Source: a bacterium (GTDB lineage: Bacteria; SAR324; NAC60-12). Taken from it: a DNA stretch of 64,000 nucleotides. The DNA lies in contig CBDBHR010000003.1 in assembly GCA_965205865.1 (NCBI GenBank), positions 32,001 through 96,000 of the forward strand, in the 5' to 3' direction. Both the position numbers and the translations under genes were made by a program. The notes beneath the pieces were generated by a model. That model was not told where the DNA came from. It made no database searches and saw only the letters and a program-made list of their open reading frames with translations. Numbering within the stretch: the first letter of the stretch is position 1; every line of letters begins with the position of its first letter. Below, one piece after another: positions 1 to 64,000 of the stretch.

Positions 1-1150
1 GGAACAATTCTTCTCTGACTTGTCGATTTAATTTTTTTGCGGCTCGATGTCGCGCAGCAGACAAAATATGAGATTGATGCTCCAAGGCTGCTTTGGAGGC
101 TTCCGTCTTTTCATGGAGCGTTTTTTCACTTTTTTCCGGATTTTCCAATTGATCCAGTTTTTCAGTGATTTGTTGCAAATACTCCAGAAGTTCAGGAATG
201 GAACGAGCATATTTACGCTTCAGCGTTTGAATTTGACTGAGCCTTTGATTGGTCCATTCCAAGCGTTGCGGGTTTTCCAGATATCGGGAGGCATATTTAC
301 CGAAACCACGGCGTAAATCCTCAATCTCAAGCAAACAATCTTCCAATGTTTGGCGAAAGTCCGTACATTCAGGGTCTACTTTTTCGGCCTCTTGTAAGGA
401 TTGTCGAATGACACCAAGACGTTCCACGAGCGAACCGTCCTGGTCATAGAGCACCTCTTGGGCTTCTGCAAATATCAAAGACAATTTAGTGGCATTGCTC
501 AAAATTTGCGCATCCCGGGTCAGAACTTCTTCTTCATCTACTTTTAAGTCCATCTCTTTGATTTCTTTTTGCCGGAACAAAAGTTCTTCAATTTGCCGGG
601 AATCTTCTCTAAGCTGTTGTTTGAAAGTCTCGTATGCCTTCAAATCCTGTTGAAAAATGTGATATGATGTTTTGACAGTGTTGCGTAAATCCATCAAATG
701 TCCAAAACCGTCGAGAAAGTCAACGTGGGATGAGACTTGCAGCAATGCTTGATTGTCATGCTGACCGTGGATGGTGACCAGTAATTTTCCTAATTCTTCA
801 AGAGTGATTCGGGTGACTGCCACTTCATTGAGAAAATTTTTTTGCCGATTGTTAACCTGAAGGACACGTCTGATGATCAATTCCGATTCGAATGGAATAT
901 CTATTTTTTGCAGCGTCAACTGTACGTTGGTCAAATTGCTGATATCAAAAATTGCCTCGACCAATGCTTGCGATTGACCGGATCGGATCAGTGAGTAATC
1001 GGCTTTTTTGCCCGTAATGAAATGGAGGGCATCGATGATAATGGATTTGCCTGCTCCGGTTTCCCCCGTTAAAATGGAGAATCCCTGTTCAAATTCAATT
1101 TCAATCTGCCGAATCGTGGCTAAATTATTAATCTTGAGGCGCAGTAACAT
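1..1150 (-). CDS. recN: DNA repair protein RecN (5' part; runs off the window edge)
   Basis: Manual translation from ATG at 1150: MLLRLKINNLATIRQIEIEFEQGFSILTGETGAGKSIIIDAL (Walker A), later TIHGQHDNQALL. Not in the ORF track because there is no stop in the window. Confidence 0.93.
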   Translation of the reverse strand, partial: MLLRLKINNLATIRQIEIEFEQGFSILTGETGAGKSIIIDALHFITGKKADYSLIRSGQSQALVEAIFDISNLTNVQLTLQKIDIPFESELIIRRVLQVNNRQKNFLNEVAVTRITLEELGKLLVTIHGQHDNQALLQVSSHVDFLDGFGHLMDLRNTVKTSYHIFQQDLKAYETFKQQLREDSRQIEELLFRQKEIKEMDLKVDEEEVLTRDAQILSNATKLSLIFAEAQEVLYDQDGSLVERLGVIRQSLQEAEKVDPECTDFRQTLEDCLLEIEDLRRGFGKYASRYLENPQRLEWTNQRLSQIQTLKRKYARSIPELLEYLQQITEKLDQLENPEKSEKTLHEKTEASKAALEHQSHILSAARHRAAKKLNRQVREELF

Positions 1151-1525
1151 GAGGGTTGGCGGTTAAGAACGTTGACGAAGGGCAACTGATATTTCCAAAA
1201 ACAAAACCTGGTAATGTGTTGCGCGAGTTAAAGATTTAGATGGAATAATGGCGTTTTTGGGTTGCTTGGAAAATTAGAGAATCAACCGGGTAAGGACGGA
1301 GTTCAAGGAGTAACTGACTGATCTCTAACATAGGGGGTTGCCGTTTACAAGGTTATTCCCTTTCATAGAGCGTTTCTTCCCTGCCGTTTTATCCAGCAAA
1401 CTCGTATATTAACCTGGACTTTGATTTCAATTAATTATATCAGTCACTTGTTGTTTTTTGCATTTGAAGAAACCGGTCAAATTTCGGGATACTCAATGCT
1501 GTCCAATATATAGGAGGAATTGTTT

Positions 1526-2614
1526 ATGGGAGATAGTTTAGGACAACTTTTTCGAATTACTACATGGGGGGAATCTCATGGTGGAGGAGTCGGAGTTGTC
1601 ATTGATGGTTGTCCTGCTGGTTTGCCCATCAGTGAAGAAGAAATTCAATTTGAATTGGACCGTCGAAAACCTGGACAAAGCCGGATCACTTCACATAGAA
1701 AAGAAAGCGACGTGGCACAGTTGCTTTCCGGGGTTTTTGAAGGGGCAACCGTGGGAACGGCTATTTCTATCATGGTTTGGAATAAGGATGTTCGTTCCAA
1801 GGACTATGAAGCATTGAAGGATCTCTATCGACCGAGTCACGCTGACTATACTTATGAAGCCCGTTATGGTCTCCGCAACTGGCAGGGAGGAGGGCGGGCG
1901 AGTGCTCGTGAAACCATAGGACGGGTAGCGGCAGGAGCGATTGCAAAAAAAATCTTAAAGCTGCACTGCGGCATCGAAACCTTGGCGTACGTGACTCAAA
2001 TCCATGATATCAAAGCACAAATTAAGCGAAAAAGTGTGACCTTTGAGCAGATAGAAAATAATATCGTCCGTTGTCCTGATGAAGCATGTGCGCCCTTGAT
2101 GATTCAACGCATTGAAGAGGCGCGAAAAGCGGGAGACAGTGTGGGAGGCATTCTTGGTGTTCTCGTTCGAAATACGCCTGCAGGATGGGGAGATCCGATA
2201 TTCGACAAACTCAGCGCCGACTTTTCCAAAGCTATCATGTCCCTTCCCGCAACACGGGGGATTGAATTTGGATTAGGATTCGACTCGGTTTATTGGACCG
2301 GTTCTCAACACAATGATCCTTTTGTTTTTAAAGACAAACGGGTGCGAACCCGGACAAATCATTCCGGAGGAATTCAAGGCGGGATTTCAAATGGCGAAGA
2401 TATTCATATGCGGGTCGCTTTCAAACCCACTGCCACGATCAATTTTGAGCAGGATACGATAACACGCGAAGGGAAAGCAATCAAATTGAAAGCCAAAGGA
2501 CGGCACGACCCTTGTGTTCTGCCTCGTGCAGTGCCCATGGTGGAAGCTATGGTGAATTTAGTGTTAGCGGATCATTTTTTACGAAGTTTGTCCAAAAAGA
2601 ATCAAAATCTTTAA
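1526..2614 (+). CDS. aroC: Chorismate synthase
   Basis: [23 protein letters not shown] and GRHDPCV signatures; AGGAGG RBS upstream of ATG 1526. Confidence 0.97.
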
Positions 2615-2830
2615 TTTGATGTGAAAAGCAATTGAATTATAATCCTTTGGTACCAGCCTTGCTTGCAAAAAAAGTGGACTTATGTCAACCTACCTTTGGA
2701 GAGTGTCATGGAAAGAGACTACGAAAAGAAGGATTCTTTTTATCCAATTTATCTGGTCATCTCAGGATTTCTGCTATTTGCTGTTTCGGTTTTGATTCAA
2801 ATCGCAATCATTTCTTCTTAGTAATCCTTT

Positions 2831-3790
2831 GTGCACTATGATGTGTTTAATGGGGATGCAGATGGGATTTGCGCGTTGCATCAGTTGAGATTGGCGGTTC
2901 CTCTGGAGAGTGAACTGATTACCGGTGTCAAACGTGACGTAACTTTGCTGCAACGTCTATCTGGGATAGTGGGCAGCACAATCACCGTACTAGACATTTC
3001 AATGGATACGAACAGGGCCGGCTTGCTGGAACTGCTTCGCTGCCGAAATAAAGTTCAATATTTTGATCATCATTATGCAGGAGAAATTCCTGTTTCCCCA
3101 AGATTGGATGTTATTATTGACACGGCTCCCGACATTTGCACAAGTATATTGGTGGATTGTTTTCTACAAGGCCGCTATCGGGCTTGGGCAATAGCAGCTG
3201 CTTTTGGAGACAATCTCCACACGCCTGCTTGGAAATTAGCAGAATCTCTGGCATTGCCGGATTTTCAAGCGCAACAGCTTTGCGAACTAGGTGAGTTGAT
3301 CAATTACAACAGTTATGGAGAAAAAATCACAGATCTCCATTTTTCTCCCATTACCTTGTACCAGGCACTGAAATCCTTCGAAGACCCCTTGGAGTTTTAT
3401 CACCACTCGGAAGTTTTATCTAAATTGAAGCGTTACTATGCAGAAGATTTGGAAAATGCCAAGTCCTGTTCCCCTTTTCAGCAAAGCGCGGCCGGTTTCG
3501 TTTACCAATTCCCTGCGCAATGCTGGAGTATACGGATTGCAGGCGTGTTCTGCAACATTGTTGCTCGTGAAGAACCGGAAAGAGCCCATGCCTTGTTAGT
3601 AGATAAGGGAGATGGAAGCTATTTGGTGAGTGTTCGTGCTCCAGTGAATCGGCCCTTCGGGGCTGATAACTTGTGTCAAGCTTTTGAAACTGGGGGAGGA
3701 AGAAAGGCTGCTGCAGGGATTAATAAGCTCCCCGACGGGGAGATTGAGCGATTTTTAAAGCACTTCGAAGCAGTTTTTACGTATGCTTGA
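2831..3790 (+). CDS. DHH-family phosphoesterase-like protein
   Basis: DVFNGDADG, YFDHH and C-terminal GGGRKAAAG motifs. Confidence 0.8.
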   Translation: MHYDVFNGDADGICALHQLRLAVPLESELITGVKRDVTLLQRLSGIVGSTITVLDISMDTNRAGLLELLRCRNKVQYFDHHYAGEIPVSPRLDVIIDTAPDICTSILVDCFLQGRYRAWAIAAAFGDNLHTPAWKLAESLALPDFQAQQLCELGELINYNSYGEKITDLHFSPITLYQALKSFEDPLEFYHHSEVLSKLKRYYAEDLENAKSCSPFQQSAAGFVYQFPAQCWSIRIAGVFCNIVAREEPERAHALLVDKGDGSYLVSVRAPVNRPFGADNLCQAFETGGGRKAAAGINKLPDGEIERFLKHFEAVFTYA

Positions 3791-3821
3791 TGATTAAAAA
3801 TCCCCAAGTCTCTCAAATCCA

Positions 3822-5105
3822 TTGGATCATGATTTCCCTTCACCATTCATGAGATCTACTATGCAATATGGAAATTGGAGATGCGCTTATTTGCTCGCAG
3901 GAGGGTTGATCTCTCTGGTGAGTAGTGGATGCGGGTATAGCGAAAAGGAATACATGGCAAAAGTAAATAGGGCCAATGAATATCAACGCTTAGCACAACA
4001 AAGACAAGCAGCCCTGGTGACCAATGAAAAAAAAGTGAAGTTTTTAGAAAATGCCTTGCAAACGTTCCAGAAGAATCTGGCGATCGCGCAAACGGAGAAG
4101 AAGCGGGAAACTGAACAAAATAAAATCAATAAATTACATTTGGACCAGAGCAGAGAAGCGTTGAAAAAAATAAGCGCGCAATTGGAAAACACCGAGGGCC
4201 GTTTGGCAAGCATGGAAAAAAATTTGGAGGAAGCATACCAAGAGCTTGCAAAAACAAATAATCAACTGAAGAGGAGAGATATCCATCTGCAACAGACGAA
4301 CATCCAACTACGAGAGAAAGACGCGCAACTGCAAACCAAAGAACGCCAACTCAGCGAAAACGCAAGCCAACTACAAAGCATCCGGCTTCAGTTCCAAGAA
4401 GTCGAGGAACGACTAACAATTGCCGGTAAGCAATTGGAAAAATCCATGAGCTTGAACAAGAATTTAGAGAAAAATGCCCAAGAGAATCTTCTGCAGATTA
4501 CCAGTATGGAACAAAAAGAAAAAAAACTGCAAAAGCAGGTCGATCAACTCAAAGAAAATGAACAGCATTTGAATGCCCAAATTCGGCAGTATGGAACAGC
4601 GTTGCATGCGGAAGAGGATGAAGCGAATACAGCACTGGAACTCCAGCAAATACTTGTGGCGTCACTGAGAGAACAGTTGGAGACAGACAAGGTTAAAATC
4701 TCTGAACTTTCCAATCGCATTGCCTTGCGTTTGGATGAAAGATTGCTATTCGATTCCGGACAAGTCTTTATCAAAGCAACGGGTTTCAAAGTGCTTAACA
4801 AAATCGGCGCAGTATTGAAAAAGATTGAAGATAAACATATTCAAGTCGAGGGACACACGGACAACTATCCAATAGGCACTAGTTTACATGGAATATTTGC
4901 GACCAATTGGGAACTTTCCGTAGCACGCGCAGTCAGTGTTGTCCGCTATTTAGTAGATGTGGTGAAAATTGAACCCCGTCGAATTTCCGCGGCCGGGTTC
5001 AGCTTCCATCAGTCTGTTGCTGATAATAAAACACCAGAAGGGAGGCAGATCAACCGGCGTGTGGAATTTACTCTCTTACCTCTGCGTATAAATGAAGGGG
5101 AATGA
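3822..5105 (+). CDS. OmpA/MotB-domain protein with long coiled coil, probable lipoprotein (start uncertain)
   Basis: Hydrophobic segment ending SSGC; heptad coiled coil; LLFDSG, VEGHTD, NWELSVARA and NRRVE OmpA_C motifs. Confidence 0.88.
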   Translation: MDHDFPSPFMRSTMQYGNWRCAYLLAGGLISLVSSGCGYSEKEYMAKVNRANEYQRLAQQRQAALVTNEKKVKFLENALQTFQKNLAIAQTEKKRETEQNKINKLHLDQSREALKKISAQLENTEGRLASMEKNLEEAYQELAKTNNQLKRRDIHLQQTNIQLREKDAQLQTKERQLSENASQLQSIRLQFQEVEERLTIAGKQLEKSMSLNKNLEKNAQENLLQITSMEQKEKKLQKQVDQLKENEQHLNAQIRQYGTALHAEEDEANTALELQQILVASLREQLETDKVKISELSNRIALRLDERLLFDSGQVFIKATGFKVLNKIGAVLKKIEDKHIQVEGHTDNYPIGTSLHGIFATNWELSVARAVSVVRYLVDVVKIEPRRISAAGFSFHQSVADNKTPEGRQINRRVEFTLLPLRINEGE

Positions 5106-5190
5106 AGGGAACGTAATCAAAAATGTCAAGGTGCCTTGCAGGTAATAGGAATCCTAATTTGCTTTTCTTCATGAAAGAATACAGGCGAGA

Positions 5191-7575
5191 ATGTTCACAT
5201 TACTCAAATTGATGCTCAAAGTCATCAAATGGTTTGCGATCATCACTTGCTTTGCCTCAATTGCAGTCGCAATTTCTGCTGGGTATGTTCGATATCTGTT
5301 GAATGAAGAATTGCCACAAGACCTCAGGGAATACCACCGGCCCAAAGAAGCCTTTCCCACAGTCGTTTTTGACCGGCATGGAAACCGGATTGACGAAATT
5401 TTCATCCATCGCAGAATTGTTGTCCCTTTTGAGCAATTCCCCCCCTATCTGATCCAGGCTTTACTTGCCAGCGAGGATACCCGATTTTTTTCCCATTTCG
5501 GCATCGATCCGGTTCGCATACTGGAAGCGTTTTGGAGCAATATCAACGCAACACGTTCTGTCGAGGGATCTAGCACCTTGACCCAACAAACTGCCCGTCT
5601 CTTTTTAATGAAGAAGGAAGGGAAACCGATTCGCAAATTTAAGGAAATTTTGCTGGCACTCCAAATTGAGCAGCAATTTTCCAAGGAAGCCATCCTCTCC
5701 CTGTATTTAAATAAAATTTTTTTAGGCAATGCGGAAGGGGTTGAATCAGCCTCACAGGGATATTTTGGTAAACATGCCAAAGAGTTGGGCTTGGCGGAAA
5801 GCGCGTTGTTGGTAGGATTACTGCCTGCACCTTCGATTTACGCTCCTACGATAAATTCAATTCTCGCAAAGGTGCGCAGGGATTTAGTTTTGGATCGTAT
5901 GTTCGAAGAAGGGTATATCACAGAAGAAGAACGGAAATCTGCTGTTAAAGAACCAATCCAACTCAGGAGAAATTATGATTCTGATTCTGCTGCAACTGCC
6001 TACTATGTCGAGCACGTTCGCAAGGACCTGCTGCATCGGTTTGACTCTGAAATCTTGTATAGAGGCGGGCTTCGGGTCCATATAGCAATGGATCTGGAAT
6101 ATCAGGTTTATGCGCACGAAGCTTTACAAAAAGGAATTTTGGAGTTGAGCAGACGTCAAGGATTTCGCGAACCGTCGGAACGAATAAAAATGAATTTGCA
6201 AGGGTTACTACCCCCAAGCGAAATTCATCGCGTGACCCATAAGAATCAAATAATTCTGGGAAGCATCATTCAGGGAGTTGTCACTCGAGTATCCAAAGAA
6301 AACACCGTAGTGAATTTAGGGTCTGTAGAAGGTTATCTGGAATGGGCCAATCTCAAAAAATGGAAACTGTGGAGATTGGCACAAAACAGACGTGTGGTTT
6401 CAGTCAATAATCCTTCCCAAATTTTGCAGGCAGGGGATGTCATCCAGGTGAAATTGGAGGACTGGGACCCGGCAAGTGAGCAGTTTCGTCTTACACTCCA
6501 CCAAGAGCCTCTGGTCAATGGCGCGATTTTCTCTGTTGATCCACAGAGCGGAGAGGTTTTGGCCATGTCGGGAGGGTACCTGTATGATCAAAGTGAGTTC
6601 AATCGGGCTATTCAGGCGAAGCGTCAACCTGGTTCCTTATTCAAACCCATCATATACGCTTCCGCGCTGGATGCAGGATACACGTTGGCCAGCATTCTCG
6701 TCGACAGCCCCCGTCTTTATAAGGCTGAATCAGACGATTGGGAGGAGGATTCTTTGACTCTAAAGAATCATGGAGATACGTTGTTGGGCAATGTTTCTTT
6801 GCGTACCGCTCTTGTAAAAAATCTCGATCTTCCAACGATTGGCTTAGTGGAAGATCTTAAACCCAAGCGAATTATCGATTATGCCAGAAAGTTGGGAATT
6901 TCTGCTGAAATGAAGAATAATCTGACGATTGCTTTGGGATCTTTTTCGACGACTCTTCAGGAAATCGTCACGGCTTTTGGCGTTTTTGCCAATGAAGGGA
7001 CCATCACGATTCCAATCTATATCACTCGTGTGGAAGATCTCAATGGGGTTGTTTTGGAAGAAAATTTTCCCCGGAACAAGCCCGTGATTTCCAAAGAAAC
7101 CGCCTATTTGATTCTTGATGGCATGCGCGATGTCGTGGAACAGGGTAGCGGACAAATTGCCCGTAAAATAGAACGACCTTCTGCAGGAAAAACAGGAACA
7201 ACCCACAATAGCGTGAACGCCTGGTATATTGGTTTTATTCCTCAACTGGTCACCGGGGTTTATGTCGGATTTGACCAACCGACTCCCATGGAAACAGGCG
7301 AAACGGGAGCCAGAGCGGCGACGCCAATTTGGGTCGATTTCATGAAGTCTGTCACACGCGATCTGCCGTCTCAACGCTTTGCTCGGCCTCCTCAAATTGT
7401 TTCAGTAAAGATTCATAAATCCGGTCGTCGCGCCGGTCCTTGTGATCCGAGTGAAGAGACTTACTATGAACAGTTCAAACGGGGCACCGAGCCTTTGATA
7501 GATCCCGCCCTAGTCCAGCAGTGCAACTTGCGGCAGGAAACCCCTGACATTCAAAAAACCGATTTGGAATTGTAA
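5191..7575 (+). CDS. mrcA: Class A penicillin-binding protein (PBP1A family)
   Basis: Glycosyltransferase motifs SEDTRFFSHFGID, GSSTLTQQ, RKFKE; transpeptidase QPGSLFK and KTGT; OB-like insert. The SxN motif appears altered. Confidence 0.88.
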   Translation: MFTLLKLMLKVIKWFAIITCFASIAVAISAGYVRYLLNEELPQDLREYHRPKEAFPTVVFDRHGNRIDEIFIHRRIVVPFEQFPPYLIQALLASEDTRFFSHFGIDPVRILEAFWSNINATRSVEGSSTLTQQTARLFLMKKEGKPIRKFKEILLALQIEQQFSKEAILSLYLNKIFLGNAEGVESASQGYFGKHAKELGLAESALLVGLLPAPSIYAPTINSILAKVRRDLVLDRMFEEGYITEEERKSAVKEPIQLRRNYDSDSAATAYYVEHVRKDLLHRFDSEILYRGGLRVHIAMDLEYQVYAHEALQKGILELSRRQGFREPSERIKMNLQGLLPPSEIHRVTHKNQIILGSIIQGVVTRVSKENTVVNLGSVEGYLEWANLKKWKLWRLAQNRRVVSVNNPSQILQAGDVIQVKLEDWDPASEQFRLTLHQEPLVNGAIFSVDPQSGEVLAMSGGYLYDQSEFNRAIQAKRQPGSLFKPIIYASALDAGYTLASILVDSPRLYKAESDDWEEDSLTLKNHGDTLLGNVSLRTALVKNLDLPTIGLVEDLKPKRIIDYARKLGISAEMKNNLTIALGSFSTTLQEIVTAFGVFANEGTITIPIYITRVEDLNGVVLEENFPRNKPVISKETAYLILDGMRDVVEQGSGQIARKIERPSAGKTGTTHNSVNAWYIGFIPQLVTGVYVGFDQPTPMETGETGARAATPIWVDFMKSVTRDLPSQRFARPPQIVSVKIHKSGRRAGPCDPSEETYYEQFKRGTEPLIDPALVQQCNLRQETPDIQKTDLEL

Positions 7576-7614
7576 TCTGAAAAGAATGGAGAAAAACATC
7601 GTGGAGAAAAAGGA

Positions 7615-8727
7615 TTATTGTCCCTGCGCACGGATATATTCTATTTTATTTTGCCGAATATAGCTGATAGGCCGAACTGTAACATTCTTGACCACATTGG
7701 CTGATTCAAAAAATATCATTTGGAAGGGCACTTCCTGTTTCTCATTCAGCTTGAAATTTGAACTCTGTCGTCCGCTCTTATATGTATAAAAATCCTTAAT
7801 CTTTTCCAAACTCCAAGAGGAAATTTCTTGCTCCGTCAAAACATTGCCCGCATAGACAACAGAAGTTTCTGTAATCCTCCGATTTTCATCAAAAGCCAGA
7901 CCTTTGAGTTGAATCCAACCCACTTGATCAGAAGTTGGCAGGAGATTCCGTAATTTTCCTTCAACCACAAAAAGAGTTTGTCGGCTTGTAAAATTTCTTA
8001 CTTGCTTGCTGTCCAACTCTCCCCCAAAATGAACAGGAAATTCCCTGGGATTGAGAAGATGATCGACCAAGGATGGTTCTTTCAATATCAAATAAATGCT
8101 TGCCACCAACAGTGTTGTGAAGACCACCATAAAAGTCAGTAAAGCGATGGTTTTCTTTCCCCAATTGATTCCCGTGGGCTTGACAATTTCCTCTACCAAT
8201 GACAATGGGCTTTCTGGAAATTGGAAAGAAAAATCGCGAGACTGTTCAGAAGATGTTATTTTCGTTTCGGAATCCTCAGAAATTTGGGCTGGCACTGTTG
8301 ACGATGCAGAGGGAGTTGGCGGTTCGGAATCCTTCGGAGACTCCGGATTCACATTTGAGACAAAAGAATTTTCGTAATCCTTTTTACCTTTGGCAAGAGA
8401 AGATCCGGGCTCCACGGGAGATTCATCTCCTTTGGCAGATTCCAGATTTATTGCAGGCAATACATCCTTTTCTCCACTTTTCAACCCGGTGGCTTCAAAA
8501 TAAGCTTTTTCTGCATCTGAAAGAATAGAAGAAGACGCATCCAATTCTTCGGATTCACCAGAGTTTTGTGAGGATGCGGAAGGGAGTTTTTGAAATTTAA
8601 ATACCGTCTTGCATTTCGTGCATTTGACTTTTGAAACTTTTTCAGAAAATCGTGATTCGTGAACTCGATATTTTGTGCCACAATTGTCGCATCGAATCGA
8701 GATTTTAGCCTCTGAAGAAGAAATCAT
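7615..8727 (-). CDS. MJ0042-type zinc-ribbon membrane protein with DUF3426-like C-terminus
   Basis: N-terminal CDNC...VKCTKC, low-complexity linker, one TM helix, beta-rich C-terminus (LFVVEGKLRN, YAGNVL, VPFQMIF). Confidence 0.75.
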   Translation of the reverse strand: MISSSEAKISIRCDNCGTKYRVHESRFSEKVSKVKCTKCKTVFKFQKLPSASSQNSGESEELDASSSILSDAEKAYFEATGLKSGEKDVLPAINLESAKGDESPVEPGSSLAKGKKDYENSFVSNVNPESPKDSEPPTPSASSTVPAQISEDSETKITSSEQSRDFSFQFPESPLSLVEEIVKPTGINWGKKTIALLTFMVVFTTLLVASIYLILKEPSLVDHLLNPREFPVHFGGELDSKQVRNFTSRQTLFVVEGKLRNLLPTSDQVGWIQLKGLAFDENRRITETSVVYAGNVLTEQEISSWSLEKIKDFYTYKSGRQSSNFKLNEKQEVPFQMIFFESANVVKNVTVRPISYIRQNKIEYIRAQGQ

Positions 8728-9081
8728 AGCAACATCATTCTGTTCGTTAAAGAGATCCTCGAGAAAGATTTAATTTGCCGAAATTGTAACACATTTCAGG
8801 GGTATTTCAAATCCGGATCCCAGGTCGACCGAAGCCATTTCCCTTTTTTGTGTTGTTAACTTAGTTTTCAGTAGTGGATTTTTTCGAGAAATAATGATAG
8901 CCTTTATAGTTTTTCAAAATGCTAGACAAGCAGGTGCGTGTTGATCAAACAAGTTTACTCAATCTCTCAAAGGGATCTGCTGGCCAATGATGGCCTGTTA
9001 AGGTAGGGTTTCGTAGAGGGGTTGAATGGGATGCATGTCTGAGGGTTAATTTATCCGACCATTTGAATTGAGACGAAGCAT

Positions 9082-9396
9082 ATGTTTCCATTGATACCAG
9101 AGGCAATGGCGCAAAGTGTCGCAGGATCTCTGACTGAGAGTCCCCTTTTTGGGATGATTCCATTTGTTCTTATTTTTGTTGTTTTTTATTTCTTGCTGAT
9201 TCGCCCCCAGCAAAAAAAGCAAAAGGCCTTACAACAGATGATTCAAAATCTGCAAAAAGGAGACAAAGTGATTACAAGTGGAGGGGTCCACGGCACCATT
9301 TTCAAAATGGGAGAATTGGTGCTAACTTTGGAAGTGGCAGAAAAGGTTCGCATTCAGGTAGATCGTCAGCAGGTAGCTCGAGTCGTGGAGAAGTAG
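9082..9396 (+). CDS. yajC: Preprotein translocase subunit YajC
   Basis: FYFLLIRPQQKKQK and LQKGDKVITSGGVHG; directly upstream of secD. Confidence 0.96.
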   Translation: MFPLIPEAMAQSVAGSLTESPLFGMIPFVLIFVVFYFLLIRPQQKKQKALQQMIQNLQKGDKVITSGGVHGTIFKMGELVLTLEVAEKVRIQVDRQQVARVVEK

Positions 9397-9461
9397 TAGA
9401 TGACACTTCATCACTTGGAGAACATCTTCAATATATATAAACTTCAATTCGATACAGTTTT

Positions 9462-11033
9462 ATGGATTTACGTCTAAAAGGGTTGTTGATTTTTGCAGTT
9501 CTGGCAATCAGCGTTTACTATTGTTTTCCAACTTACATGGCCTATCGGGAAGGGGGCAATCCTCAGGAAGTGGATAAAAAAGTCAACCTGGGTTTGGATC
9601 TTCAAGGCGGCATGTACTTGGATATCGAAGTCATCATCGATGAGGCGGTTATCGCAGTCCTGCAAAGGACTGCTCAGGAGTTGGAAGATCTATTCATTGA
9701 CAACCAAGTGGATTATTTGAATATCGAAGTGATCCATAAAAACCAACTGCTCGTCGAGTTGGCAGCTGATGAAGTAGTGGATCTGGAAGACTCGCCTTAT
9801 GAGCGGTTTTTAGTTCAATTCGATCTGGAGCAAAATGCGGACCAGAAGATATTGACGTTGCAAGCTTCAGAAGCGGACCGCATTAAAAGAGGCGCCATAG
9901 AACTGGCATTGGAAGTAATAAGGAATCGTATTGACCAATTCGGTGTCACGGAACCAACAATCCAACGTCGGGGAGACAACAGCATATTGATTCAGTTGCC
10001 AGGTTTAACTGAACGAGAAAGAGCCATTGATCTGATTGGAACTACAGCCGTACTTCAATTTTTTCTGGTGGAAGATTACGCGACTGAAAATAATTACAAC
10101 CCCCAAACCTCCACTGTGAAATTCGAAGAAGAAATCGATCCTGCAACAAATGAAATTTTACGGCAAATCCCCTATGTCCTGGAAAAGAAACCGGTACTGA
10201 CAGGAGAATTCATTCGCGATGCTCAGGTACGGTTTGATCCTAACGACAACCAGCCCTACGTTGGTTTGTCCTTTGATTCTATTGGGGCAGATCGCTTTGC
10301 CAAAATTACCCAGAAAAATCGAGGACGCCGTTTAGCGATAGTCTTAGATGGCAAAGTCCAATCTGCTCCGGTTATTCGAGAAGCCATTACAGGCGGAGAG
10401 GCATCCATTTCGGGCTTATTCACCATCGACGAAGCCAGCAATCTGGCTTTAGTTCTGCGTTCAGGCGCATTGCCCGCCCCTATCGAGATTCGGGAGGAAC
10501 GCACTGTGGGAGCTAGTCTTGGGGAAGACTCGGTTCGGCAAGGATTGATTTCCTTACTGATCGGAGGGTTGATTGTGTTGATTTTCATGATGATCTATTA
10601 CCAGGTCTCCGGTGTGTTTGCCAATGCGGCGCTTCTATTCAATATTATCCTGGTGGTGTCCGTATTGGCAGGATTTGAAGCCACATTGACGCTTCCGGGG
10701 ATGGCAGGAATGGTCTTGACTCTGGGGATGGCAGTGGATGCCAATGTTTTAATCTTTGAACGGATTCGTGAGGAATTAAAACGTTACGGACATCCCCGTG
10801 CCGCAATCAATGAAGGATTCAGCAAAGCATTTTTAACAATTGTAGATGCCAATATTACAACGTTATTTGGAGCTTTGGCTTTATTGCAGTTTGGCAGAGG
10901 TCCGATCAAGGGCTTTGCTGTGACTTTGTCAATCGGAATTGTAGCTAGTATGTTTACTGCAATTGTGGTCACCCGCTTTCTGTTTGAAGTGATTTATTTG
11001 AACCGTAAGCAATTAAAAAGCATTAGTATATAA
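9462..11033 (+). CDS. secD: Protein translocase subunit SecD
   Basis: LGLDLQGG, RIDQFGVTEP, GMAVDANVLIFERIREE. Confidence 0.97.
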   Translation: MDLRLKGLLIFAVLAISVYYCFPTYMAYREGGNPQEVDKKVNLGLDLQGGMYLDIEVIIDEAVIAVLQRTAQELEDLFIDNQVDYLNIEVIHKNQLLVELAADEVVDLEDSPYERFLVQFDLEQNADQKILTLQASEADRIKRGAIELALEVIRNRIDQFGVTEPTIQRRGDNSILIQLPGLTERERAIDLIGTTAVLQFFLVEDYATENNYNPQTSTVKFEEEIDPATNEILRQIPYVLEKKPVLTGEFIRDAQVRFDPNDNQPYVGLSFDSIGADRFAKITQKNRGRRLAIVLDGKVQSAPVIREAITGGEASISGLFTIDEASNLALVLRSGALPAPIEIREERTVGASLGEDSVRQGLISLLIGGLIVLIFMMIYYQVSGVFANAALLFNIILVVSVLAGFEATLTLPGMAGMVLTLGMAVDANVLIFERIREELKRYGHPRAAINEGFSKAFLTIVDANITTLFGALALLQFGRGPIKGFAVTLSIGIVASMFTAIVVTRFLFEVIYLNRKQLKSISI

Positions 11034-11043
11034 AAGAGGATGA

Positions 11044-11955
11044 ATGCGAATTCTCAAGGAAGTTACTCATTTTGATTTTCTTGGAAAAAAGATGATTGCA
11101 CTGATTGTTTCAGTATTGCTCATTCTGATGGGGACTGTCTCAGTCGTCTATCACCAAGGGTTTAACTATGGCATTGATTTCAAGGGTGGATTTCAAGTAA
11201 GAATCAAATTTGAGCGAGCAATCGACTTGAATGCATTGCGCAAACAGTTTGATCGTCTTGACATGAATTCCACCAGTCTGCAGACCATTGGAGATACAAA
11301 TGAGGTCAAACTGGTCTTACCATTGAATAATCCTTTGGGAACGGGATCTGAATTGACGAGTAATCTGAAAGAATTGTTGGCCGGTGATTATCCGAAATTG
11401 GAGATACGCAGCGTAGAAAGCGTGGGACCACAAGTGGGTGATGAATTGAAGTTGAGCGCCCTTTATGCAATTTTGATTGCGCTGGGATTGATTTTAATTT
11501 ATATCACCATCCGCTTCCATTGGAAATTTGGAATCAGCGCGATTTTAACATTGACCCACGACGTGGTGGTAGTGGTAGGATTTTTTTCTGTGTTTGACAA
11601 AGAATTCACGCTCCCAGTTGTTGCTGCATTGCTCACCGTAGTGGGATATTCCCTCAATGACACCATTGTCGTTTTTGACCGAATACGGGAAAACATGGCT
11701 CGCTTTCGTAAAAAAAATTTAGAAGAAGTGATCAATCTCAGCATCAACGAAATTCTGAGCCGCACTATATTGACTTCTGGTACCACTCTTTTTGTAGTGT
11801 TGGCTCTGTTTTTTCTAGGTGGAGAAATCATTCATGATTTCGCCTTCGGAATTCTGGTGGGAATTGTTGTAGGAACCTATTCTTCCATCTATGTGGCAAG
11901 CCCGCTACTTCTTCAAATGAGTGTCAAAGCCCCTGCTCCCAAAACCCAGAGCTAA
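11044..11955 (+). CDS. secF: Protein translocase subunit SecF
   Basis: GIDFKGG, VGPQVG, GYSLNDTIVVFDRIRE. Confidence 0.97.
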   Translation: MRILKEVTHFDFLGKKMIALIVSVLLILMGTVSVVYHQGFNYGIDFKGGFQVRIKFERAIDLNALRKQFDRLDMNSTSLQTIGDTNEVKLVLPLNNPLGTGSELTSNLKELLAGDYPKLEIRSVESVGPQVGDELKLSALYAILIALGLILIYITIRFHWKFGISAILTLTHDVVVVVGFFSVFDKEFTLPVVAALLTVVGYSLNDTIVVFDRIRENMARFRKKNLEEVINLSINEILSRTILTSGTTLFVVLALFFLGGEIIHDFAFGILVGIVVGTYSSIYVASPLLLQMSVKAPAPKTQS

Positions 11956-11966
11956 TCGGAAAAAGG

Positions 11967-12812
11967 ATGTTTGATACCGTTGCCGTGATTGGATTGGGAT
12001 TGATTGGTGGTTCCCTGGCCTTGGAACTGAAACGACTGAAACTGGTCGATCATATTCTGGGTTACGATGTCGACGTTGATCACTGCAAGAAGGCCGAGAT
12101 GCGCGGATTGGCAGACCAGATTTTCAATGACTGGAATGACAAGCTTTTCAGTGTAGATCTGCTGGTCATTGCTATTCCCGTAGGACAGGTGTCTTCGGTG
12201 GTTGAACAATGTCATCAATGGTTGAATCCTCGCACAATCGTGACGGACGTGGGTAGTGTCAAAAAGCCGATTCTTGTCACTATGCAAAACTATCCTGCAA
12301 TCAATTTCGTGGGAGGACATCCGATTGCCGGTTCGGAAAATTTTGGACCGGAAAGCGCAAAAACGGGTTTGTTAAAAGACAAAAATTTTATTGTCACTCC
12401 AACAGACGACACGTCTCCTCAAGCATTGGAAATTGTAAAAAAGTTATGGAGTGCGGTGGGGTGTCAGGTGCACGAAATGGATGCGGAGCTACACGACAAA
12501 ATTTTTGCGTCAGTTAGTCATCTCCCCCATTTATTGGCTTATGCTACCATCGAAGCTATCGGCACAAGCGGCACTCCGGAAATCCTCAAGTATTTTGGCG
12601 CAGGTCTGAAAGATTTTTCCCGAATTGCATCATCAAGTCCACAGATGTGGGCTGATATATTTATCGAGAATCGAGACCATCTTTTGGCCACTGTGAGCCA
12701 TGCGCGTCAAATTATTGAGAAGATGGAAACACTTGTACGTGAACAAAATCATCTGGGATTGATGGAGTTGTTAGCGCGTTCTAAAAATCTCAGGGACAGC
12801 TGGATCAATTGA
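11967..12812 (+). CDS. tyrA: Prephenate/arogenate dehydrogenase
   Basis: GLGLIGGS Rossmann motif, TDVGSVK, GGHPIAGSE, SHLPH. Confidence 0.93.
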   Translation: MFDTVAVIGLGLIGGSLALELKRLKLVDHILGYDVDVDHCKKAEMRGLADQIFNDWNDKLFSVDLLVIAIPVGQVSSVVEQCHQWLNPRTIVTDVGSVKKPILVTMQNYPAINFVGGHPIAGSENFGPESAKTGLLKDKNFIVTPTDDTSPQALEIVKKLWSAVGCQVHEMDAELHDKIFASVSHLPHLLAYATIEAIGTSGTPEILKYFGAGLKDFSRIASSSPQMWADIFIENRDHLLATVSHARQIIEKMETLVREQNHLGLMELLARSKNLRDSWIN

Positions 12813-12856
12813 TCCTCCCTCATACACATACGAAGAGCGTAGTGCCGTTCGCAAGT

Positions 12857-13525
12857 TCATGATCCTTTGATTCGGTTCCGGAAAAATTCAACCAAATCGG
12901 GCTTGCTCCATTCTCTTGGACCTAAACTCCGTCCTAAAATAGTTTTGTCACGGTCGATCAAGAAAGTGACAGGCAGGTTTTGAACACCATAGAGGCGACT
13001 TATCTCCATTTCCGGATCAGCAATTATTGGAAAAGTGAATCCATGTTTTTTTAAGAACTTCTCGATTTTTTGCTTACCTTCTCCCATTCCCACCGCCAAT
13101 ATCACCATCCCCACTTCTTTCAGTTTTTGATGAAGATGTTCCATGTCCGGCATTTCTTTCAGACAGGGGGAACACCAAGTTGCCCAGAAATTGAGTAAAA
13201 TGAAATTGTTTTGATACATGTACAACTCAGAGTGGGCGTCATTGATGGGAATACCCTGAAAATTCTCAGCCTTGAGCAACATACTTGGCAATTCGACAAA
13301 GTGACTCCTCAGCAAATTCTGTTCTTGAGGAGTGAGATCGAGGTCAGGGTGAGGATGGGAAGCGGATGAGTGATTATGATCCCCATAAGCAAGAAAAAAT
13401 ATCCCTGAAATTTGGAATGCCAAGAGAAAGCAGAAAATGCGGGCTTTTGAGTTTTCCATGTATGAACTGATGTGATAAAAATTGACAATGCTTTCTGGAG
13501 ATTGCAATGGTGATTCATGTTTCAC
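12857..13525 (-). CDS. TlpA-family thiol:disulfide oxidoreductase (start uncertain)
   Basis: LNFWATWCSPC (CxxC), YGVQNLPVTFLID, signal-like N-terminus. Confidence 0.9.
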   Translation of the reverse strand: MKHESPLQSPESIVNFYHISSYMENSKARIFCFLLAFQISGIFFLAYGDHNHSSASHPHPDLDLTPQEQNLLRSHFVELPSMLLKAENFQGIPINDAHSELYMYQNNFILLNFWATWCSPCLKEMPDMEHLHQKLKEVGMVILAVGMGEGKQKIEKFLKKHGFTFPIIADPEMEISRLYGVQNLPVTFLIDRDKTILGRSLGPREWSKPDLVEFFRNRIKGS

Positions 13526-13608
13526 CTTATCTGAATAATATATTGCAGAATCTCTGGTAGTGCAAATCTAATCTAATAAATCAGCTTCTGGGGTCATCAT
13601 TTCAGAAC

Positions 13609-14430
13609 ATGAAAGCAGCCATCATCATTCCTGCACGTTATCACTCCACTCGGTTTCCCGGCAAACCTCTGGTTTCCATCGCCGGCAAGACGTTATTAAA
13701 TCGGGTTTGCGATATTGCTTTGCATGCTGCAGCTCGTGTTCAGGGGGAAGTGGAGGTGATTGTAGCAACTGATGATCAGCGTATTATGTGCCATGCAAAG
13801 TCTATTGGCGTGCGCGCATTGCATACTTCTCAGCATTGTAAAACCGGGACCGAGCGGACATTGGCAGCAGTTGAACAATTGAAAATAAAACCCGATGCCA
13901 TTGTCAATTTACAGGGAGACGCGCCTTTGACCCCTGTCCATTTTATAGAGGCCATTCTGCAAAAACTTTTATCGGATCCGTCAATTCAATGGATCACTCC
14001 CGTGGCCCAACTCAGCTGGCAGGAACTGGATCAATTGCGAGAAATTAAAAAAACAACTCCATTCAGTGGCACAACGGTGATATTGAATGATAAAGATCGG
14101 GCTATCTGGTTTTCCAAAAAAATAATTCCAGCGATTCGCGACGAAGGTAAATTACGAAAAAACACGAAAGCGTCTCCTGTTTTCCGACATATTGGCTTGT
14201 ATGGCAGTACCTTGGAAATGTTGCGCATTTATGCCAATCTCTCACAAACTCCTTATGAAATTTTGGAAGGTTTGGAGCAGTTGCGTCTATTGGAAAATGG
14301 TTACCAAATCCAAGCGGTAAAAGTGCGTTATAGGGATCATCCCGCCATGTCCGGAGTCGATACGCCGGAGGATGCCAAACGAGCAGAAGATCTCATTTTG
14401 AAATATAAACCTGGATTATTCCTCGGATGA
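13609..14430 (+). CDS. kdsB: 3-deoxy-manno-octulosonate cytidylyltransferase
   Basis: IIPARYHSTRFPGKPL, VNLQGD, RHIGLY, LEQLRLLENG. Confidence 0.95.
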   Translation: MKAAIIIPARYHSTRFPGKPLVSIAGKTLLNRVCDIALHAAARVQGEVEVIVATDDQRIMCHAKSIGVRALHTSQHCKTGTERTLAAVEQLKIKPDAIVNLQGDAPLTPVHFIEAILQKLLSDPSIQWITPVAQLSWQELDQLREIKKTTPFSGTTVILNDKDRAIWFSKKIIPAIRDEGKLRKNTKASPVFRHIGLYGSTLEMLRIYANLSQTPYEILEGLEQLRLLENGYQIQAVKVRYRDHPAMSGVDTPEDAKRAEDLILKYKPGLFLG

Positions 14431-14554
14431 TGACCTCTTTGCGGCGCTGAAGTGGAGCAGCCGCATAGTTCTTTAAGCAAGCCATTCGCGCAGTTATCCG
14501 CTCAGTTTTCCTTTGAACGATCGAGCATTGACGGCTCAAGATGTGGAGTGAAAC

Positions 14555-14997
14555 TAGTGCTTGACCGAAAAATACTCAAATTGCTGATATTAAATGACAA
14601 TTCTTCAATTTCACAGGATGAAGATTGGTTTGATGCAGTGTTCAGATGGCCAGACTAGCGAGAGTGGTCCTTCCTGGCGTTCCTCATCATGTCAGCCAGA
14701 GAGTGGCTCTCTCCATGGAAATCTTTTCAGCTGATGAGAATTGCAGAGAGTATCTCTCATTTCTCAAATAGCATGGAGAAAAAATAGTTTGTGCTTGGCA
14801 GAAAAATACTCAAATTGCTGATATTAAATGACATTTCTTCAATTTCATTGGATGAAGATTTGTTTGATACAGTGTTCAATTGGCCAAAATCAGCAAAAAA
14901 TAGGATTTTTGATGAGTTTCGCCAAAATCTTCGTTTCTTGAAAATAGGTGAATACCATTAAATATCATGTAGTTATCTAATTTTCGGTCAAGCACTA
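14555..14997. mobile_element. Non-autonomous element (MITE-like) built from ends of the ISNCY-like element at 56514-58191
   Basis: Perfect 17-bp terminal IR TAGTGCTTGACCGAAAA / TTTTCGGTCAAGCACTA. Segments starting at 14555 and 14791 both match the reverse complement of the 58191 end (gtgcttggccgaaaaatactcaaattgctgatattaaatg...). Confidence 0.85.
14646..14790 (+). pseudogene. N-terminal fragment of a Y1 (IS200/RAYT-like) transposase
   Basis: Translates MARLARVVLPGVPHHVSQRVALSMEIFSADENCREYLSFLK*, a typical N-terminus of this family, followed by stops. Confidence 0.7.
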
Positions 14998-15080
14998 ACT
15001 AAGTAAGCACTGTCTTGGTGAGCAGAAGATACTTATATTAGCGACAAACCAAGTCGATAAAAGTAAAAGAAGGATTTCCA

Positions 15081-16826
15081 CTAATTCACCACGATAATTT
15101 CCTCTCCCAGCATATCCACGATTTTCACCGCCACTCTCGCGTCGGCGTGGGGGAGCGTCAGTTCATACCAGCCCCGGATAAAATCGGTCTTCTTTTTGGG
15201 CAGGTCGCTTTCCACGATGTTGAAACTCCTGTCGTTGTAATCGGTGTCGATCAGCACACAGTCGATTTGCGCCCGGAAATCTTCAATCTGCTCATCAAAG
15301 AGCGTTCTGTCTATTTCCATCCTGGCAAGGATGGATGGGCTGATGTAATCAATTATCTTCACCGTAGCTTTTGCGTCTTCCTTTGTAATCTCTACGATCG
15401 CCTCCGCGGGTTGATCCGTTATTACCCCGTCCTGCTGAATATCACAGATGGTGATGCGGTTTATCGGGGTTTTCTCTTCAGCCAGTTCAGTAATGATCCC
15501 CATTTCACTGCCATTGCAGAAAACTGCAATATCACGTGTTTCATCCGGCCGGTTGTTTTGAATTTCATCTTTTATAATCTGAATATCCAACCGGGTCAGC
15601 GGCCTGTTCAAATCCAAAATTTTCACCAACTGCCCCCCGACGGTTCCGTCGAAAAACAAGTCCTTCCGGTCTGTCTGAATACCGTATTTGGAGACAATGA
15701 TTTTCTTCAGTCTGTCCTGTTTGGCGAAGTCGTAGTTATTCACTCGGTAATGGATGAAGCCACGTCTGTTTTTCTCCACAAGATCTTCGTTTTTTTTTGC
15801 AATGACAACCTGCAAGCGTTTGATGGTGGTTTGAATTGCGCCCTTGTTCAAATCCGCCATGATCCAGCGACGGCCCAACTTTTCCGCGACCACAGCGGTG
15901 GTGCCACTACCACAGAAGCAATCCAGGACGATTGAATCTTCATTGCTTGAAGCTTTGATGATTCGTTCCAATAGGTCTTTAGGTTTTTGGGTGGGAAAAT
16001 CTGATCTCTCTGTTTTGTCTAAAGGATTTATTATGGGTATATACCAAGTATCTCTTCGGAGTATGAAAGTATAAGTGCCATTTTCATCTACAAACCATTC
16101 TCGCTCTGCATTTTTTAGTTTTTCCTTCCCTTCTCTTTTACCTTGAACATACTTCTTTTCGTCTTTTGATACATTGAAAATTGCTTTGTCTGTCTTGCTA
16201 TATAAAAATATGTTGTCATGTTTTTTTGCGAACCCTTTTTCTCCTGCTCCTCCGGAATAATAGTGCCAAATCACTTCATTTATAAAATTCTCTTTTCCAA
16301 ACACCTCGTCCAGCAAAAATCGCAGGTGATGGCTTTTGTGCCAATCACAATGCAGATAGATGCTACCATTTTCGCTCAGCAATTCCCGCATCAGAATCAG
16401 CCGTTCATACATGAATTGCAAATAGTTATCATTGGCCCAGATGTCCACGTATTGCGCCTGCTCGATGGAAGTGTGTCCTTCCCCTTCCAATTTTTCAGTT
16501 TGTCTGCGCAGTTTCACTCTACGTATATAATCCGCGCCGGAATCAAAGGGAGGGTCAATGTAGATCAAATCGATCTTTCCCCGGAACCCGGCAATCAACA
16601 GCGAGGAGAGAATCTCCTTGTTGTCTCCATGAAAAAGCAGATTGTAATCGCTTTTCACAAATTCCGAATAAGACGGCTCAGCCGGTGGATTGTCCACGCC
16701 AACGGTCTCGCATAGCTGCGCCGGGAAATGACGCACCACGTCCAACGGTTTCTTATCAAGCCAATGCAGCATCTGGCGACCCTTGATGGGGGTGATTTTG
16801 AGGGGTTTCTTTTTCGGCTCAGTCAT
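15081..16826 (-). CDS. mod: Site-specific DNA methyltransferase, beta class (type III Mod-like)
   Basis: IYIDPPF (motif IV) precedes FPTQKP and LDCFCGSGTT (motif I); C-terminus VAVKIVDMLGEE. Confidence 0.9.
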   Translation of the reverse strand: MTEPKKKPLKITPIKGRQMLHWLDKKPLDVVRHFPAQLCETVGVDNPPAEPSYSEFVKSDYNLLFHGDNKEILSSLLIAGFRGKIDLIYIDPPFDSGADYIRRVKLRRQTEKLEGEGHTSIEQAQYVDIWANDNYLQFMYERLILMRELLSENGSIYLHCDWHKSHHLRFLLDEVFGKENFINEVIWHYYSGGAGEKGFAKKHDNIFLYSKTDKAIFNVSKDEKKYVQGKREGKEKLKNAEREWFVDENGTYTFILRRDTWYIPIINPLDKTERSDFPTQKPKDLLERIIKASSNEDSIVLDCFCGSGTTAVVAEKLGRRWIMADLNKGAIQTTIKRLQVVIAKKNEDLVEKNRRGFIHYRVNNYDFAKQDRLKKIIVSKYGIQTDRKDLFFDGTVGGQLVKILDLNRPLTRLDIQIIKDEIQNNRPDETRDIAVFCNGSEMGIITELAEEKTPINRITICDIQQDGVITDQPAEAIVEITKEDAKATVKIIDYISPSILARMEIDRTLFDEQIEDFRAQIDCVLIDTDYNDRSFNIVESDLPKKKTDFIRGWYELTLPHADARVAVKIVDMLGEEIIVVN

Positions 16827-17593
16827 GCCACATACCTTTCAATATCGGACATAACCCCTTCTTGAAGATCAGTGAGATTCGGGTACTGCTTGTCCGCGTT
16901 CCTGGTTAGATAAGTGACTTCTTTGTTTCCCAGATCCAGCATATTCTCGTATACCACCAGACTGATAAAGGGAAGATTTGCTTTTTTGAACTCCAGCAAT
17001 GCGATCGCCGTACTTTTTGCCTTGTCGTTCCCGATCACTCCAAAGAGGTAGAATTTACGGTTTTTGTAGCTTAAAGACCAATCTACGGTGAGAATTCTAT
17101 AGTCCGGGAGAGGAAGGTCATCTTGTTTAGGATCAAATTTCTCCAACTCTTTTGTGGCATACTCTTTCAAGTCCTCGTAGAATGTGGAACGGACATTTTC
17201 TCTGCTCCAATAGCGCATATTGCAGACTTTTTGTACGCAGCCAGCAAATTGAAGTACACTCTCATAAAGCATTTCCAGAGTCGTATCCAAATAAAGATTC
17301 CCTTCCTCATTTTGAACGTCACTGTTTATCAGAATGCTTTCAAATATTTTCTGGCGAGAATTCGTATTTAATTCATAAGTGTATGAAAGACGCATGACCG
17401 CCATGCCAAAGTCGCAGATACGAATATGGTTTTCGCATTCAGGGCTATCTTGCAGATAGATATCCACCATATCACCGTCTTCATGGCGAATAGGAGCGAT
17501 AAGCTGGAATTTTCCCGGTCTCCGCTCATACACATCAAAGCCAGTTCGGGTTTTTTCGCGGAGTAAATTCAGGGCTCGGTCAATTTTCATCAT
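16823..17593 (-). CDS. DUF1828-like domain protein
   Basis: APIRHEDGDMVDIYL...IRICDFGMAVMRLSY pattern. The stop overlaps the mod start (ATGA). Confidence 0.7.
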   Translation of the reverse strand: MMKIDRALNLLREKTRTGFDVYERRPGKFQLIAPIRHEDGDMVDIYLQDSPECENHIRICDFGMAVMRLSYTYELNTNSRQKIFESILINSDVQNEEGNLYLDTTLEMLYESVLQFAGCVQKVCNMRYWSRENVRSTFYEDLKEYATKELEKFDPKQDDLPLPDYRILTVDWSLSYKNRKFYLFGVIGNDKAKSTAIALLEFKKANLPFISLVVYENMLDLGNKEVTYLTRNADKQYPNLTDLQEGVMSDIERYVA

Positions 17594-18080
17594 GATTTAG
17601 ACTCAAACTCATCTGGCGTGATTCAGGAAAGTACTCTAAATAATTTATTACGCCAATGTCACCAAAGAAAACTTCGAGAGCTTGCTCAAAGGTATTATAT
17701 CCGTTCGTAATTTCTCTATACTTTTCCTGTGGTTGCGTACTACCGGAATCCATTTCCGTAGCGGTCATGCGATGTATGTGGGGTTTATCATAATGACCAT
17801 TCTGGGATCGACTTGTTTCTCCATGTGGGCCGTTATAGCGCACGAGCGTGATCGAACCCAGCTCACTATTGTTGGTTTGATAACGTAAACCAATCGAGTA
17901 GTTTTCTATAAAATTATTATTTTGACGAATAAAAACCCAAAATGACTCGCCTTCTTGGTTTTGCAAAGTCAAGGCACAACGTTTGTGATTGTTTTCATCC
18001 TTGTATCCCGTATTAGGAACTTTTCTCTTTATCTCCTTGGGAGATCGTATCAGGTCTTGAATTGCTTGATCTGTCAGCAT
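17580..18080 (-). CDS. Hypothetical protein of the type found upstream of DUF1828 genes (DUF6978-like)
   Basis: YSIGL...TLVRYNGPHG...KPHIH His-rich motifs; overlaps the next gene. Confidence 0.6.
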   Translation of the reverse strand: MLTDQAIQDLIRSPKEIKRKVPNTGYKDENNHKRCALTLQNQEGESFWVFIRQNNNFIENYSIGLRYQTNNSELGSITLVRYNGPHGETSRSQNGHYDKPHIHRMTATEMDSGSTQPQEKYREITNGYNTFEQALEVFFGDIGVINYLEYFPESRQMSLSLNHDEN

Positions 18081-18128
18081 AGGACATGTTCGCTTCCTGC
18101 CTATAGATTTTAATTTGATTTTTCAGCC

Positions 18129-18584
18129 TCAAGTTGAAAAATATGTAAAGACAATAATGAGAGTTAAAAAAAGAAAAAAGAAGATCAAGGGAAGAAAGGT
18201 TTCAACAATGGTGAGCTTCCAATAACGACTTTTATTTTTTCCTTCCTCCAATAACTCCCATTCACGCTTGAAAAAGGGATAGGCAAGTTTTTTTTCTAAC
18301 TCATGTAAAGCATCAAATTTTCCTGTATTGAGCTGACGATAGGAACGGATGACAACAAACCACGATACAGAAAGTAAAATTCCCAAAATGCAAAAAGCTG
18401 TCAAAACTGATTTAACATGAATAATTTCTGAGCCATATCTGAGAAAAGTAGCAAGGACAAGGACAATTCCCGTTAGCAGACTGACATAAAGCCTGTTAGC
18501 TCCTTCCCTTCTTTGGCTCACCCGGTCCGCGAGTTCGGCATGGAGTTTGTAGATTTCCAAAAGTTCCTGTCTGTTTCCGTCCAT
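18129..18584 (-). CDS. Small 3-TM membrane protein (possible pore-forming effector, RipA/8xMP-like)
   Basis: Three hydrophobic segments; ADRVSQRREGANRLY and SYRQLNTGKFDALHELE motifs; TAATG coupling to the upstream TIR gene. Confidence 0.65.
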   Translation of the reverse strand: MDGNRQELLEIYKLHAELADRVSQRREGANRLYVSLLTGIVLVLATFLRYGSEIIHVKSVLTAFCILGILLSVSWFVVIRSYRQLNTGKFDALHELEKKLAYPFFKREWELLEEGKNKSRYWKLTIVETFLPLIFFFLFLTLIIVFTYFST

Positions 18585-18993
18585 TATGCTAACTCCCTTA
18601 TCGCTGAGACAATGCTGTCAGTGTTCCACTTAACAATTCGGGACGCGTTACTTTTAACAATCCGAGATGTTTTCTCACTGCCCCAAGGTTCTACTGCTAC
18701 AATAGGTTTTGGAGTTGTAAATTCCTTTTGTGCTATTTGTATCTCTTTCTGTATCCACTTGCTGTAGGTTGCATAAACTCCTGCTAGTATGAGAGCGACA
18801 CTACAGGTTGCATTTGCCGCAAAATTGCTTCATACAATTCCTTGTCAGTTCCCGACGTGTGTAATGGATCATCTTTCGGCACAGAATAATTTTTGAAGGC
18901 AAAGTAGGGTCTTTCCCTCAATAATATTTCCAGTTTTTCATAAATGTCCGAATACGCCCAAGAATGGCTGATAAATAAATTATAGGTTCTCAT
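18584..18993 (-). pseudogene. ThsB-like TIR (DUF1863) protein 2, with a 1-nt frameshift near 18805
   Basis: MRTYNLFISHSW...RQMQP continues in another frame as CSVALILAGVYATYSKWIQKEIQIA...KWNTDSIVSAIRELA*, with TAA at 18584-18586. Confidence 0.85.
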
Positions 18994-19019
18994 GTCTGTC
19001 TCCTTAATTTAATGCGAGT

Positions 19020-19490
19020 TTAACCAATCGATAATTGGTTTGATTTTCTCTGCTCTTGTTTAAAGTTCCTGTCTGATTTCGTCCATTGGGCTAACTCCCT
19101 TATCGCTGAGACAATGCTGTTGGTATTCCAGCCAACAATCTGGTCGGCATGATCTCGGACCTTCGCAGAGATTTCATTTGTACAAGGCCGTAAAGCAAGA
19201 ATAGGTTTTGGTTTCGAAAAGCCACTTTTAGCAATCTTGATTTCCTTGTCTATCCACTCACTGTACTCAGCATAGACTCTCGCTAAAACGATTACGATAC
19301 CGCATGGTTGCATCTTATTGTGGATTACCTTGGATAACTGTTTGTCTGTACTATCAAGCACGGGAACTTTTTTGGGGATGGAGTGGTTGTGATAACGAAA
19401 GTTGTTGGCTTGTTTCAATAGATTGACCAAGTTGCTGTATTGGTCATGGTATGTCCAGGAGTGGCTGATAAATAAATGGTACGTTTTCAT
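19020..19490 (-). CDS. ThsB-like TIR (DUF1863) protein 1
   Basis: LFISHSW, YSEWIDKEIKIA (putative catalytic Glu), KPIL, VGWNTNSIVSAIR. Confidence 0.85.
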   Translation of the reverse strand: MKTYHLFISHSWTYHDQYSNLVNLLKQANNFRYHNHSIPKKVPVLDSTDKQLSKVIHNKMQPCGIVIVLARVYAEYSEWIDKEIKIAKSGFSKPKPILALRPCTNEISAKVRDHADQIVGWNTNSIVSAIRELAQWTKSDRNFKQEQRKSNQLSIG

Positions 19491-19500
19491 ATCTACCTCA

Positions 19501-22098
19501 TTATGAGTTTTTCCAATCTATAACTGGTTTTAATTTTTCTGCGCTTATCGTGGTAGCAGACGTATAAACGACGTGGTACTTGAATTTATCCGGTTGTAAA
19601 TTTTGCAGCCGTTCCACCGCTTTTTGCTTTGCTTCCACCGTTTTATCACCACGCTCGTTCTCGGTCTTGACCTCGACAATGTAAAACTCCCCCGTCTCTT
19701 TCACAAGCACAAAATCGGGAAAGTAGCGATGATAGCGTTTGTCTTGGCCCATATATTCGAAATGAAAGTCGGTTTTCCTGGGATCGGTCAAACCACCGGT
19801 GAACAGAAAGGCTTCCACGTCGTCGGGGTCCGTATTGAGATTCGACAAAATCTGCCGAAAGAAGGAACGCTCCGGCTCGCTGTCGAAGTTGTAAGGCGTG
19901 TAGTGAAAACTCAAATCGTACTTGTCTGAATAGTGCGCACTTTCAGCTAAAAGTCCGTTGTTCTTCATCTGATCATACGTCCTCTTGAGCAAACGCAAAC
20001 GGTGGACGTAAACACCATTCTCGTCCTTTTCAAAAACGTCCTTTCCATTTTCATCCTGAACCCGAATCAGCGCCAGGGCAACGGTGATCTTTTCTTCAAC
20101 GGTCTTGTAGTTCGCCTGCTGCTTTTCGACCTGCTGAAACAGTCCGTATAATTCACTATTTTGTATCTCCCCTTGTGGATACAGACTGTTGAGCCTCTGC
20201 AAAACCGGCATGACCGGAAGATGGTATCTCGAGGCGATTTTCCAGGAGGCGGTATGGCAATCCGTGGTTTCTCTTTCTGCAAATAGTTCCTTAGTGTCAC
20301 CTGTCGGCATCAGTATTTCTCCCGGTCCGCTAAAATCAGGAGTCAGGATGTTACGTAGAATTGCTGGGGTCTTCTGTGGTTCAGGTCGTTCCAGCGTGAT
20401 ATTACCGTCAGGTGTTTCGCTGCGGACAGCCCGCTTGACGGTGCGGGATATTTCCAGTTGCGGCAACTCCGTTTTAACGATTCGCAGGGTTACGCTCTCT
20501 TTGTCCCTTGCTCTGGCGCTGAGCCGGTCCAGATCGGTGCCGAAATTGTCCTGTAATTCTTTATCCAACGTTCTGGCATTTCCGTAGTCCAGAAATATCT
20601 TTGCGGAATGCTTGTTTCCCGGGATCTGGCGCAGGCAACGTGTTGCCGCCTGGAGGACATAGTTGTTGCTGGTTGTTTGCTCTTTGATAAGCGCGCAGGC
20701 AAACAGGCTGGGACAATTCCATCCTTCCACTCCTTTGGCGATCAGCAGAATGACGCGCTTTTGATTACCGGGATTGTTGAGACGCTTGAATTCGTCAACT
20801 TGCGACACGTCCGATTTTTGCGTGTTGACCAAGACCTGAGAGGCGCTTTCTCCAATACCCGCCATGGCCTGCTCGATCAGTAGCCTTGAGTCTTCCAGAT
20901 GTTCCTGCGTCTTGAAATAAAAGGCAATCTTCGCTCTTGCCCCGTTGGGAAGTGTCACGTCCCCATAATTCGTGAAAAATTCTCTGATGATGTCGTGGAA
21001 CACTTCCTGTTCGGGTTGCTCGCCGATGTCGTATTGATGAATCCCGTGAGTGAGGTCCTTCAAGATGTTGTCTTTGATGCCTTCCCCCAGCCCATACCAG
21101 ACGATGACCTCTTTCAGGTGCTGTTTCTTGTAATAAGGCGTTCCGGTCGTGTTGACAACAGCGACTATCGGTGTTTGCTCATGGATGTAGTTGATGGTTT
21201 CCCGCACCCGTTTCAACTTGTCAAAAGTGTTTCCATAGGTGTGATGCGCTTCGTCAGAAAAGACTCCGGGATTGGGCAAACTGGTAATTTTTTGCAGTCT
21301 CAGATTGGCTTGCAGCTCCTCACGCTCGAACGCCCATTCCGTCTGGTTGCTTCTTCTATTGGCACGCAGGCTGATCTTCTCGGTGTTGGTGACAATCAAA
21401 TTGTAACCGCTGCCTCTCTGCGCCTGTATGTCTTTTTCACTGCCGGGATACTCGATCTTCAAATTTGCGGCAAAATCGCGTTGGAGGTCGGGTGGCAGAA
21501 CCTGCTCATAGGGCATGTCGCTGAGTTCCCGCAGGCTTTCGATGATCGTCGTACCGGGTGCAAAGACTAGAGCATTTTTCATAAATTTGCCCTCGGGGTA
21601 ACGGAGAGACATTGCAAACTCGGTGGCGACTATCGTCCCGATCAGCACGGTCTTTCCCGCACCCATGGCCAAGGCGAGGATGTAGCTCGGATAGGGGAGC
21701 ATTGCAGCTTCATGCAAAGCCTGAATTCTTTTTTCAGTTACGAAAGCCGGATCGTCTTTGACTTTCTTGACCACGTCATCTACTTAAGCCCACTCCAAAG
21801 CGTCGCTTGACATCGAAATACCAAGCGAATCAAAAAAGATTTTTTTATCATGCCCGTAGTAGCGCTTATAGAGGTCCAGAATATGAGGGGTTCCCAATTT
21901 CAAGCGGACGTACCAGTAAGTTTCAAGAGCAAGAAACTGGGGTTCACGGAGAAATTTGAAGGTTGGTTCACCTGTTTCTGTTTCAGACTCCATTTGCCAG
22001 GCGAGAATTTCCCCGATGAGTGAGTATTCATCGCAGGCATATCCACCTTTGCGCCATTCAAAGGCGGATTCTTTCAACTGATCGAAGAGGGATGGCAT
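19501..22098 (-). pseudogene. res: Type III-like restriction subunit (SF2 helicase plus PD-(D/E)xK nuclease), split by one in-frame TAA at 21784-21786
   Basis: ORFs 21784-22098 and 19501-21774 share a frame (...GAG TGG GCT TAA GTA GAT GAC GTG...). LAMGAGKT, DEAHH, EGWNCP and YFPDF...IVEVK motifs. Confidence 0.85.
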
Positions 22099-22170
22099 TT
22101 AATAAATTCCGATTTGATGTTATGATTGCTTAAAAAATAATGAACCATTTTCCTCTTCATAGTCCACACC

Positions 22171-23376
22171 TTAAGCTGTATCTTGTTGTAGTTTTTCTAA
22201 TGATGCGATTGCACTGCTTAAATTTGACTGAACATCACACCCATATAGATTTTCGAAACTCAACTGTTTTTGTGTCACCAAGTGTGCCAATCGTTTTTCA
22301 GTAAAAAAATATTCACAATAGGGTAATGCTAAAGCTGCGTGGAAAAAGTCATGGACGTCATGGCCTTGAAATTTATGCCTTTTGTCCCAACGTACGGCGG
22401 CATACAATGCCGAGATAATATGTATTGCCGGCATTGCTTTGCCTACTTTATCTAGTCGGAAGAGATGGTAAATAAGCACCTCCAGTTTGGTTTTAGCTCG
22501 ATGCTCCCTTGCTTCATTCTCCGATATAGTTTTTCCTGTTGTTTTCTGAAACAGATCTTCCATCATGTCAGCCAGAAGATCACGATAACTCATGATATAA
22601 CCGCTAACTTCATCCAGAAACATTTGTTTGGAACTTTGTGCTTCATCTTGATGTTCAATTTTTTCTTTATTAAGCTTATTGGCTATATCAAAATCAGATG
22701 GAGGCTTCAGCCCACCATTTTTCGCCATGACATCAATCATTTGAGACATGGATAGAAACCACAGGTGATCTAAAAATGCTTTCCGGTGGATAATGTTTTC
22801 TTCAGAACTCATAAAACTTAACTCTGGTACTGGAAAAGCATTTGAAGTCACGTGACAAGCAAGCTTAGTCCAAATAAGCTCCTTTGTCTCGTATACTTTG
22901 CCAATTTTGCCTATAATTGAATACAAAATATGTCTAATTTCTGGCTTTACATTTCCTGGGATTAGCCGGTTTTGCAAACTGGAAAGCGTTGAATACAAAA
23001 AGTGTCGAATTTCCAGCTTTACACGCTCATCATAACCCACTGACATTACGCCGTTGGACAACCTATCTATCAGCTCTGCGGTCACTTTCAGAGTTTTAAC
23101 ATCAGTTTGCTTCATAACCTCCATGAAAACATCTTCACTAATTGGGAATATGCAAATTTGATAAGCCGAAAGCTCAAGAGCCAGATTGAGCAATGTATTT
23201 TCTAGTTTATTCTTTTCAGGCTGGAGGTAACCTTCTCGGAGGAGCAACCAAAACTTTGTATCAAGATAGACAATTTTTCTGTCCAAAATTTGCTTTGAAA
23301 GCTCCAAACTTAGCGAATAATAATAGTCCTCAATTGATTGTTCAGACATTGACTTGTTTGTTTTCGGGGTAGTCAT
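22171..23376 (-). CDS. Hypothetical protein with possible PIN-like fold
   Basis: IVYLDTKFW, FPISEDVFMEV and C-terminal DVHDFFHAALALPYCEYFFTE have PIN-like spacing of acidic residues. Confidence 0.5.
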   Translation of the reverse strand: MTTPKTNKSMSEQSIEDYYYSLSLELSKQILDRKIVYLDTKFWLLLREGYLQPEKNKLENTLLNLALELSAYQICIFPISEDVFMEVMKQTDVKTLKVTAELIDRLSNGVMSVGYDERVKLEIRHFLYSTLSSLQNRLIPGNVKPEIRHILYSIIGKIGKVYETKELIWTKLACHVTSNAFPVPELSFMSSEENIIHRKAFLDHLWFLSMSQMIDVMAKNGGLKPPSDFDIANKLNKEKIEHQDEAQSSKQMFLDEVSGYIMSYRDLLADMMEDLFQKTTGKTISENEAREHRAKTKLEVLIYHLFRLDKVGKAMPAIHIISALYAAVRWDKRHKFQGHDVHDFFHAALALPYCEYFFTEKRLAHLVTQKQLSFENLYGCDVQSNLSSAIASLEKLQQDTA

Positions 23377-23522
23377 CCGTGTACTTCGACAGTTTTTTAG
23401 AAAATAGCATATTCGTTATTTTTACCAAACAAAAGTTTCAAAGGTGAATTTCTGTTAGTCGTAAATCGTAGTAATCTTGAATTAACATTTTTTCGACGCT
23501 GAAGCGAGTCAAAAGGAGGCAC

Positions 23523-24072
23523 TAATGTATTGCCTGTTTAATACATTGTAATATTGGTCATTTGGTAGACAGGTTTGAGTTTGTTGATAATTTCTTCGGC
23601 AGTTTTAGTCTGGACATAGGGTTTTGGGTTGCGATTGTGCGCCTCGATGTAACTATGGATGGCTTCGGTCAACTCGAGCACGCTTTTGAAGGCGCCTCGT
23701 CGAATCCGTTCTGCAGTGATCTTGCCAATAAAGCGTTCCACCATGTTCAGCCATGAGGAAGAAATAGGAATGAAATGCTGGTGGAATCGCCGTCGCCACT
23801 TTCCAACGGAATTGCCGCTGTTTCCAAGAGTTTGGGCAATCTCTTGATTCTTAAGGCCATCAGCAGCCAACAGGATGATGCGCGCACGAAGAGTGTCTCG
23901 CATCACTCCAGTTTGACAGCGTGCGGTTTTGCTCAATTCATCCCGTTCTTCCCGGGTCAGTTTAATACTTGGCGCTTTCCTCATGCTGTCTCCTTATATG
24001 CAAAAAAAAGAACAGCTTGTAGTATAGCAAACCAAGGAATTATTTACACATTAATAAAAGGGCGACATATTA
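23523..24072 (-). mobile_element. Internally deleted IS630-family element
   Basis: ORF 23538-23984 joins the N-terminal HTH (LRARIILLAADG...VGKWRRRF) directly to the C-terminus (HFIPISSSWLNMVERF...HNRNPKPY). TA at both ends. Confidence 0.85.
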
Positions 24073-24801
24073 GTGAACCAGGCGTCCGCCATCCACCGGC
24101 AAAACCACCCCTGTTAAAAAATCGCCGTGGAGGAGATAATCCACTGCATTGACAATATCCTTGGTTGAACCTCTCCGTTTGAGAAGGCTTTGCTCGATAG
24201 CCGCCTGTTGATCAATATTACTACCCGGGGGAGATGGAAGCACATTTCCGGGAGCAATCGCATTCACATGAATCTCCGGTGCGAGAGCTTTGGCCAAGCC
24301 TTGGGTCAAAGTGACCAAAGCGGATTTTGTCAGGCAATAGGGTAAAAATTGGGTCCAGGGCCAAAACGCGGCGACATCGGCGATGTTGATTATTTTTCCT
24401 TCTCCAGTCGCCTTCATTTGCTCCCCGATTGTTTGAGACAAAAAAAAGGGCGCTTTCAGATTGAGATCAAAGAATCTGTTCCATTGTGTTTCCGTAACCG
24501 AAAAAAAAGGTGTGGGATAAAATGTCGCCGCATTGTTGATCAGTACCGAAATAGAACCCATGCGCTGCCGGGTCTGCTCCAGCATTTGTTGCAACTCCAC
24601 CAGATTGGCAAGGTCTGCCTGAAAAAGATGATGCCGCAGATGCCCACCCTCCATTTGGGCCAAAGTAGTTTGCGCGCCCTGGAAAGATTGATGATAATGA
24701 ACAGCCACCCGCATTCCCCGGGATGCAAGGTAAATAGCAATTTGTTGCCCCAAACGAATCCCGGCACCCGTCACCAAGGCAGTTTTTCCCGTCAGTTCCA
24801 T
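24070..24801 (-). CDS. Short-chain dehydrogenase, pteridine reductase/FolM-like
   Basis: TGAGIRLG, LINNAATFYPTP, YCLTK, VNAIAPG, VDGGR. Confidence 0.85.
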   Translation of the reverse strand: MELTGKTALVTGAGIRLGQQIAIYLASRGMRVAVHYHQSFQGAQTTLAQMEGGHLRHHLFQADLANLVELQQMLEQTRQRMGSISVLINNAATFYPTPFFSVTETQWNRFFDLNLKAPFFLSQTIGEQMKATGEGKIINIADVAAFWPWTQFLPYCLTKSALVTLTQGLAKALAPEIHVNAIAPGNVLPSPPGSNIDQQAAIEQSLLKRRGSTKDIVNAVDYLLHGDFLTGVVLPVDGGRLVH

Positions 24802-24817
24802 AATTTTTCAATTACTA

Positions 24818-26513
24818 CCTAAATCCTGCAATTAGATGACAATCAAACATGGAAATGGTAATATACTCAAATAGTTAACACAAGAATCAACATTTTAAGA
24901 GATCACCATTTCCATGAAAAACAAAGGTAGCGCAAGATCGGCAAGAACGACAGCAAAAAACATCCATATCAGCCAGGGAGGCAGAGACCTGACCGCGCAA
25001 GCAGGCTTGATTCCGGTTGTCAAATTTTTTCACAAAGAAGGGATTGTTTCAAAGACAGAGCAGACCGTAGATCATCGGCGTGGCGCCACGGGTCTTTATG
25101 ACGCAGTGGACATGGTCATTTTGTCGGTGGTCGGCATTGTTGGCGGCGCCCGTTCGATTCGTTCGATTGTGACAGTTTGGAACGACCGTGTTTTGAGTCG
25201 TGTGGCCGGTTGGCTGAGGATTCCGGATGAAACCACATTCGGCCGGATACTGCGTACTTTCACACAGAAAAACATCAATGAGATGGAGAGCTTGAACCAT
25301 CGGATTCGAGCCGGTATCTGGCGTAAGGCGCTTCGAAGTGGGACAAGCATCGTTGGGGTGTTACACTGTCTTGTGATTGACGTGGACTCCACTGTGAAAA
25401 CGGCCTACGGCAAGCAGCAAGGAGTGTCTGTCGGATATAATCCCCACAAACGCGGTGCAGCTTCGTATCATCCTCTGCTGGCATTTTGCGCAGAGACAAA
25501 GGAGATTCTTCAGGGTTGGCTTCGTGATGGGAGTGCCTATACCAGCAATGGAATCGTTGAATTCATGCGGCAACTTCTTGCTCACCTTCCAAATCGGACT
25601 CGCATTCTGTTTCGTGGAGACAGTGGTTTTTTTGTGGGGGATTTGCTGGATTTCCTCGAAGAACGAGGCCATGGCTATCTGATCAAGGTCAAACTCAAGA
25701 GGCTTGTCTCGTTGTTGGAAACCCAAAAATGGCAAAAAGTGAAGGGGCAGCCCGCTTGGGAAGGGTGTGAGTTTTCCCACCAATGTAAAACTTGGAGGAG
25801 GTCAAGAAAATTCATGGCCGTACGCAGGGAGAAAGAGGAGGAACTCAAAGGGATGGCCACCCTCTTTGAGATGAAGGAGTACGATTATTTTTGTTATGTT
25901 CTCACCGATGCGCTCACTCCCTGGCAGGCTCACAAAGAGTATGGCCAGAGGGCGGTCGCTGAGACATGGATTGAGGAAGCAAAAAATCAAACTGCGCTGG
26001 CTCAGATTAAAACCGACGATTTTTGGGCCAACAGTGCCTTGTTCCAATGCGCGATACTCGCTTACAACACGCTGCGCTGGATGGCCCTTTGTAGTGGTAA
26101 CGCAATACTGCGCCGTTGGGAACCGGCCACCATGCGCACCTATCTTGTCCGAATGGCAGGAAAATGGACGAGTGGCGCTCGTCAACAAAAACTGAGAGTT
26201 CCGGAAAGAACACTTTACAATGCTCAATGGGATGCATGGGTCGCTGTTGGAGAGACCTGGATCCTTTGTTTCACTCCAGTGGAAACGTTTTGCTGAGATG
26301 TCGATCCCCAAATCCAGGGAGAAGTACGTCTTGAATCTTGTGCCCGCGAAAGCGGGTATCAGATCATCACAAAATATGACGATCAAATGGAGGGCGGAAA
26401 AACCTTTATGAGCAAGGACTGATGGAAATTCAACTCTCAAATCCTTTTTTTTAAAAAAACCTCTCAAAGAGTGAAGGGAAACTCAATCAAAATATTCAAT
26501 TGCAGGATTTAGG
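24818..26513 (+). mobile_element. Intact IS1380-family insertion sequence
   Basis: 16-bp IR CCTAAATCCTGCAATT / AATTGCAGGATTTAGG; 5-bp target duplication TACTA on both sides. Confidence 0.93.
24914..26296 (+). CDS. IS1380-family DDE transposase
   Basis: LTAQAGL, IDVDST, GYNPHKRG..SYHPL, FRGDSGF, YGQRAVAETWIEEAK. Confidence 0.92.
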   Translation: MKNKGSARSARTTAKNIHISQGGRDLTAQAGLIPVVKFFHKEGIVSKTEQTVDHRRGATGLYDAVDMVILSVVGIVGGARSIRSIVTVWNDRVLSRVAGWLRIPDETTFGRILRTFTQKNINEMESLNHRIRAGIWRKALRSGTSIVGVLHCLVIDVDSTVKTAYGKQQGVSVGYNPHKRGAASYHPLLAFCAETKEILQGWLRDGSAYTSNGIVEFMRQLLAHLPNRTRILFRGDSGFFVGDLLDFLEERGHGYLIKVKLKRLVSLLETQKWQKVKGQPAWEGCEFSHQCKTWRRSRKFMAVRREKEEELKGMATLFEMKEYDYFCYVLTDALTPWQAHKEYGQRAVAETWIEEAKNQTALAQIKTDDFWANSALFQCAILAYNTLRWMALCSGNAILRRWEPATMRTYLVRMAGKWTSGARQQKLRVPERTLYNAQWDAWVAVGETWILCFTPVETFC

Positions 26514-26520
26514 TACTATG

Positions 26521-28297
26521 CTATTCTGGAAGATCACTACTGAATCCTTTGCCGAAATAAATCAGAGAACGCTCGGCAATCTCTCGAAATATGGGAGCCG
26601 CTACTACTCCACCCAGGCTTGAGGTTTTCGGCGATTCAATCACTACCAATATCGTAAGCAAAGGATTTTCGGTCGGCAGGGACGATTCCGATAAAAGAGG
26701 CTATATTGTCTTTTTTAGAATAACTCTGAATGGTGTGGTCAAACACTTCGCTTGTTCCGGTTTTACCTGCAACAACAATTCCGGGAATCACCGATTGGTT
26801 TCCGGACCCGCCCACCTGGGTCACTGCAATCATGAATTCTTTGATCCGATCTGCTGTTTTGGCAGTGAGTATTCTCTTTTTTTGGCGTGGACCGAAATGC
26901 TTGTCCACTTTCCCATCGGCATTCCTCAGTTCCCGGACCACCTCTCCCTGTTCGTTTTCAAGATGGTGGACTATGTAGGGACTGACAAGCATCCCCCCGG
27001 TACCCATCACATTGATCGCTATCAGGAGTTGCATAGGAGAAACCAGGATACCGTATCCAAATGAAATAGACGCGTGGTCGGGAGCGGTCCAGCTTTCCGG
27101 AGGAGAAACTCTGCCAACAGCTTCTGCCGATAATCCAATATCGATTTTTCTGCCAAATCCAAATTGACGTAGATAGTCGAAAAACGTTTCTTTGCTGATC
27201 AACAGTCCGATTTTACTCGAACAAATATTGGACGATTTTTGAATGATTTGCTGGATAGTGAGCCAACTGAAAGGCTGGATATCGTGGATGACTTGATCGG
27301 CAACCTGGAAGGAACCGTTTTCGCAGAAAAATGCCTGTTCAGATTGGATGATGTTTTCTTCCATCGCCGTTGCAATGGTGATCAATTTTAAAATCGACCC
27401 GGGTTCATAGCCGCTGCTGATTGCATAATTCAGGTAATGCGAACGTGGAAATTGTCGAAAATGGTTGGGATCGAATCCAGGGACATGCGCCAAGGCCAGC
27501 ACTGCTCCGCTCTGAGATTCCATCACAATGGCAATCCCTCGTTGAGCTTGCGTCTTCGCAATTCCTGTTTTGAGGGCTTTTTCCGCAAAGTATTGAATGG
27601 AGCTCTCCAAGGTGAGGTGAAGGGCAAATTGTTGCGTCTCGTATAAATGCTGATGTTGGGTGTAAGGAATAATGCGGCGTGTGCCATCCTGCTCGATAAT
27701 GTATTTGTTCTTTTCCCCTTGTAGTTCCTCATGATATTCATGTTCCAAGCCTTCCAACCCTTGGGAATCGATCCCTGTGAATCCCAACAACGGACCTGCA
27801 AAATTGCCGAGGGGGTAATAGCGTTTGTATTCTTCAATGAAATCGATTCCTGGTATTCGCAACTGTCGAATCCTTTGGGAAACCTCTGGGCTCAGTAGAC
27901 GCTTGAGCCAAACAAATGAACGAGGGGATTGCAGTTTCTCCAGAATTTCCTTTTCGGACATGTCAAGTAGAGGAGACAATTGTTGCGCCACTTTTTCAGG
28001 ACCAATCACTTTTGCAGGTAACACGTGAGCGGAGTCGACTTTGATGGATGTCGCCAATAACCGACCCCGTCGATCATATATCGCATTGCGCCGACTTTCC
28101 AACAGGATTGTGCGCTGTTGTTGTCTGGCCGCTAGTTCTTCATAATTCTTGGCGTCCCAAACCTGCAAGTAAAATACCCTTCCCAACACCAACAGTAAGC
28201 TTAAACCGATAAATCCGACGACCGAAAAAAGTCGTGTTTGAAAATTATAAACATTGAATCGGGCGGACAGGGAACCACTTGGTTTAATCAGACGCAT
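26521..28297 (-). pseudogene. ftsI: Class B PBP (FtsI/PBP3-like), frameshifted near the C-terminus by a 4-bp duplication
   Basis: RNAIYDRRG, RYYP, EPGSILK, SSN, KTGT. After GCCGACCGAAAAT the conserved tail NPLLTILVVIESPK...GGVVAAPIFREIAE continues in another frame to TAG at 26521. Confidence 0.85.
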
Positions 28298-28652
28298 CGC
28301 TGCCCGTGGAATCTAAAATCAAACGTTGGGAGGGGGAAGGTAGCTGCATATCCAACTGAGTGGTGGCAATGTGGTCCAACCGCTCGGGTCGCGTCAAGTA
28401 GTTCACTTCGATCTCCAAAAGGGAAATGCGTTGCTCCAAGGTGGCTTTCTCTTCTTGCAGGGCTTGGATTTGATATCCGAGCTGGAGGTAATTGGTCCAC
28501 TGCCGGATATAAAACAAACTGCCGATGGCAATCAATAACACTGCGAATAATGCAGTGCGTAAAGCATATTGTGGAGAAAATAAAATTTTGAGTTCATGCC
28601 ACCATTTGTGCTGGCGCCGGACTAAACGGGAATGGTAGGGGAAAATGTTCAT
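28284..28652 (-). CDS. ftsL: Cell division protein FtsL-like
   Basis: One TM helix, then LGYQIQALQEE...LEIEVNYLTRPERLDHIA leucine zipper; overlaps ftsI. Confidence 0.8.
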   Translation of the reverse strand: MNIFPYHSRLVRRQHKWWHELKILFSPQYALRTALFAVLLIAIGSLFYIRQWTNYLQLGYQIQALQEEKATLEQRISLLEIEVNYLTRPERLDHIATTQLDMQLPSPSQRLILDSTGSDASD

Positions 28653-29157
28653 GTTGCTGTTTCATGTTTCATGGAAATCACATGGGTTCGTGATCCTCGT
28701 GAATCAGAAACCAGGGCTATCGAAGAGGTCGGCCGACCAAACCATGCATGAAATACCGGATATCCTGAGCCATTGTCGCACAATCCATACATAAGTCTTT
28801 ATTTAAACTAGGTCAATAAGAAAATTGAGTGATTCACTCAGGGATTCGAATTAATTCCGGAAACAGAGATGCAACTTTGCGGATCATGATCAGAACAATC
28901 CCCTCCCGGGGGTGGCGTGCGTAAAACAGACGGAGCGCGTAGCGTCTTCACAACGTGATCCAAACATGGGCTTGAATCTTGGTACTTTCTTTGGTACCAA
29001 AATGATAGTTTACAGGTCTGTCCAAAACCAGATACGGTGAAGTTGAAGATAGGTGACTTTACCCCATCAGGTTCATGCAGGCAATGAACAGTGATCGCTC
29101 ATGAATTAAACATCCGTACTCGACCGACTCTTTTCAAACTCGAACAAGGGATCCTGA

Positions 29158-32100
29158 ATGTCTTTGAGAAGCTTCCATCCGGTAGTGAGACAATGGTTTA
29201 CTGAGAATTTTTCCAGTCCTTCTGAAATCCAGTCTTTGGCGTGGCCAAAAATTTTAAAAAAGAAGGACGTCCTGATGTCGGCGCCAACTGGATCCGGAAA
29301 AACACTCGCTGCCTTCCTGTCGGTGATTAATAACCTCTTCGAACATAGTCTGGAAGGCACCCTGGAGGAGAAAACTCAGGTTGTCTATGTATCTCCTTTG
29401 AAGGCTCTCAGTAACGACATTCATCGCAATCTCCAGCTTCCCCTCGAGGGCATAAAAGCCGTTCTGGCAAAAAAGGGTTACCTCGACGGAGACATTCGCG
29501 CGATGGTCCGGACGGGCGATACTCCCAGCCGGGAACGGATTAGAATGACCAAGACACCACCTCATATCCTGGTGACCACTCCGGAATCCCTCTATCTTCT
29601 CCTCACAAACAAGCGTGGCAGGGAGATGCTCAGTGATGTGAATACGCTGATCGTTGACGAGATCCATGCAATTGCCGGGAACAAGCGCGGCGCCCACCTG
29701 TCACTCTCCGTTGAAAGACTGGCGCGTCTCAGCCGGAATTCGCTCCACCGGATCGGTATCTCCGCCACTCAGAAACCCATTGAGCGGATGGCCGATTTTC
29801 TCACCGGAGGCGTAAACAACTGTGAAATCCTGAACGTCGGCCATCGACGTAAATTGGAGCTTGAAATCGAGCTTCCGGGGTCTCCACTCAGTGCGGTAAT
29901 GGCAAATGAAGTCTGGGAAGAAATCCACGAGAAGCTGGAAAATACAATTTATGAACATCAGACCACCTTGATTTTCGTCCCCACTCGCGCGATGGCGGAG
30001 CGCTTATCGCATCATCTGACCGCAAGGTTGGGGCCCGAATTCGTTACGGCGCACCACGGAAGCATGTCCAGAGAAAAACGCCTGAATGCAGAGACGAAGC
30101 TCAAGTTTGGAGAACTGAGAGCACTGGTGGCGACAGGCTCTCTTGAATTGGGAATTGATGTGGGTTCTATCGATTTGGTAGTTCAGATCGGTTCCCCCAA
30201 GTCCATTGCCTCCCTGCTTCAGCGTGTGGGCCGTTCCGGTCATACGCTGGCAGGAATCCCAAGGGGAAAGCTCTACCCATTGACCAAAGACGAACTGATT
30301 GAAGCGGTCGCGCTACTGGACAGTGTGCGCAGGGGTGAATTGGACAACCTCCCCGTTCAGGAGAAACCGCTCGATGTCCTTGCCCAGCAGATTGTCGCGG
30401 AGGTCTCCTGTGAAGACTATACCAAAGACGCGCTCTATGACCTCGTCCGCAGGTCGTATATCTATCGAAATTTAAGCGAGAAAGAATACCATAGTGTCAT
30501 CCAGATGTTGGTTGACGGGTTTACATTCAGGAGAGGAATGAGAAGGTCATACCTCTATTTCAATCCGGTCACTGGCATCCTCAAGGCAAAAAAAGGCGCA
30601 TGTCTTATCGCCACGATTTCGGGAGGAACCATCCCCGACCAATTTGACTACGATGTGCGTCTCGAACCATCGGGAGTACAGATTGGCGCCGTCCACGAAG
30701 ATTTCGCAGTTGAAAGTATCCCTGGAGACATCTTTCAGTTGGGCAACACTTCTTGGCGGATACTCAAGGTGGAGACGGGAAAAGTCCGTGTCGAGGACGC
30801 GGAAGGCTTGCCCCCAACAATGCCCTTCTGGCTTGGTGAGGCCCCCGGCAGGTCCGCCGAACTGTCTGCGTCGATATCCCGTATCCGAGAAGAAGTCTCC
30901 ACACGAGTAAACCTGGATAATCTGGGTGACGATGCGTCGCAAGAATGGAAGCGGGATGCCGTCGCCTGGCTCTGCGAGCAGGTCGGTACCAGTGAGGAAT
31001 CCGCGGATCAGGTCGTCACCTACCTGGCCGCTTCAAAGGCGTGCCTTGGGCGAGTACCAACGCAGAATCACATCGTCTTTGAGCGTTTTTTCGACGTAGT
31101 GGGGGACATGCACCTTGTCATTCATTCGGTTTTCGGCAGCCGGTTGAATAGAGCTTGGGGTCTTGCCCTTCGAAAAAGATTCTGCCGCAAATTCAACTTC
31201 GAGTTGCAGGCGGCGGCCAATGAGGACAGTCTGGTCTTGTCCCTGGGGGAGACTCACAGCTTCCCGTTGGATGGAGTGATAAACTACTTGAATGCCCACA
31301 CGGTCCGCGAGATTCTCGTGCAAGCCATCCTGGACGCGCCCATGTTCCAGGTACGCTGGCGTTGGAACGCATCTACGGCACTGGCCGTGTTGAGACGAAG
31401 GGGCGGAGACCGGATTCCCCCTCAAATCCAGCGCTCAGATGCAGAGGACTTGCTTTCCCTGATATTCCCGGACCAGTTGGCTTGCCTGGAAAATATACCG
31501 GGAGACCGTGAAGTGCCGGACCATCCTCTGGTCAATCAGACCATTCACGACTGCCTCCATGAGGCCATGGACATTGATGAACTAGAAAGTCTTTTCAGCC
31601 GAATTCAAATAGGTGAAGTCGAAGTGTCGTTCCGGGATTTACGAGAACCCTCCCCATTGTCTGAAAGCATTCTCAACGCGAGACCGTATACCTTTCTGGA
31701 TGGCGCGCCCTTGGAAGAACGTCGAGTCCAGGCAGTCAGAACCCGTCGCTGGCTTGAACCCCAAGACGCCAGGAACTTGGGTAAACTGGAGAAAGGCGCG
31801 ATTCAAGCAGTGAAGCAGGAAGCCTGGCCGGTTGTCAGTGACGCGGATGAACTATACGACGTCCTGGTCATGCATGGATTTTTGACAGATAGGGAATGCT
31901 TGCAAAGTGAAGGCGGCGCCTGGCTTCCTTTTCTGGCATCACTCTTGGCGTCCAAACAGACGGTGTCCATAGACTTGAAAGACGATCTCGAGCTCTGGAT
32001 TGCTATTGAAAGAATTCCACAATTCGAGCTCCTTTACGGAAAATCTATTTCTCTCGAAAACACAAAGGTTCCGGAAACCATCCGTGAGTTTCCATCCGGG

Positions 32101-33525
32101 AATGCGGAAGAAGCGCTGATCGATCTGATAAGGGGCAGGATTTCATTGCTCGGTCCAACAACGGCGTCCGGAATCGCGAGGGATATTGGCCTTCCTGAAA
32201 AAAGGATCAACCTGGCTTTGCTCTCCCTCGAGTCGGAAGGAATTGTGATCAGGGGACATTTCTCTCCCGACAGACCTTCCGACGCAGAAATAGAGTGGTG
32301 CGAACGCCGTCTCCTCGCACGTATTCACAAGTACACCTTGGAAAAGCTTCGAAGGGCAATCAAACCCATTTCCTCCGCGGATTTCATGCGCTTTCTCTTG
32401 ATATGGCACAACCTGACTGAAAGTACTCGAAAGGAAGGCCCTGAGGCGCTCAACGAAGTTTTGGACAAGCTGGACGGTTATGCTTGTCCTGCCGTCTCCT
32501 GGGAGAGCGATGTCTTTCCCTCGCGAGTGAAGGACTACGATTACATGTGGTTGGATGCATATTGTCTCTCCGGCAAAACCATGTGGGGCCGTTATCTCAG
32601 GACTCAGAGCGCAAAAGCGGTAAATACGCCCATCCGCACCACTCCGATCACCTTGACGAATCGAACCACGGTCTTCTCCTGGCCGCTTTGCTCTTCAGAG
32701 CCATGCAGACCAATCCTATCCCAGTCCGCACTGCAGGTCCTGGAGTTTCTCAAAGCCGATGGCGCGCTTTTTTACCAGGACATTCTTGCCAGGTCCAAAA
32801 TGCTGAAAAGTGAAGTCGAAGGGGCCATTGCGGAATTGGTCGCAGCAGGAATATTGACTTGCGACAGTTTCGCAGGGTTACGCGCACTGCTGATTCCGGA
32901 GAACTACAAAGTGAGATCCGGAAGGGGCCGCAAACCCGTTTTCAGGATGGAACTAGCCGGCAGGTGGTCTATTATCGAATCAGGGTTCAAAGAAGAGGAT
33001 TCCCGTCCGGTCGATCGAACGATACCGTTGGAGGCGGATATAGAGCAATACGTAAGAATTTTGTTGAAGCGCTATGGAGTCGTTTTCAAACGCGTCTTGA
33101 TGCGGGAGAATGGCATACCACCTTGGCGCGACCTTGTCCGAGTGATGAGGCGGATGGAGGACCGCGGAGAAATTCGAGGGGGCAGATTCGTTGATGGCTG
33201 GGGGGAACAGTATGCTCTTCCTGAGGCGGTCACCGTTATTCGCTCCTTGAAACGAAAGCAACCTCAGGGCGAACTGGTTTCCGTAAGCGCTTGCGATCCG
33301 GTAAACTTGGTGGGAATCATTACTCCCGGAAAACGTATTCCTGCAATTCCGGGAAACCGAATCCTGTTTCGCGACGGAGAACCGATAGCGCGCTACGAAG
33401 GAAAAACAGTTCAGTTTGAAAAGAAACTGGACAATGAAACTGCCTGGCAAATGCAAAAAATACTGGTCCGAAAACGAGTTCCGCCCAAACTCAGAGAGTA
33501 CCTGGGAAACATCACTCTTCCTTAA
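29158..33525 (+). CDS. lhr: Lhr-family ATP-dependent helicase (long form)
   Basis: APTGSGKT, SPLKALSND, TTPESL, DEIH, AHHGS, LELGIDVG, QRVGRSGH; C-terminal IRGGRFV..GEQYALPEA. Confidence 0.92.
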   Translation: MSLRSFHPVVRQWFTENFSSPSEIQSLAWPKILKKKDVLMSAPTGSGKTLAAFLSVINNLFEHSLEGTLEEKTQVVYVSPLKALSNDIHRNLQLPLEGIKAVLAKKGYLDGDIRAMVRTGDTPSRERIRMTKTPPHILVTTPESLYLLLTNKRGREMLSDVNTLIVDEIHAIAGNKRGAHLSLSVERLARLSRNSLHRIGISATQKPIERMADFLTGGVNNCEILNVGHRRKLELEIELPGSPLSAVMANEVWEEIHEKLENTIYEHQTTLIFVPTRAMAERLSHHLTARLGPEFVTAHHGSMSREKRLNAETKLKFGELRALVATGSLELGIDVGSIDLVVQIGSPKSIASLLQRVGRSGHTLAGIPRGKLYPLTKDELIEAVALLDSVRRGELDNLPVQEKPLDVLAQQIVAEVSCEDYTKDALYDLVRRSYIYRNLSEKEYHSVIQMLVDGFTFRRGMRRSYLYFNPVTGILKAKKGACLIATISGGTIPDQFDYDVRLEPSGVQIGAVHEDFAVESIPGDIFQLGNTSWRILKVETGKVRVEDAEGLPPTMPFWLGEAPGRSAELSASISRIREEVSTRVNLDNLGDDASQEWKRDAVAWLCEQVGTSEESADQVVTYLAASKACLGRVPTQNHIVFERFFDVVGDMHLVIHSVFGSRLNRAWGLALRKRFCRKFNFELQAAANEDSLVLSLGETHSFPLDGVINYLNAHTVREILVQAILDAPMFQVRWRWNASTALAVLRRRGGDRIPPQIQRSDAEDLLSLIFPDQLACLENIPGDREVPDHPLVNQTIHDCLHEAMDIDELESLFSRIQIGEVEVSFRDLREPSPLSESILNARPYTFLDGAPLEERRVQAVRTRRWLEPQDARNLGKLEKGAIQAVKQEAWPVVSDADELYDVLVMHGFLTDRECLQSEGGAWLPFLASLLASKQTVSIDLKDDLELWIAIERIPQFELLYGKSISLENTKVPETIREFPSGNAEEALIDLIRGRISLLGPTTASGIARDIGLPEKRINLALLSLESEGIVIRGHFSPDRPSDAEIEWCERRLLARIHKYTLEKLRRAIKPISSADFMRFLLIWHNLTESTRKEGPEALNEVLDKLDGYACPAVSWESDVFPSRVKDYDYMWLDAYCLSGKTMWGRYLRTQSAKAVNTPIRTTPITLTNRTTVFSWPLCSSEPCRPILSQSALQVLEFLKADGALFYQDILARSKMLKSEVEGAIAELVAAGILTCDSFAGLRALLIPENYKVRSGRGRKPVFRMELAGRWSIIESGFKEEDSRPVDRTIPLEADIEQYVRILLKRYGVVFKRVLMRENGIPPWRDLVRVMRRMEDRGEIRGGRFVDGWGEQYALPEAVTVIRSLKRKQPQGELVSVSACDPVNLVGIITPGKRIPAIPGNRILFRDGEPIARYEGKTVQFEKKLDNETAWQMQKILVRKRVPPKLREYLGNITLP

Positions 33526-33802
33526 AACTCTTTATTTGCAGAGAAGCAATACTCAGTTGGGTGTGATTTCGTAATTTTATCAATTCTGGCTTGACAGGGA
33601 ATCCAGGGGCGTGCCACGCTATGTGGTATCCGGGCCCTGGATCAAGTCCGGGATGACAATTCATTGAAATCATTAATTGCGCTAAAAAAAACAGAGAAAA
33701 TCAGACGACTATTTAAAAATTCGGCGGACAAAAAATAATTTATACCGGGCAGGTGGAGATAGACATGATTCACCATGAGGAATTGAAAGAAGTTCGTAAG
33801 GA

Positions 33803-33888
33803 TGGTGCCGAAGGGGAGACTCGAACTCCCACGGGCATTGCCCACTGCCCCCTCAAGACAGCGTGTCTACCGGTTTCACCACTTCGGC
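33803..33888 (-). tRNA. tRNA-Leu(GAG)
   Basis: Reverse complement GCCGAAGTGGTGAAACCGGTAGACACGCTGTC-TTGAGGG-GGCAG...GTTCGAGTC...TTCGGCACCA: anticodon GAG, long variable arm, encoded CCA. Confidence 0.95.
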
Positions 33889-34068
33889 TATTTCGTAAGC
33901 ATATATATAAAGATTATCAAAGAATCTTCAAGGTATTTTTTGTTTCCTTCTCCTGCATGGAAAACGTCTAAAAGTTGATTTTTGTTGGCAAACCATTTAA
34001 TATATTTAGCTTGTACAGTAAAACCGTACAATAACCACCGTATAAAAACACGCGTTCATTGAGAATGA

Positions 34069-34422
34069 TTGATGCCCAGGAAGAAATTAGTTTACAAAAT
34101 CATTTTCGTCAACCAGGGAAAAATCTACGAAATATATGCAAGACAAGTGAATCAGAGTGATATTTTTGGTTTCATCGAAGTCGAAGGTTTGTTTTTTGGT
34201 GAAAAATCCGACGTCGTGATTGACCCGGTGGAAGAGCGACTCAAAGGGGAATTTTCAGGAGTGGAAAGGACGTATATCCCTATGAATGCCGTGGTTCGTA
34301 TTGATGAAGTTGAAAAAAGAGGCGCAAATCGCGTGACTTCGGTCTCCTCCAAGTCGGACAACGTCACCCCGTTTCCGGTTTCCAATCTTATTGTTCCGGG
34401 AGAAGGACCCCAAAAAAACTAA
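34069..34422 (+). CDS. DUF1820-family protein
   Basis: YKIIFVNQGKIYEIYA...VIDPVEERLKGEF...IPMNAVVRIDEVEK. Confidence 0.8.
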   Translation: MMPRKKLVYKIIFVNQGKIYEIYARQVNQSDIFGFIEVEGLFFGEKSDVVIDPVEERLKGEFSGVERTYIPMNAVVRIDEVEKRGANRVTSVSSKSDNVTPFPVSNLIVPGEGPQKN

Positions 34423-34587
34423 CCTGTCCGTGATAAGCACCGCAGATTTGCCGGTAGAATCACTGCTCCTGCCCGTTATGTCCGCCTCATCATTCCTTTC
34501 GCGTTTTTCAACAACACCTCGATGATAGGCGTCAGCGATGCTCCGGCAAGGGAGAAATCCAGGGATGCTCCCCATGCGGAATCAAGA

Positions 34588-34878
34588 TCATTTGTGACGC
34601 AATTTTTGAGATTTCCGCAAGAGTTGGATTTTCATGGTATCCACGCTTTTTCCAATCGCTTTGTATAAATTTTCATGAGAGGCACTGCTGGACAAAGGTT
34701 TTCCCATGTAGGTGCAATTGATCAGCACATGGTGATGTACATCGACTTCTTTGGTCAAACGAATATGAAAGGGAAATTTACTTTCTGTGATTTGAAGCAA
34801 TTCACGCATCACGTCATGTACATGTTCGATGACTGATTCGGAGTGTTTCATGTTGTTAAAAGCGATGTGTATACTCAT
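34588..34878 (-). CDS. Ribosome hibernation factor HPF/RaiA-like protein
   Basis: 96 aa; MSIHIAFNNMKHSES...ASHENLYKAIGKSVDTMKIQL fits the S30AE pattern. Confidence 0.65.
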   Translation of the reverse strand: MSIHIAFNNMKHSESVIEHVHDVMRELLQITESKFPFHIRLTKEVDVHHHVLINCTYMGKPLSSSASHENLYKAIGKSVDTMKIQLLRKSQKLRHK

Positions 34879-35200
34879 AAATCCTTTGCTGGTTATGTAG
34901 TAGCCTGTGATTTTCTATTTTTGTCATTCCTGACTTGACCAGCAATTCGGTGAGCAATCCCGTTTCACGTGATTTCCGGATCACGGGTCAAGACTGGGAT
35001 GATTAATTAGTGAACGGCAAATGATTCTACAAAAAACCCTTCATGGGTCAAGCTAACATTGTGCTGGTGAAAAAATTTAAACGGATATGATAGTTGCGCA
35101 TTTCCCATTGCAGCAAATTCCTGTATCCTGATTACTGGTTTCACGTACTTGATGGCCACTCCTCATGGAATGCGACTCAGAGTTCTGAAAAGGTCCAAAA

Positions 35201-36475
35201 ATGATCCAACAATCCGAAAAAGCCTCTGCTGATACCGTCCCGTATTCGATAAGTCTGAAAGCAACGTTGCAGAGTATTTTTCGTTTTGCAGAAGACAAAT
35301 TCCCCAAAAATAGTGCTCGCATTGAGCCGAGCAGCATCACCTATATCAACCACAAGTCTCTTTTGGAGATGGTGAGAAAAACCATTTCGACGATCAAATC
35401 GGATGTGCTCCCCATCGAGCCTGCAGGTTTGAAAGACACCTTGTTTGTGACCTGCTTGTCTTTGGCGCACATGCAATACCATTTGAATTTGCTGGAGACC
35501 CGCCTGGCTCATTTGTGGGAATACCTGTCCGGACGATTCAGATGGCGGCGTTATATCAAATGGACACGGACCAATGAAGCGTTTCGACATTATCAACTGC
35601 TCAAAGAGCAACAGCGAGATTCTCGGCAGATTTGGGAGCAATTGAATCGCGCCTATAGGGAATTGCGCCATACGATTCGACATAACTCCCTGGCGATTGT
35701 CAAGGCACACGTCTCTTCTACGGAGGGTCAATTTATCATCGATATTGAAAAGCTGGAAAGCTCGCGGACGGCTTTGTTGGAACTGCTCTATGAAATCGAA
35801 GATCAGCATCATCGAAAACAAAAATTACGCAAAATCTTCTTTTATGCTTCCGATCGTCTACGCATTTACAATAAGTTTCGCGGGGCCAATCTGGCGCTCG
35901 AGAATTTGTCGATTCAACTAGAGAGAGTCGACTTGGACAATTCCTTCATCACACCTAATCTGTTGAAAGAAATACGTTTCAAAGAAAGAAAACGCATACG
36001 CTGGTACAATTCAGACAAATACGTGCTGCGTCAACTCGATAAACGCCAATTTCCTTTGAAAACCCTCATCGACGGTCTCGATAGATTGCTGCAATCCGAG
36101 TCCCACAAGTTGAATCTGTATGCCAATCAGGTGACGAATCTGGGATATTTGTTGAGATTTACGCCAACACCTTCCACTGCCGAACTCTCTGGAATCTTAG
36201 TTGAGAAGGATCACTCCCGTCCCCTGCCAAGTCCCACTACAGGTGCTTCAAAAAATGAAACCGCTTCTGCGAACGAGGCTCCCCATTCAGAAGAGTCTTC
36301 TCCGACATCGGTAGTTGCCGAGCAGGAAAATGGCAATTCGGTATTGACGCTGAGCTTGGAAGAGATTGATGAACCCAGCCGGCAATCCCTGGAAGAAGAC
36401 ACGACGCGCGAACCTCCCTTGCCCAAGGAACCGCTTGTCTCCGAATCCCGCAAGGACGAGGCGGTGCTCTCATGA
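35201..36475 (+). CDS. Hypothetical helical protein with disordered acidic tail
   Basis: 424-aa ORF; no recognised motif. Confidence 0.6.
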   Translation: MIQQSEKASADTVPYSISLKATLQSIFRFAEDKFPKNSARIEPSSITYINHKSLLEMVRKTISTIKSDVLPIEPAGLKDTLFVTCLSLAHMQYHLNLLETRLAHLWEYLSGRFRWRRYIKWTRTNEAFRHYQLLKEQQRDSRQIWEQLNRAYRELRHTIRHNSLAIVKAHVSSTEGQFIIDIEKLESSRTALLELLYEIEDQHHRKQKLRKIFFYASDRLRIYNKFRGANLALENLSIQLERVDLDNSFITPNLLKEIRFKERKRIRWYNSDKYVLRQLDKRQFPLKTLIDGLDRLLQSESHKLNLYANQVTNLGYLLRFTPTPSTAELSGILVEKDHSRPLPSPTTGASKNETASANEAPHSEESSPTSVVAEQENGNSVLTLSLEEIDEPSRQSLEEDTTREPPLPKEPLVSESRKDEAVLS

Positions 36476-36597
36476 TTGTCAGGATTTCCGGAATTCGTAT
36501 TGCCATTGTTGATGGCGCATGTTAGGCTTTTTCCATTACTCACTTCCTGCTTCTCTCAGATCAAAGTTCCTCGCCATCCTCGGTTGGAACCCCATTT

Positions 36598-37857
36598 ATG
36601 CTCGATATCAAAATCATTCGCAGCCACCCGGACCAAGTCATTACAAACTGCCGCAATCGTCATGTTGATGTAGATATTCCCCACTTGATGGCGCTCGACG
36701 AGCAATCCCGGCAGTTGAAAGGAGAATTGGATGCCCTGCGGCAGCGTCGCAATGCGATCAGTCAGCAGATGAAGCGCCCAATGTCTGAGGACGAACGACA
36801 GCCTTTGATCGAGGAGGCAAAGTGGCTACGAGAACGAAGCGTGGCCAAGGAACGGGAGTATGATGAGGCAGAGCGTACCCAGCAATCTCTCCTGCGCCAA
36901 GTTCCCAACCTGACACACCCCGGTACACCCGTTGGGCAGACCGACGAGGACAATCGGGTCCTTCGTCAAGTGGGTACTCCGTCTGTTGTTGATTTTGAGC
37001 TTCGAGACCATCTGACGTTAATGGAAGCGCACGATATGATTGACTTTGCCGGCGGCGCCAAGGTTGCCGGACAGAAATTCTACTATTTGAAAAATGAAGC
37101 CGTGTTGCTGGAGTTGGCATTGATTCAATATGGTATAAAAACAGTCCGGGAAGCGGGATTCACCCCTTTCATCACACCCGACATGGCCCGGCAGGACATT
37201 GTGGATGGCATCGGATTCAATCCACGCGGGGAGGAAAGCCAAATATATTCCATCGACAATTCCGATCTTTGCCTGATTGCCACTTCTGAAATCACACTGG
37301 GTGGTCGTCTCAACAATTCGATTTTCCAAGAGGCCGAGCTGCCATTACTTCATGCCGGCCTTTCCCATTGTTTTCGTACTGAAGCGGGAGCCGCAGGGAG
37401 AGAATCCAGAGGACTCTACCGTGTTCATCAATTCACTAAATTGGAAATGTTCATCTCTTGCCATCCGGACCAGTCTGAAGTGATGCATGACAAACTTCTG
37501 CTCCTGGAAGAAAAAATTTACCAGGATTTAAACATCCCTTATCGAGTAGTTGATGTCTGCACGGGTGATTTGGGGGCACAAGCGTACCGTAAATTCGACT
37601 TGGAGGCCTGGATGCCGGGACGGGGAAAATGGGGAGAAATTACTTCTGCTTCCAATTGTAGCGACTACCAGGCACGTCGCATGAACATCCGTTTCAAGGA
37701 TGAAAAAACTGGCAAAAATCGTTTTGTACACCTGCTCAATGGAACCGCCATTGCGGTGTCCCGCACCCTGATTGCCCTTCTTGAAAATGGACAGCAATCC
37801 GATGGCTCCATACGCTTGCCAAATTGCTTGGGCCTCCCTGACATTATGAGCAAATAA
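36598..37857 (+). CDS. serS: Serine--tRNA ligase
   Basis: MLDIK, coiled arm, ATSEI, CFRTEAG..G...RGLYRVHQF, EITSASNC, LNGTA. Confidence 0.97.
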   Translation: MLDIKIIRSHPDQVITNCRNRHVDVDIPHLMALDEQSRQLKGELDALRQRRNAISQQMKRPMSEDERQPLIEEAKWLRERSVAKEREYDEAERTQQSLLRQVPNLTHPGTPVGQTDEDNRVLRQVGTPSVVDFELRDHLTLMEAHDMIDFAGGAKVAGQKFYYLKNEAVLLELALIQYGIKTVREAGFTPFITPDMARQDIVDGIGFNPRGEESQIYSIDNSDLCLIATSEITLGGRLNNSIFQEAELPLLHAGLSHCFRTEAGAAGRESRGLYRVHQFTKLEMFISCHPDQSEVMHDKLLLLEEKIYQDLNIPYRVVDVCTGDLGAQAYRKFDLEAWMPGRGKWGEITSASNCSDYQARRMNIRFKDEKTGKNRFVHLLNGTAIAVSRTLIALLENGQQSDGSIRLPNCLGLPDIMSK

Positions 37858-37868
37858 AGGATTGCCCA

Positions 37869-39581
37869 ATGACTCCTGCCGACTATCACCCCGTGATCGA
37901 CATTTTAGTCCGTCATTTTAACGTGACGAGCGAAGCGCTCGTTCCTTATCAAGAACAATTGTTTGAGAAGCGTAACGATGTGACGGCACTCAAGGAAGTC
38001 TTATTAAAATATAAGGTTGTGAAAGAATCCCTCTTTCAGGAAGCGGTCGCCCGTTTTTATGACATCGAGTACCGAGGGCGTTTTGATGATCTGAATGGAA
38101 TTGAAAGTTTCACGGAAGCCATTCCGATCCGCTATGCCAAGAAATTCATGTTTTTCCCCATAAAAAAGGATGGTTTCAATCTGGAAGTGGCTTTGGAAGA
38201 TCCAGCTTGCATGCATCCCATTGATGATGTGGCCTTGAAATTGAAGTGTCGGGTCATACCGGTGGTTTCGAACCGGGAGGCGATCCTCAACCTGATCAAC
38301 CAAGCCTACGAACGGGCCAGTACGACAGTTGCGGCCATCGAGGAGTTGGATACTGAAGGCTTTGACAATATCCAGGACGATGAAACGGAAGACTTGATTG
38401 ACGCCGTCGATGAGGAGCCCGTTAAGCATTTGGTTAACAGTTTACTCTGGCAAGCGGTGCGGGAAAATGCCAGTGATGTACACATCGATCCCACACCACG
38501 GGAAATCAACGTGCGCTACCGGATCGATGGCATCCTATACGATGTATCTACAATTCCTAAAAAAGCGCACTTGACCGTAGTCAACCGAGTGAAAGTGATG
38601 TCTCGCTTGGATATCGCCCAAAAAGGAATGCCTCAGGATGGACGGACCATGGTGCTGATTGCCGGGAAAAAAATCGATATCCGGGTTTCCACCATTCCTA
38701 CCGTGCAGGGAGAAAAGATTGTCATGCGGCTGCTCTATCAGAGTGAAAATCTGATGCAGTTGAAAGATCTGGGATTGGTGAACAAAGTCCACACTGAGTT
38801 TAATCGCATGATTCATAAAACCGGTGGCATTATCCTGGTGACGGGTCCCACCGGGAGCGGGAAGACGACCACACTCTATGCGGCATTGGGAACCCTGGAC
38901 CGGCGTGCAAAAAACGTGATCACGATTGAAGATCCGGTGGAATATAAAATTCCGGGGTATAGCCAAATTGAAGTCAATCCCAAACTGGGTTTGACCTTTG
39001 CGAATGCTTTGCGCTCCGTACTGCGACAAGACCCGGATGTGATCATGGTCGGTGAGATGAGAGATTCGGAGACCGCGCAAATTGCTATCCAAGCGGCACT
39101 CACCGGACACTTGGTTTTCAGTACAGTCCATACCAACAACGCCCCTGCAACCATCACACGGCTTATCGATATGAAGGTGGAATCCTTTCTGGTCTCTTCC
39201 ACGATCATAGCAATACTCGCCCAACGACTGGTCCGTCGCATTTGCAAATCCTGCAAAAAAGCTTACGATCCACATGAAGAACAGTTGAGGGAAGCTGGCC
39301 TCACGCTCCGGGAATTGAAAGATGCCGGGGTTGAACTGTACCGTGGAAGCGGATGCGAACACTGCAGGGATACAGGCTATCATGGACGAATGGGGATCCA
39401 TGAATTGCTGATCATGGATGATCGAATCAAAAGGGTGATCCTGGAAAACAAGGACGAGCACACAATCAAACGAGTGGCGATGAGTGGAGGAATGACCACT
39501 TTACGACAGGATGGCGCCTACAAGGCATTGCTGGGGATTACGACCCTTGAAGAAGTCCTTTCCGTCACTCGAGAAAATTAG
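37869..39581 (+). CDS. GspE/PilB-family secretion or pilus assembly ATPase
   Basis: ASDVHID, PQDGR, GPTGSGKTT, TIEDPVE, LRQDPDVIMVGEMRD, CxxC...CxxC. Confidence 0.92.
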   Translation: MTPADYHPVIDILVRHFNVTSEALVPYQEQLFEKRNDVTALKEVLLKYKVVKESLFQEAVARFYDIEYRGRFDDLNGIESFTEAIPIRYAKKFMFFPIKKDGFNLEVALEDPACMHPIDDVALKLKCRVIPVVSNREAILNLINQAYERASTTVAAIEELDTEGFDNIQDDETEDLIDAVDEEPVKHLVNSLLWQAVRENASDVHIDPTPREINVRYRIDGILYDVSTIPKKAHLTVVNRVKVMSRLDIAQKGMPQDGRTMVLIAGKKIDIRVSTIPTVQGEKIVMRLLYQSENLMQLKDLGLVNKVHTEFNRMIHKTGGIILVTGPTGSGKTTTLYAALGTLDRRAKNVITIEDPVEYKIPGYSQIEVNPKLGLTFANALRSVLRQDPDVIMVGEMRDSETAQIAIQAALTGHLVFSTVHTNNAPATITRLIDMKVESFLVSSTIIAILAQRLVRRICKSCKKAYDPHEEQLREAGLTLRELKDAGVELYRGSGCEHCRDTGYHGRMGIHELLIMDDRIKRVILENKDEHTIKRVAMSGGMTTLRQDGAYKALLGITTLEEVLSVTREN

Positions 39582-39617
39582 GAAATGATTTGATGGATAA
39601 AAGCGTTTTCTAGCCTT

Positions 39618-41591
39618 ATGGACAAGCTCAGATTTTTATTAAAATACATACGTGCCCACAGCCTTTCTTTCAGTCTCGGCATTGTCTTTGTTATCGCAAC
39701 CAATTGGATTGCGGTCACCATTCCGGATTATGTCCGGCAGAGCATCGATTTGCTTGCTGTGGGATACCAGGTGACTCCCGCCTCTCTGACGCGCATCGAA
39801 TCCGAGGTCGGTTCTCAAACCAGCATAACTGCTGAAGCTTTGCAGGGTTTGAAATCCTTGGAAAATCAATCATTTGAAGATGAGGCGCGATTTGTAGAGA
39901 TGCTGGTAAATACCATCGGAAAAAAGGAAACGGAGCTTTTCAAAGAAGTCATTCTCCGCAATACCTATCTCACGGACAAACTGTCGAAAAACCAGGAATT
40001 GCTGCTGCAATATTTATTCATCATGCTCGGTTTGGCCTGCGCCATGATAATTGTGCGCACCCTTTCACGGACTCTATTTTTTACCCCGGGTCGCGCCATC
40101 GAATGTGAAGTGAAAAATGATTTGTTTGCCAAGTTAATGGAATTACAGAAAGATTTTCATGAGCAACACGCTTCCGGAACCGTCATTTCCAGGCTCAACA
40201 ACGACATCATGGGCCTGAGGATGATGTGTGGATTTGGCCTGATGCAAATTGTCAACATCCTTTCCGCCCTTTCCCTCACTCCTTACAAAATGTGGCAACT
40301 CTCCCCTCGCCTGACGCTTTATTGCATTATCCCCATTATTATTGTTTTCATAGTAGTGCGCTTCGGCATGCATTTTATGTTGATCAATATGCGCCAGCGG
40401 ATGCAGAATTTGCAAGACCTCTCCGCGTTCACGGTTTCCTCTTTATCAGGGATTGACGTCATCAAGAGTTTTGAAATGCACGACTGGTCGCGAGAAGAGT
40501 TTTCCAGAAAAAACCTATCCATGCGTCGGCGTTCCCTCAACCTTGCGCGTATTCGCTCTTTTTTCTTGTCCCTGCTCAGTAATATGGAGCATGCGCTTAA
40601 AATTCTCATTTTGTTGGTGGGGGGTACTTTTGTCATTAATGAACAATTCACTATTGGCGAGTTGACTGCTTTCATGACCTATGCGGCCTTACTGACCATG
40701 CCGTTGATGGCGTTGGGATGGGTTTCCACAATGATCCAGCAGGGGATGGTCGGCATCGAGAGTCTGCAAACCGTGGCCCGGCAAAAGGCACGGCATATTG
40801 AGATTCCCGCCTTGCCTCACAAGGAAGCCGCCCATCTCTTTGACGATGGTTTGCTCGTACGAAATCTTCATTTTCGCTACCCCAAACAAACAACAGACAC
40901 ATTGCGAGGGATTGATTTTCAAATTCTTCCCGGGCAAACAATTGGAATTTTGGGGCGCATTGGCTCTGGCAAAACGACTCTGGTCAATTGCCTTAACCGC
41001 TTCCTGGCGGCGGAAGACAGTCAAATCTTCCTTTCCGGAAAAGCGATCAATAGCCTCAGTCACTCCGATATCCGCCATTCGATTCGCACGGTCACCCAGG
41101 ATCCTTTTTTGTTTTCCGACACGGTTGAGGAGAATATTCACTTTGGCAGTATTGAAAACCAAGAAGAGTCACCCATTGATCTGGAAAACATTCTCTATGA
41201 ATGCGCCCTGGAAGATGAAGTTCGCCGGTTTCCTCAACAGGAAAAAACGATGGTGGGAGAAAAAGGGATCATGCTTTCAGGAGGGCAAAAACAGCGTATC
41301 AGCCTGGCTCGGGCAATGATGGCCCCTTGTGATTTGCTCATTCTGGACAATGTGCTTTCGGCGGTCGACTCGGAAACCGAGAGTTTTCTCCTCAAACAGA
41401 TTCTCCGTAAACAACATGCGCGTAGTTTGCTGATCGTCTCCCACCGTGCCAAAACTATGGAAAATGCCGATAGGATTCTCATCTTGGAGGAGGGGAAAAT
41501 TGTCGATCAAGGCGTACATGAGGAATTGATCGAACGTCCGGGATACTACCGGGAAACCTGGCTATTGCAAAATGAGACCACCTGGGCATAG
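39618..41591 (+). CDS. ABC exporter, fused permease and ATPase (heterodimer subunit 1)
   Basis: TM domain, GRIGSGKT, LSGGQKQR, degenerate Walker B LILDN. Confidence 0.9.
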   Translation: MDKLRFLLKYIRAHSLSFSLGIVFVIATNWIAVTIPDYVRQSIDLLAVGYQVTPASLTRIESEVGSQTSITAEALQGLKSLENQSFEDEARFVEMLVNTIGKKETELFKEVILRNTYLTDKLSKNQELLLQYLFIMLGLACAMIIVRTLSRTLFFTPGRAIECEVKNDLFAKLMELQKDFHEQHASGTVISRLNNDIMGLRMMCGFGLMQIVNILSALSLTPYKMWQLSPRLTLYCIIPIIIVFIVVRFGMHFMLINMRQRMQNLQDLSAFTVSSLSGIDVIKSFEMHDWSREEFSRKNLSMRRRSLNLARIRSFFLSLLSNMEHALKILILLVGGTFVINEQFTIGELTAFMTYAALLTMPLMALGWVSTMIQQGMVGIESLQTVARQKARHIEIPALPHKEAAHLFDDGLLVRNLHFRYPKQTTDTLRGIDFQILPGQTIGILGRIGSGKTTLVNCLNRFLAAEDSQIFLSGKAINSLSHSDIRHSIRTVTQDPFLFSDTVEENIHFGSIENQEESPIDLENILYECALEDEVRRFPQQEKTMVGEKGIMLSGGQKQRISLARAMMAPCDLLILDNVLSAVDSETESFLLKQILRKQHARSLLIVSHRAKTMENADRILILEEGKIVDQGVHEELIERPGYYRETWLLQNETTWA

Positions 41592-41597
41592 GAGCAT

Positions 41598-43451
41598 ATG
41601 GATCGCCAAACAACCCCTGAAAAAACAATCCCCCTGGCTGAAGGCCCCCCTTCTGCAGAAACGGCGGAAAATCCGGAGGAGCCTGTCAAGCAAAGCAAGG
41701 ACTGGTCATTATTGCTCCGATTTTTCGGCTATGTGCGCCCCTATTGGAAATGGGTGGCGCTCAGTCTGTGCGCCATTCCCTTTTCAGTGGGAGCCACCTT
41801 GATGCTGCCTTGGTTGATCATCCGTATTGTCGACGATTATCTGCTGGTGAGAAACTTGGAAGGATTGTATCTGTATATCCTGCTGCTTACGGTAACCGTC
41901 GTCTTGGGGTATTTGACGGACGCCCTGTACACCTATGCATTACAAAAAGCAGGGCAAATGGCCATTTCGGATATGCGGGAAGATCTCTACTCCCACATTC
42001 TCAAACTGCCTCGAACGTTTTACGACCACCGTCCCGTCGGAGTCTTGCTCACCCGTCTGACCACGGACATGGAAGCCTTGGGCGAATCCATGGCGATGGG
42101 GGTTCTTTCCATTATAACCGATTTCATCAAAACCATTGCCCTTTTTATCTTCCTTCTCTACCTCAGTTGGGAATTGACCTTGGTCATTCTGCTCATTCTA
42201 CCTCCCATTTATTGGATTGCCAATTTATTACGAGGCAAGCTCCGTTATTATTACAACCTCACTCGCGAGATACTGGCGACTTCGACAGGATTTTTGCAGG
42301 AGTGTCTCAACGGGGTGAAGACAGTGCAATTGTATGCGGCGGAAGAAAAAGTGATCAGGCGATATACCAGTAAAAATGATGAATATCTGCGGGCACAAAC
42401 CCGAACCAATTACTATGATTCATCATTGTACGCTATCATCGAAGGCATCACTTCCATCAGCCTGGGTTTGCTGATCTGGTATGGCGCGCGACAGATCCTT
42501 GCCGGCACGACAACCGTGGGAGTATTGATTGGCTTCATCAATATCTTACACCGTATTTTTATTCCGATCCGCGAATTCACCCAGCAAATATCGACCATCC
42601 AACGCGCATTATCCGCACTGGAGAATATCCATCTGCTTTTAGGTGAACCCCCGGAAGAATCCGAAACACTTGATGAAAATCAGTTCAGTCGTTTGCGGAG
42701 TTTTGAAGAGTTGCGCTTCGAGAATGTCTATTTCCGCTACAGTGATCACAGTCCCTATATTTTGAAAGGCATTTCCTTCACCCTCAAAAAGGGAGACAGG
42801 TTGGCTATAGTAGGCGCCACCGGGTCCGGAAAATCCACGATTGTGCGCCTCATCACGAGAGCTTATACCAATTACCAGGGTTCTGTGAAAATCAATGGAG
42901 TCGAATTGTCTGATATTCCACGAAAGCACTTGCTTAAACTGGTTGCGATGATGCAACAAGACGTCTATCTTTTCAATGAAAGCCTGACTTTTAATATCGG
43001 ACTCAACCGAGTTGGAATCACGCCTGCATCCATCCAACAAGCCGCGGAATATGTCTATGCCCATTCCTTTATCGAGAAATTGCCGGCAGGGTACGAGTTT
43101 CAGATTTTGGAAAATGGCAAAAACCTTTCGGCAGGCCAGGCGCAATTGATCTCCTTTTCCAGGGCAATCGCCGGGAACAGTGAAATGATGATCCTGGATG
43201 AAGCCACGAGTTCAGTGGACTCCGTGACAGAAGATTTCATCCAAAAAGCCACGCAGAAAGTATTTCTCGAAAAAACAGTCATTGCCATTGCCCATCGGCT
43301 CAGCACCATCCGTCATTCCGACATGATTCTCGTGCTTCAGGAAGGACAGATCGTGGAAAGAGGCAGCCATCAGGAACTGATTTTTCAGGATGGCATTTAT
43401 GCTAACTTGATCTACGCTCTCCTCGACAGTTTCCTGGATTCAAGGCAATGA
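41598..43451 (+). CDS. ABC exporter, fused permease and ATPase (heterodimer subunit 2)
   Basis: GATGSGKS, LSAGQ, ILDEATSSVD, IAHRLST. Confidence 0.92.
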   Translation: MDRQTTPEKTIPLAEGPPSAETAENPEEPVKQSKDWSLLLRFFGYVRPYWKWVALSLCAIPFSVGATLMLPWLIIRIVDDYLLVRNLEGLYLYILLLTVTVVLGYLTDALYTYALQKAGQMAISDMREDLYSHILKLPRTFYDHRPVGVLLTRLTTDMEALGESMAMGVLSIITDFIKTIALFIFLLYLSWELTLVILLILPPIYWIANLLRGKLRYYYNLTREILATSTGFLQECLNGVKTVQLYAAEEKVIRRYTSKNDEYLRAQTRTNYYDSSLYAIIEGITSISLGLLIWYGARQILAGTTTVGVLIGFINILHRIFIPIREFTQQISTIQRALSALENIHLLLGEPPEESETLDENQFSRLRSFEELRFENVYFRYSDHSPYILKGISFTLKKGDRLAIVGATGSGKSTIVRLITRAYTNYQGSVKINGVELSDIPRKHLLKLVAMMQQDVYLFNESLTFNIGLNRVGITPASIQQAAEYVYAHSFIEKLPAGYEFQILENGKNLSAGQAQLISFSRAIAGNSEMMILDEATSSVDSVTEDFIQKATQKVFLEKTVIAIAHRLSTIRHSDMILVLQEGQIVERGSHQELIFQDGIYANLIYALLDSFLDSRQ

Positions 43452-43557
43452 TCACTCAGAATGGCATTTACGCCAAACTGGTCAAGGGTCTGGAAGAAAC
43501 CACGGCAACCGAACCCACTCGGGCGCGAGTGCAAGTGCTTCGATGGCGTTTTCGGGA

Positions 43558-43899
43558 TTATTTCGGATATAGAATGGCGTGCCTGACCACTTTCTTCAAT
43601 GCCGCCACGGGAAGAGGGTCGCCGGGTTTGAAATTGATACAACCTTTTCCAGTTTTGATATTCGGGTATTTTTCCTTGAATTCGGCGATATGAGGCGCGC
43701 CGCAGGTGTATAAAGAGACATAACTCTTTTGATTGGCCACGCATACCCAACTATCCCGCGCTTTGTATGTTGGCATCTTGTAGGACATGTCCACTTCGGC
43801 ATCGGGATACAACCCTATGATCAGTTCGTGCAACTTCATCACAAGCCCTTTCCGCTCTTCCGGAATGCTGTCAAAATAAATTTTTACGGCTTCGTCCAT
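43558..43899 (-). CDS. DUF1801 (YdhG-like) protein
   Basis: MDEAVKIYFDSIPEERK...MSYKMPTY...KTGKGCINF; AAAGGAG RBS upstream of ATG 43899. Confidence 0.8.
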   Translation of the reverse strand: MDEAVKIYFDSIPEERKGLVMKLHELIIGLYPDAEVDMSYKMPTYKARDSWVCVANQKSYVSLYTCGAPHIAEFKEKYPNIKTGKGCINFKPGDPLPVAALKKVVRHAILYPK

Positions 43900-43970
43900 T
43901 GTTCTCCTTTCTTTGTACTGGTCGGAGGATCGAATTTCATTTAGGGAGAAGCCTGTGATTTCCCTGCTTT

Positions 43971-44546
43971 TCATGATCCCCACATCAGGAATGCAAAGGC
44001 AATATTCCCCAAATAAAGCAAAGCCAGAGTGGAAACGGCCATACGCCCTTTCATTGTCGGATAGCGCCACACCAGCAGGATGCTGCACACCACCACGAGC
44101 GCAATCTCGATGGGGAGAAAAATTGTACCAAAATGCTGAGGATCCCAATATGAAAATGGGCTTTTAAATCGCCAGTCGGACAAAGGGAACAAATGCCGGT
44201 GCGCATCGTCATGATGCAAAGGAAAATCCAGCATGACATGCAAGAGCATGCCCCCAAAAAATAATTGTAATCCTTTATATTTTTTAAAATGCGCCAACCC
44301 CAGTCCCAGCAGGATCAGTGGAAGAGAATTGAAGAAATCAATGATATTCTGCCACTTGGGATCATAGTAAGATACCGACCATATCAAATGTTCCTGAGTT
44401 TGACGGATCATTTTTTCCACGAAATAAAAATAGAACATGGGAAGATCCGGAATAAATGAGCCTGCCACGATGAGCCAAGAGTTTCGGGTGCTTGGATTGC
44501 GATCCAATACAATTAGATTAGCCACAATGTGAGCAGGAGTGTTCAT
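43971..44546 (-). CDS. Membrane-bound metal-dependent hydrolase-like protein
   Basis: MNTPAH, GSFIPDL, LLHVMLDFPLHHDDAHRH His motifs; several TM segments. Confidence 0.65.
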   Translation of the reverse strand: MNTPAHIVANLIVLDRNPSTRNSWLIVAGSFIPDLPMFYFYFVEKMIRQTQEHLIWSVSYYDPKWQNIIDFFNSLPLILLGLGLAHFKKYKGLQLFFGGMLLHVMLDFPLHHDDAHRHLFPLSDWRFKSPFSYWDPQHFGTIFLPIEIALVVVCSILLVWRYPTMKGRMAVSTLALLYLGNIAFAFLMWGS

Positions 44547-44641
44547 TTCGACGACCGGCGGTTCCGCATTGCTGCTTTGAAAGATTCAGGATACTTTTTC
44601 ATCGAACAGTGAGGGAAAGAACCAATGAATTGGTTAAAGTA

Positions 44642-44799
44642 ACCTGAGTTTAAGATAAGAATTTAATAAATTCAATATGTTATGGAATCTTCATGTCTTA
44701 GAGAAACCTTGATAGGGGTCAGGAAGGCCATTGCCTCCCTGACCCCTATCATATACACTAGGATACTCATATTATTGAAGATTTATGTCGAACTCAGGT
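44642..44799. mobile_element. MITE with IS982-like ends (copy 1)
   Basis: Ends ACCTGAGTT.../...GTCGAACTCAGGT; 7-bp target duplication TAAAGTA; body shared with 49423-49660 and 56294-56509. Confidence 0.85.
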
Positions 44800-44828
44800 T
44801 AAAGTAAGTTTTTCTCCGGGAACAAAAG

Positions 44829-45584
44829 CTATCTGAAGTATTCGGCTGCGTCCTGCGCCTCAAATCCCAGTATTTCTTTTGCGCGACTCATATCCCGGTA
44901 GCCCCATTTGTTTTTCGAAATCACGTAGAAAACGTCGTATTTGATGGTCTTTGGGGCAGTAATACATGCTTCAATCATCTCGACAATATCCCGGTGACTG
45001 CACCAGACTGAGAAACCTCGGGAATTCAAGGGCTTGTTCGCTGCATTGACCATCCCAATACGCAGACTGATGACGGATAAATCCCTCATATCGGCAAAAT
45101 GGCGACCCAGCGCTTCTCCCCAGATTTTGGTTGCGCCATAAACACCATTTGGTCTGGATGGTGTTTGGCGGTCGAATTGTGGCCAAATTTCCGGTGCTTT
45201 CTCGTATCGCCCTTCGACAATGGCTTTGAGGGGTTCATCTTTTTCCCACCCGGAAGTGGTGGCTCCACTGCTGGCAAAAATGACTCGCTGGACCCCGGCT
45301 TTAAGTGCTGCCAGAAAAACATTGTAGGTGCCGATGATGTTTGTCTCGAGATACTCTTGCCATATAAAATTATTTCCGGATTTAGCTGCAAGATGGACCA
45401 CAACGTCCTGCCCTTCAAAAGCCGGTCGTATTGCTTCCAAATCAAACAAATCGGCTTGAATACATTTTTCTCCCGGTACTGCACTTCGATTGAGACCGGT
45501 GAGTTCGTATTTACCTTGTAAATGTTGGCGGACCAGCCCCCCGATCAGACCACTCATTCCCGTGATCAAAACTTTTTTTATCAT
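44829..45584 (-). CDS. NAD-dependent epimerase/dehydratase (uronate dehydrogenase-like)
   Basis: KVLITGMSGLIG, VVHLAA, IFASS, YGATK. Start placed at MIKKV; the ORF extends to 45671. Confidence 0.85.
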   Translation of the reverse strand: MIKKVLITGMSGLIGGLVRQHLQGKYELTGLNRSAVPGEKCIQADLFDLEAIRPAFEGQDVVVHLAAKSGNNFIWQEYLETNIIGTYNVFLAALKAGVQRVIFASSGATTSGWEKDEPLKAIVEGRYEKAPEIWPQFDRQTPSRPNGVYGATKIWGEALGRHFADMRDLSVISLRIGMVNAANKPLNSRGFSVWCSHRDIVEMIEACITAPKTIKYDVFYVISKNKWGYRDMSRAKEILGFEAQDAAEYFR

Positions 45585-45705
45585 ATTGGACCTTCCATTG
45601 ATTTTTGTTGCGGATTTTGTTACGACGTTTCTCACCCCGATATTTGTCCCGATATACGTTTGGAATGTCAAGAGTCGCTCCAGCGAGGTTTTATCGATAT
45701 ACGAA

Positions 45706-46617
45706 TCAGTGGAACGCGCTCAACACTTTCTCGTCCAATTCTTTGTAGATTTCCGGTTTGTTGGGAATTGAATGTAACTTGAATTCGTCAACTCCGACTT
45801 CGATGAAGTCCTGTGCGCGATCAATCACGTACTGGGGAGGACCGATCATTTTCCAATCGTCACCACTGCGAAGTTCCGCGGCCTTCTGCTCGTCGTATTC
45901 GATTCGTATGGGTACGTGGACCGTTCTGCGAATCTCTCCCGGATCCCGGCCGACGGCTTTACAATGTCGTTCCAGGACGCCACTCAATCGAGTTACCTCT
46001 TGCGGCGCGCACATCACGTTCATGATATCGCCATACATGGCAAGCGTGCGCAGGGTGCGTTTCTCTCCCATACCGCCTACCATAATCGGCGGATTTGGTT
46101 GCTGTAAGCATTTAGGCTCAAAAGGCGCCTGATATAGCTTGTAGTATTTGCCTTCAAAGTCAACCAGGTCTTTTGCGGCAAAGAGAATCTTCATTAACTT
46201 GCAGGCCTCCTCGAGACGGTCACTACGTTCCTTGAGTGAGGGAAAATCCCAACCGTAAGCCTGGTGTTCACGCACGTTCCATGCCGCCCCGATACCAATC
46301 ACCAGGCGTCCGTTTGAGATGTGGTCGACGGTGGCAGCCATTTTAGCGGTGAGCGACGGGTTACGATAGGTGTTTCCTGCCACCAGCAAGCCCATACGCA
46401 AACGCTTGGTCACCGCAGCGGCGGCACAGAGCAACGACCATCCTTCGAAGGTCGGAATCCTATCATGTTCCATTACCTCGTCAGTTGGGCTTAGTGGTGG
46501 AATGAAGTGATCATAAAACCAAACACTGTGCCAACGCGTGACCTCCATAACCTCGAGAACGGCCTTGATGTCTCGCCAACTTGTTGCTTGGTTGTGTAAC
46601 TGGGCTCCAAATTTCAT
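45706..46617 (-). CDS. Luciferase-like monooxygenase (LLM), flavin/F420-dependent oxidoreductase
   Basis: VWFYDHF, GNTYRNPSLTAKMAATVDHISNGRL..GIGAAW, PPIMVGG.GEKRTL. Confidence 0.9.
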   Translation of the reverse strand: MKFGAQLHNQATSWRDIKAVLEVMEVTRWHSVWFYDHFIPPLSPTDEVMEHDRIPTFEGWSLLCAAAAVTKRLRMGLLVAGNTYRNPSLTAKMAATVDHISNGRLVIGIGAAWNVREHQAYGWDFPSLKERSDRLEEACKLMKILFAAKDLVDFEGKYYKLYQAPFEPKCLQQPNPPIMVGGMGEKRTLRTLAMYGDIMNVMCAPQEVTRLSGVLERHCKAVGRDPGEIRRTVHVPIRIEYDEQKAAELRSGDDWKMIGPPQYVIDRAQDFIEVGVDEFKLHSIPNKPEIYKELDEKVLSAFH

Positions 46618-47121
46618 ATATTCTCCATTCACTTCTTGTATTCGTTTACACTGCAACATTGCAGGTTGATTTCCACGAAAAAATTCGTGAAGACGACGCT
46701 TTTAAAACCTGTTTTAAAATACCGGAATGAGAGAAAAACGTTTTCTCTCCTTGGCAAAGAGGGGTTAAGGGAGGTCCAAATTGGTAAAAACCCCACCTGA
46801 CATCCTCTTAACAAGGGAAGGAATTGTATTTTTAAACAGGCTCTTGATTTACTGGACTTTGGACATTCGAGTAAATTTTCAGGAAGAAATTCAGACAATC
46901 ATTCTTTACGGTAGAGTTTCCAAAACAAGCATGCATACAGGAGTTGGCCATGGTTTTTCTTCCCAATGAATTTATAATCAATTTAGAGTCATTTAGACAG
47001 CTTTTTTTTCTAACAATGTTGAGATCGACGCTCTCGAATCGGCGAAGGCCGCCGGCTGCTCCACCGGGAGAACCCTGCTGCGCTATATTCTGCCCAATGT
47101 GACCGCCCCATCCTCTTACGC

Positions 47122-47244
47122 CGGGAAGACAAGTTCCCTCTCGACAAATTGGTGACCACACGCTACAAACTGGAGCGGGCTAACGACGCTTGTGACGAGT
47201 TGCAAACCGGTGAGATTCTTGGTCGCGCGATCATTGAGTTCTAA
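47122..47244 (+). pseudogene. C-terminal remnant of a Zn-dependent alcohol dehydrogenase
   Basis: REDKFPLDKLVTTRYKLERANDACDELQTGEILGRAIIEF*, with no upstream body. Confidence 0.65.
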
Positions 47245-47389
47245 CAGCATCGATTCTTTCGAGCTTGGCGAGGGCCTTCGTCTTCCGCTGACCTCAATGG
47301 AAGAAATACAATTGGAAAATTTCTTGACCGGTCACAAGACAATCAGGCAACTTCTCGTTTAAGACTGATTGAGAGAGGAGAGCTCCGTT

Positions 47390-48331
47390 TCAACTTTTTA
47401 ACTCACCCAATCCATACTGACCGCGAGCAACAAATTCGCCTTTGGGCGCATCAATGCTGCCATAGCCATACCAGGGTTTGAATCCAATCAAAGCCAACAG
47501 TTCTTCTGAGGCGTCTGTCAACACTTCAGGGGAGGTGCCCAGTAAAAAATTCTCCTGTTGCCGGAATTGCGGGGCGCAGAAATTGATCGTCAGACCGATG
47601 CGCGTTTGATTGCTATGATTGGCACCGGTCGAATGCCAGGTGCGCCCTTCAAAAATCACAACGGATCCGGCGGGAGCTACCGTCGGGATCCAATTAGCCT
47701 GCGCATCGAGTTCGGGGTCCGGTTGACGACCGTTCAGATGGCTGCCGGGAACGACAATGGTGGCTCCATTGTCTTCCCGAAAATCATCCAGAGTCCACAT
47801 CGAGTTGCAGACAAAAGCGGGAGCAAAGGCAGGCAAGTTCACGGTGGCCTCCCCCCCTACATGATGCCCCCGATGCCCCTCACGCGTTATGGAACCCGGC
47901 TTTATCAGCGTCTCTTTCCGGCTATTTGTCGGGGGTGGCATCCACCATTGATCCGTATGAAATATCTCCGTGCCCCCCGGGTGAGCAATATGACCCACAT
48001 AGGAACTGAGTAAATATACGGAACCCAGCACATGATTGATCATCTTTCTTACTTCGGGATGGAACAACAAGTCGCGAAACCCTTGCCCTTTGTTGATTAA
48101 AAAAAAGACGATTTGCTTCTTGTCCTGCCCCATCGTAGAGAATCCCTGCTGCGTTTCCGCTTCGACTTGTTCCAACAGTCGCGTACGCAATGCTGCGGCC
48201 TCCTCTGCGCTGATGGCATTGGCCAGGATGCAGTAGCCAAATTCGTCCATATGGGCTTTAGCAAATCTGAGATCTGTGGTGGGTCGAGGATAGTCTTGGT
48301 TTGTAGTTATCATGGAAGTCATTTTGTCCAT
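47390..48331 (-). CDS. Phytanoyl-CoA dioxygenase (PhyH) family protein
   Basis: FHTDQW (HxD), LDDFREDNGATIVVPGSH, GRTWHSTGAN...R. Confidence 0.88.
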   Translation of the reverse strand: MDKMTSMITTNQDYPRPTTDLRFAKAHMDEFGYCILANAISAEEAAALRTRLLEQVEAETQQGFSTMGQDKKQIVFFLINKGQGFRDLLFHPEVRKMINHVLGSVYLLSSYVGHIAHPGGTEIFHTDQWWMPPPTNSRKETLIKPGSITREGHRGHHVGGEATVNLPAFAPAFVCNSMWTLDDFREDNGATIVVPGSHLNGRQPDPELDAQANWIPTVAPAGSVVIFEGRTWHSTGANHSNQTRIGLTINFCAPQFRQQENFLLGTSPEVLTDASEELLALIGFKPWYGYGSIDAPKGEFVARGQYGLGELKS

Positions 48332-48552
48332 TTTTGTTTTAAAACATAATTGAAATGGTTCGATACCTTGTCACTCATTCAATAATGAGTCGTCCCGAGT
48401 ATATGCGATAAATCTTGTAAAATCAATCATTTCAATCACACAAGATTTCTCCTTCCGCTAAAAATGACAAAGGGAGGTGGCAATTGACATGAAATGGAAA
48501 AAGTCCACTTATTGCTCTGTTGGATTCAAGAAAAAACAACGCGGAAAGAAAA

Positions 48553-49232
48553 CCCCAAGGGGGTAAAACAATACAGAGCCTGGGGTCAGTGAGCTTGCGA
48601 GCACCACCCCAGGATAGAAAAAACACATTTCACGAACTCTGAAGGAGTTCCACAACTTCGTATTTGGCAATGCCTCAAGCGTTATCAAAGATCTATGTTC
48701 ATATTATTTTTTCAACTAAAGACCGCTTTGCGTTTTTAACAGAGATGGATATACGTCAGAAACTTTATGGTTATTTGACTGGAACGCTGAAACAAATGGG
48801 AAGTGACGTTTATATTGTTGGAGGAACCGCTGATCATACGCATATTCTTTGTACACTTCCCAAAAATGAGGCAGTACCAAAGTTCATTGGTGAAATGAAA
48901 CGTTCTTCCTCCAAATGGATCAAACCCAAAGGAGGAATATATACCAAGTTTGCCTGGCAAAGGGGCTATGGAGCCTTTTCAATCAGTCAGTCAGACCTAC
49001 AGCGTGTCTATGAATACATCCTCAATCAGGAAGAGCATCATCGTAAAATGAGCTTTCAAGAGGAGTTCAGGAAATTTTTGGAACGATACGAAGTGGAGTT
49101 TGATGAACGATATGTTTGGGACTGATTTTGTTGAACGTCTTCAGCGTTCTTATGGCTGGAGGAACCATATCCTGGGGTGGCGTGACTTTCAGCCACTGAC
49201 CCCAGGCTGGGTATTGTTAATCCCCTTTGGGG
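48553..49232. mobile_element. Y1 transposase gene flanked by about 100-bp imperfect inverted repeats (REPtron/IS200-like unit)
   Basis: 48553-48655 (CCCCAAGGGGG..AACAATAC..AGCCTGGGGTCAGTG..CCACCCCAGGATA..CTGAAG..GTTC.ACAA) is mirrored at 49128-49232. Confidence 0.7.
48664..49125 (+). CDS. tnpA: IS200/IS605-family (Y1, HUH) transposase
   Basis: YVHIIFSTK, DHTHIL (HUH), FAWQRGYGAFS, YILNQEEHH. Confidence 0.9.
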   Translation: MAMPQALSKIYVHIIFSTKDRFAFLTEMDIRQKLYGYLTGTLKQMGSDVYIVGGTADHTHILCTLPKNEAVPKFIGEMKRSSSKWIKPKGGIYTKFAWQRGYGAFSISQSDLQRVYEYILNQEEHHRKMSFQEEFRKFLERYEVEFDERYVWD

Positions 49233-49270
49233 AAAAGCAAACAGAGAAATACGAAATTCACCAAAATCCA

Positions 49271-50090
49271 ATCGGGATAGGAAGGGGTTTTTCTCCCCTC
49301 CCTCCCACCACCCCGCATACGGGTCCGTACGGGGCGATTCCCAAAGAGTGTCGGGCCGTAGCCGGACCAGATTCGCAACTACAAACCTGTACGTTTATTC
49401 GTCCCACAACGCACCTATTTTAACCTGAGTTCGAGATAAGAATTTAATAAATTCAATATGTTATGGAATCTTCATATCTTAGAGAAACCTTGTCATTCCT
49501 GCAAAGCTTGTCCCTGCGAAAGCAGGGAGCAGGAATCCAGAGATATGTAGTCAGACTGAAATCCGGATCCCCGCTCCCCGCTTTTGCGAGGACAAGTTTC
49601 GCGAGGATGACATATAAACCAGGATACTCATATTATTGAAGATTTATGTCGAACTCAGGTTATTTTAATCATCTCCACCGGTCGGCTTCATCGATGTACA
49701 GAGCTTATGGGATAGAGCGTTCTCTTGGGTTCGGGCCTTCACTCTCAAGGAGCTACTATGCCCTCGGCTGAATTCTGACCGCCCTTCGTTGCCGATTACT
49801 CGACACCGCGCTACCTGAGACAAACGAGAAGAAGGAGAGTGATGCGCAAGAGAGGAATAAACCGACCGCATCACGATCAGATCTCCCCGGCTAAGAGCAT
49901 GAACTTTCCTTACGCAATCGCGGCATTTACCATCCTCCTTAATCCGAGTGGACATCGCGATGTTGCGCATGCTCGCCCCGAAGTTCAGCCTTATATGCTG
50001 TTTCTGTCCGTCGACTCGTAGGTTTGCGCTCAGGCTTCCTCCGCACGGCTCGTCACCTCCCCGCACTTGCCCTCGGCCAGTACTTTTTTT
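49271..50090 (-). ncRNA. Group II intron ribozyme, class IIC-like, ORF-less and 5'-truncated
   Basis: Minus strand: DV GAATCGCCCCGTACGGACCCGTATGCGGGGTGGTG (CGC triad), DVI ending CCTATCCCGAT. DI-DIII motifs GAGGAAGCC...GCAAACC, CTTAGCCGGGGAGATCT, TCAGCCGAGGGCATAGTA, GAAGGCCCGAAC. Confidence 0.8.
49423..49660. mobile_element. MITE with IS982-like ends (copy 2), inside intron domain IV
   Basis: Same ends as copy 1; 7-bp target duplication TATTTTA; central GTCATTCCTGC...GGATGAC REP-like hairpin. Confidence 0.85.
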
Positions 50091-50577
50091 ATAGTTGTAT
50101 TATTGGTCATTTGGTAGACAGGTTTGAGTTTGTTGATAATTTCTTCGGCAGTTTTAGTCCAGACATAGGGTTTTGGGTTGCGATTGTGTGTCTCGATGTA
50201 ACTAATGGCTTCGGTCAACTCGAGCACGCTTTTGAAGGCGCCTCGTCGAATCCGTTCTGCAGTGATCTTGCCAAAAAAGCGTTCCACCATGTTCACATGA
50301 GGAGGAAGTAGGAATGAAATGCGGGTATATTCTTTCACCTTAAGATGTTTGTGGGTGGCGTAATTGTTCAAGTGTACCTGCAGTTGCTTCGAGGTAGTCT
50401 TGTCAATCGAGCACTTCCCCTGTCTGCGTATTCAAAGCATAGGTGCCATGTACAGCTCAAGGGTACAAACCGATGACATCTTTCACTTATCATCACTGCC
50501 ACGCCCATGAGATCATCATTGAGACCTGTTATTCCTTTTTCAGCGTTTTGCAATTTCCCATGCGGCGGTTTTGCACG
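50091..50577 (-). pseudogene. Heavily deleted IS630 transposase remnant
   Basis: 50100-50297 is nearly identical to 23553-23748; fragments NYATHKHLKVKE and NMVERFFGKITAERIRRG. Confidence 0.8.
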
Positions 50578-51862
50578 CTTTATGACGCGGTGGACATGGT
50601 CATTTTGTCGGTGGTCGGCATTGTTGGTGGCGCCCGTTGATTCGTTCGATTGTGACAGTTTGGAACGACCGTGTTTTGAGTCAGCGGTTGGCTGAGGATT
50701 CCGGATGAAACCACATTCGGCCGGATACTGCGTACTTTCACACAGAAAAACATCAATGAGATGGAGAGCTTGAACCATCGGATTCGAGCCGGTATCTGGC
50801 GTAAGGCGCTTCGAAGTGGGACAAGCATCGTTGGGGTGTTACACTGTCTTGTGATTGACGTGGACTCCACTGTGAAAACAGCCTACGGCAAGCAGCAAGG
50901 AGTGTCTGTCGGATATAATCCACACAAACGCGGTGCAGCTTTATCATCCTTTCCATGGTCATTTTGCCCCGAGACAAGCTGATTCCAGGGTTGGCTTCGT
51001 GATGGGAGTGCCTATACCAGCAATGGAGTCGTTGAATTCATGCGGAACTTCCGCTCATAAATCGGACTGCACTCTGTTTCGCTGGAGACTGTATTTGCTG
51101 GATTTCCTCGAAGAATGAGGCCATGGCTATCTGATCAAGGTCAAAATCAAGGGGCTTGTCTCGTTGTTGGAAACCCAATAAATGAGCAAAAAGTGAATCA
51201 GCCCGCTTGGGAAGGGTGTGAGTTTTCCCACCCTTGGAGGAGGTCAGAAAATTCATGGCCGTACGCAGGGAGAAAGAGGAGGAACTCAAAGGGATGGCCA
51301 CCCTCTTTGAGATGTACGATTATTTTTGTTATGTTCTCACTGACGCGCTCACTCCCTGGCAGGCTCACAAAGAGTATGGCCAAAGGGCGGTCGCTGAGAC
51401 ATGGATTGAGGAAGCAAAAAATCAAACTGCGCTGGCTCAGATTAAAAAAAAGAAATGCGCGATACTCGCTTACAACACGCTGCGCTATGGCCCTTTGTAG
51501 TGGTCAGCAATAAACCGGCCACCATGCGATCTTGTCCGAATGGCAGGAAAATGGACGAGTGGCGCTCGTCAACAAAAACTGAGAGTTAACTTTACAAAAA
51601 GATGGGTCGCTGTTGGAGAGACCTAGATCCTTTGTTTCACTCCAGTGGATACATTTTCTGAGATGTAGATTCCCAAATCCAGGGAGAAGTACGTCATCTT
51701 GTGCCCGGAAAGCGGGTATCATCATCACAAAATATGACGATCTAATGGAGAAAAACCTTTATGAGCAAGGACTGATGGAAATTCAACTCTCAAATCCTTT
51801 TTTTTAAAAAAACCTCTCAAAGACGTGGGGGGAAACTCAATCAAAATATTCCAGGATTTAGG
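50578..51862 (+). pseudogene. Degenerate copy of the IS1380 element (left end missing)
   Basis: Collinear with 25094-26513 but with many small indels; ends CAGGATTTAGG. Confidence 0.9.
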
Positions 51863-52160
51863 TAGTATACTTTTCGGATAATGTACAGGGGACTCACACA
51901 ATTGCCGGGCACGCACAATTGGATCCAGCTTAGCAGGGGATTGGCGCTTTTTTCAAAATTATCAATAAATTGTGAGTTTATCTCTTTTTCCATGGTCATC
52001 GTCCCCCGGCAAGCTGATCCAAAACGTTGGAATCATAAAAATGACTGCATGAACCCCATAAAAAGACTGATTGCGCTACTGTAGAAAAATGACTGCGGAA
52101 GGTAAAATAAGGAACGGAGAAAAACTGCAATAATTGAGAAAAAAGGAATCATTCCCAAAA

Positions 52161-52439
52161 ATGAGTAAACGAAAAAGAAAACTTACTTATGTTCAGAAGG
52201 CAGAGAAAAAACGTAAACAAAAAGAATTCATGACTGTCTTTATCAATGGAAAGCAAAAGAGAGTAAAACGTCCCCCAACAATTGATGGAATGGACGTTGA
52301 TGAATTTATATTGAAAAATGCCGATCCCATCTGGTTGCATCAAAATGAAATGTGGGAGTATATTGACCAAAACGAATCAGATCTTGATTTAGATGAGCAA
52401 ACAAAAAATGAAGAAAAGACAAAAAACGAGATCAATTAA
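52161..52439 (+). CDS. Small hypothetical protein
   Basis: MSKRKRKLT...FINGKQKRVKRPPTIDGMDVDEFILKNADPIWLHQNEMWEY: basic N-terminus with a globular-looking core. Confidence 0.65.
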   Translation: MSKRKRKLTYVQKAEKKRKQKEFMTVFINGKQKRVKRPPTIDGMDVDEFILKNADPIWLHQNEMWEYIDQNESDLDLDEQTKNEEKTKNEIN

Positions 52440-52551
52440 GACTTTTTTTTGTGCCTTTTTTTTTCCAGTTTACAATTTGTCATTTCCTTGGGCAGTCCCC
52501 CCGCAGGAGAGATCTTATCTTCAATTCTAATTTATACATATTGGCTGAAAA

Positions 52552-53250
52552 GTGATGTCTAAAAGAGGAACAAAACATAAGAAGGATTCGCAAAAACGAA
52601 AAGTAAATAAAAAAAAGCTGCTCTCTCCACATTCTTTTAGTCCATTACCAAACGAATTGTTCCTGTCAAAATATGAGATTACAGATGAACCCCTGGAAAA
52701 TAAATTTCCTCCGGAAATCAAAGATCAAGCAGAAACTCTTTATGAGCAGGCTCATTCATCTCCTGAGGAGGCCTTGCTCCAATTAGAAGAACTGATCGAA
52801 AATTATCCACAAATTCCTCAACTTCACAATTACCTGACGCTTGCATACTCCAGACTTGGAAAATGGGAAGAAGTTGATGAAATTATCATCAAAAATTATG
52901 AGAGACATCCTGCGTATTTATTTGCTAAATCCAATTATGCGAGACTCTGTCTACGTGATGGAAATGTAGGACAAATTCCAACAATTTTTAATCATCAATT
53001 TGATCTGAAATTATTATACCCAATACGAACAACGTTTCATGTTTCGGAAGTAATAGTTTTTTTCGGAGTAATGGGAGAATACTTTTTGAAAATAGGACAA
53101 AGATCTGCTGCTGAATTATGCTATCAGGCGCTTCACCAAATTGATTCACGTCATGAACAAACCAGAGTTTTTAAGAAAAAAATTTATCCCTCGATATTTT
53201 CAAAGTTATTACACAAATTACCAGGGAGTTCATATGAACGAATTTATTGA
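52552..53250 (+). CDS. TPR-like helical repeat protein
   Basis: LEELIENYPQIPQLHNYLTLAYSRLG...HPAYLFAKSNYA TPR-like pattern. Confidence 0.6.
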   Translation: MMSKRGTKHKKDSQKRKVNKKKLLSPHSFSPLPNELFLSKYEITDEPLENKFPPEIKDQAETLYEQAHSSPEEALLQLEELIENYPQIPQLHNYLTLAYSRLGKWEEVDEIIIKNYERHPAYLFAKSNYARLCLRDGNVGQIPTIFNHQFDLKLLYPIRTTFHVSEVIVFFGVMGEYFLKIGQRSAAELCYQALHQIDSRHEQTRVFKKKIYPSIFSKLLHKLPGSSYERIY

Positions 53251-55517
53251 TTTAATGGAAAAAGTCGAAAATCCAGGAACATTTTCCGTAAGTGGAAAGT
53301 TGACTTCTATCCCTCCCGGGCTCAAAGTCAAAGGTTTGGGAATTGTTTCTCTACCCCTTCTTGCGCATCAAGCAAAAGCACTGATTAAGATTAGTGAGCA
53401 AGCTCCTTATGGACGTGGAGAAGACACGATTGTAGATACAAATGTTCGAAATGTTTGGCAAATCTCTCCTGAAAATTTTGAGCTGATCAATCCCCAATGG
53501 GAGGAGGCTCTACAAAAATCCATCAATCAGATAGGAAAGCAATTGGGTTTGCACGGATGCGAAATTGCTTTTGAACAGTACAAGCTTTTAATCTATGAGA
53601 AAGGATCATTTTTTAAATTACACCGTGATACCGAAAAAATACCTAATATGTTTGCGACTTTGGTGATTAACTTACCTTCTGAGCATGAAGGAGGCGAATT
53701 GATTGTAAGTCATGGTAGTCAAAGTCATCGTTATTCATTTGCTGATAATGATAGCTTCCATCTTGGATTTTTTAGCCTTTTATGCTGACTGTTATCATGA
53801 AGTCAAGCCATTAACTTCCGGCTATCGAATATGTTTGATTTACAACCTCGCTATTGCGAATAGACAGGTACAACCTCTATTATCTCAACAATTAAAAATT
53901 GTTGAGGATGTTAGTAATGCCATACAAAAATGGACACAGGAAAATAAGGAAAACCCCATTTTAACCTATTTGCTGGAGCATGATTATTCAGAGGAAAACC
54001 TTTGTCTCTCTAATCTTAAAAACGGAGATTTTGCAAAAGCCTCTGCTCTATTAAACGCAGCGGAAAAAAATGGCTGCCAAGCATTTTTATGTTTAGTGAC
54101 CTATTATCGGACAAGTTATGGAGAAACAGTCTATTATGACCGGTATTCTCATAAAGATGATTTGGATGAAGATGATTTTGAAGAATATGATGTTGATGGC
54201 GAAGAAGTTTATGCGCATTATTTTATGACCTCTAAGGGGGTAAAAATAAATATAGAAAAATTACATTTAGAAGAAGATGAGCTACTCGCAAAAATTCCTT
54301 TACTTGATGGGCCTGGACGAGATTTCTCTATCTCGGAAGCAAGTGGTAATGAGGGAGCAACCAAGGAACTCTGGTATCACCGAGGTGCTGTGATCATTTG
54401 GCCAAAGGATCGAGATTTGGACATGATCACAAAAATGGATATCAATTATGGGATACATTATTTAAAAAACCTTCTTAAAGAACAGGATTTATGGGAAGAG
54501 GATCATCGTCAAAAAATAATTCGATTGGCAGAATATATTATCGAAGATCAGCCTCGCTATAGTAAGGAAGATATTTCACAAGAGTTAATTGCAATTGGAG
54601 ATGTTGAGCTGCTCCAAAAGTTTATTCATAGGCAGATGAGTTATCACGATCTAAGTCTCGTCGATGTTCAAACATTTATACAGATTCTAGAGCGTTTTGG
54701 TTGGCAATACTTTGAAGAAGATATTTGCACTAGTTTGACCTCTGAACAGGACCTTTATCAATGGAATGTCGACAAACGGGACGTTATTCCATGGATGAAC
54801 TCCCTACTACTCGTAAAAAAATCTCTTTCCAGTGAAGGTCAATCTGTCATGAAAAAATGGGTTCATGCATTTTGGAAATCGTCATTGGAGTATCGCCTGA
54901 CCAAAGGGAAAATTGCAAATATGTTACAAATTGTTTCTTTGCTTAAAATTCATGCGTTAACAGATGAGGTCATTGAGTTTTTATCTTTCCAAAAGCAGCC
55001 TTCTTTTCTTACCGCTACTTATGGCCCGGCTTTAGTGAGTGCCCACAAGAAGCTTAAAGGGTATGACTATGATCGGGTGATCATGAAAAAATTTGTTGCG
55101 AATGTACTCCAACGGATTCAAATAGATTTTCCATCTCCTCCAAATCAACCAAAAGATTGGTTTCGTGAGGGAAATTTGAAATGTAATTGTCAATTCTGCA
55201 CTCGCGTTAATCAATTTTTACCTGATCCTGCGCAAAGTGAAATCAGTTTTTACAAAACATTAAAACGAAATATGACCCATATTGAATCTGAGATTGAAAA
55301 GAGCAAAGTTGACCTGGATATTGAAATTATTCGATCCCCTCCTAAGTTTCAAGGAACCTGCAGGAAGAATCAAAATAGATACGAAAATAAACGTCAATTA
55401 TTTGATAGTGCTCAAAAAATTGTGAAAGAATTACAGCTTGATAATAATTCTATCGAAACCTGGATCTTGAAGGATTCATCGAAAATTAGGTGTCTTGGTC
55501 AAACAGTTTCAAAATGA
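53234..55517 (+). pseudogene. 2OG-Fe(II) oxygenase-domain protein, frameshifted at T6 run 53768-53773
   Basis: YKLLIYEKGSFFKLHRDTEK...HEGGEL in one frame, AFYADCYHEVKPLTSGYR in the next; removing one T joins them. Confidence 0.82.
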
Positions 55518-55809
55518 GAAAAATAGGTCTGAAAAATGCAGAAAAATGATTTTCAGAATGCAGAAAAAAAACTTCTGAGCGGATACAATTCCAACAAATT
55601 GATTGACAGGGCTGTGAGACCCAGCAGGTTTTTCAAAGATTCTGCAAAATTTGGATTTATTCTTGTTTCCAACCATAGTCAGAGAGGTCTCACACCTGTC
55701 TTCATATGCGTTGTGCGACCTGCAAAGGCGCACATTGGGATAAGAATGACTGTTTCCCTCCCACCCGCTGGGCCGGAGGGAGGAACAGGAGCGGGTTTCG
55801 AAGGATTGC

Positions 55810-56204
55810 CTAGAAGCCCATTTCTTTCTTCAGCTCCTGGTCAATCCGGAGGCGGGAGAAGATGACCATACGATTCATACTTCCCAGCTGGACTTCACCG
55901 TTGTAGCCTATGACCCACGGATGGATCGCGTTGAACTTGGCAGGGTGAGGCCCCCAGACATACCCCTGCTGCTCGATCAGGACCATATCTGCCTGCCTGG
56001 CGTGCTTCATCTGCTCCTCGATGGTGGTCGCCGCTTCGACCGCTTCTATGATGGCGTCCAACTCAGAGTCCTTGATTCCGGAGAGGCTTCACATGGAGCT
56101 CGAGTGACCCCGCATGCGTATTAGAAAAGTCGCATCCCTATTCCAGCCAGCCACCGTACCTTGCATACCTTCCCAAGTCCGTTCGGTTATCAGAGTCATC
56201 ATAG
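55810..56204 (-). pseudogene. C-terminal remnant of a family-5 ABC substrate-binding protein
   Basis: DSELDAIIEAVEAATTIEEQMK...HPWVIGYNGE...FSRLRIDQELKKEMGF*; internal TGA at 56089-56091. Confidence 0.6.
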
Positions 56205-56290
56205 TAGGAAAATCATGGGCAAGCATGCTCCACTGATAACCCGTTTTCAGGACATACAAAATCGCATTGACGATGCTATGTTTGCTATGA
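56205..56290 (-). pseudogene. IS5-family (IS427/IS1031-type) transposase fragment
   Basis: HSKHSIVNAILYVLKTGYQWSMLAHDFP matches the conserved N-terminal motif. Confidence 0.7.
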
Positions 56291-56293
56291 ATA

Positions 56294-56509
56294 ACCTGAG
56301 TTCGAGATAAATCTTCAATAATATGAGTATCCTAGTGTATATGTCATCTTCGCGAAACTTGTCCCCGCGAAAGCGGGGAACGGGGATCCGGATTTCAGTC
56401 TGGCTGCATACCTCCGGATTGCCGCTTTCGCAGGAATGACAAGGTTTCTCTAAGATATGAAGATTCCATAACATATTGAATTTATTAAATTCTTATCTCG
56501 AACTCAGGT
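56294..56509. mobile_element. MITE with IS982-like ends (copy 3, inverted)
   Basis: ACCTGAGTTCGAGATAA...TTATCTCGAACTCAGGT; reverse complement of the copy 2 body; no target duplication left. Confidence 0.85.
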
Positions 56510-56513
56510 TAGT

Positions 56514-58191
56514 TAGTGCCTGACAGAAAAATACAATTTTACTAATAAGAGGTGTAGAATCCGCGAGAACATCTGTTTTTGAACAAGCCATATTTTAGAG
56601 AATTGAAGCTATTTTTCTTTGGGATCCCTAATTTTTTGTTACCCCCCTATTTTTGGACACTCACCCCCCCCTCCCGGCCTCCCCTCTTGTTTCAGAATGG
56701 GGAGTCACTCTTGGGTTCAGGCCGCTTTTTTGTAGGGTCCTCGTTTACGACGCTGCCGTTCTTTTTGTTGTTCACGCAGGACGGTGCCGAAACGGTGGAT
56801 GTTTTTTGCCAGCACAGCCAGAGCGACATAGCGTTCGAACCATGGTTTCGTTGAAGCGCACACTGCGGATGATTTGGCTCATGAGTTTTTCTGCGGAGCC
56901 CATGTACCCCCGCAAGCGTAGCAGTTTCAAAGAGGAGCGCACCCGTTTTTCCAAAAGTTCCAGGCTTGTCCGGACCCGCAGTTGATACCCCTTGGCCATG
57001 AGGACGTATTTGAGATATTCCTTGCGCCTCTTTTCTTCACGGGCACGCTTTATTTGCTCAACTTTCGAAGTGGAGGGCCTGAGCTTTTGGATGAGACGAT
57101 ACTGCTTTTTGAACTGCCTGAGGTTGAACCGATATTGTCGCTAGCTCTCCAACTGGCAACTCCGTGAAAGCCTGGCGCATTCTTCAAGCGTCTTGCGTAC
57201 GGCGTCGAAGAGCAGGTTGACGTCGGTCGGATAATGTACATTGGTTTCAACCACAAAGGAGTCGCAGCGTGCACGTAGCGCCTTGCTTGAATCATGAAGT
57301 TCAATCTTCTTCTCCGTGCGAGTTCGGGTTGGCCCATCTTTTGGGGCGTTTTTTTTTTACCAGCCCATGTCCGGCTTTGACAACCAACTGATTGATCTCA
57401 TCGAGAATCTCAGGTGTGAAAAGACGCAGGTTATCCTTGATCGTCTGCCGGTTGTACGTCGTTTTGTCCTCCCACCCACCATGTCCGAGCATCTGCCGGA
57501 TGGTGTCGTGATGGTTAGCCAACTCATGGATGCGGTCGTAATAGGTGTTGAGACCCAGGCGCAGTACGCCAAGCACCAGAATCTTCCACTGCTCCATCCC
57601 AGGACGCCCAAGACGGGGGTCCGCTTTGCGATGCCTGTCTTCTTTGCTCAGGCCCGGACCGCTTCGCGAGGGGATAACTCGTTCCGGAACCTTGAATACC
57701 GATGCGCGTAATGCTGGCGTGGCGTATATGTATTGCAAACCGCGAAGGATAGGGGGGATGTCATCACGGGATTTTAGATCCAACTCGATGGCGGCAACGT
57801 CGACTTCGCCGAACTTCATCTGGGGGTCACGTATGGTGCGCATAATATTTCAAATCTTGAAGATTTACGGAAAAACGAAAGAAACCAGTCCGAAAATACT
57901 GTAACTGCAACGATTGACCCTTCATGCGAGCTGGCGCAAACTCGGGTTTTCTCAAATCTTCGCGTCACAAATATCAGTTTATCATCTTGATATAATTAAT
58001 GAAAGACTTTACATGATATTTAATGGTATTCACTTATTTTTAAGAAACGAAGATTTTGGAGAAACTCATAAAAATCCCATTTTTTGCTGATTTTGGCCAT
58101 CTGAACACTGCATCAAACCAATCTTCATCCTATGAAATTGAAGAATTATCATTTAATATCAGCAATTTGAGTATTTTTCGGCCAAGCACTA
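56514..58191 (-). mobile_element. ISNCY/IS5-like element with inactivated transposase
   Basis: IRs TAGTGCCTGACAGAAAAATAC / GTATTTTTCGGCCAAGCACTA. ORF 57843-57301 (SRDDIP, GRPGMEQWKILVLG) shifts at an A10 run to RCDSFVVETNVHYPTD, then a stop and an internal deletion before FERYVALAVLAKNIHRFG. Confidence 0.82.
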
Positions 58192-58456
58192 ATTAGTAAC
58201 TGTCCCCAGATTTTAGGAATCAACGCTCTTTAATATCTTCCTTGCATTTAATCAGAATCTTTGATATGATTCGCATTAAATCAGTTGAATTTGGCATGTA
58301 TTCGATTTTGCGTTAACTAAGTATTGATTTGTCGCTGTCGCGACAATGCTATCAGTGTTCAGCAACTGCGGCCCGCGTGGGGTTTTCAGTAATAAAAAAG
58401 ATCTAAAATACCAATAACTGACAGCTAAAAGCTCCTTCTATCTCAAAGGATTCCCC

Positions 58457-61400
58457 ATGAAAATAACGTTCACTCAGCAGATGTCATTGGATCAGCATAG
58501 GAACCGGTTTTTGACCGATGATCGCTGTCACCAGCATTTTTTCGCAGTTCGCTGGCCCCAGGGGTTTGTCTGTCCCTCCTGTGGCCATCGTGAGTATTAT
58601 GAGGTGTCGCTGCGCAAACTGTTTCAATGCAAACAATGTCATTCCCAAACCTCAGCTACAGCAGGTACGATCATGCACCGGACTCGGACTCCACTGCGTT
58701 ACTGGTTTTGGGGGATTTATTATGTGGCCGCATGCAATGGGGAGATAACGGCTCAACAATTATCAGAAAAAATCGGATTGAATTACCATGCCGCCCGGAG
58801 AATGCTGGGAAAAATCCACGAAATCGAAAAGAACCAGGGTTTCCTGGGGGATCTGTTGAAAAGCTTCAAAATTCCTGAAGGGTCAAAGGAAGAAGTCTGC
58901 ACCGGACCGGGAATGGAAACGCCACCCGGGCCAATAAAAGGGCCTTATCCACTAATAGAGCAGACGATTCCAGACAGAAAAAAACCGGATATACCGGGTT
59001 ATTCGCTGGAGGAGGTTATTTTTGAAAGCGGACGGACCCGGCTCTGGCGGGGCAGGCGGAATAGCAACGGGCTTTTGGTTTTGATCAAGGGAGCGGCTTC
59101 CTCTGAGCAGAGCGCGCAGGAACAGGCGGAAATACGGCACGAGCATGAGATCACCCAGGCTCTCAAGATCGATGGGGTCCTCCGGTCAGAGGAACTGGTG
59201 GCGTGTGAGAACGGATCGGCTTTGATCCTGGAAAACACCGAAGGCCTTCCTTTAAGAAAGCTGATGGATGCCACCCGGCTCGACCTGCCGGACTCGCTTA
59301 AGGTAGCGGTTTCACTGACCAGCACCCTGGAAGAAGTGCACCGGCAGGGCATCCTGCATAAAATGATCAACCCGTTGAATATTTTTGTTGATCCGGCATC
59401 AAGAACAGTCAAATTGACCGGCTTCGGCCTGGCCACCCGGCTTCCCCGGGAAAATTTGACTACGTTGAGTCCCCAGCTTAGCGGGGAAACCCTGCCCTAT
59501 ATCTCCCCCGAGCAGACCGGCCGGATGAACCGGGTGCTCGATTATCGCAGTGATTTTTATTCCCTGGGCGCCACCCTTTACGAACTTTTCAGCGGGAGAG
59601 TGCCTTTCCAATCCCGGGAGGCCATGGAAATCATCCACGCCCACATTGCCCGGCAGCCCGTACCCCTGGACCAGATGGCGCCGCAGGTGCCCAAAACTCT
59701 TTTCCGCCTGGTGATGAAACTGATGGCCAAGCGTGCCGAGGCGCGCTACCAGAGTCACTCGGGCCTGGCAGCCGATCTCCTGGCATGTCTGGATCAGCTC
59801 GAAAATCAGGGGAGCCTGTCCGATTTTCCCCTGGGCCGCTATGACATTCCCAGTGAACTGCAGATCGCCCCGGGGCTTTACGGCCGGGAAGATGAAATCG
59901 CCACCCTGGAGGCCGCCCTGGAGCGAGTCAGTCAGGGAGCAACCGAGATGGTGCTGGTCTCGGGATCCGCCGGTGTCGGCAAAACTGCCCTGGCTGCTGA
60001 AATTCACAGGTCCGTTGCCCAAAAAAATGGCTTCTTCATCTCCGGCAAGTTTGACCAGCTCCGGCACAATATTCCCTACAGCGCCCTGATCCAGGCGCTA
60101 CGGGGACTCATCCGGGAGGTATCGGCCGAAGGCAAGTTCGGAATGGAGCGTTGGAAAAGCAGGATACGGGCTGCCCTGGGACCCAGCGGACAGCTCCTGA
60201 CCCGGGTGATCCCGGAACTGGAACAGATGATCGGCCCGCAACCCCCGCTGCCGGAAATGGGAGCGCTGGAGACCCGCAACCGCTTCACTGCCGTTTTACT
60301 GGAGTTCATCTTCGTTTTCTGTGAAAAAACCCATCCGCTGGTTATTTTTCTGGACGACTTGCAGTGGGTGGACGCCGATACCCTCAAGCTGGTTGAACGG
60401 ATCGCTCAGGATTCGGAGAGGAAACCTCTGCTTTTCCTGGGAGCCTATCGCGACAACGAGGTGGATACCGGCCACCGGCTGATGATCAGTAGTGAAGTGA
60501 TCAAAAAAACAGGCCAGCTGCTGCAAACGATCCCCTTAAAGCCCCTGAACCGAGAACACATCTCACGACTGCTCGTCCATACTTGCCACTGCCGTCCTGA
60601 GGATGCAAACCCGCTGGCCGAGCTCCTGCTGCGCAAAACCGGCGGCAATCCCTTCTTTGTGAGCCAGTTTTTGACCCTACTTTCCGAGAAGAACCTGATC
60701 CGGTATCAGCCTGAGGAAAAACGATGGACCTGGGAGCTGGCCGCCATCGATTTCCTGGCGGTGACAGATAATGTAGTTGAGTTGCTGATTGACCGGCTCC
60801 AGGGTTTTTCCTCTGAAACCAAGCGACTCTTGAGCCTGGCGGCCTGCATCGGCAATACCTTTGACCTCGAATCCTTGGGACTGATCAGCGGAGAAGGAAG
60901 CGGGGAGATCGATGAGAACCTGTTGCCGGCCCTGGAAACCGGGTTGATCCTCGGTTTTTCCCAGGCCCCGCAGCTGGATAATCCGACCGCCGGAGCGAGT
61001 GCGGAAGATGGCAGCTACAAGTTCCTGCATGACCGGGTGCAGCAGGCTGCCTATGCCCTCATTGCGCAAAAGGAGAAACCGGCGGTCCATCTTCAAATCG
61101 GTCAGACCCTGCTCAAGCAATACGCACCGGAGAAAGGTGAAGATCTGCTTTTTGACATCGTCCATCATTTCAACCTGGCCCGGAGGGTGAAGGATAAATG
61201 GAAAGAACGATCGAAGCTAGCGGAACTCAACCTGAAAGCCGGTCGTCAGGCCAGAGCGGCTTCGGCTTTTGAACAGGCCCTGGAATACTTTACCATCGGC
61301 CTGGAGCTTTCAGGAGCCACCGCTTGGAAACGGCAATACCCCCTGGCCTTATCCCTGCATGAGGAAGCTACGGAGATGTCATGGCTCTGCGGCCGCTTCG

Positions 61401-64000
61401 AGTTGATGGAGAAGCTGGCGGGTGCCGTAAAAGACAACGCCCGAGAGGACCTGGACCTGGCCAATGTTTATCAATGCCTGATCAAGGCGTACACGACCCA
61501 GGGTGAATTAAAGAAGGCACTGAAAACGGGTGAGGAAATTCTGGAGAAATTTGGGTGTAAACTGAGCCGTCTGTCTCCCGACCAGTGGCAGCAGACCCTC
61601 GTTCAAATCAAACCCAGCCTGGCCGGTAAAAGCGCTGAAGAAGTGATGCGCTTTGAGCCGCTCACCCAACCGCTTTCCAAGGTCCTTGTCCATATTCTAT
61701 ATGAGCTCCATTTGCCATATAGCGAGGCTGGGGTTACTTTGGATGACGGTCTTTGGCAGCCCATCGCTTCAAAACGCATCTCTTTGCTGCTGAATCATTT
61801 TCATCCGAAACAATCACCCGAATCCTATGCTCTCCTTGGAATGATATATTGCGTGTATATGCAGGATTTTGAATTTGGTTATGGACTCAATCGTCTGGGC
61901 ATACAGCTCATGGAAGCGCTTGATCTGAAGGAAATAAACTGTAGAGTTTCCGGGGGATTCAATGGTGGGACCCGGTCCTACCGGGAGCCGCTATCGGCGA
62001 CATTGGAGCCCTTGCTTGAAGCTCATAAGATGGGAATCGAAACGGGAGATTTCTTCTATGCCGGTCGTAGCGCCGTCGTAAGATGTCAGATTGCGTTTAT
62101 GTGCGGGAAAGAGCTGAATTGGCTGAAAGGGGAATTGTCGACGTTGAAGCTTGCTCTCAAGAAGATCGATTATATTATCGGGTCTCCCCAGGTGGAAATG
62201 CTTATGAAGGCGGTCATGATTCTGATGGAGGAGCCTTCGAGCCTGTCGAGCGGGATCATGGATCAATACCATAGGGTGACGGGTGCAGGGTACGTCTATC
62301 GTGAACAGAGCTGTTTTAATTACCAAAAGCTGGTGCTGCAATACCTGTTCGAAGAATACGAAGCAGCGCGGGAGACGGTTTTTGAAATGATCAACTTGAT
62401 GAAAACCTACAAGGATGCCCTTACCGATCCCCTGGCCAACTGCTACCTGTCCCTCGCTCTCCTCGCGCTTTGCGACCAGGGGCCTGAGGGGGAAAAGGAG
62501 GAGATCCTCACCCAGGTTAACGACAATCAGGCTTTATTGGAGAAACTGGCGCGCAGTGCCCCGCCCAATTACCGACACAAGCATCACCTGGTGGAAGCCG
62601 AACGGTTGCGAGTTTTGGATGGTGAAAGTGATGCGATCCTGTCCCACTATGACCAGGCCATCGCTTTGGCCAGAGAGAGCGAATTTATCCACGAGGAAGC
62701 CCTGGCCAATGAACTGGCAGCCAGGTACTTGCTCAACCAAGGGCAAATCGACGCCGCCAGGTCTTACCTGCGCTCTGCAATGGAGAAATACGAAGCCTGG
62801 GGGGCAAAACGGAAGGTCGTGCACCTGAAGCATCGATATCCCGGGTTGATTGCCGATGATCACACTGAAGCAGCGGCGTCTCCTTGGGCCAACCTGGATC
62901 TGGGGACGATGCTCAAAGCCTCGGAGGCCATCTCCAGTACCATCGAGCTGGAACCGCTGCTGGAGATCTTGCTCCGTATTCTAATGGAAAATGCCGGGGC
63001 CCAGACAGCAGCCCTGCTTCTGGAAACCGAAGGTCAGTCTCTCATTGCTGCCCGCGGGAGCGCCGAGCAGGTCGAATGTTTTCTACCGTTTTCCCTGCCT
63101 GTGGAAAAGGCTTTCTCCCTCTCCCTCTCGGTCATCTCCTGGGTGAAACAAACCCGGGAACACCTGGTTTTGGACAACGCCTCCCACGAGGAACGGTTTG
63201 TCGGGGATGACTATATTAAAAGGGAACGTCCTAAATCGATCCTGTGTGCGCCGATACATCATAAGTCCGCCTTGAGCGGAATCATTTACCTGGAAAATAA
63301 CCTGGTCGAGGGGGCCTTCACCTCCCGGCGACTCGAGGTTATCAAACACCTTAGCTCCCAGATCGCCATTTCCCTGGAAAATGCCAGGCTCTACGACAAC
63401 ATGAAGCGAGCGGAAGCCGAATACCGGGGAATTTTTGAAAACTCCATGGAAGGCATCTACCGGACGAGCCTAGATGGCCGCTTTCTGAACGCCAATCCAG
63501 CGATGGCCCGGTTATTCGGATACTCCTCCCCGAAAGAGCTGATGGAATCCATCACCGACGCCGGGCACCAGCTTTATGTGAATCCGGAACAACGCAACCA
63601 GTTCCTGGATCTCATGCGGCAACGACGTCCCGTTTCGGATTTTGAGGTGGAATTTTTCCGTAAAGACCGCAGCACCTTTTGGGCATCCCTGCACGCCCGC
63701 CCCGTCTATGACTTGAAAAACCACCAGTTGCTGTTCATTGAAGGGTTGGTAGCGGATATTACCCACCAGAAAAAGGCGCTGGACGAACTGAAAGCGAGCG
63801 AAACCTCCCTGCGTCAGGAAAATATCCTCCTGCGAGCCCGCATCAAAGATCGCTTTCGGTTTGGTGACATTATCGGAAAAAGCGAACCCATGCAGCAGGT
63901 ATACGAGTTGATTTTAAAAGCGGCGGCCACCGATGTGAACGTGATCCTCTACGGCGAATCGGGAACCGGAAAAGAACTGGTCTCCAAGGCCATTCATGAG
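58457..64000 (+). CDS. Giant multidomain regulator: IS1595-like Zn-ribbon/HTH, Ser/Thr kinase-like, AAA ATPase, helical repeats, GAF, PAS, sigma54 activator (3' end beyond the window)
   Basis: AAAGGA RBS, then ATG 58457. RWPQGFVCPSC, FQCKQC, ILHKMINP, YISPEQTGRMNR, SGSAGVGKT, LDDLQWVD, KTGGNPFF, KFLHDRVQQAAY, IIYLENNL, YRGIFENSMEGIY and GESGTGKELV all lie in one frame, and the ORF track lists no stop-terminated ORF in that frame. Confidence 0.9.
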   Translation, partial: MKITFTQQMSLDQHRNRFLTDDRCHQHFFAVRWPQGFVCPSCGHREYYEVSLRKLFQCKQCHSQTSATAGTIMHRTRTPLRYWFWGIYYVAACNGEITAQQLSEKIGLNYHAARRMLGKIHEIEKNQGFLGDLLKSFKIPEGSKEEVCTGPGMETPPGPIKGPYPLIEQTIPDRKKPDIPGYSLEEVIFESGRTRLWRGRRNSNGLLVLIKGAASSEQSAQEQAEIRHEHEITQALKIDGVLRSEELVACENGSALILENTEGLPLRKLMDATRLDLPDSLKVAVSLTSTLEEVHRQGILHKMINPLNIFVDPASRTVKLTGFGLATRLPRENLTTLSPQLSGETLPYISPEQTGRMNRVLDYRSDFYSLGATLYELFSGRVPFQSREAMEIIHAHIARQPVPLDQMAPQVPKTLFRLVMKLMAKRAEARYQSHSGLAADLLACLDQLENQGSLSDFPLGRYDIPSELQIAPGLYGREDEIATLEAALERVSQGATEMVLVSGSAGVGKTALAAEIHRSVAQKNGFFISGKFDQLRHNIPYSALIQALRGLIREVSAEGKFGMERWKSRIRAALGPSGQLLTRVIPELEQMIGPQPPLPEMGALETRNRFTAVLLEFIFVFCEKTHPLVIFLDDLQWVDADTLKLVERIAQDSERKPLLFLGAYRDNEVDTGHRLMISSEVIKKTGQLLQTIPLKPLNREHISRLLVHTCHCRPEDANPLAELLLRKTGGNPFFVSQFLTLLSEKNLIRYQPEEKRWTWELAAIDFLAVTDNVVELLIDRLQGFSSETKRLLSLAACIGNTFDLESLGLISGEGSGEIDENLLPALETGLILGFSQAPQLDNPTAGASAEDGSYKFLHDRVQQAAYALIAQKEKPAVHLQIGQTLLKQYAPEKGEDLLFDIVHHFNLARRVKDKWKERSKLAELNLKAGRQARAASAFEQALEYFTIGLELSGATAWKRQYPLALSLHEEATEMSWLCGRFELMEKLAGAVKDNAREDLDLANVYQCLIKAYTTQGELKKALKTGEEILEKFGCKLSRLSPDQWQQTLVQIKPSLAGKSAEEVMRFEPLTQPLSKVLVHILYELHLPYSEAGVTLDDGLWQPIASKRISLLLNHFHPKQSPESYALLGMIYCVYMQDFEFGYGLNRLGIQLMEALDLKEINCRVSGGFNGGTRSYREPLSATLEPLLEAHKMGIETGDFFYAGRSAVVRCQIAFMCGKELNWLKGELSTLKLALKKIDYIIGSPQVEMLMKAVMILMEEPSSLSSGIMDQYHRVTGAGYVYREQSCFNYQKLVLQYLFEEYEAARETVFEMINLMKTYKDALTDPLANCYLSLALLALCDQGPEGEKEEILTQVNDNQALLEKLARSAPPNYRHKHHLVEAERLRVLDGESDAILSHYDQAIALARESEFIHEEALANELAARYLLNQGQIDAARSYLRSAMEKYEAWGAKRKVVHLKHRYPGLIADDHTEAAASPWANLDLGTMLKASEAISSTIELEPLLEILLRILMENAGAQTAALLLETEGQSLIAARGSAEQVECFLPFSLPVEKAFSLSLSVISWVKQTREHLVLDNASHEERFVGDDYIKRERPKSILCAPIHHKSALSGIIYLENNLVEGAFTSRRLEVIKHLSSQIAISLENARLYDNMKRAEAEYRGIFENSMEGIYRTSLDGRFLNANPAMARLFGYSSPKELMESITDAGHQLYVNPEQRNQFLDLMRQRRPVSDFEVEFFRKDRSTFWASLHARPVYDLKNHQLLFIEGLVADITHQKKALDELKASETSLRQENILLRARIKDRFRFGDIIGKSEPMQQVYELILKAAATDVNVILYGESGTGKELVSKAIHE

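Follow-up and report, generated by a model that had tools for sequence, protein, structure and literature searches.

We find that the junction between res and mod in a family of type III-like restriction-modification (RM) operons is a swappable turnover slot for defense genes. In the window (the whole stretch of 64,000 nucleotides analyzed, from a bacterium of the SAR324 lineage), the locus is likely such an operon, with two likely anti-phage modules in its variable slot: a predicted Thoeris-like cassette of TIR genes and an 8xMP-family membrane protein, and the candidate gene pair PDC-M24 (DUF6978-DUF1828). The best explanation overall, which we hold to be fairly probable, is that the operon houses these two modules and that both also occur elsewhere. 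Most likely, the locus represents a Thoeris-like cassette for abortive infection that is carried within a defense hotspot, and not a guard in the style of PrrC.

All eight genes of the locus are encoded on the minus strand, in the order PIN-like, res, TIR1, TIR2, 3-TM protein (8xMP), DUF6978, DUF1828, and mod, and the successive intergenic distances from res to mod are 10, 26, -1, 48, -14, and -4 bp. The gene order and co-orientation given in the first-pass annotation are therefore upheld, as are its gaps of less than 50 bp or overlaps after res, including a TAATG overlap (18586-18582) and an ATGA overlap (16826-16823). Its description of the five genes between res and mod as uncharacterized does not hold, since the ThsB_TIR, 8xMP, DUF6978/PDC-M24A, and DUF1828/PDC-M24B profiles all find matches among them. 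A scan for promoters and terminators returned chance-level counts (18 versus 15.1 and 6 versus 8.4, respectively). The flanks of the locus hold IS remnants, and further res fragments are found elsewhere in the genome.

The res gene (19501..22098, minus strand) encodes an SF2 helicase with a C-terminal PD-(D/E)xK nuclease, displaying the motifs MGAGKT, DEAHH, RCLR, and PDF..EVK. The mod gene (15081..16826, minus strand) is intact and encodes a type III-like, beta-class N6-adenine methyltransferase (MTase_III, E 8e-65; motifs DPPF and FCGSGTT) with a variable target-recognition segment at residues 190-275 that finds no match, or a partial one at best, in nine close loci. These motifs confirm the initial identification of both genes. 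Profile matches of res are weak and limited to ResIII (24.7 bits) and BPTD_3080, and neither the window res nor the intact res of locus L003 is matched by the PADLOC REase_III profiles. The classical type III RM systems, such as EcoP15I and EcoP1I, have the canonical order mod, then res. The operon described here shares with them the SF2 helicase-nuclease, the beta-class adenine methyltransferase, and the variable recognition segment, but differs in a res-then-mod order, seen in 49 of 49 loci, in a divergent res, and in the interruption of the present copy.

This interruption is an in-frame TAA at codon 105 of res (21786-21784), a position that is a sense codon in read runs from several studies. 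The earlier mention of "repaired" proteins had merely implied such breaks, and the locus is indeed broken in res, TIR2, and TIR1. To judge from these lesions, restriction is likely off in the present copy, and so is TIR2; the methylation gene mod, 8xMP, and PDC-M24 are all intact. Both res and TIR2 read intact in close strains from other studies, and their breaks in the window may be assembly errors, because no compared contig carries the window's letter across either site. The coding density of the genome, approximately 0.8, does not discriminate between allele and assembly error.

To characterize the junction across the family, 52 other res loci were considered, three of which (L107, L124, and L134) have no mod on the contig and were excluded, leaving 49; 3 partial res matches were omitted from the locus set, and L065 was omitted from one alignment (A2). 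At least 400 bp separate res from mod in 32 of these 49 loci, with 17 being near-empty, and inserts remain in 29 of 46 loci after removal of three found via 8xMP. The premise that type III mod and res are normally adjacent thus fails for this family. On the res tree, empty loci are interspersed with filled ones, and close relatives carry different slot contents. Related Poribacteria make up the bulk of the loci, which are therefore not independent. A metagenome scan with res yielded one locus.

Cargo was annotated by searching 52 of 85 ORFs against Pfam and a subset against PADLOC. We observe toxin-antitoxin pairs, TIR-TPR genes, and matches to PDC-S19, PDC-M34A, PDC-M63A, PDC-S31, and NucC-like proteins, along with cargo that does not look like defense, namely a transposase, a transglycosylase, and a peptidase C26. 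Pfam gave no match for 24 of the 52 scanned proteins. The first-pass annotation had allowed that homologous loci might never carry such cargo; they do, which speaks in its favor. Its suggestion of a layered anti-phage locus acting by abortive infection gains indirect support, as both modules match defense profiles and homologous slots hold other defense-type genes. A comparable arrangement is found in Hma loci, where variable co-oriented cargo lies between core genes in 62.7% of loci, versus 32 of 49 here (10.1101/2024.01.29.577857); in contrast, type III RM falls outside the coverage of the passages of that study considered here, and the present res family is missed by the PADLOC REase_III profiles.

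The 401-amino-acid gene upstream of res (22171..23376, minus strand) is a neighbor and no fixed part of this arrangement, being absent near res in all 52 other res loci, although it shares a contig with res in read runs X2 and X3. Its 106 homologues display invariant D39, E86, and D343 and a nearly invariant E360, which makes the label "PIN-like" plausible, yet unproven: Pfam PIN is matched by only 2 of 39 homologues (best E, 0.011, a weak match). A profile search of solved structures in the PDB yielded zero matches.

The first module begins with TIR1 (19020..19490, minus strand; PF08937, E 4e-14, and alignment) and TIR2 (18584..18993, minus strand). Both are stand-alone ThsB-type TIRs, with PF08937 and ThsB matches, and carry in WIDKE/WIQKE a glutamate column that we take to be the catalytic residue. 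TIR2 is frameshifted by one base missing near 18805 and retains the conserved WIxKE glutamate in the shifted frame; the frame is intact in read runs X2, X3, and X8. TIR1 is 76 to 80% identical to the first TIR of L003, L092, and L093. It has lost its stop, reading on for 21 residues, and its alignment displays G>R, W>C, and D>V substitutions at otherwise conserved columns, from which TIR1 is likely decaying.

Directly downstream lies the intact 8xMP gene (18129..18584, minus strand; PF24838, E 2e-36), encoding 151 amino acids with three hydrophobic segments by hydropathy. Its structure model is all-helical (pLDDT 77), and a four-copy model gives a self-association score of 0.44, compared with 0.00 for the best control (contact agreement at least 83%, pLDDT at least 69). 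Among benchmark chains, this mark was attained by 20 of the 30 solved pairs and by 1 of the 23 single chains, numbers that apply only roughly here. In 46 of 73 loci, a TIR gene is located no more than 1.1 kb upstream of 8xMP, and in none of the 73 is one located downstream, a conserved adjacency of the kind expected of a Thoeris effector gene, and the pairing spans many phyla. The remaining 27 loci are without an upstream TIR, some retaining a TIR-end remnant only, and several poribacterial copies of 8xMP stand alone behind another gene. The pair is also found on plasmids (4 of 6 records inspected, from 37 matches in all), one of them from an archaeon, and a second TIR+8xMP copy in the same genome adjoins a SIR2 gene.

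8xMP is likely the effector of this cassette. Following phage infection, a TIR would convert NAD+ into a signal of the ADP-ribose type. This signal would cause a membrane oligomer of 8xMP to open or to assemble, with arrest or death of the infected cell as the outcome; two TIRs may broaden the range of what is sensed. The small size of 8xMP and its lack of a recognized nucleotide-binding domain could also suggest that TIR activates it by direct contact, or that TIR itself is an NAD+-depleting effector, without any diffusible signal. We regard this as improbable, as 8xMP keeps conserved R25, R26, and K89 outside the hydrophobic segments and comparable stand-alone ThsB-type TIRs beside small membrane effectors have proved to signal, the predicted binding pockets lying between protomers (10.64898/2025.12.03.692087).

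The domains of type I and II Thoeris effectors (SIR2-SLOG and Macro) are absent from the eight genes, and SLATT_5, which recalls the SLATT effector of type VII Thoeris, is matched by 2 of 99 8xMP homologues (best E, 0.027). Fold searches with 8xMP returned generic helical bundles only, solved-structure sequence searches gave no matches, and a cluster look-up of 10 distant 8xMP proteins named none. The closest likeness is to type V Thoeris (ThsB plus ThsF/DUF2270), one of the experiment-backed systems of a TIR and a small membrane effector, in which ThsF is described as a three-helix, ring-forming, TIR-linked, and widespread protein (Yirmiya et al. 2025, 10.64898/2025.12.03.692087; the TIR-cluster profile search of that study used Pfam v32). 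There, too, a stand-alone PF08937 TIR immediately precedes the gene for a small membrane protein with three helices that is predicted to oligomerize, and several TIRs per effector occur; for 8xMP, the three membrane helices and the homo-oligomer are predictions only.

It is accordingly a serious possibility, if one we place somewhat below even, that TIR+8xMP is type V Thoeris (ThsB+ThsF, signaling by 3'cADPR) or a different type among the 29 already catalogued, with 8xMP being the DUF2270 of that study. Pfam v32 presumably predates PF24838, the published description of ThsF resembles 8xMP, by eye two canonical DUF2270 loci have no obvious TIR neighbor, and a loose motif spacing (Y..R..N / YR..N..LE..P) is likewise shared by eye. 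However, the effector here scores as 8xMP (PF24838), gave no significant link to canonical DUF2270 in the comparisons below, and is RM-embedded. DUF2270 is absent among the families listed for 24 and for 99 8xMP homologues (the best 25 of 29 and the best 25 of 117 families, respectively), and the profile-profile probability between 8xMP and DUF2270 is below 1%, with 9 and 12 of 40 shuffles reaching the score, the narrow DUF2270 alignment making this a weak test. Four hhalign attempts to equate 8xMP with DUF2270, using this narrow alignment, were not significant. PF10028 scores over its cut-off in 0 of 61 genomes from the phylum of a poribacterial genome and in 2 of 121 from the class of an alphaproteobacterial one. 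Identity with type V would be compatible with the res-mod slot and its two modules as described here, yet would take away most of the novelty.

The window also retains traces of how cargo may be gained. A 78-bp direct repeat comprising the 3' end of a TIR gene and the start of 8xMP (copy 1, 19062..19139, minus strand) is 87% identical to 18560-18637, and a scar at 19009..19086 (minus strand) consists of an 8xMP-start remnant (MDEIRQEL, then a stop) followed by a res-end remnant (AEKIKPIIDWLNSH, then a stop). The res end is repeated as well, with 19450-19546 being 72% identical to 18953-19057. Such junction repeats are present in the window, L003, L092, and L093 and in none of the res control stretches, and scars are found in only 4 of the 8 loci having TIR/8xMP genes in the slot. 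Repeats occur in 16 of 33 cargo intervals, 7 of which are internal TPR repeats and were excluded from the scars, as were read-data joints across TIR repeats that resembled other organisms. Because of these scars, the sequence suggests that TIR1 was gained by recombination with a variant locus, illustrating the addition of a TIR sensor ahead of an existing effector. Cargo is likely added by recombination between variant locus copies at shared res-end and TIR-end sequence and likely trimmed afterwards by deletion.

Decay is seen elsewhere too, the cassette being broken or partly deleted in L061, L089, L090, and L091. Together with the damage to res, TIR1, and TIR2, the frequency of toxin-antitoxin pairs and a transposase as cargo, and the IS remnants and scattered res fragments noted above, this would be in line with a slot that collects selfish or decaying genes as a neutral sink, in which case the window locus would be a relic with little defense left. 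We consider this unlikely, as res and TIR2 are intact in close strains of other studies and 30 of 39 TIRs from 8xMP loci are full length without stops.

The second module comprises DUF6978/PDC-M24A (17580..18080, minus strand), with a conserved RYNG..H..HIH motif, and DUF1828/PDC-M24B (16823..17593, minus strand). These adjacent genes match both profiles of the PADLOC candidate system PDC-M24, in identical order, differing in a modest PDC-M24A match (E 1e-5). In 10 of 20 other loci, DUF1828 is likewise preceded by a DUF6978-like ORF. For DUF1828, plasmid and solved-structure sequence searches gave no match, and a fold search with DUF6978 was uninformative (best Z, 5.0). We found no functional test of PDC-M24 in print, and "M24" is absent from the PDC paper's main text. 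DUF1829, which we assume usually follows DUF1828, did not score on the window's DUF1828 protein. HipAD / DS-6 is likewise a two-gene defense pair, its second gene carrying DUF1829 (PMC13092281); unlike that system, the pair here has no kinase and the partner is DUF6978. The pair is likely, if weakly supported, a separate toxin-antitoxin-like module.

The first-pass annotation suggested that the inner genes may guard the RM complex, and named PrrC as an example of a backup defense embedded in an RM locus. On the model of PrrC in EcoprrI, Res-Mod would keep these genes silent and release them once inhibited by a phage. PrrC, embedded within an RM operon, offers a precedent; the spacing here is tight and partly overlapping, and of the 9 relatives closest in res identity, 8 have TIR/8xMP genes or remnants in the slot (L001, L003, L061, and L089-L093; not L094). 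However, PrrC almost never occurs outside its RM system, whereas the present cargo is mostly found outside the slot, which holds TIR+8xMP in just 3 of the 73 loci found by 8xMP query, with 70 lying elsewhere, and DUF6978-DUF1828 in 0 of 49 other loci. In addition, slot content varies among close relatives, a PrrC-type ATPase is absent, and 8xMP and PDC-M24 have stayed intact next to an apparently broken res. The guard proposal is thus unsupported and, in our estimate, very improbable. The cargo modules are probably passengers, which likely gain from being transcribed and transferred together with the RM genes.

Current thinking is not overturned by this locus, as embedding and TIR-membrane systems have both been published. 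Rather, it broadens guilt-by-embedding to include a type III-like RM family left uncalled by a standard profile set, and provides a TIR-plus-membrane cassette that is small, testable, and represented by intact relatives, with the 32 filled slots being a supply of candidate cargo. A bolder reading, to which we give a low probability, is that TIR+8xMP constitutes a Thoeris type outside the catalogue, having a signal and a pore of its own, and that the divergent res-mod family acts as a cross-phylum cassette exchanger in sponge-symbiont lineages, where recombination at conserved res-end and TIR-end sequence would stack new TIR sensors before one shared effector. If so, res-mod slots would be a fresh source of defense systems.

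The eight genes at 15081..23376 all lie on the minus strand in the co-oriented order that the first-pass annotation had described: a PIN-like gene, res, TIR1, TIR2, 8xMP (membrane protein family PF24838), DUF6978, DUF1828, and mod. Its claim that gaps stay below 50 bp or turn into overlaps from res onward agrees with the measured 10, 26, -1, 48, -14, and -4 bp, while 72 bp separate the PIN-like gene from res. The cargo in the window has a GC content of 0.38 to 0.42, below that of res (0.49) and mod (0.45). Res carries the motifs MGAGKT, DEAHH, RCLR, and PDF..EVK, and neither it nor one intact homolog is matched by the PADLOC REase_III model. Mod contains DPPF and FCGSGTT and matches MTase_III at E 8e-65; its segment 190-275 finds no match in 7/9 close loci and is matched over 27 residues only in the other 2/9.

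The window copy is broken at several points. Codon 105 in the single 865-codon frame of res is an in-frame TAA, the absence of one base near 18805 interrupts the TIR2 frame, and TIR1 has lost its stop and, in alignment, shows substitutions in columns that its close homologs conserve; the restriction arm and the TIR arm of this copy look disabled. In contigs assembled from other sequencing runs, a sense codon stands at 21786 (X1, X2, X3, X6, X7, and X8) and the extra base at 18805 is present (X2, X3, and X8, from three studies). The window's letter at 21786 is retained in one X7 contig, merely 15 bases from the contig end. The breaks may be either a private allele or an assembly error. Divergence from the window is only a few percent in the X2 and X3 contigs, which thus represent close strains. 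Since a single X2 contig links mod, DUF1828, DUF6978, and 8xMP, and res is linked to the PIN-like gene on contigs of both X2 and X3, with TIR1 linked to it as well in X3, the arrangement itself is not an assembly artifact.

We compared 52 other res loci (3 reached via an 8xMP query, 1 from a metagenome, 1 from a relative, 1 from a plasmid, and 46 from phylum or handle searches), leaving out three partial matches. The order is res then mod in all 49 loci with mod on the contig, at a distance of at least 400 bp in 32 of them and less in 17. Pfam scanning of 52/85 cargo ORFs, with PADLOC applied to a subset, revealed toxin-antitoxin pairs of the HigB/ParE/PIN type, TIR-TPR proteins, DUF3644 (PDC-S19), DUF5343 with a HEPN gene (PDC-M34A and PD-Lambda-3B matches), a NucC-like gene, DUF6932, and DUF2971, as well as transglycosylases, a peptidase, and numerous unknowns. 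Filled and empty slots are interspersed on the res tree. TIR/8xMP genes, intact or broken, occupy seven slots (L001, L003, L061, and L090-L093), and in the L089 slot deletion has left no more than a remnant. In L061, L089, L090, and L091, the cassette is either disrupted or incomplete. The DUF6978-DUF1828 pair occurs in 0/49 slots of other loci. Taken together, the res-mod junction is well supported as a real defense slot with two recognizable modules. TIR-TPR fusions recur as cargo in Poribacteria (L098, L108, L117, L118, L119, and L126), often downstream of a HigB-like toxin-antitoxin pair. In L001 (697-1722), a TIR_2 plus Ig-like protein replaces the ThsB-type TIR before 8xMP, with the old TIR 3' end left behind.

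Only 1/60 relatives of the window's genome has a near-full-length res match (G044, 48%), and homologs at 74-78% occur in other phyla, which points to probable horizontal transfer. The same genome contains a second type III RM locus (L138, G000:C29:495000-512000, 3483-11942, minus strand), where five genes separate a 737-aa Mod from an 896-aa Res matching REase_III. It also harbors pieces of additional copies of the window's res-mod locus, namely the DUF1828 end fused to the mod start (L137, 6383-6675, 87% DNA identity) and res pieces of 86-90% beside transposase-like genes (L081, 1448-1842; L083, 1504-1740).

The 8xMP family has 2,354 representatives at E <=0.001. Among the genome loci listed, of which at least 73 exist, a TIR gene lies upstream of 8xMP in 46/73 and downstream in 0/73, and most record titles name MAGs of Poribacteria, Latescibacterota, Acidobacteriota, and Chloroflexota, which we take to be sponge symbionts. 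The pair is also present in 4/6 plasmid loci opened, from two proteobacteria, one cyanobacterium, and one haloarchaeon. The predicted 8xMP structure is all-helical, with three hydrophobic segments by hydropathy. A four-copy prediction scored 0.44 (best control, 0.00), the mark for this score being attained by 20/30 solved pairs and 1/23 single chains; the model lends support to a putative self-association. Yirmiya et al. (10.64898/2025.12.03.692087) catalog 29 putative Thoeris types, with seven new ones verified, and describe a type V effector as three-helix, ring-forming, 3'cADPR-responsive, and labeled DUF2270. Family listings and profile-profile comparison, both weak tests, gave no link between 8xMP and canonical DUF2270. 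Because the TIR-8xMP pair is so widespread, that survey has probably caught it under some label; our literature search, of incomplete coverage, found no paper on the pairing or on the res-mod slot. A second pair in the window's genome (L135, G000:C18, 2564-5182, minus strand) is ~35% identical to the window's and is followed by a SIR2-domain gene with Dsr1/ThsA-like matches. Nine Poribacteria loci (L034, L036-L039, L041, L043, L046, and L050) carry 8xMP without TIR, immediately downstream of a gene whose sequence suggests a heavy-metal P-type ATPase, and two of the nine keep a TIR-end remnant.

Direct repeats of 78 bp (19062-19139 / 18560-18637, 87%) span the TIR end and 8xMP start in the window, where the res end and TIR start are also repeated (72%). 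The DNA between TIR1 and TIR2 encodes MDEIRQEL and a stop, as at the start of 8xMP, and then AEKIKPIIDWLNSH and a stop, a res end; the genuine res end reads AEKLKPVIDWKNS before its stop. The simplest history that we infer is that variant loci res-TIR1-8xMP and res-TIR2-8xMP came into tandem, and that a deletion would then have removed the first 8xMP through the second res end. Similar scars are found in L003, L092 (153 bp, 92%), and L093 (54 bp, 93%), and res-internal control stretches, available for all but L001, contain zero such repeats.

The PADLOC check that the first-pass annotation had proposed for the cargo matches the DUF6978-DUF1828 pair to PDC-M24A and B. DUF1828 relatives occur in 45/151 genomes of the phylum of the Poribacteria handle, and in 10/20 loci examined a DUF6978-like ORF with a conserved RYN..H..HIH lies immediately upstream. 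A fold search with the predicted DUF6978 structure (pLDDT 70) gave no informative match. By analogy with HipAD/DS-6 (PMC13092281), the pair may tentatively be toxin-antitoxin-like.

The 401-aa PIN-like protein (22171-23376, minus strand) is part of an unnamed 106-member family that extends to Vibrio and Photobacterium. Acidic motifs in this family are PIN-like and separated by a long insert, and the protein is a candidate defense nuclease; its gene is near res in 0/52 other res loci. Upstream of it lies an internally deleted IS630-like element (23511-24076); an IS1380-like transposase (24914-26296) adjoins an apparently 3'-truncated ftsI-like gene. Directly downstream of mod, a short repeat (14552-14652 and 14785-15000) with dozens of genome-wide copies at 90-99% identity is possibly a miniature mobile element.

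It had been suggested that the cargo may guard the RM complex, being kept silent by Res-Mod and freed on phage inhibition in the manner of PrrC. Such a guard would be expected to occur together with its RM system, and it is disfavored because the slot and locus counts show cargo that is not tied to that system. Most likely, the RM genes would form the first line of defense, and the cargo would add independent abortive-infection layers on top, co-transcribed and co-transferred with them.

Follow-up and report, generated by a model that had tools for sequence, protein, structure and literature searches.

An IS1595-type transposase DNA-binding region at the N-terminus of a giant sigma54 activator, and its exchange for other recombinase-derived heads

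As judged from profile matches and alignments, positions 58457-59000 of the window (the whole stretch of 64,000 nt that was analysed, from a SAR324 bacterium) are an exapted IS1595-family transposase DNA-binding region, consisting of a zinc (Zn) ribbon and a helix-turn-helix (HTH), from which the catalytic DDE domain is gone. The region forms the head of a giant sigma54 activator and belongs to a set of heads exchanged between paralogues. We favour, with a probability of about 0.55, the reading that the head is a swappable second DNA-targeting module that re-aims a constant signalling machine.

Results

Organization of the 58457 Gene

The open reading frame that starts at 58457 on the forward strand continues without a stop up to the end of the window at 64000 and accounts for 1848 aa (Table 1). 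The complete gene in the assembly (G000:C3:90457-96807) encodes 2116 aa and extends 2807 nt past the window. The order of parts in the complete protein is Zn-HTH head, Pro-rich linker, pseudokinase, AAA_16, long arm, GAF, PAS, sigma54 AAA+ and Fis-type HTH. An earlier note, made from the letters of the DNA, had placed a ribosome binding site (RBS) in front of the Zn ribbon and had described an in-frame run through a Pro-rich linker to a kinase-like domain; the AGGA 6 nt before the ATG, the open frame and the composition of the linker agree with this. The GAGGA/AGGA-to-ATG spacing of the gene is kept in the three closest (subtype-A) copies of the sister species G019. An in-frame ATG also exists downstream of the start, at 58913. 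The Pkinase, AAA_16, GAF, PAS and Sigma54_activat profiles, which the note had proposed to search for, all matched in the frame from 58457.

Table 1. Positions of the 58457 gene, its parts and its upstream repeats in the window.
Feature	Position	Strand	Evidence or remark
Giant sigma54 activator gene, first 1848 of 2116 codons	58457..64000	+	
RBS AGGA (58447-58450), 6-nt spacer, ATG (58457-58459)	58447..58459	+	
IS1595-type zinc ribbon, residues 20-64	58514..58648	+	Pfam PF12760, alignment, AlphaFold
Three-helix HTH region of transposase N-terminus, residues 73-130	58673..58846	+	
Pro-rich linker, residues 131-181	58847..58999	+	19.6% Pro
Hanks-type kinase fold, residues 198-437	59048..59767	+	Pkinase 87.6 bits; predicted catalytically dead
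AAA_16 (STAND-class) NTPase, residues 474-660	59876..60436	+	147-152 bits
About 830 residues without confident family (661-1496)	60437..62944	+	
GAF domain, residues 1497-1640	62945..63376	+	Pfam
PAS domain, residues 1655-1770	63419..63766	+	Pfam
Start of Sigma54_activat AAA+ domain (full: residues 1805-1971)	63869..64000	+	PF00158, 224.9 bits
Two 12-nt direct repeats, 58244-58255 and 58273-58284	58244..58284	+	In upstream block of about 100 nt

The kinase-like domain of the earlier note stood as a fold, but not as a set of catalytic residues. In an alignment with PknB, HRD is replaced by HKM, the catalytic-loop K by N, and DFG by GFG, and P0059, a homologue 38% identical to the 58457 protein, shows an equal loss. 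The Hanks-type kinase is predicted to be a catalytically dead pseudokinase.

The AAA_16 domain has a Walker A motif, GSAGVGKT, at residue 503 and a Walker B motif, FLDDL, at 631. The arm that follows (661-1496) gave a single weak Pfam match, TPR_14 at 1420-1446, below the cut-off; it is collinear with P0059 and probably serves the STAND module as a sensor arm of helical or TPR-like build. PAS is restricted to some paralogues, being missing in C23a and several G019 copies and present in 23 of the 70 full-length proteins. In the sigma54 AAA+ domain, GESGTGKE at 1833 lies within the window, while GAFTGA at 1880, which we take to be the sigma54-contact loop, and FLDEL at 1902 lie outside it. An AAA lid and HTH_8 (residues 2068-2108, 36.2 bits) are at the C-terminus, past the window end. 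With Walker A and B, GAFTGA and HTH_8 all present, and with rpoN in the genome (Sigma54_DBD, 197.8 bits), the activator part looks functional. The placement of the HTH, which the earlier note had considered unusual, is accordingly so as far as the N-terminal module is concerned, but a C-terminal HTH is not absent. Since it is present, the N-terminal module adds a DNA-binding candidate instead of replacing one.

A Transposase Head without a Transposase

The Zn_ribbon_IS1595 profile (PF12760) matched residues 20-64 with 58.8 bits (cut-off 25.4; E 5e-16). All four Cys that the note had listed as kept are present as the Zn ligands C39, C42, C58 and C61; in a 73-row alignment with transposases the four are invariant or at least 90% conserved, and C24 is additionally invariant. 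Residues 76-123 aligned to positions 2-50 of the 215 of the NCBIfam model transpos_IS1595, at 24.5 bits, which is below the 75-bit cut-off. When residues 1-181 were used as a tblastn query, residues 16-122 were 31.8% identical to the genome's own IS1595 transposase at seven places, and residues 45-122 were 34.6% identical to an eighth copy of the transposase, cut by a contig end. Both tblastn and the 73-row alignment support collinearity of ribbon and HTH with the transposase, as the note's assignment of the N-terminus implied. Its remark that no DDE domain is evident holds as well: no DDE_Tnp_IS1595 domain was found by Pfam (E <=0.01) in the 2116-aa protein, where a linker and the kinase fold come after residue 130.

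In the AlphaFold model of the head (mean pLDDT 86.6), a three-stranded ribbon (47-66) is followed by helices 80-92, 99-106 and 110-126. Residues 1-130 have a net charge of +8, and the third HTH helix is basic. The best VIA-align rows for the head were HTH, winged-HTH and homeodomain folds, with weak Z scores of 4.2-5.4. A Foldseek search against PDB gave no head match at E <=0.001, which does not show a new fold; its best partial ribbon matches were ribosomal and TFIIB/TFS-type zinc ribbons. The weak VIA-align wide scores (Z <=5.4) likewise do not show the fold of the head to be new.

The Zn ribbon is deeply split into four subtypes at 40-50% identity, in a gene that is homogenised elsewhere. 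All four have the same putative recognition helix (residues 109-120), so a difference in target between subtypes, which re-aiming would predict, may not exist.

Conservation and Origin of the Fusion

Genomes of one family and one class, 88 in all, were scanned for proteins of the same architecture, a search that the earlier note had suggested. Of 45 long database relatives, 38 have a PF12760 head, and Zn-headed copies number three in the genome of the window (G000) and ten in G019. P0059 has the same architecture; its collinear alignment with the 58457 protein spans about 2160 columns at 38% identity. A 1097-aa ORF of G075, which represents another family of the same class, combines Zn ribbon, Pkinase and AAA_16, and in P0042 and P0058 the Zn head is found on a different body, TPR-GAF-sigma54. 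The possibility raised by the note that no homologue shares the fusion is contradicted by these many fused proteins. Broken Zn copies make up three of the ten genes in G019; among the database relatives, six proteins begin inside the head and one is frameshifted.

The dN/dS ratio among 13 copies was 0.21-0.24 for the Zn ribbon and 0.12-0.135 for the HTH; the kinase and the linker were higher, at 0.30 and 0.55. This measurement had also been proposed for the N-terminal domain, and the values obtained (0.12-0.24) correspond to purifying selection. We conclude that the fusion of the head is conserved and under purifying selection, which implies a function, though not which one.

In quick trees of heads and transposases, 20 fused heads form one group versus 39 transposase heads (SH-aLRT 97, 99 on the trimmed region). 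The fused Zn-HTH heads have a single origin. The closest true transposases (P0062-P0064 and G055) are 45-47% identical to the head over about 115 residues. The conserved fusion and the missing catalytic domain bear out the main idea of the earlier note, that of a domesticated transposase DNA-binding region on a signal-integrating sigma54 activator.

Three Heads on One Chassis

Precomputed Pfam lists and hmmscan revealed three recombinase-derived heads on one chassis: the Zn-HTH (PF12760), an integrase Arm-binding domain (PF13356) and an IS607-type MerR-HTH with or without a resolvase. Chassis under different heads are 84-91% identical within one genus. Arm heads, which come in two subtypes, were found in 44 of the 122 chassis proteins, Zn heads in 39 and MerR heads in 4, while 35 are truncated calls; the corresponding numbers for G019 are 14 Arm, 10 Zn and 2 MerR. 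Arm-, MerR- and Zn-type proteins converge at a common junction at about 58980-59000, at a KP[DE]IPGY motif, and in all four of the sequencing runs examined, contigs part ways upstream of 58980 and share one loose end. Head type changes 25 times on a chassis tree of 79 rows; the least possible number is 2, and shuffled head types averaged 28.8 changes. We conclude that heads are reshuffled by recombination among paralogues at one junction. No association of head type with C-terminal HTH type or with the presence of PAS was detected. Such a lack of association could equally mean neutral shuffling.

The MerR type retains a full resolvase domain (PHROG transposase family match, E 8e-44). Outside chassis loci, no Arm head was found in G019, where 15 of 15 matches are at the chassis, and nothing was found in G000; the MerR-resolvase head in G000 is confined to two chassis loci.

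In a 4.26-Mb congener, the family has 28 loci with 21 open frames of at least 1889 aa, and these frames, at about 6 kb each, occupy about 3% of the genome. In the genome of the window, the family supplies four of the seven strong sigma54-activator domains. There are also forms without the sigma54 module (G075 and P0009-like proteins, 1460-1620 aa), in which the head is the sole DNA-binding candidate. This fits an effector role like that of the N-terminal DNA-binding domains of other STAND regulators.

The 5' ends of the genes are unstable: tandem duplications take in the start codon, and C3b is interrupted by IS200-like and IS607-like genes. Past the stop codon, some copies are alike for 270-290 bp, and most flanks are unique. 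The downstream flanks of C24 and L021 are 94% identical, as expected for orthologous chromosomal loci. No terminal repeats bounding chassis genes were found.

Upstream Regions and Candidate Target Sites

The two direct repeats upstream of the 58457 gene are part of a block of about 100 nt that is kept with the truncated G019 copy L022 and is not present in the other subtype-A copies, L020 and L021. The block is a possible promoter or operator. Upstream blocks differ by subtype, and the search for an upstream motif shared by paralogues yielded a lone 9-mer common to three subtypes, which occurs 27 times in the genome and is not enriched. Scanning positions 57000-59200 for sigma70 promoters and terminators gave fewer matches than shuffled sequences. 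No sigma54-type promoters were found within 6 kb of any of the five G000 loci. Strict sigma54 matches number 6 in the whole of G000 and 9 in the whole of G019, few for so many activators; two of the nine are within about 1.5 kb of a paralogue, which is anecdotal.

IS-end-derived recognition sites, which the earlier note had thought possible, were not found. The 13-nt end core of the resident IS1595 element matched at IS copies in 16 of 16 cases, with no solo sites, and a degenerate end motif of closer IS1595 relatives (L033 and L035) had one match compared to four in a reversed-genome control. Searches with the core and the motif found no terminal inverted repeats around the 58457 gene.

The host genome is rich in IS elements. 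PADLOC returned partial single-domain matches only, to RtcR/PspF-type AAA+-HTH and to the kinase domains of PD-T4-6, mad6 and PglW, and no defence-type effector genes were seen adjoining the examined chassis loci. In two metatranscriptome runs, whose libraries may contain DNA, contigs from relatives (mostly <90% identical) covered 58657-59400 only, and 58200-58445 had no contig. These contigs are no evidence either way for expression of the 58457 gene.

Discussion

One can envisage the following mechanism for the favoured reading. Signals would be sensed by the STAND, GAF and PAS parts, which would also control whether the sigma54 AAA+ ring assembles, and the C-terminal HTH_8 would bind enhancers in the way it does in ordinary activators. 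Through the N-terminal cassette, each paralogue would make another sequence-specific contact with DNA and be tethered or aimed by it, and exchange of cassettes would re-aim the otherwise constant signalling machine. Here we infer DNA binding by the head, the head's targets and its effect on activation. Counted against the targeting model are the searches in which no DNA target was found, the weak structural matches and the lost or broken heads in several copies.

That the head is a chance in-frame remnant of an old IS insertion, with translation beginning downstream, for example at ATG 58913, is hardly credible: that ATG is indeed in frame and some database gene calls begin inside the head, but conservation extends to the RBS and the ATG of 58457, purifying selection acts on the head, and intact heads are found in 38 of 45 long relatives and in distant homologues. 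Heads might also be translated passengers, largely neutral and of little use to the protein, by-products of repeated mobile-element insertions at a recombination-prone 5' end that were spread by gene conversion. Unstable 5' ends with start-codon tandem duplications, the cutting of C3b by IS200-like and IS607-like genes, truncated or frameshifted heads in several copies, and a head type that bears no relation to the chassis tree or the C-terminal type all fit this idea, which is nevertheless improbable given a head dN/dS (0.12-0.24) below that of the kinase (0.30), invariant Cys ligands, a fusion kept at 38% identity in P0059 and in another family (G075), and a single origin of heads instead of repeated captures. 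We regard it as very improbable that the giant genes are selfish mobile units which spread by means of the recombinase-derived head and owe their copy number to it. The Zn and Arm types have no catalytic domain, even though the MerR type has a full resolvase; flanks are mostly unique and without terminal repeats, even though some copies share 270-290 bp past the stop; and the 94% identical downstream flank of C24 and L021 is that of orthologous loci, the high copy number notwithstanding.

Mobile-element surveillance is an alternative that we consider unlikely. Heads would bait element ends or attachment sites, or compete with cognate recombinases, and the STAND part would switch on a sigma54-dependent response, so that the paralogues would be an NLR-like sensor array and not ordinary promoter-specific activators. 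All three cassette types are recombinase-derived and shuffled, the core is STAND-class, copies are extremely numerous (28 loci in a 4.26-Mb genome), Zn ribbon subtypes differ (40-50% identity) in genes otherwise homogenised, sigma54 promoters are few relative to activators, and the genome is IS-rich. Yet none of the resident elements encodes anything close to one of the heads (identity to the genome's own IS1595 transposase is 31.8%), matches to the Arm and MerR-resolvase heads are confined to chassis loci, there are no solo IS ends, PADLOC matches are to generic kinase and AAA+ domains only, and the examined loci have no defence-type effector beside them. Somewhat more doubtful is the fuller version, in which stolen heads serve as bait for element ends, attachment sites or recombinases, the STAND/pseudokinase core passes the signal to sigma54-driven transcription, and the repertoire stays diverse because the roughly 20-28 paralogues of a genome exchange heads. 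Doubtful to a similar degree is the proposal that the head was kept for a role other than DNA binding, such as autoinhibition or oligomerisation through the pseudokinase or STAND part, or contact with RNA polymerase or RNA, as with many zinc ribbons. Purifying selection does not say which function is preserved, the best partial Foldseek matches of the ribbon are ribosomal and TFIIB/TFS-type, and the protein already has a conventional HTH_8; on the other hand, the full transposase DNA-binding region, including the basic third helix, is retained collinearly, and both alternative cassettes are DNA-binding domains too, which makes a shared protein partner hard to invoke.

Several known systems resemble parts of the 58457 protein. 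With IS1595-family (ISXO2-like) transposases it shares about 120 collinear N-terminal residues, PF12760 followed by the three-helix HTH; unlike them, it has neither DDE_Tnp_IS1595 nor terminal inverted repeats, and its head, which is in a clade of its own, runs into a 2000-aa regulator. The C-terminal third, GAF-PAS-Sigma54_activat-AAA_lid-HTH_8, is that of enhancer-binding proteins of the NifA, NorR and FhlA type, to which about 1500 N-terminal residues (head, pseudokinase, STAND NTPase and a probable helical arm) are added here. Other relevant proteins are the kinase-AAA_16-TPR proteins, such as mycobacterial PknK, and the MalT/LAL-type STAND regulators; in STAND regulators, ligand sensing leads to oligomerisation and thence to a DNA-binding effector domain. 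Like the kinase-AAA_16-TPR proteins, the 58457 protein has a Hanks-type kinase fold, then AAA_16, then a probable helical repeat arm, but its kinase is without catalytic residues, its DNA-binding candidates are a Fis-type HTH and the transposase head, and it feeds into sigma54 activation. STAND regulators of the SARP/AfsR type have an N-terminal DNA-binding domain, then an NTPase, then a repeat sensor. This order of domains, with a probable repeat sensor, is found in the 58457 protein as well and is the sole one in the G075-type and 1460-1620-aa forms, but the fold and origin of the DNA-binding part (Zn-HTH, Arm or MerR-HTH) are different and the part is exchangeable.

Eukaryotes are well known to have turned transposase DNA-binding domains into transcription-factor modules, WRKY-GCM1, BED and THAP being transposase-derived DNA-binding domains of this kind. 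Transposase-derived DNA-binding domains in eukaryotic transcription factors are a subject of PMC1702500. As in those factors, the DNA-binding part of a transposase was reused in a regulator after catalytic loss; unlike them, the 58457 case is bacterial, concerns the IS1595 family, comes with two more recombinase-derived heads and involves ongoing exchange. The passages available in a full-text literature search contained no bacterial case of a fusion between an IS1595 head and a sigma54 activator. The present one is a clear bacterial case with evidence that is usually missing, namely purifying selection, a single origin and conservation to 38% identity, and the exchange of three unrelated recombinase-derived DNA-binding heads on one signalling chassis is unusual. 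If the surveillance reading were true, the family would connect STAND sensors to transcription in a new way and would be an innate surveillance system, coupled to transcription and made from the invaders' own parts. As swappable modules, the heads offer a natural experiment on rewired targeting of enhancer-binding proteins and a source of compact candidate DNA-binding modules.

The giant protein and its N-terminal head

The open reading frame from the ATG at window position 58457 stays open for 1848 codons up to the end of the window, and its stop in the assembly, where the window spans G000:C3:32001-96000, gives a product of 2116 aa. Pfam placed on this frame an IS1595 zinc ribbon, a kinase fold, a STAND NTPase (AAA_16), GAF and PAS domains and a σ54 activator domain, in the order that the earlier note had proposed; the Pro-rich linker and the ribosome-binding site ahead of the ribbon (AGGA, 6 nt upstream of the ATG) were likewise found. 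The contrast drawn there with enhancer-binding proteins, whose HTH is usually C-terminal, holds in part: the N-terminal HTH region of transposase type is there, but the usual Fis-type HTH also ends the protein. The C-terminal third is a regular member of the enhancer-binding protein class, with Walker A, Walker B and GAFTGA all kept in its σ54 AAA+ domain. Walker A and Walker B are also kept in AAA_16. Alignment of the kinase fold with PknB revealed HKM in place of HRD, asparagine in place of the catalytic-loop lysine and GFG in place of DFG, so that a pseudokinase scaffold is the most fitting reading of this domain. As a whole, the giant protein looks like a functional σ54 activator to which a sensor block of STAND and pseudokinase domains has been added.

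Positions of the giant gene, its domains and related loci (G000, genome of the window; G019, complete 4.26-Mb genome of a sister species; C, contigs of G000; L, extracted loci)
Feature	Position	Remarks
Stop of giant gene	C3:96807
Zn_ribbon_IS1595	residues 20-64	Pfam, 58.8 bits (cut-off 25.4)
Linker	residues 131-181	19.6% proline
Head-chassis junction	window ~58980	motif KP[DE]IPGY
Pkinase	residues 198-437	Pfam
AAA_16	residues 474-660	Pfam
GAF	residues 1497-1640	Pfam
PAS	residues 1655-1770	Pfam
Sigma54_activat	residues 1805-1971	Pfam; followed by AAA lid
HTH_8	residues 2068-2108	Pfam; outside the window
Four upstream ORFs	window 52552-57843	232, 601 and 109 aa on +; 180 aa on -
Downstream genes	G000:C3:96869-98767	DUF3368 gene on the opposite strand
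IS1595-family element (example)	C3:18685-19820	1.13 kb
C23b, MerR-resolvase and chassis ORFs	L006:1939-2718 and 2583-8405	G000:C23 ~42939-49405
C23b, seven-A run	L006:2541-2547
C3b, wrecked copy	L007:2499-5865	G000:C3 ~111498-114864
Duplicated 5' leaders (examples)	L004:2100-2640; 450 nt 5' of L029	subtypes B and D
Strict -24/-12 match	C30:153618	108 nt 5' of a PII-like gene
345-aa ORF and promoter-like match	G019 L028:1-3001	3' of a Zn-type paralogue

The NCBIfam IS1595 model aligned to residues 76-123 (model positions 2-50) with a score under its cut-off, while tblastn matched residues 16-122 at seven places to the IS1595 transposase resident in this genome (31.8% identity) and residues 45-122 to an eighth, incomplete copy at a contig edge (34.6% identity). 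Judged by these alignments, the residues after the ribbon also appear to be part of the transposase N-terminus, as the earlier note had it. Its four ribbon cysteines (C39, C42, C58 and C61) are in place. A 73-row alignment with transposase relatives shows these and C24 to be invariant or conserved to at least 90%. The head belongs to the N-terminal domain family of IS1595 transposases; the giant protein differs from them in lacking a DDE domain, none being detected by Pfam in agreement with the earlier reading, and in lacking ends, and therefore is no transposase.

AlphaFold, given the 73-row alignment, modelled the head with good confidence (mean pLDDT 86.6); the model contains two N-terminal helices, a three-stranded ribbon (47-66) and three helices within residues 80-126. 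Foldseek found no match in the PDB to the whole head domain; partial matches, all with E >0.1, were to ribosomal and TFIIB-type zinc ribbons and to HTH domains. The best VIA-align rows for residues 74-128 were MarR, homeodomain and Lrp-type HTH DNA-binding domains with Z of 4.2-5.4, a range that common helical arrangements can produce, so that the predicted fold lends support, but weakly. The net charge over residues 1-130 is +8. All four subtypes (A-D) of the zinc-ribbon (Zn) head have the same third helix (residues 109-120), and that of the database proteins P0042 and P0059 is nearly identical to it.

Conservation of the fusion

Within a protein length range of 1163-3703 aa, a search with residues 1-181 yielded 45 relatives, 38 of which combine PF12760 with kinase and AAA_16 domains. 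Two more intact Zn-head copies are present in G000, on C23 and C24 (head 68-70%, body ~85% identical). In a survey of 45 genomes of the family, the fusion occurred only in the two species of the window's genus (3 and 10 copies), and 88 genomes of the class yielded one further long fusion, in G075 from another family, where a complete 1097-aa ORF joins the Zn ribbon to Pkinase and AAA_16 and lacks the σ54 part. An exhaustive search of 1.84 billion representatives retrieved the whole architecture in P0059 (2155 aa), which is collinear with the window's protein at 38% identity over ~2160 columns and has lost the same catalytic residues of the kinase fold. The same head, 52-57% identical, sits on a different TPR-GAF-σ54 body in P0042 and P0058. 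In another protein of the representative library, P0071 (689 aa), Zn_ribbon_IS1595 is repeated in tandem three or four times and is the sole Pfam family present.

Across the 13 copies in G000 and G019, dN/dS (Nei-Gojobori) was 0.21-0.24 for the ribbon (calculated without the 41 of 78 pairs in which dS was saturated), 0.12-0.135 for the HTH, 0.55 for the linker and 0.30 for the kinase fold. The head is under purifying selection. Quick trees grouped the 20 fused heads together, with 39 heads of DDE-bearing transposases outside the group (SH-aLRT 97; 99 with every row trimmed to the homologous 119-135 residues), and the fused Zn heads are of single origin. The closest true transposases are 45-47% identical to the fused head.

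The earlier note had considered a chance in-frame remnant, shared by no homologue and with translation starting downstream. A start downstream of the head is contradicted by the RBS-ATG arrangement retained in the nearest copies, the purifying selection and the shared fusion. Since the fusion is common to homologues, under purifying selection, of single origin and preceded by a conserved start, it is more than a chance remnant.

Interchangeable heads on one chassis

The chassis (the protein without its head; query residues 182-1000) gave 7999 matches at E ≤1e-30. Among the best 120 of these, many proteins with 84-91% identity lacked PF12760 and carried another head instead: either PF13356 (Arm-DNA-bind_3, an integrase arm-site binding domain) or a MerR HTH of the kind found in IS607-type serine recombinases, alone or joined to a Resolvase domain. 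Both were confirmed by hmmscan on translated G019 loci; PHROGs assigned the MerR-resolvase head to a "transposase" family (E 8e-44), and gave a weak match of the Arm head to integrases. The 122 chassis proteins collected comprised 44 Arm, 39 Zn and 4 MerR heads; the remaining 35 begin inside the head, linker or kinase, which suggests truncation in gene calling and not a further head type. The 29 chassis matches of G019 correspond to 28 loci, 24 of them near full length and 21 with open frames of at least 1889 aa; the heads are Zn in 10 (3 in broken genes), Arm in 14 and MerR in 2.

All head types meet the chassis at a common motif, and contigs of all four public runs compared with the window diverge from it exactly there, showing an Arm/MerR-type linker. 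On a chassis tree of 79 rows, from which the 35 truncated rows and 8 rows without a junction-pattern match were excluded, head type requires 25 changes against a minimum of 2, a number near the mean for shuffled heads (28.8); well-supported branches alone force at least 13, and the sister of the window's protein is an Arm-type protein. Among 70 full-length proteins, head type was associated neither with HTH_8 type (three main types, n = 45, 11 and 9) nor with presence of PAS (23 of 70). Between its four subtypes the Zn ribbon is 40-50% identical and dS is saturated, whereas dS is ~0.23-0.35 for the HTH, linker and body of Zn-type copies; the family is therefore a mosaic whose similarity is upheld by recombination and whose 5' cassettes are old and diverse.

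Several loci show particular arrangements. The 500 bp downstream of L005 (C24 of G000) and of L021 (G019) are 94% identical and both genes end in one C-terminal HTH type, but their Zn heads are of subtypes B and A; this would be head replacement at one chromosomal locus since the two species separated, or else a 3' conversion tract. At C23b, an IS607-like MerR-resolvase ORF and the beginning of the chassis ORF overlap with a -1 frame difference; a -1 slip at the seven-A run would yield the linker of in-frame homologues, and the frame change could have arisen by mutation, by misassembly of the homopolymer or through programmed slippage. At C3b, a subtype-B ribbon broken after its second CxxC is followed by an opposite-strand IS200-like Y1 transposase fragment, an IS607-like MerR-resolvase gene and a 449-aa chassis fragment. 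In leaders of subtypes B and D, tandemly duplicated stretches of 65-190 nt take in the start codon and so create short upstream ORFs repeating the gene's first codons. An upstream block of ~120 nt is strongly conserved in seven subtype-B copies.

Search for targets

No σ54 promoters were found within 6 kb of five G000 loci, and no enriched upstream motif common to the paralogues was detected. Strict matches are few genome-wide (6 in G000, 9 in G019). One precedes a PII-like gene of G000; in G019, past a 345-aa ORF of no known family, another lies ~316 nt before a putative solute-binding protein gene. G000 has one rpoN and only seven strong Sigma54_activat matches, four of them in the giant family, apart from which its σ54 system looks small. 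None of the four upstream ORFs matched a Pfam family at E ≤0.001. Downstream lie a DUF3368 (PIN-like) gene and a 460-aa IS4-type DDE transposase gene, and no operon partner for the activator is evident among these genes.

The IS1595-family element of G000 is present in seven near-identical full copies and one at a contig edge; it has a 300-aa transposase gene and intact, though imperfect, inverted ends of 23 nt, and is apparently active. Its end core is absent elsewhere in the genome. The idea of the earlier note that the head may recognise IS-end-derived sites gained no support, as no solo IS-end-like sites were found in the genome.

Possible function of the head

In the working that we propose, the STAND/pseudokinase sensor block would gate oligomerisation of the AAA+ ring, HTH_8 would occupy enhancer sites in the usual way, and the head would be a second DNA contact, tethering or aiming each paralogue. 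Selection maintains an N-terminal cassette of DNA-binding type, and we infer that it contacts DNA. A role as DNA-binding effector is favoured because all three alternative heads are DNA-binding domains and because the head is the sole DNA-binding candidate in the forms without the σ54 part (G075 and proteins of 1460-1620 aa). Other STAND regulators have N-terminal effector domains, the same arrangement as in these forms. A simple form of the model, one head for one target, is counted against by the recognition helix, invariant across Zn subtypes, by head and tail types that do not co-vary and by the lack of a target found.

In a surveillance reading, the heads would be baits for mobile elements and the STAND core the sensor. 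Its appeal is that each head type is recombinase-derived and that the expansion and shuffling of the family recall immune receptors; however, no resident element with a close relative of any head and no defence signature were found. The head may also be a nearly neutral passenger, but this sits badly with a dN/dS lower than that of the kinase fold and with its retention at 38% identity. The giant gene is unlikely to be a selfish mobile gene, since most flanks are unique. A non-DNA role of the ribbon is possible, though less likely than the favoured role as DNA-binding effector.

A full-text literature search, covering listings and abstract openings, gave no account of the head-chassis combination or of exchange among three recombinase-derived heads; database names of the relatives are generic ("sigma 54-interacting transcriptional regulator", "AAA family ATPase"). 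The family, with its putative function, is of interest to the fields of enhancer-binding proteins, STAND signalling and mobile-element domestication.
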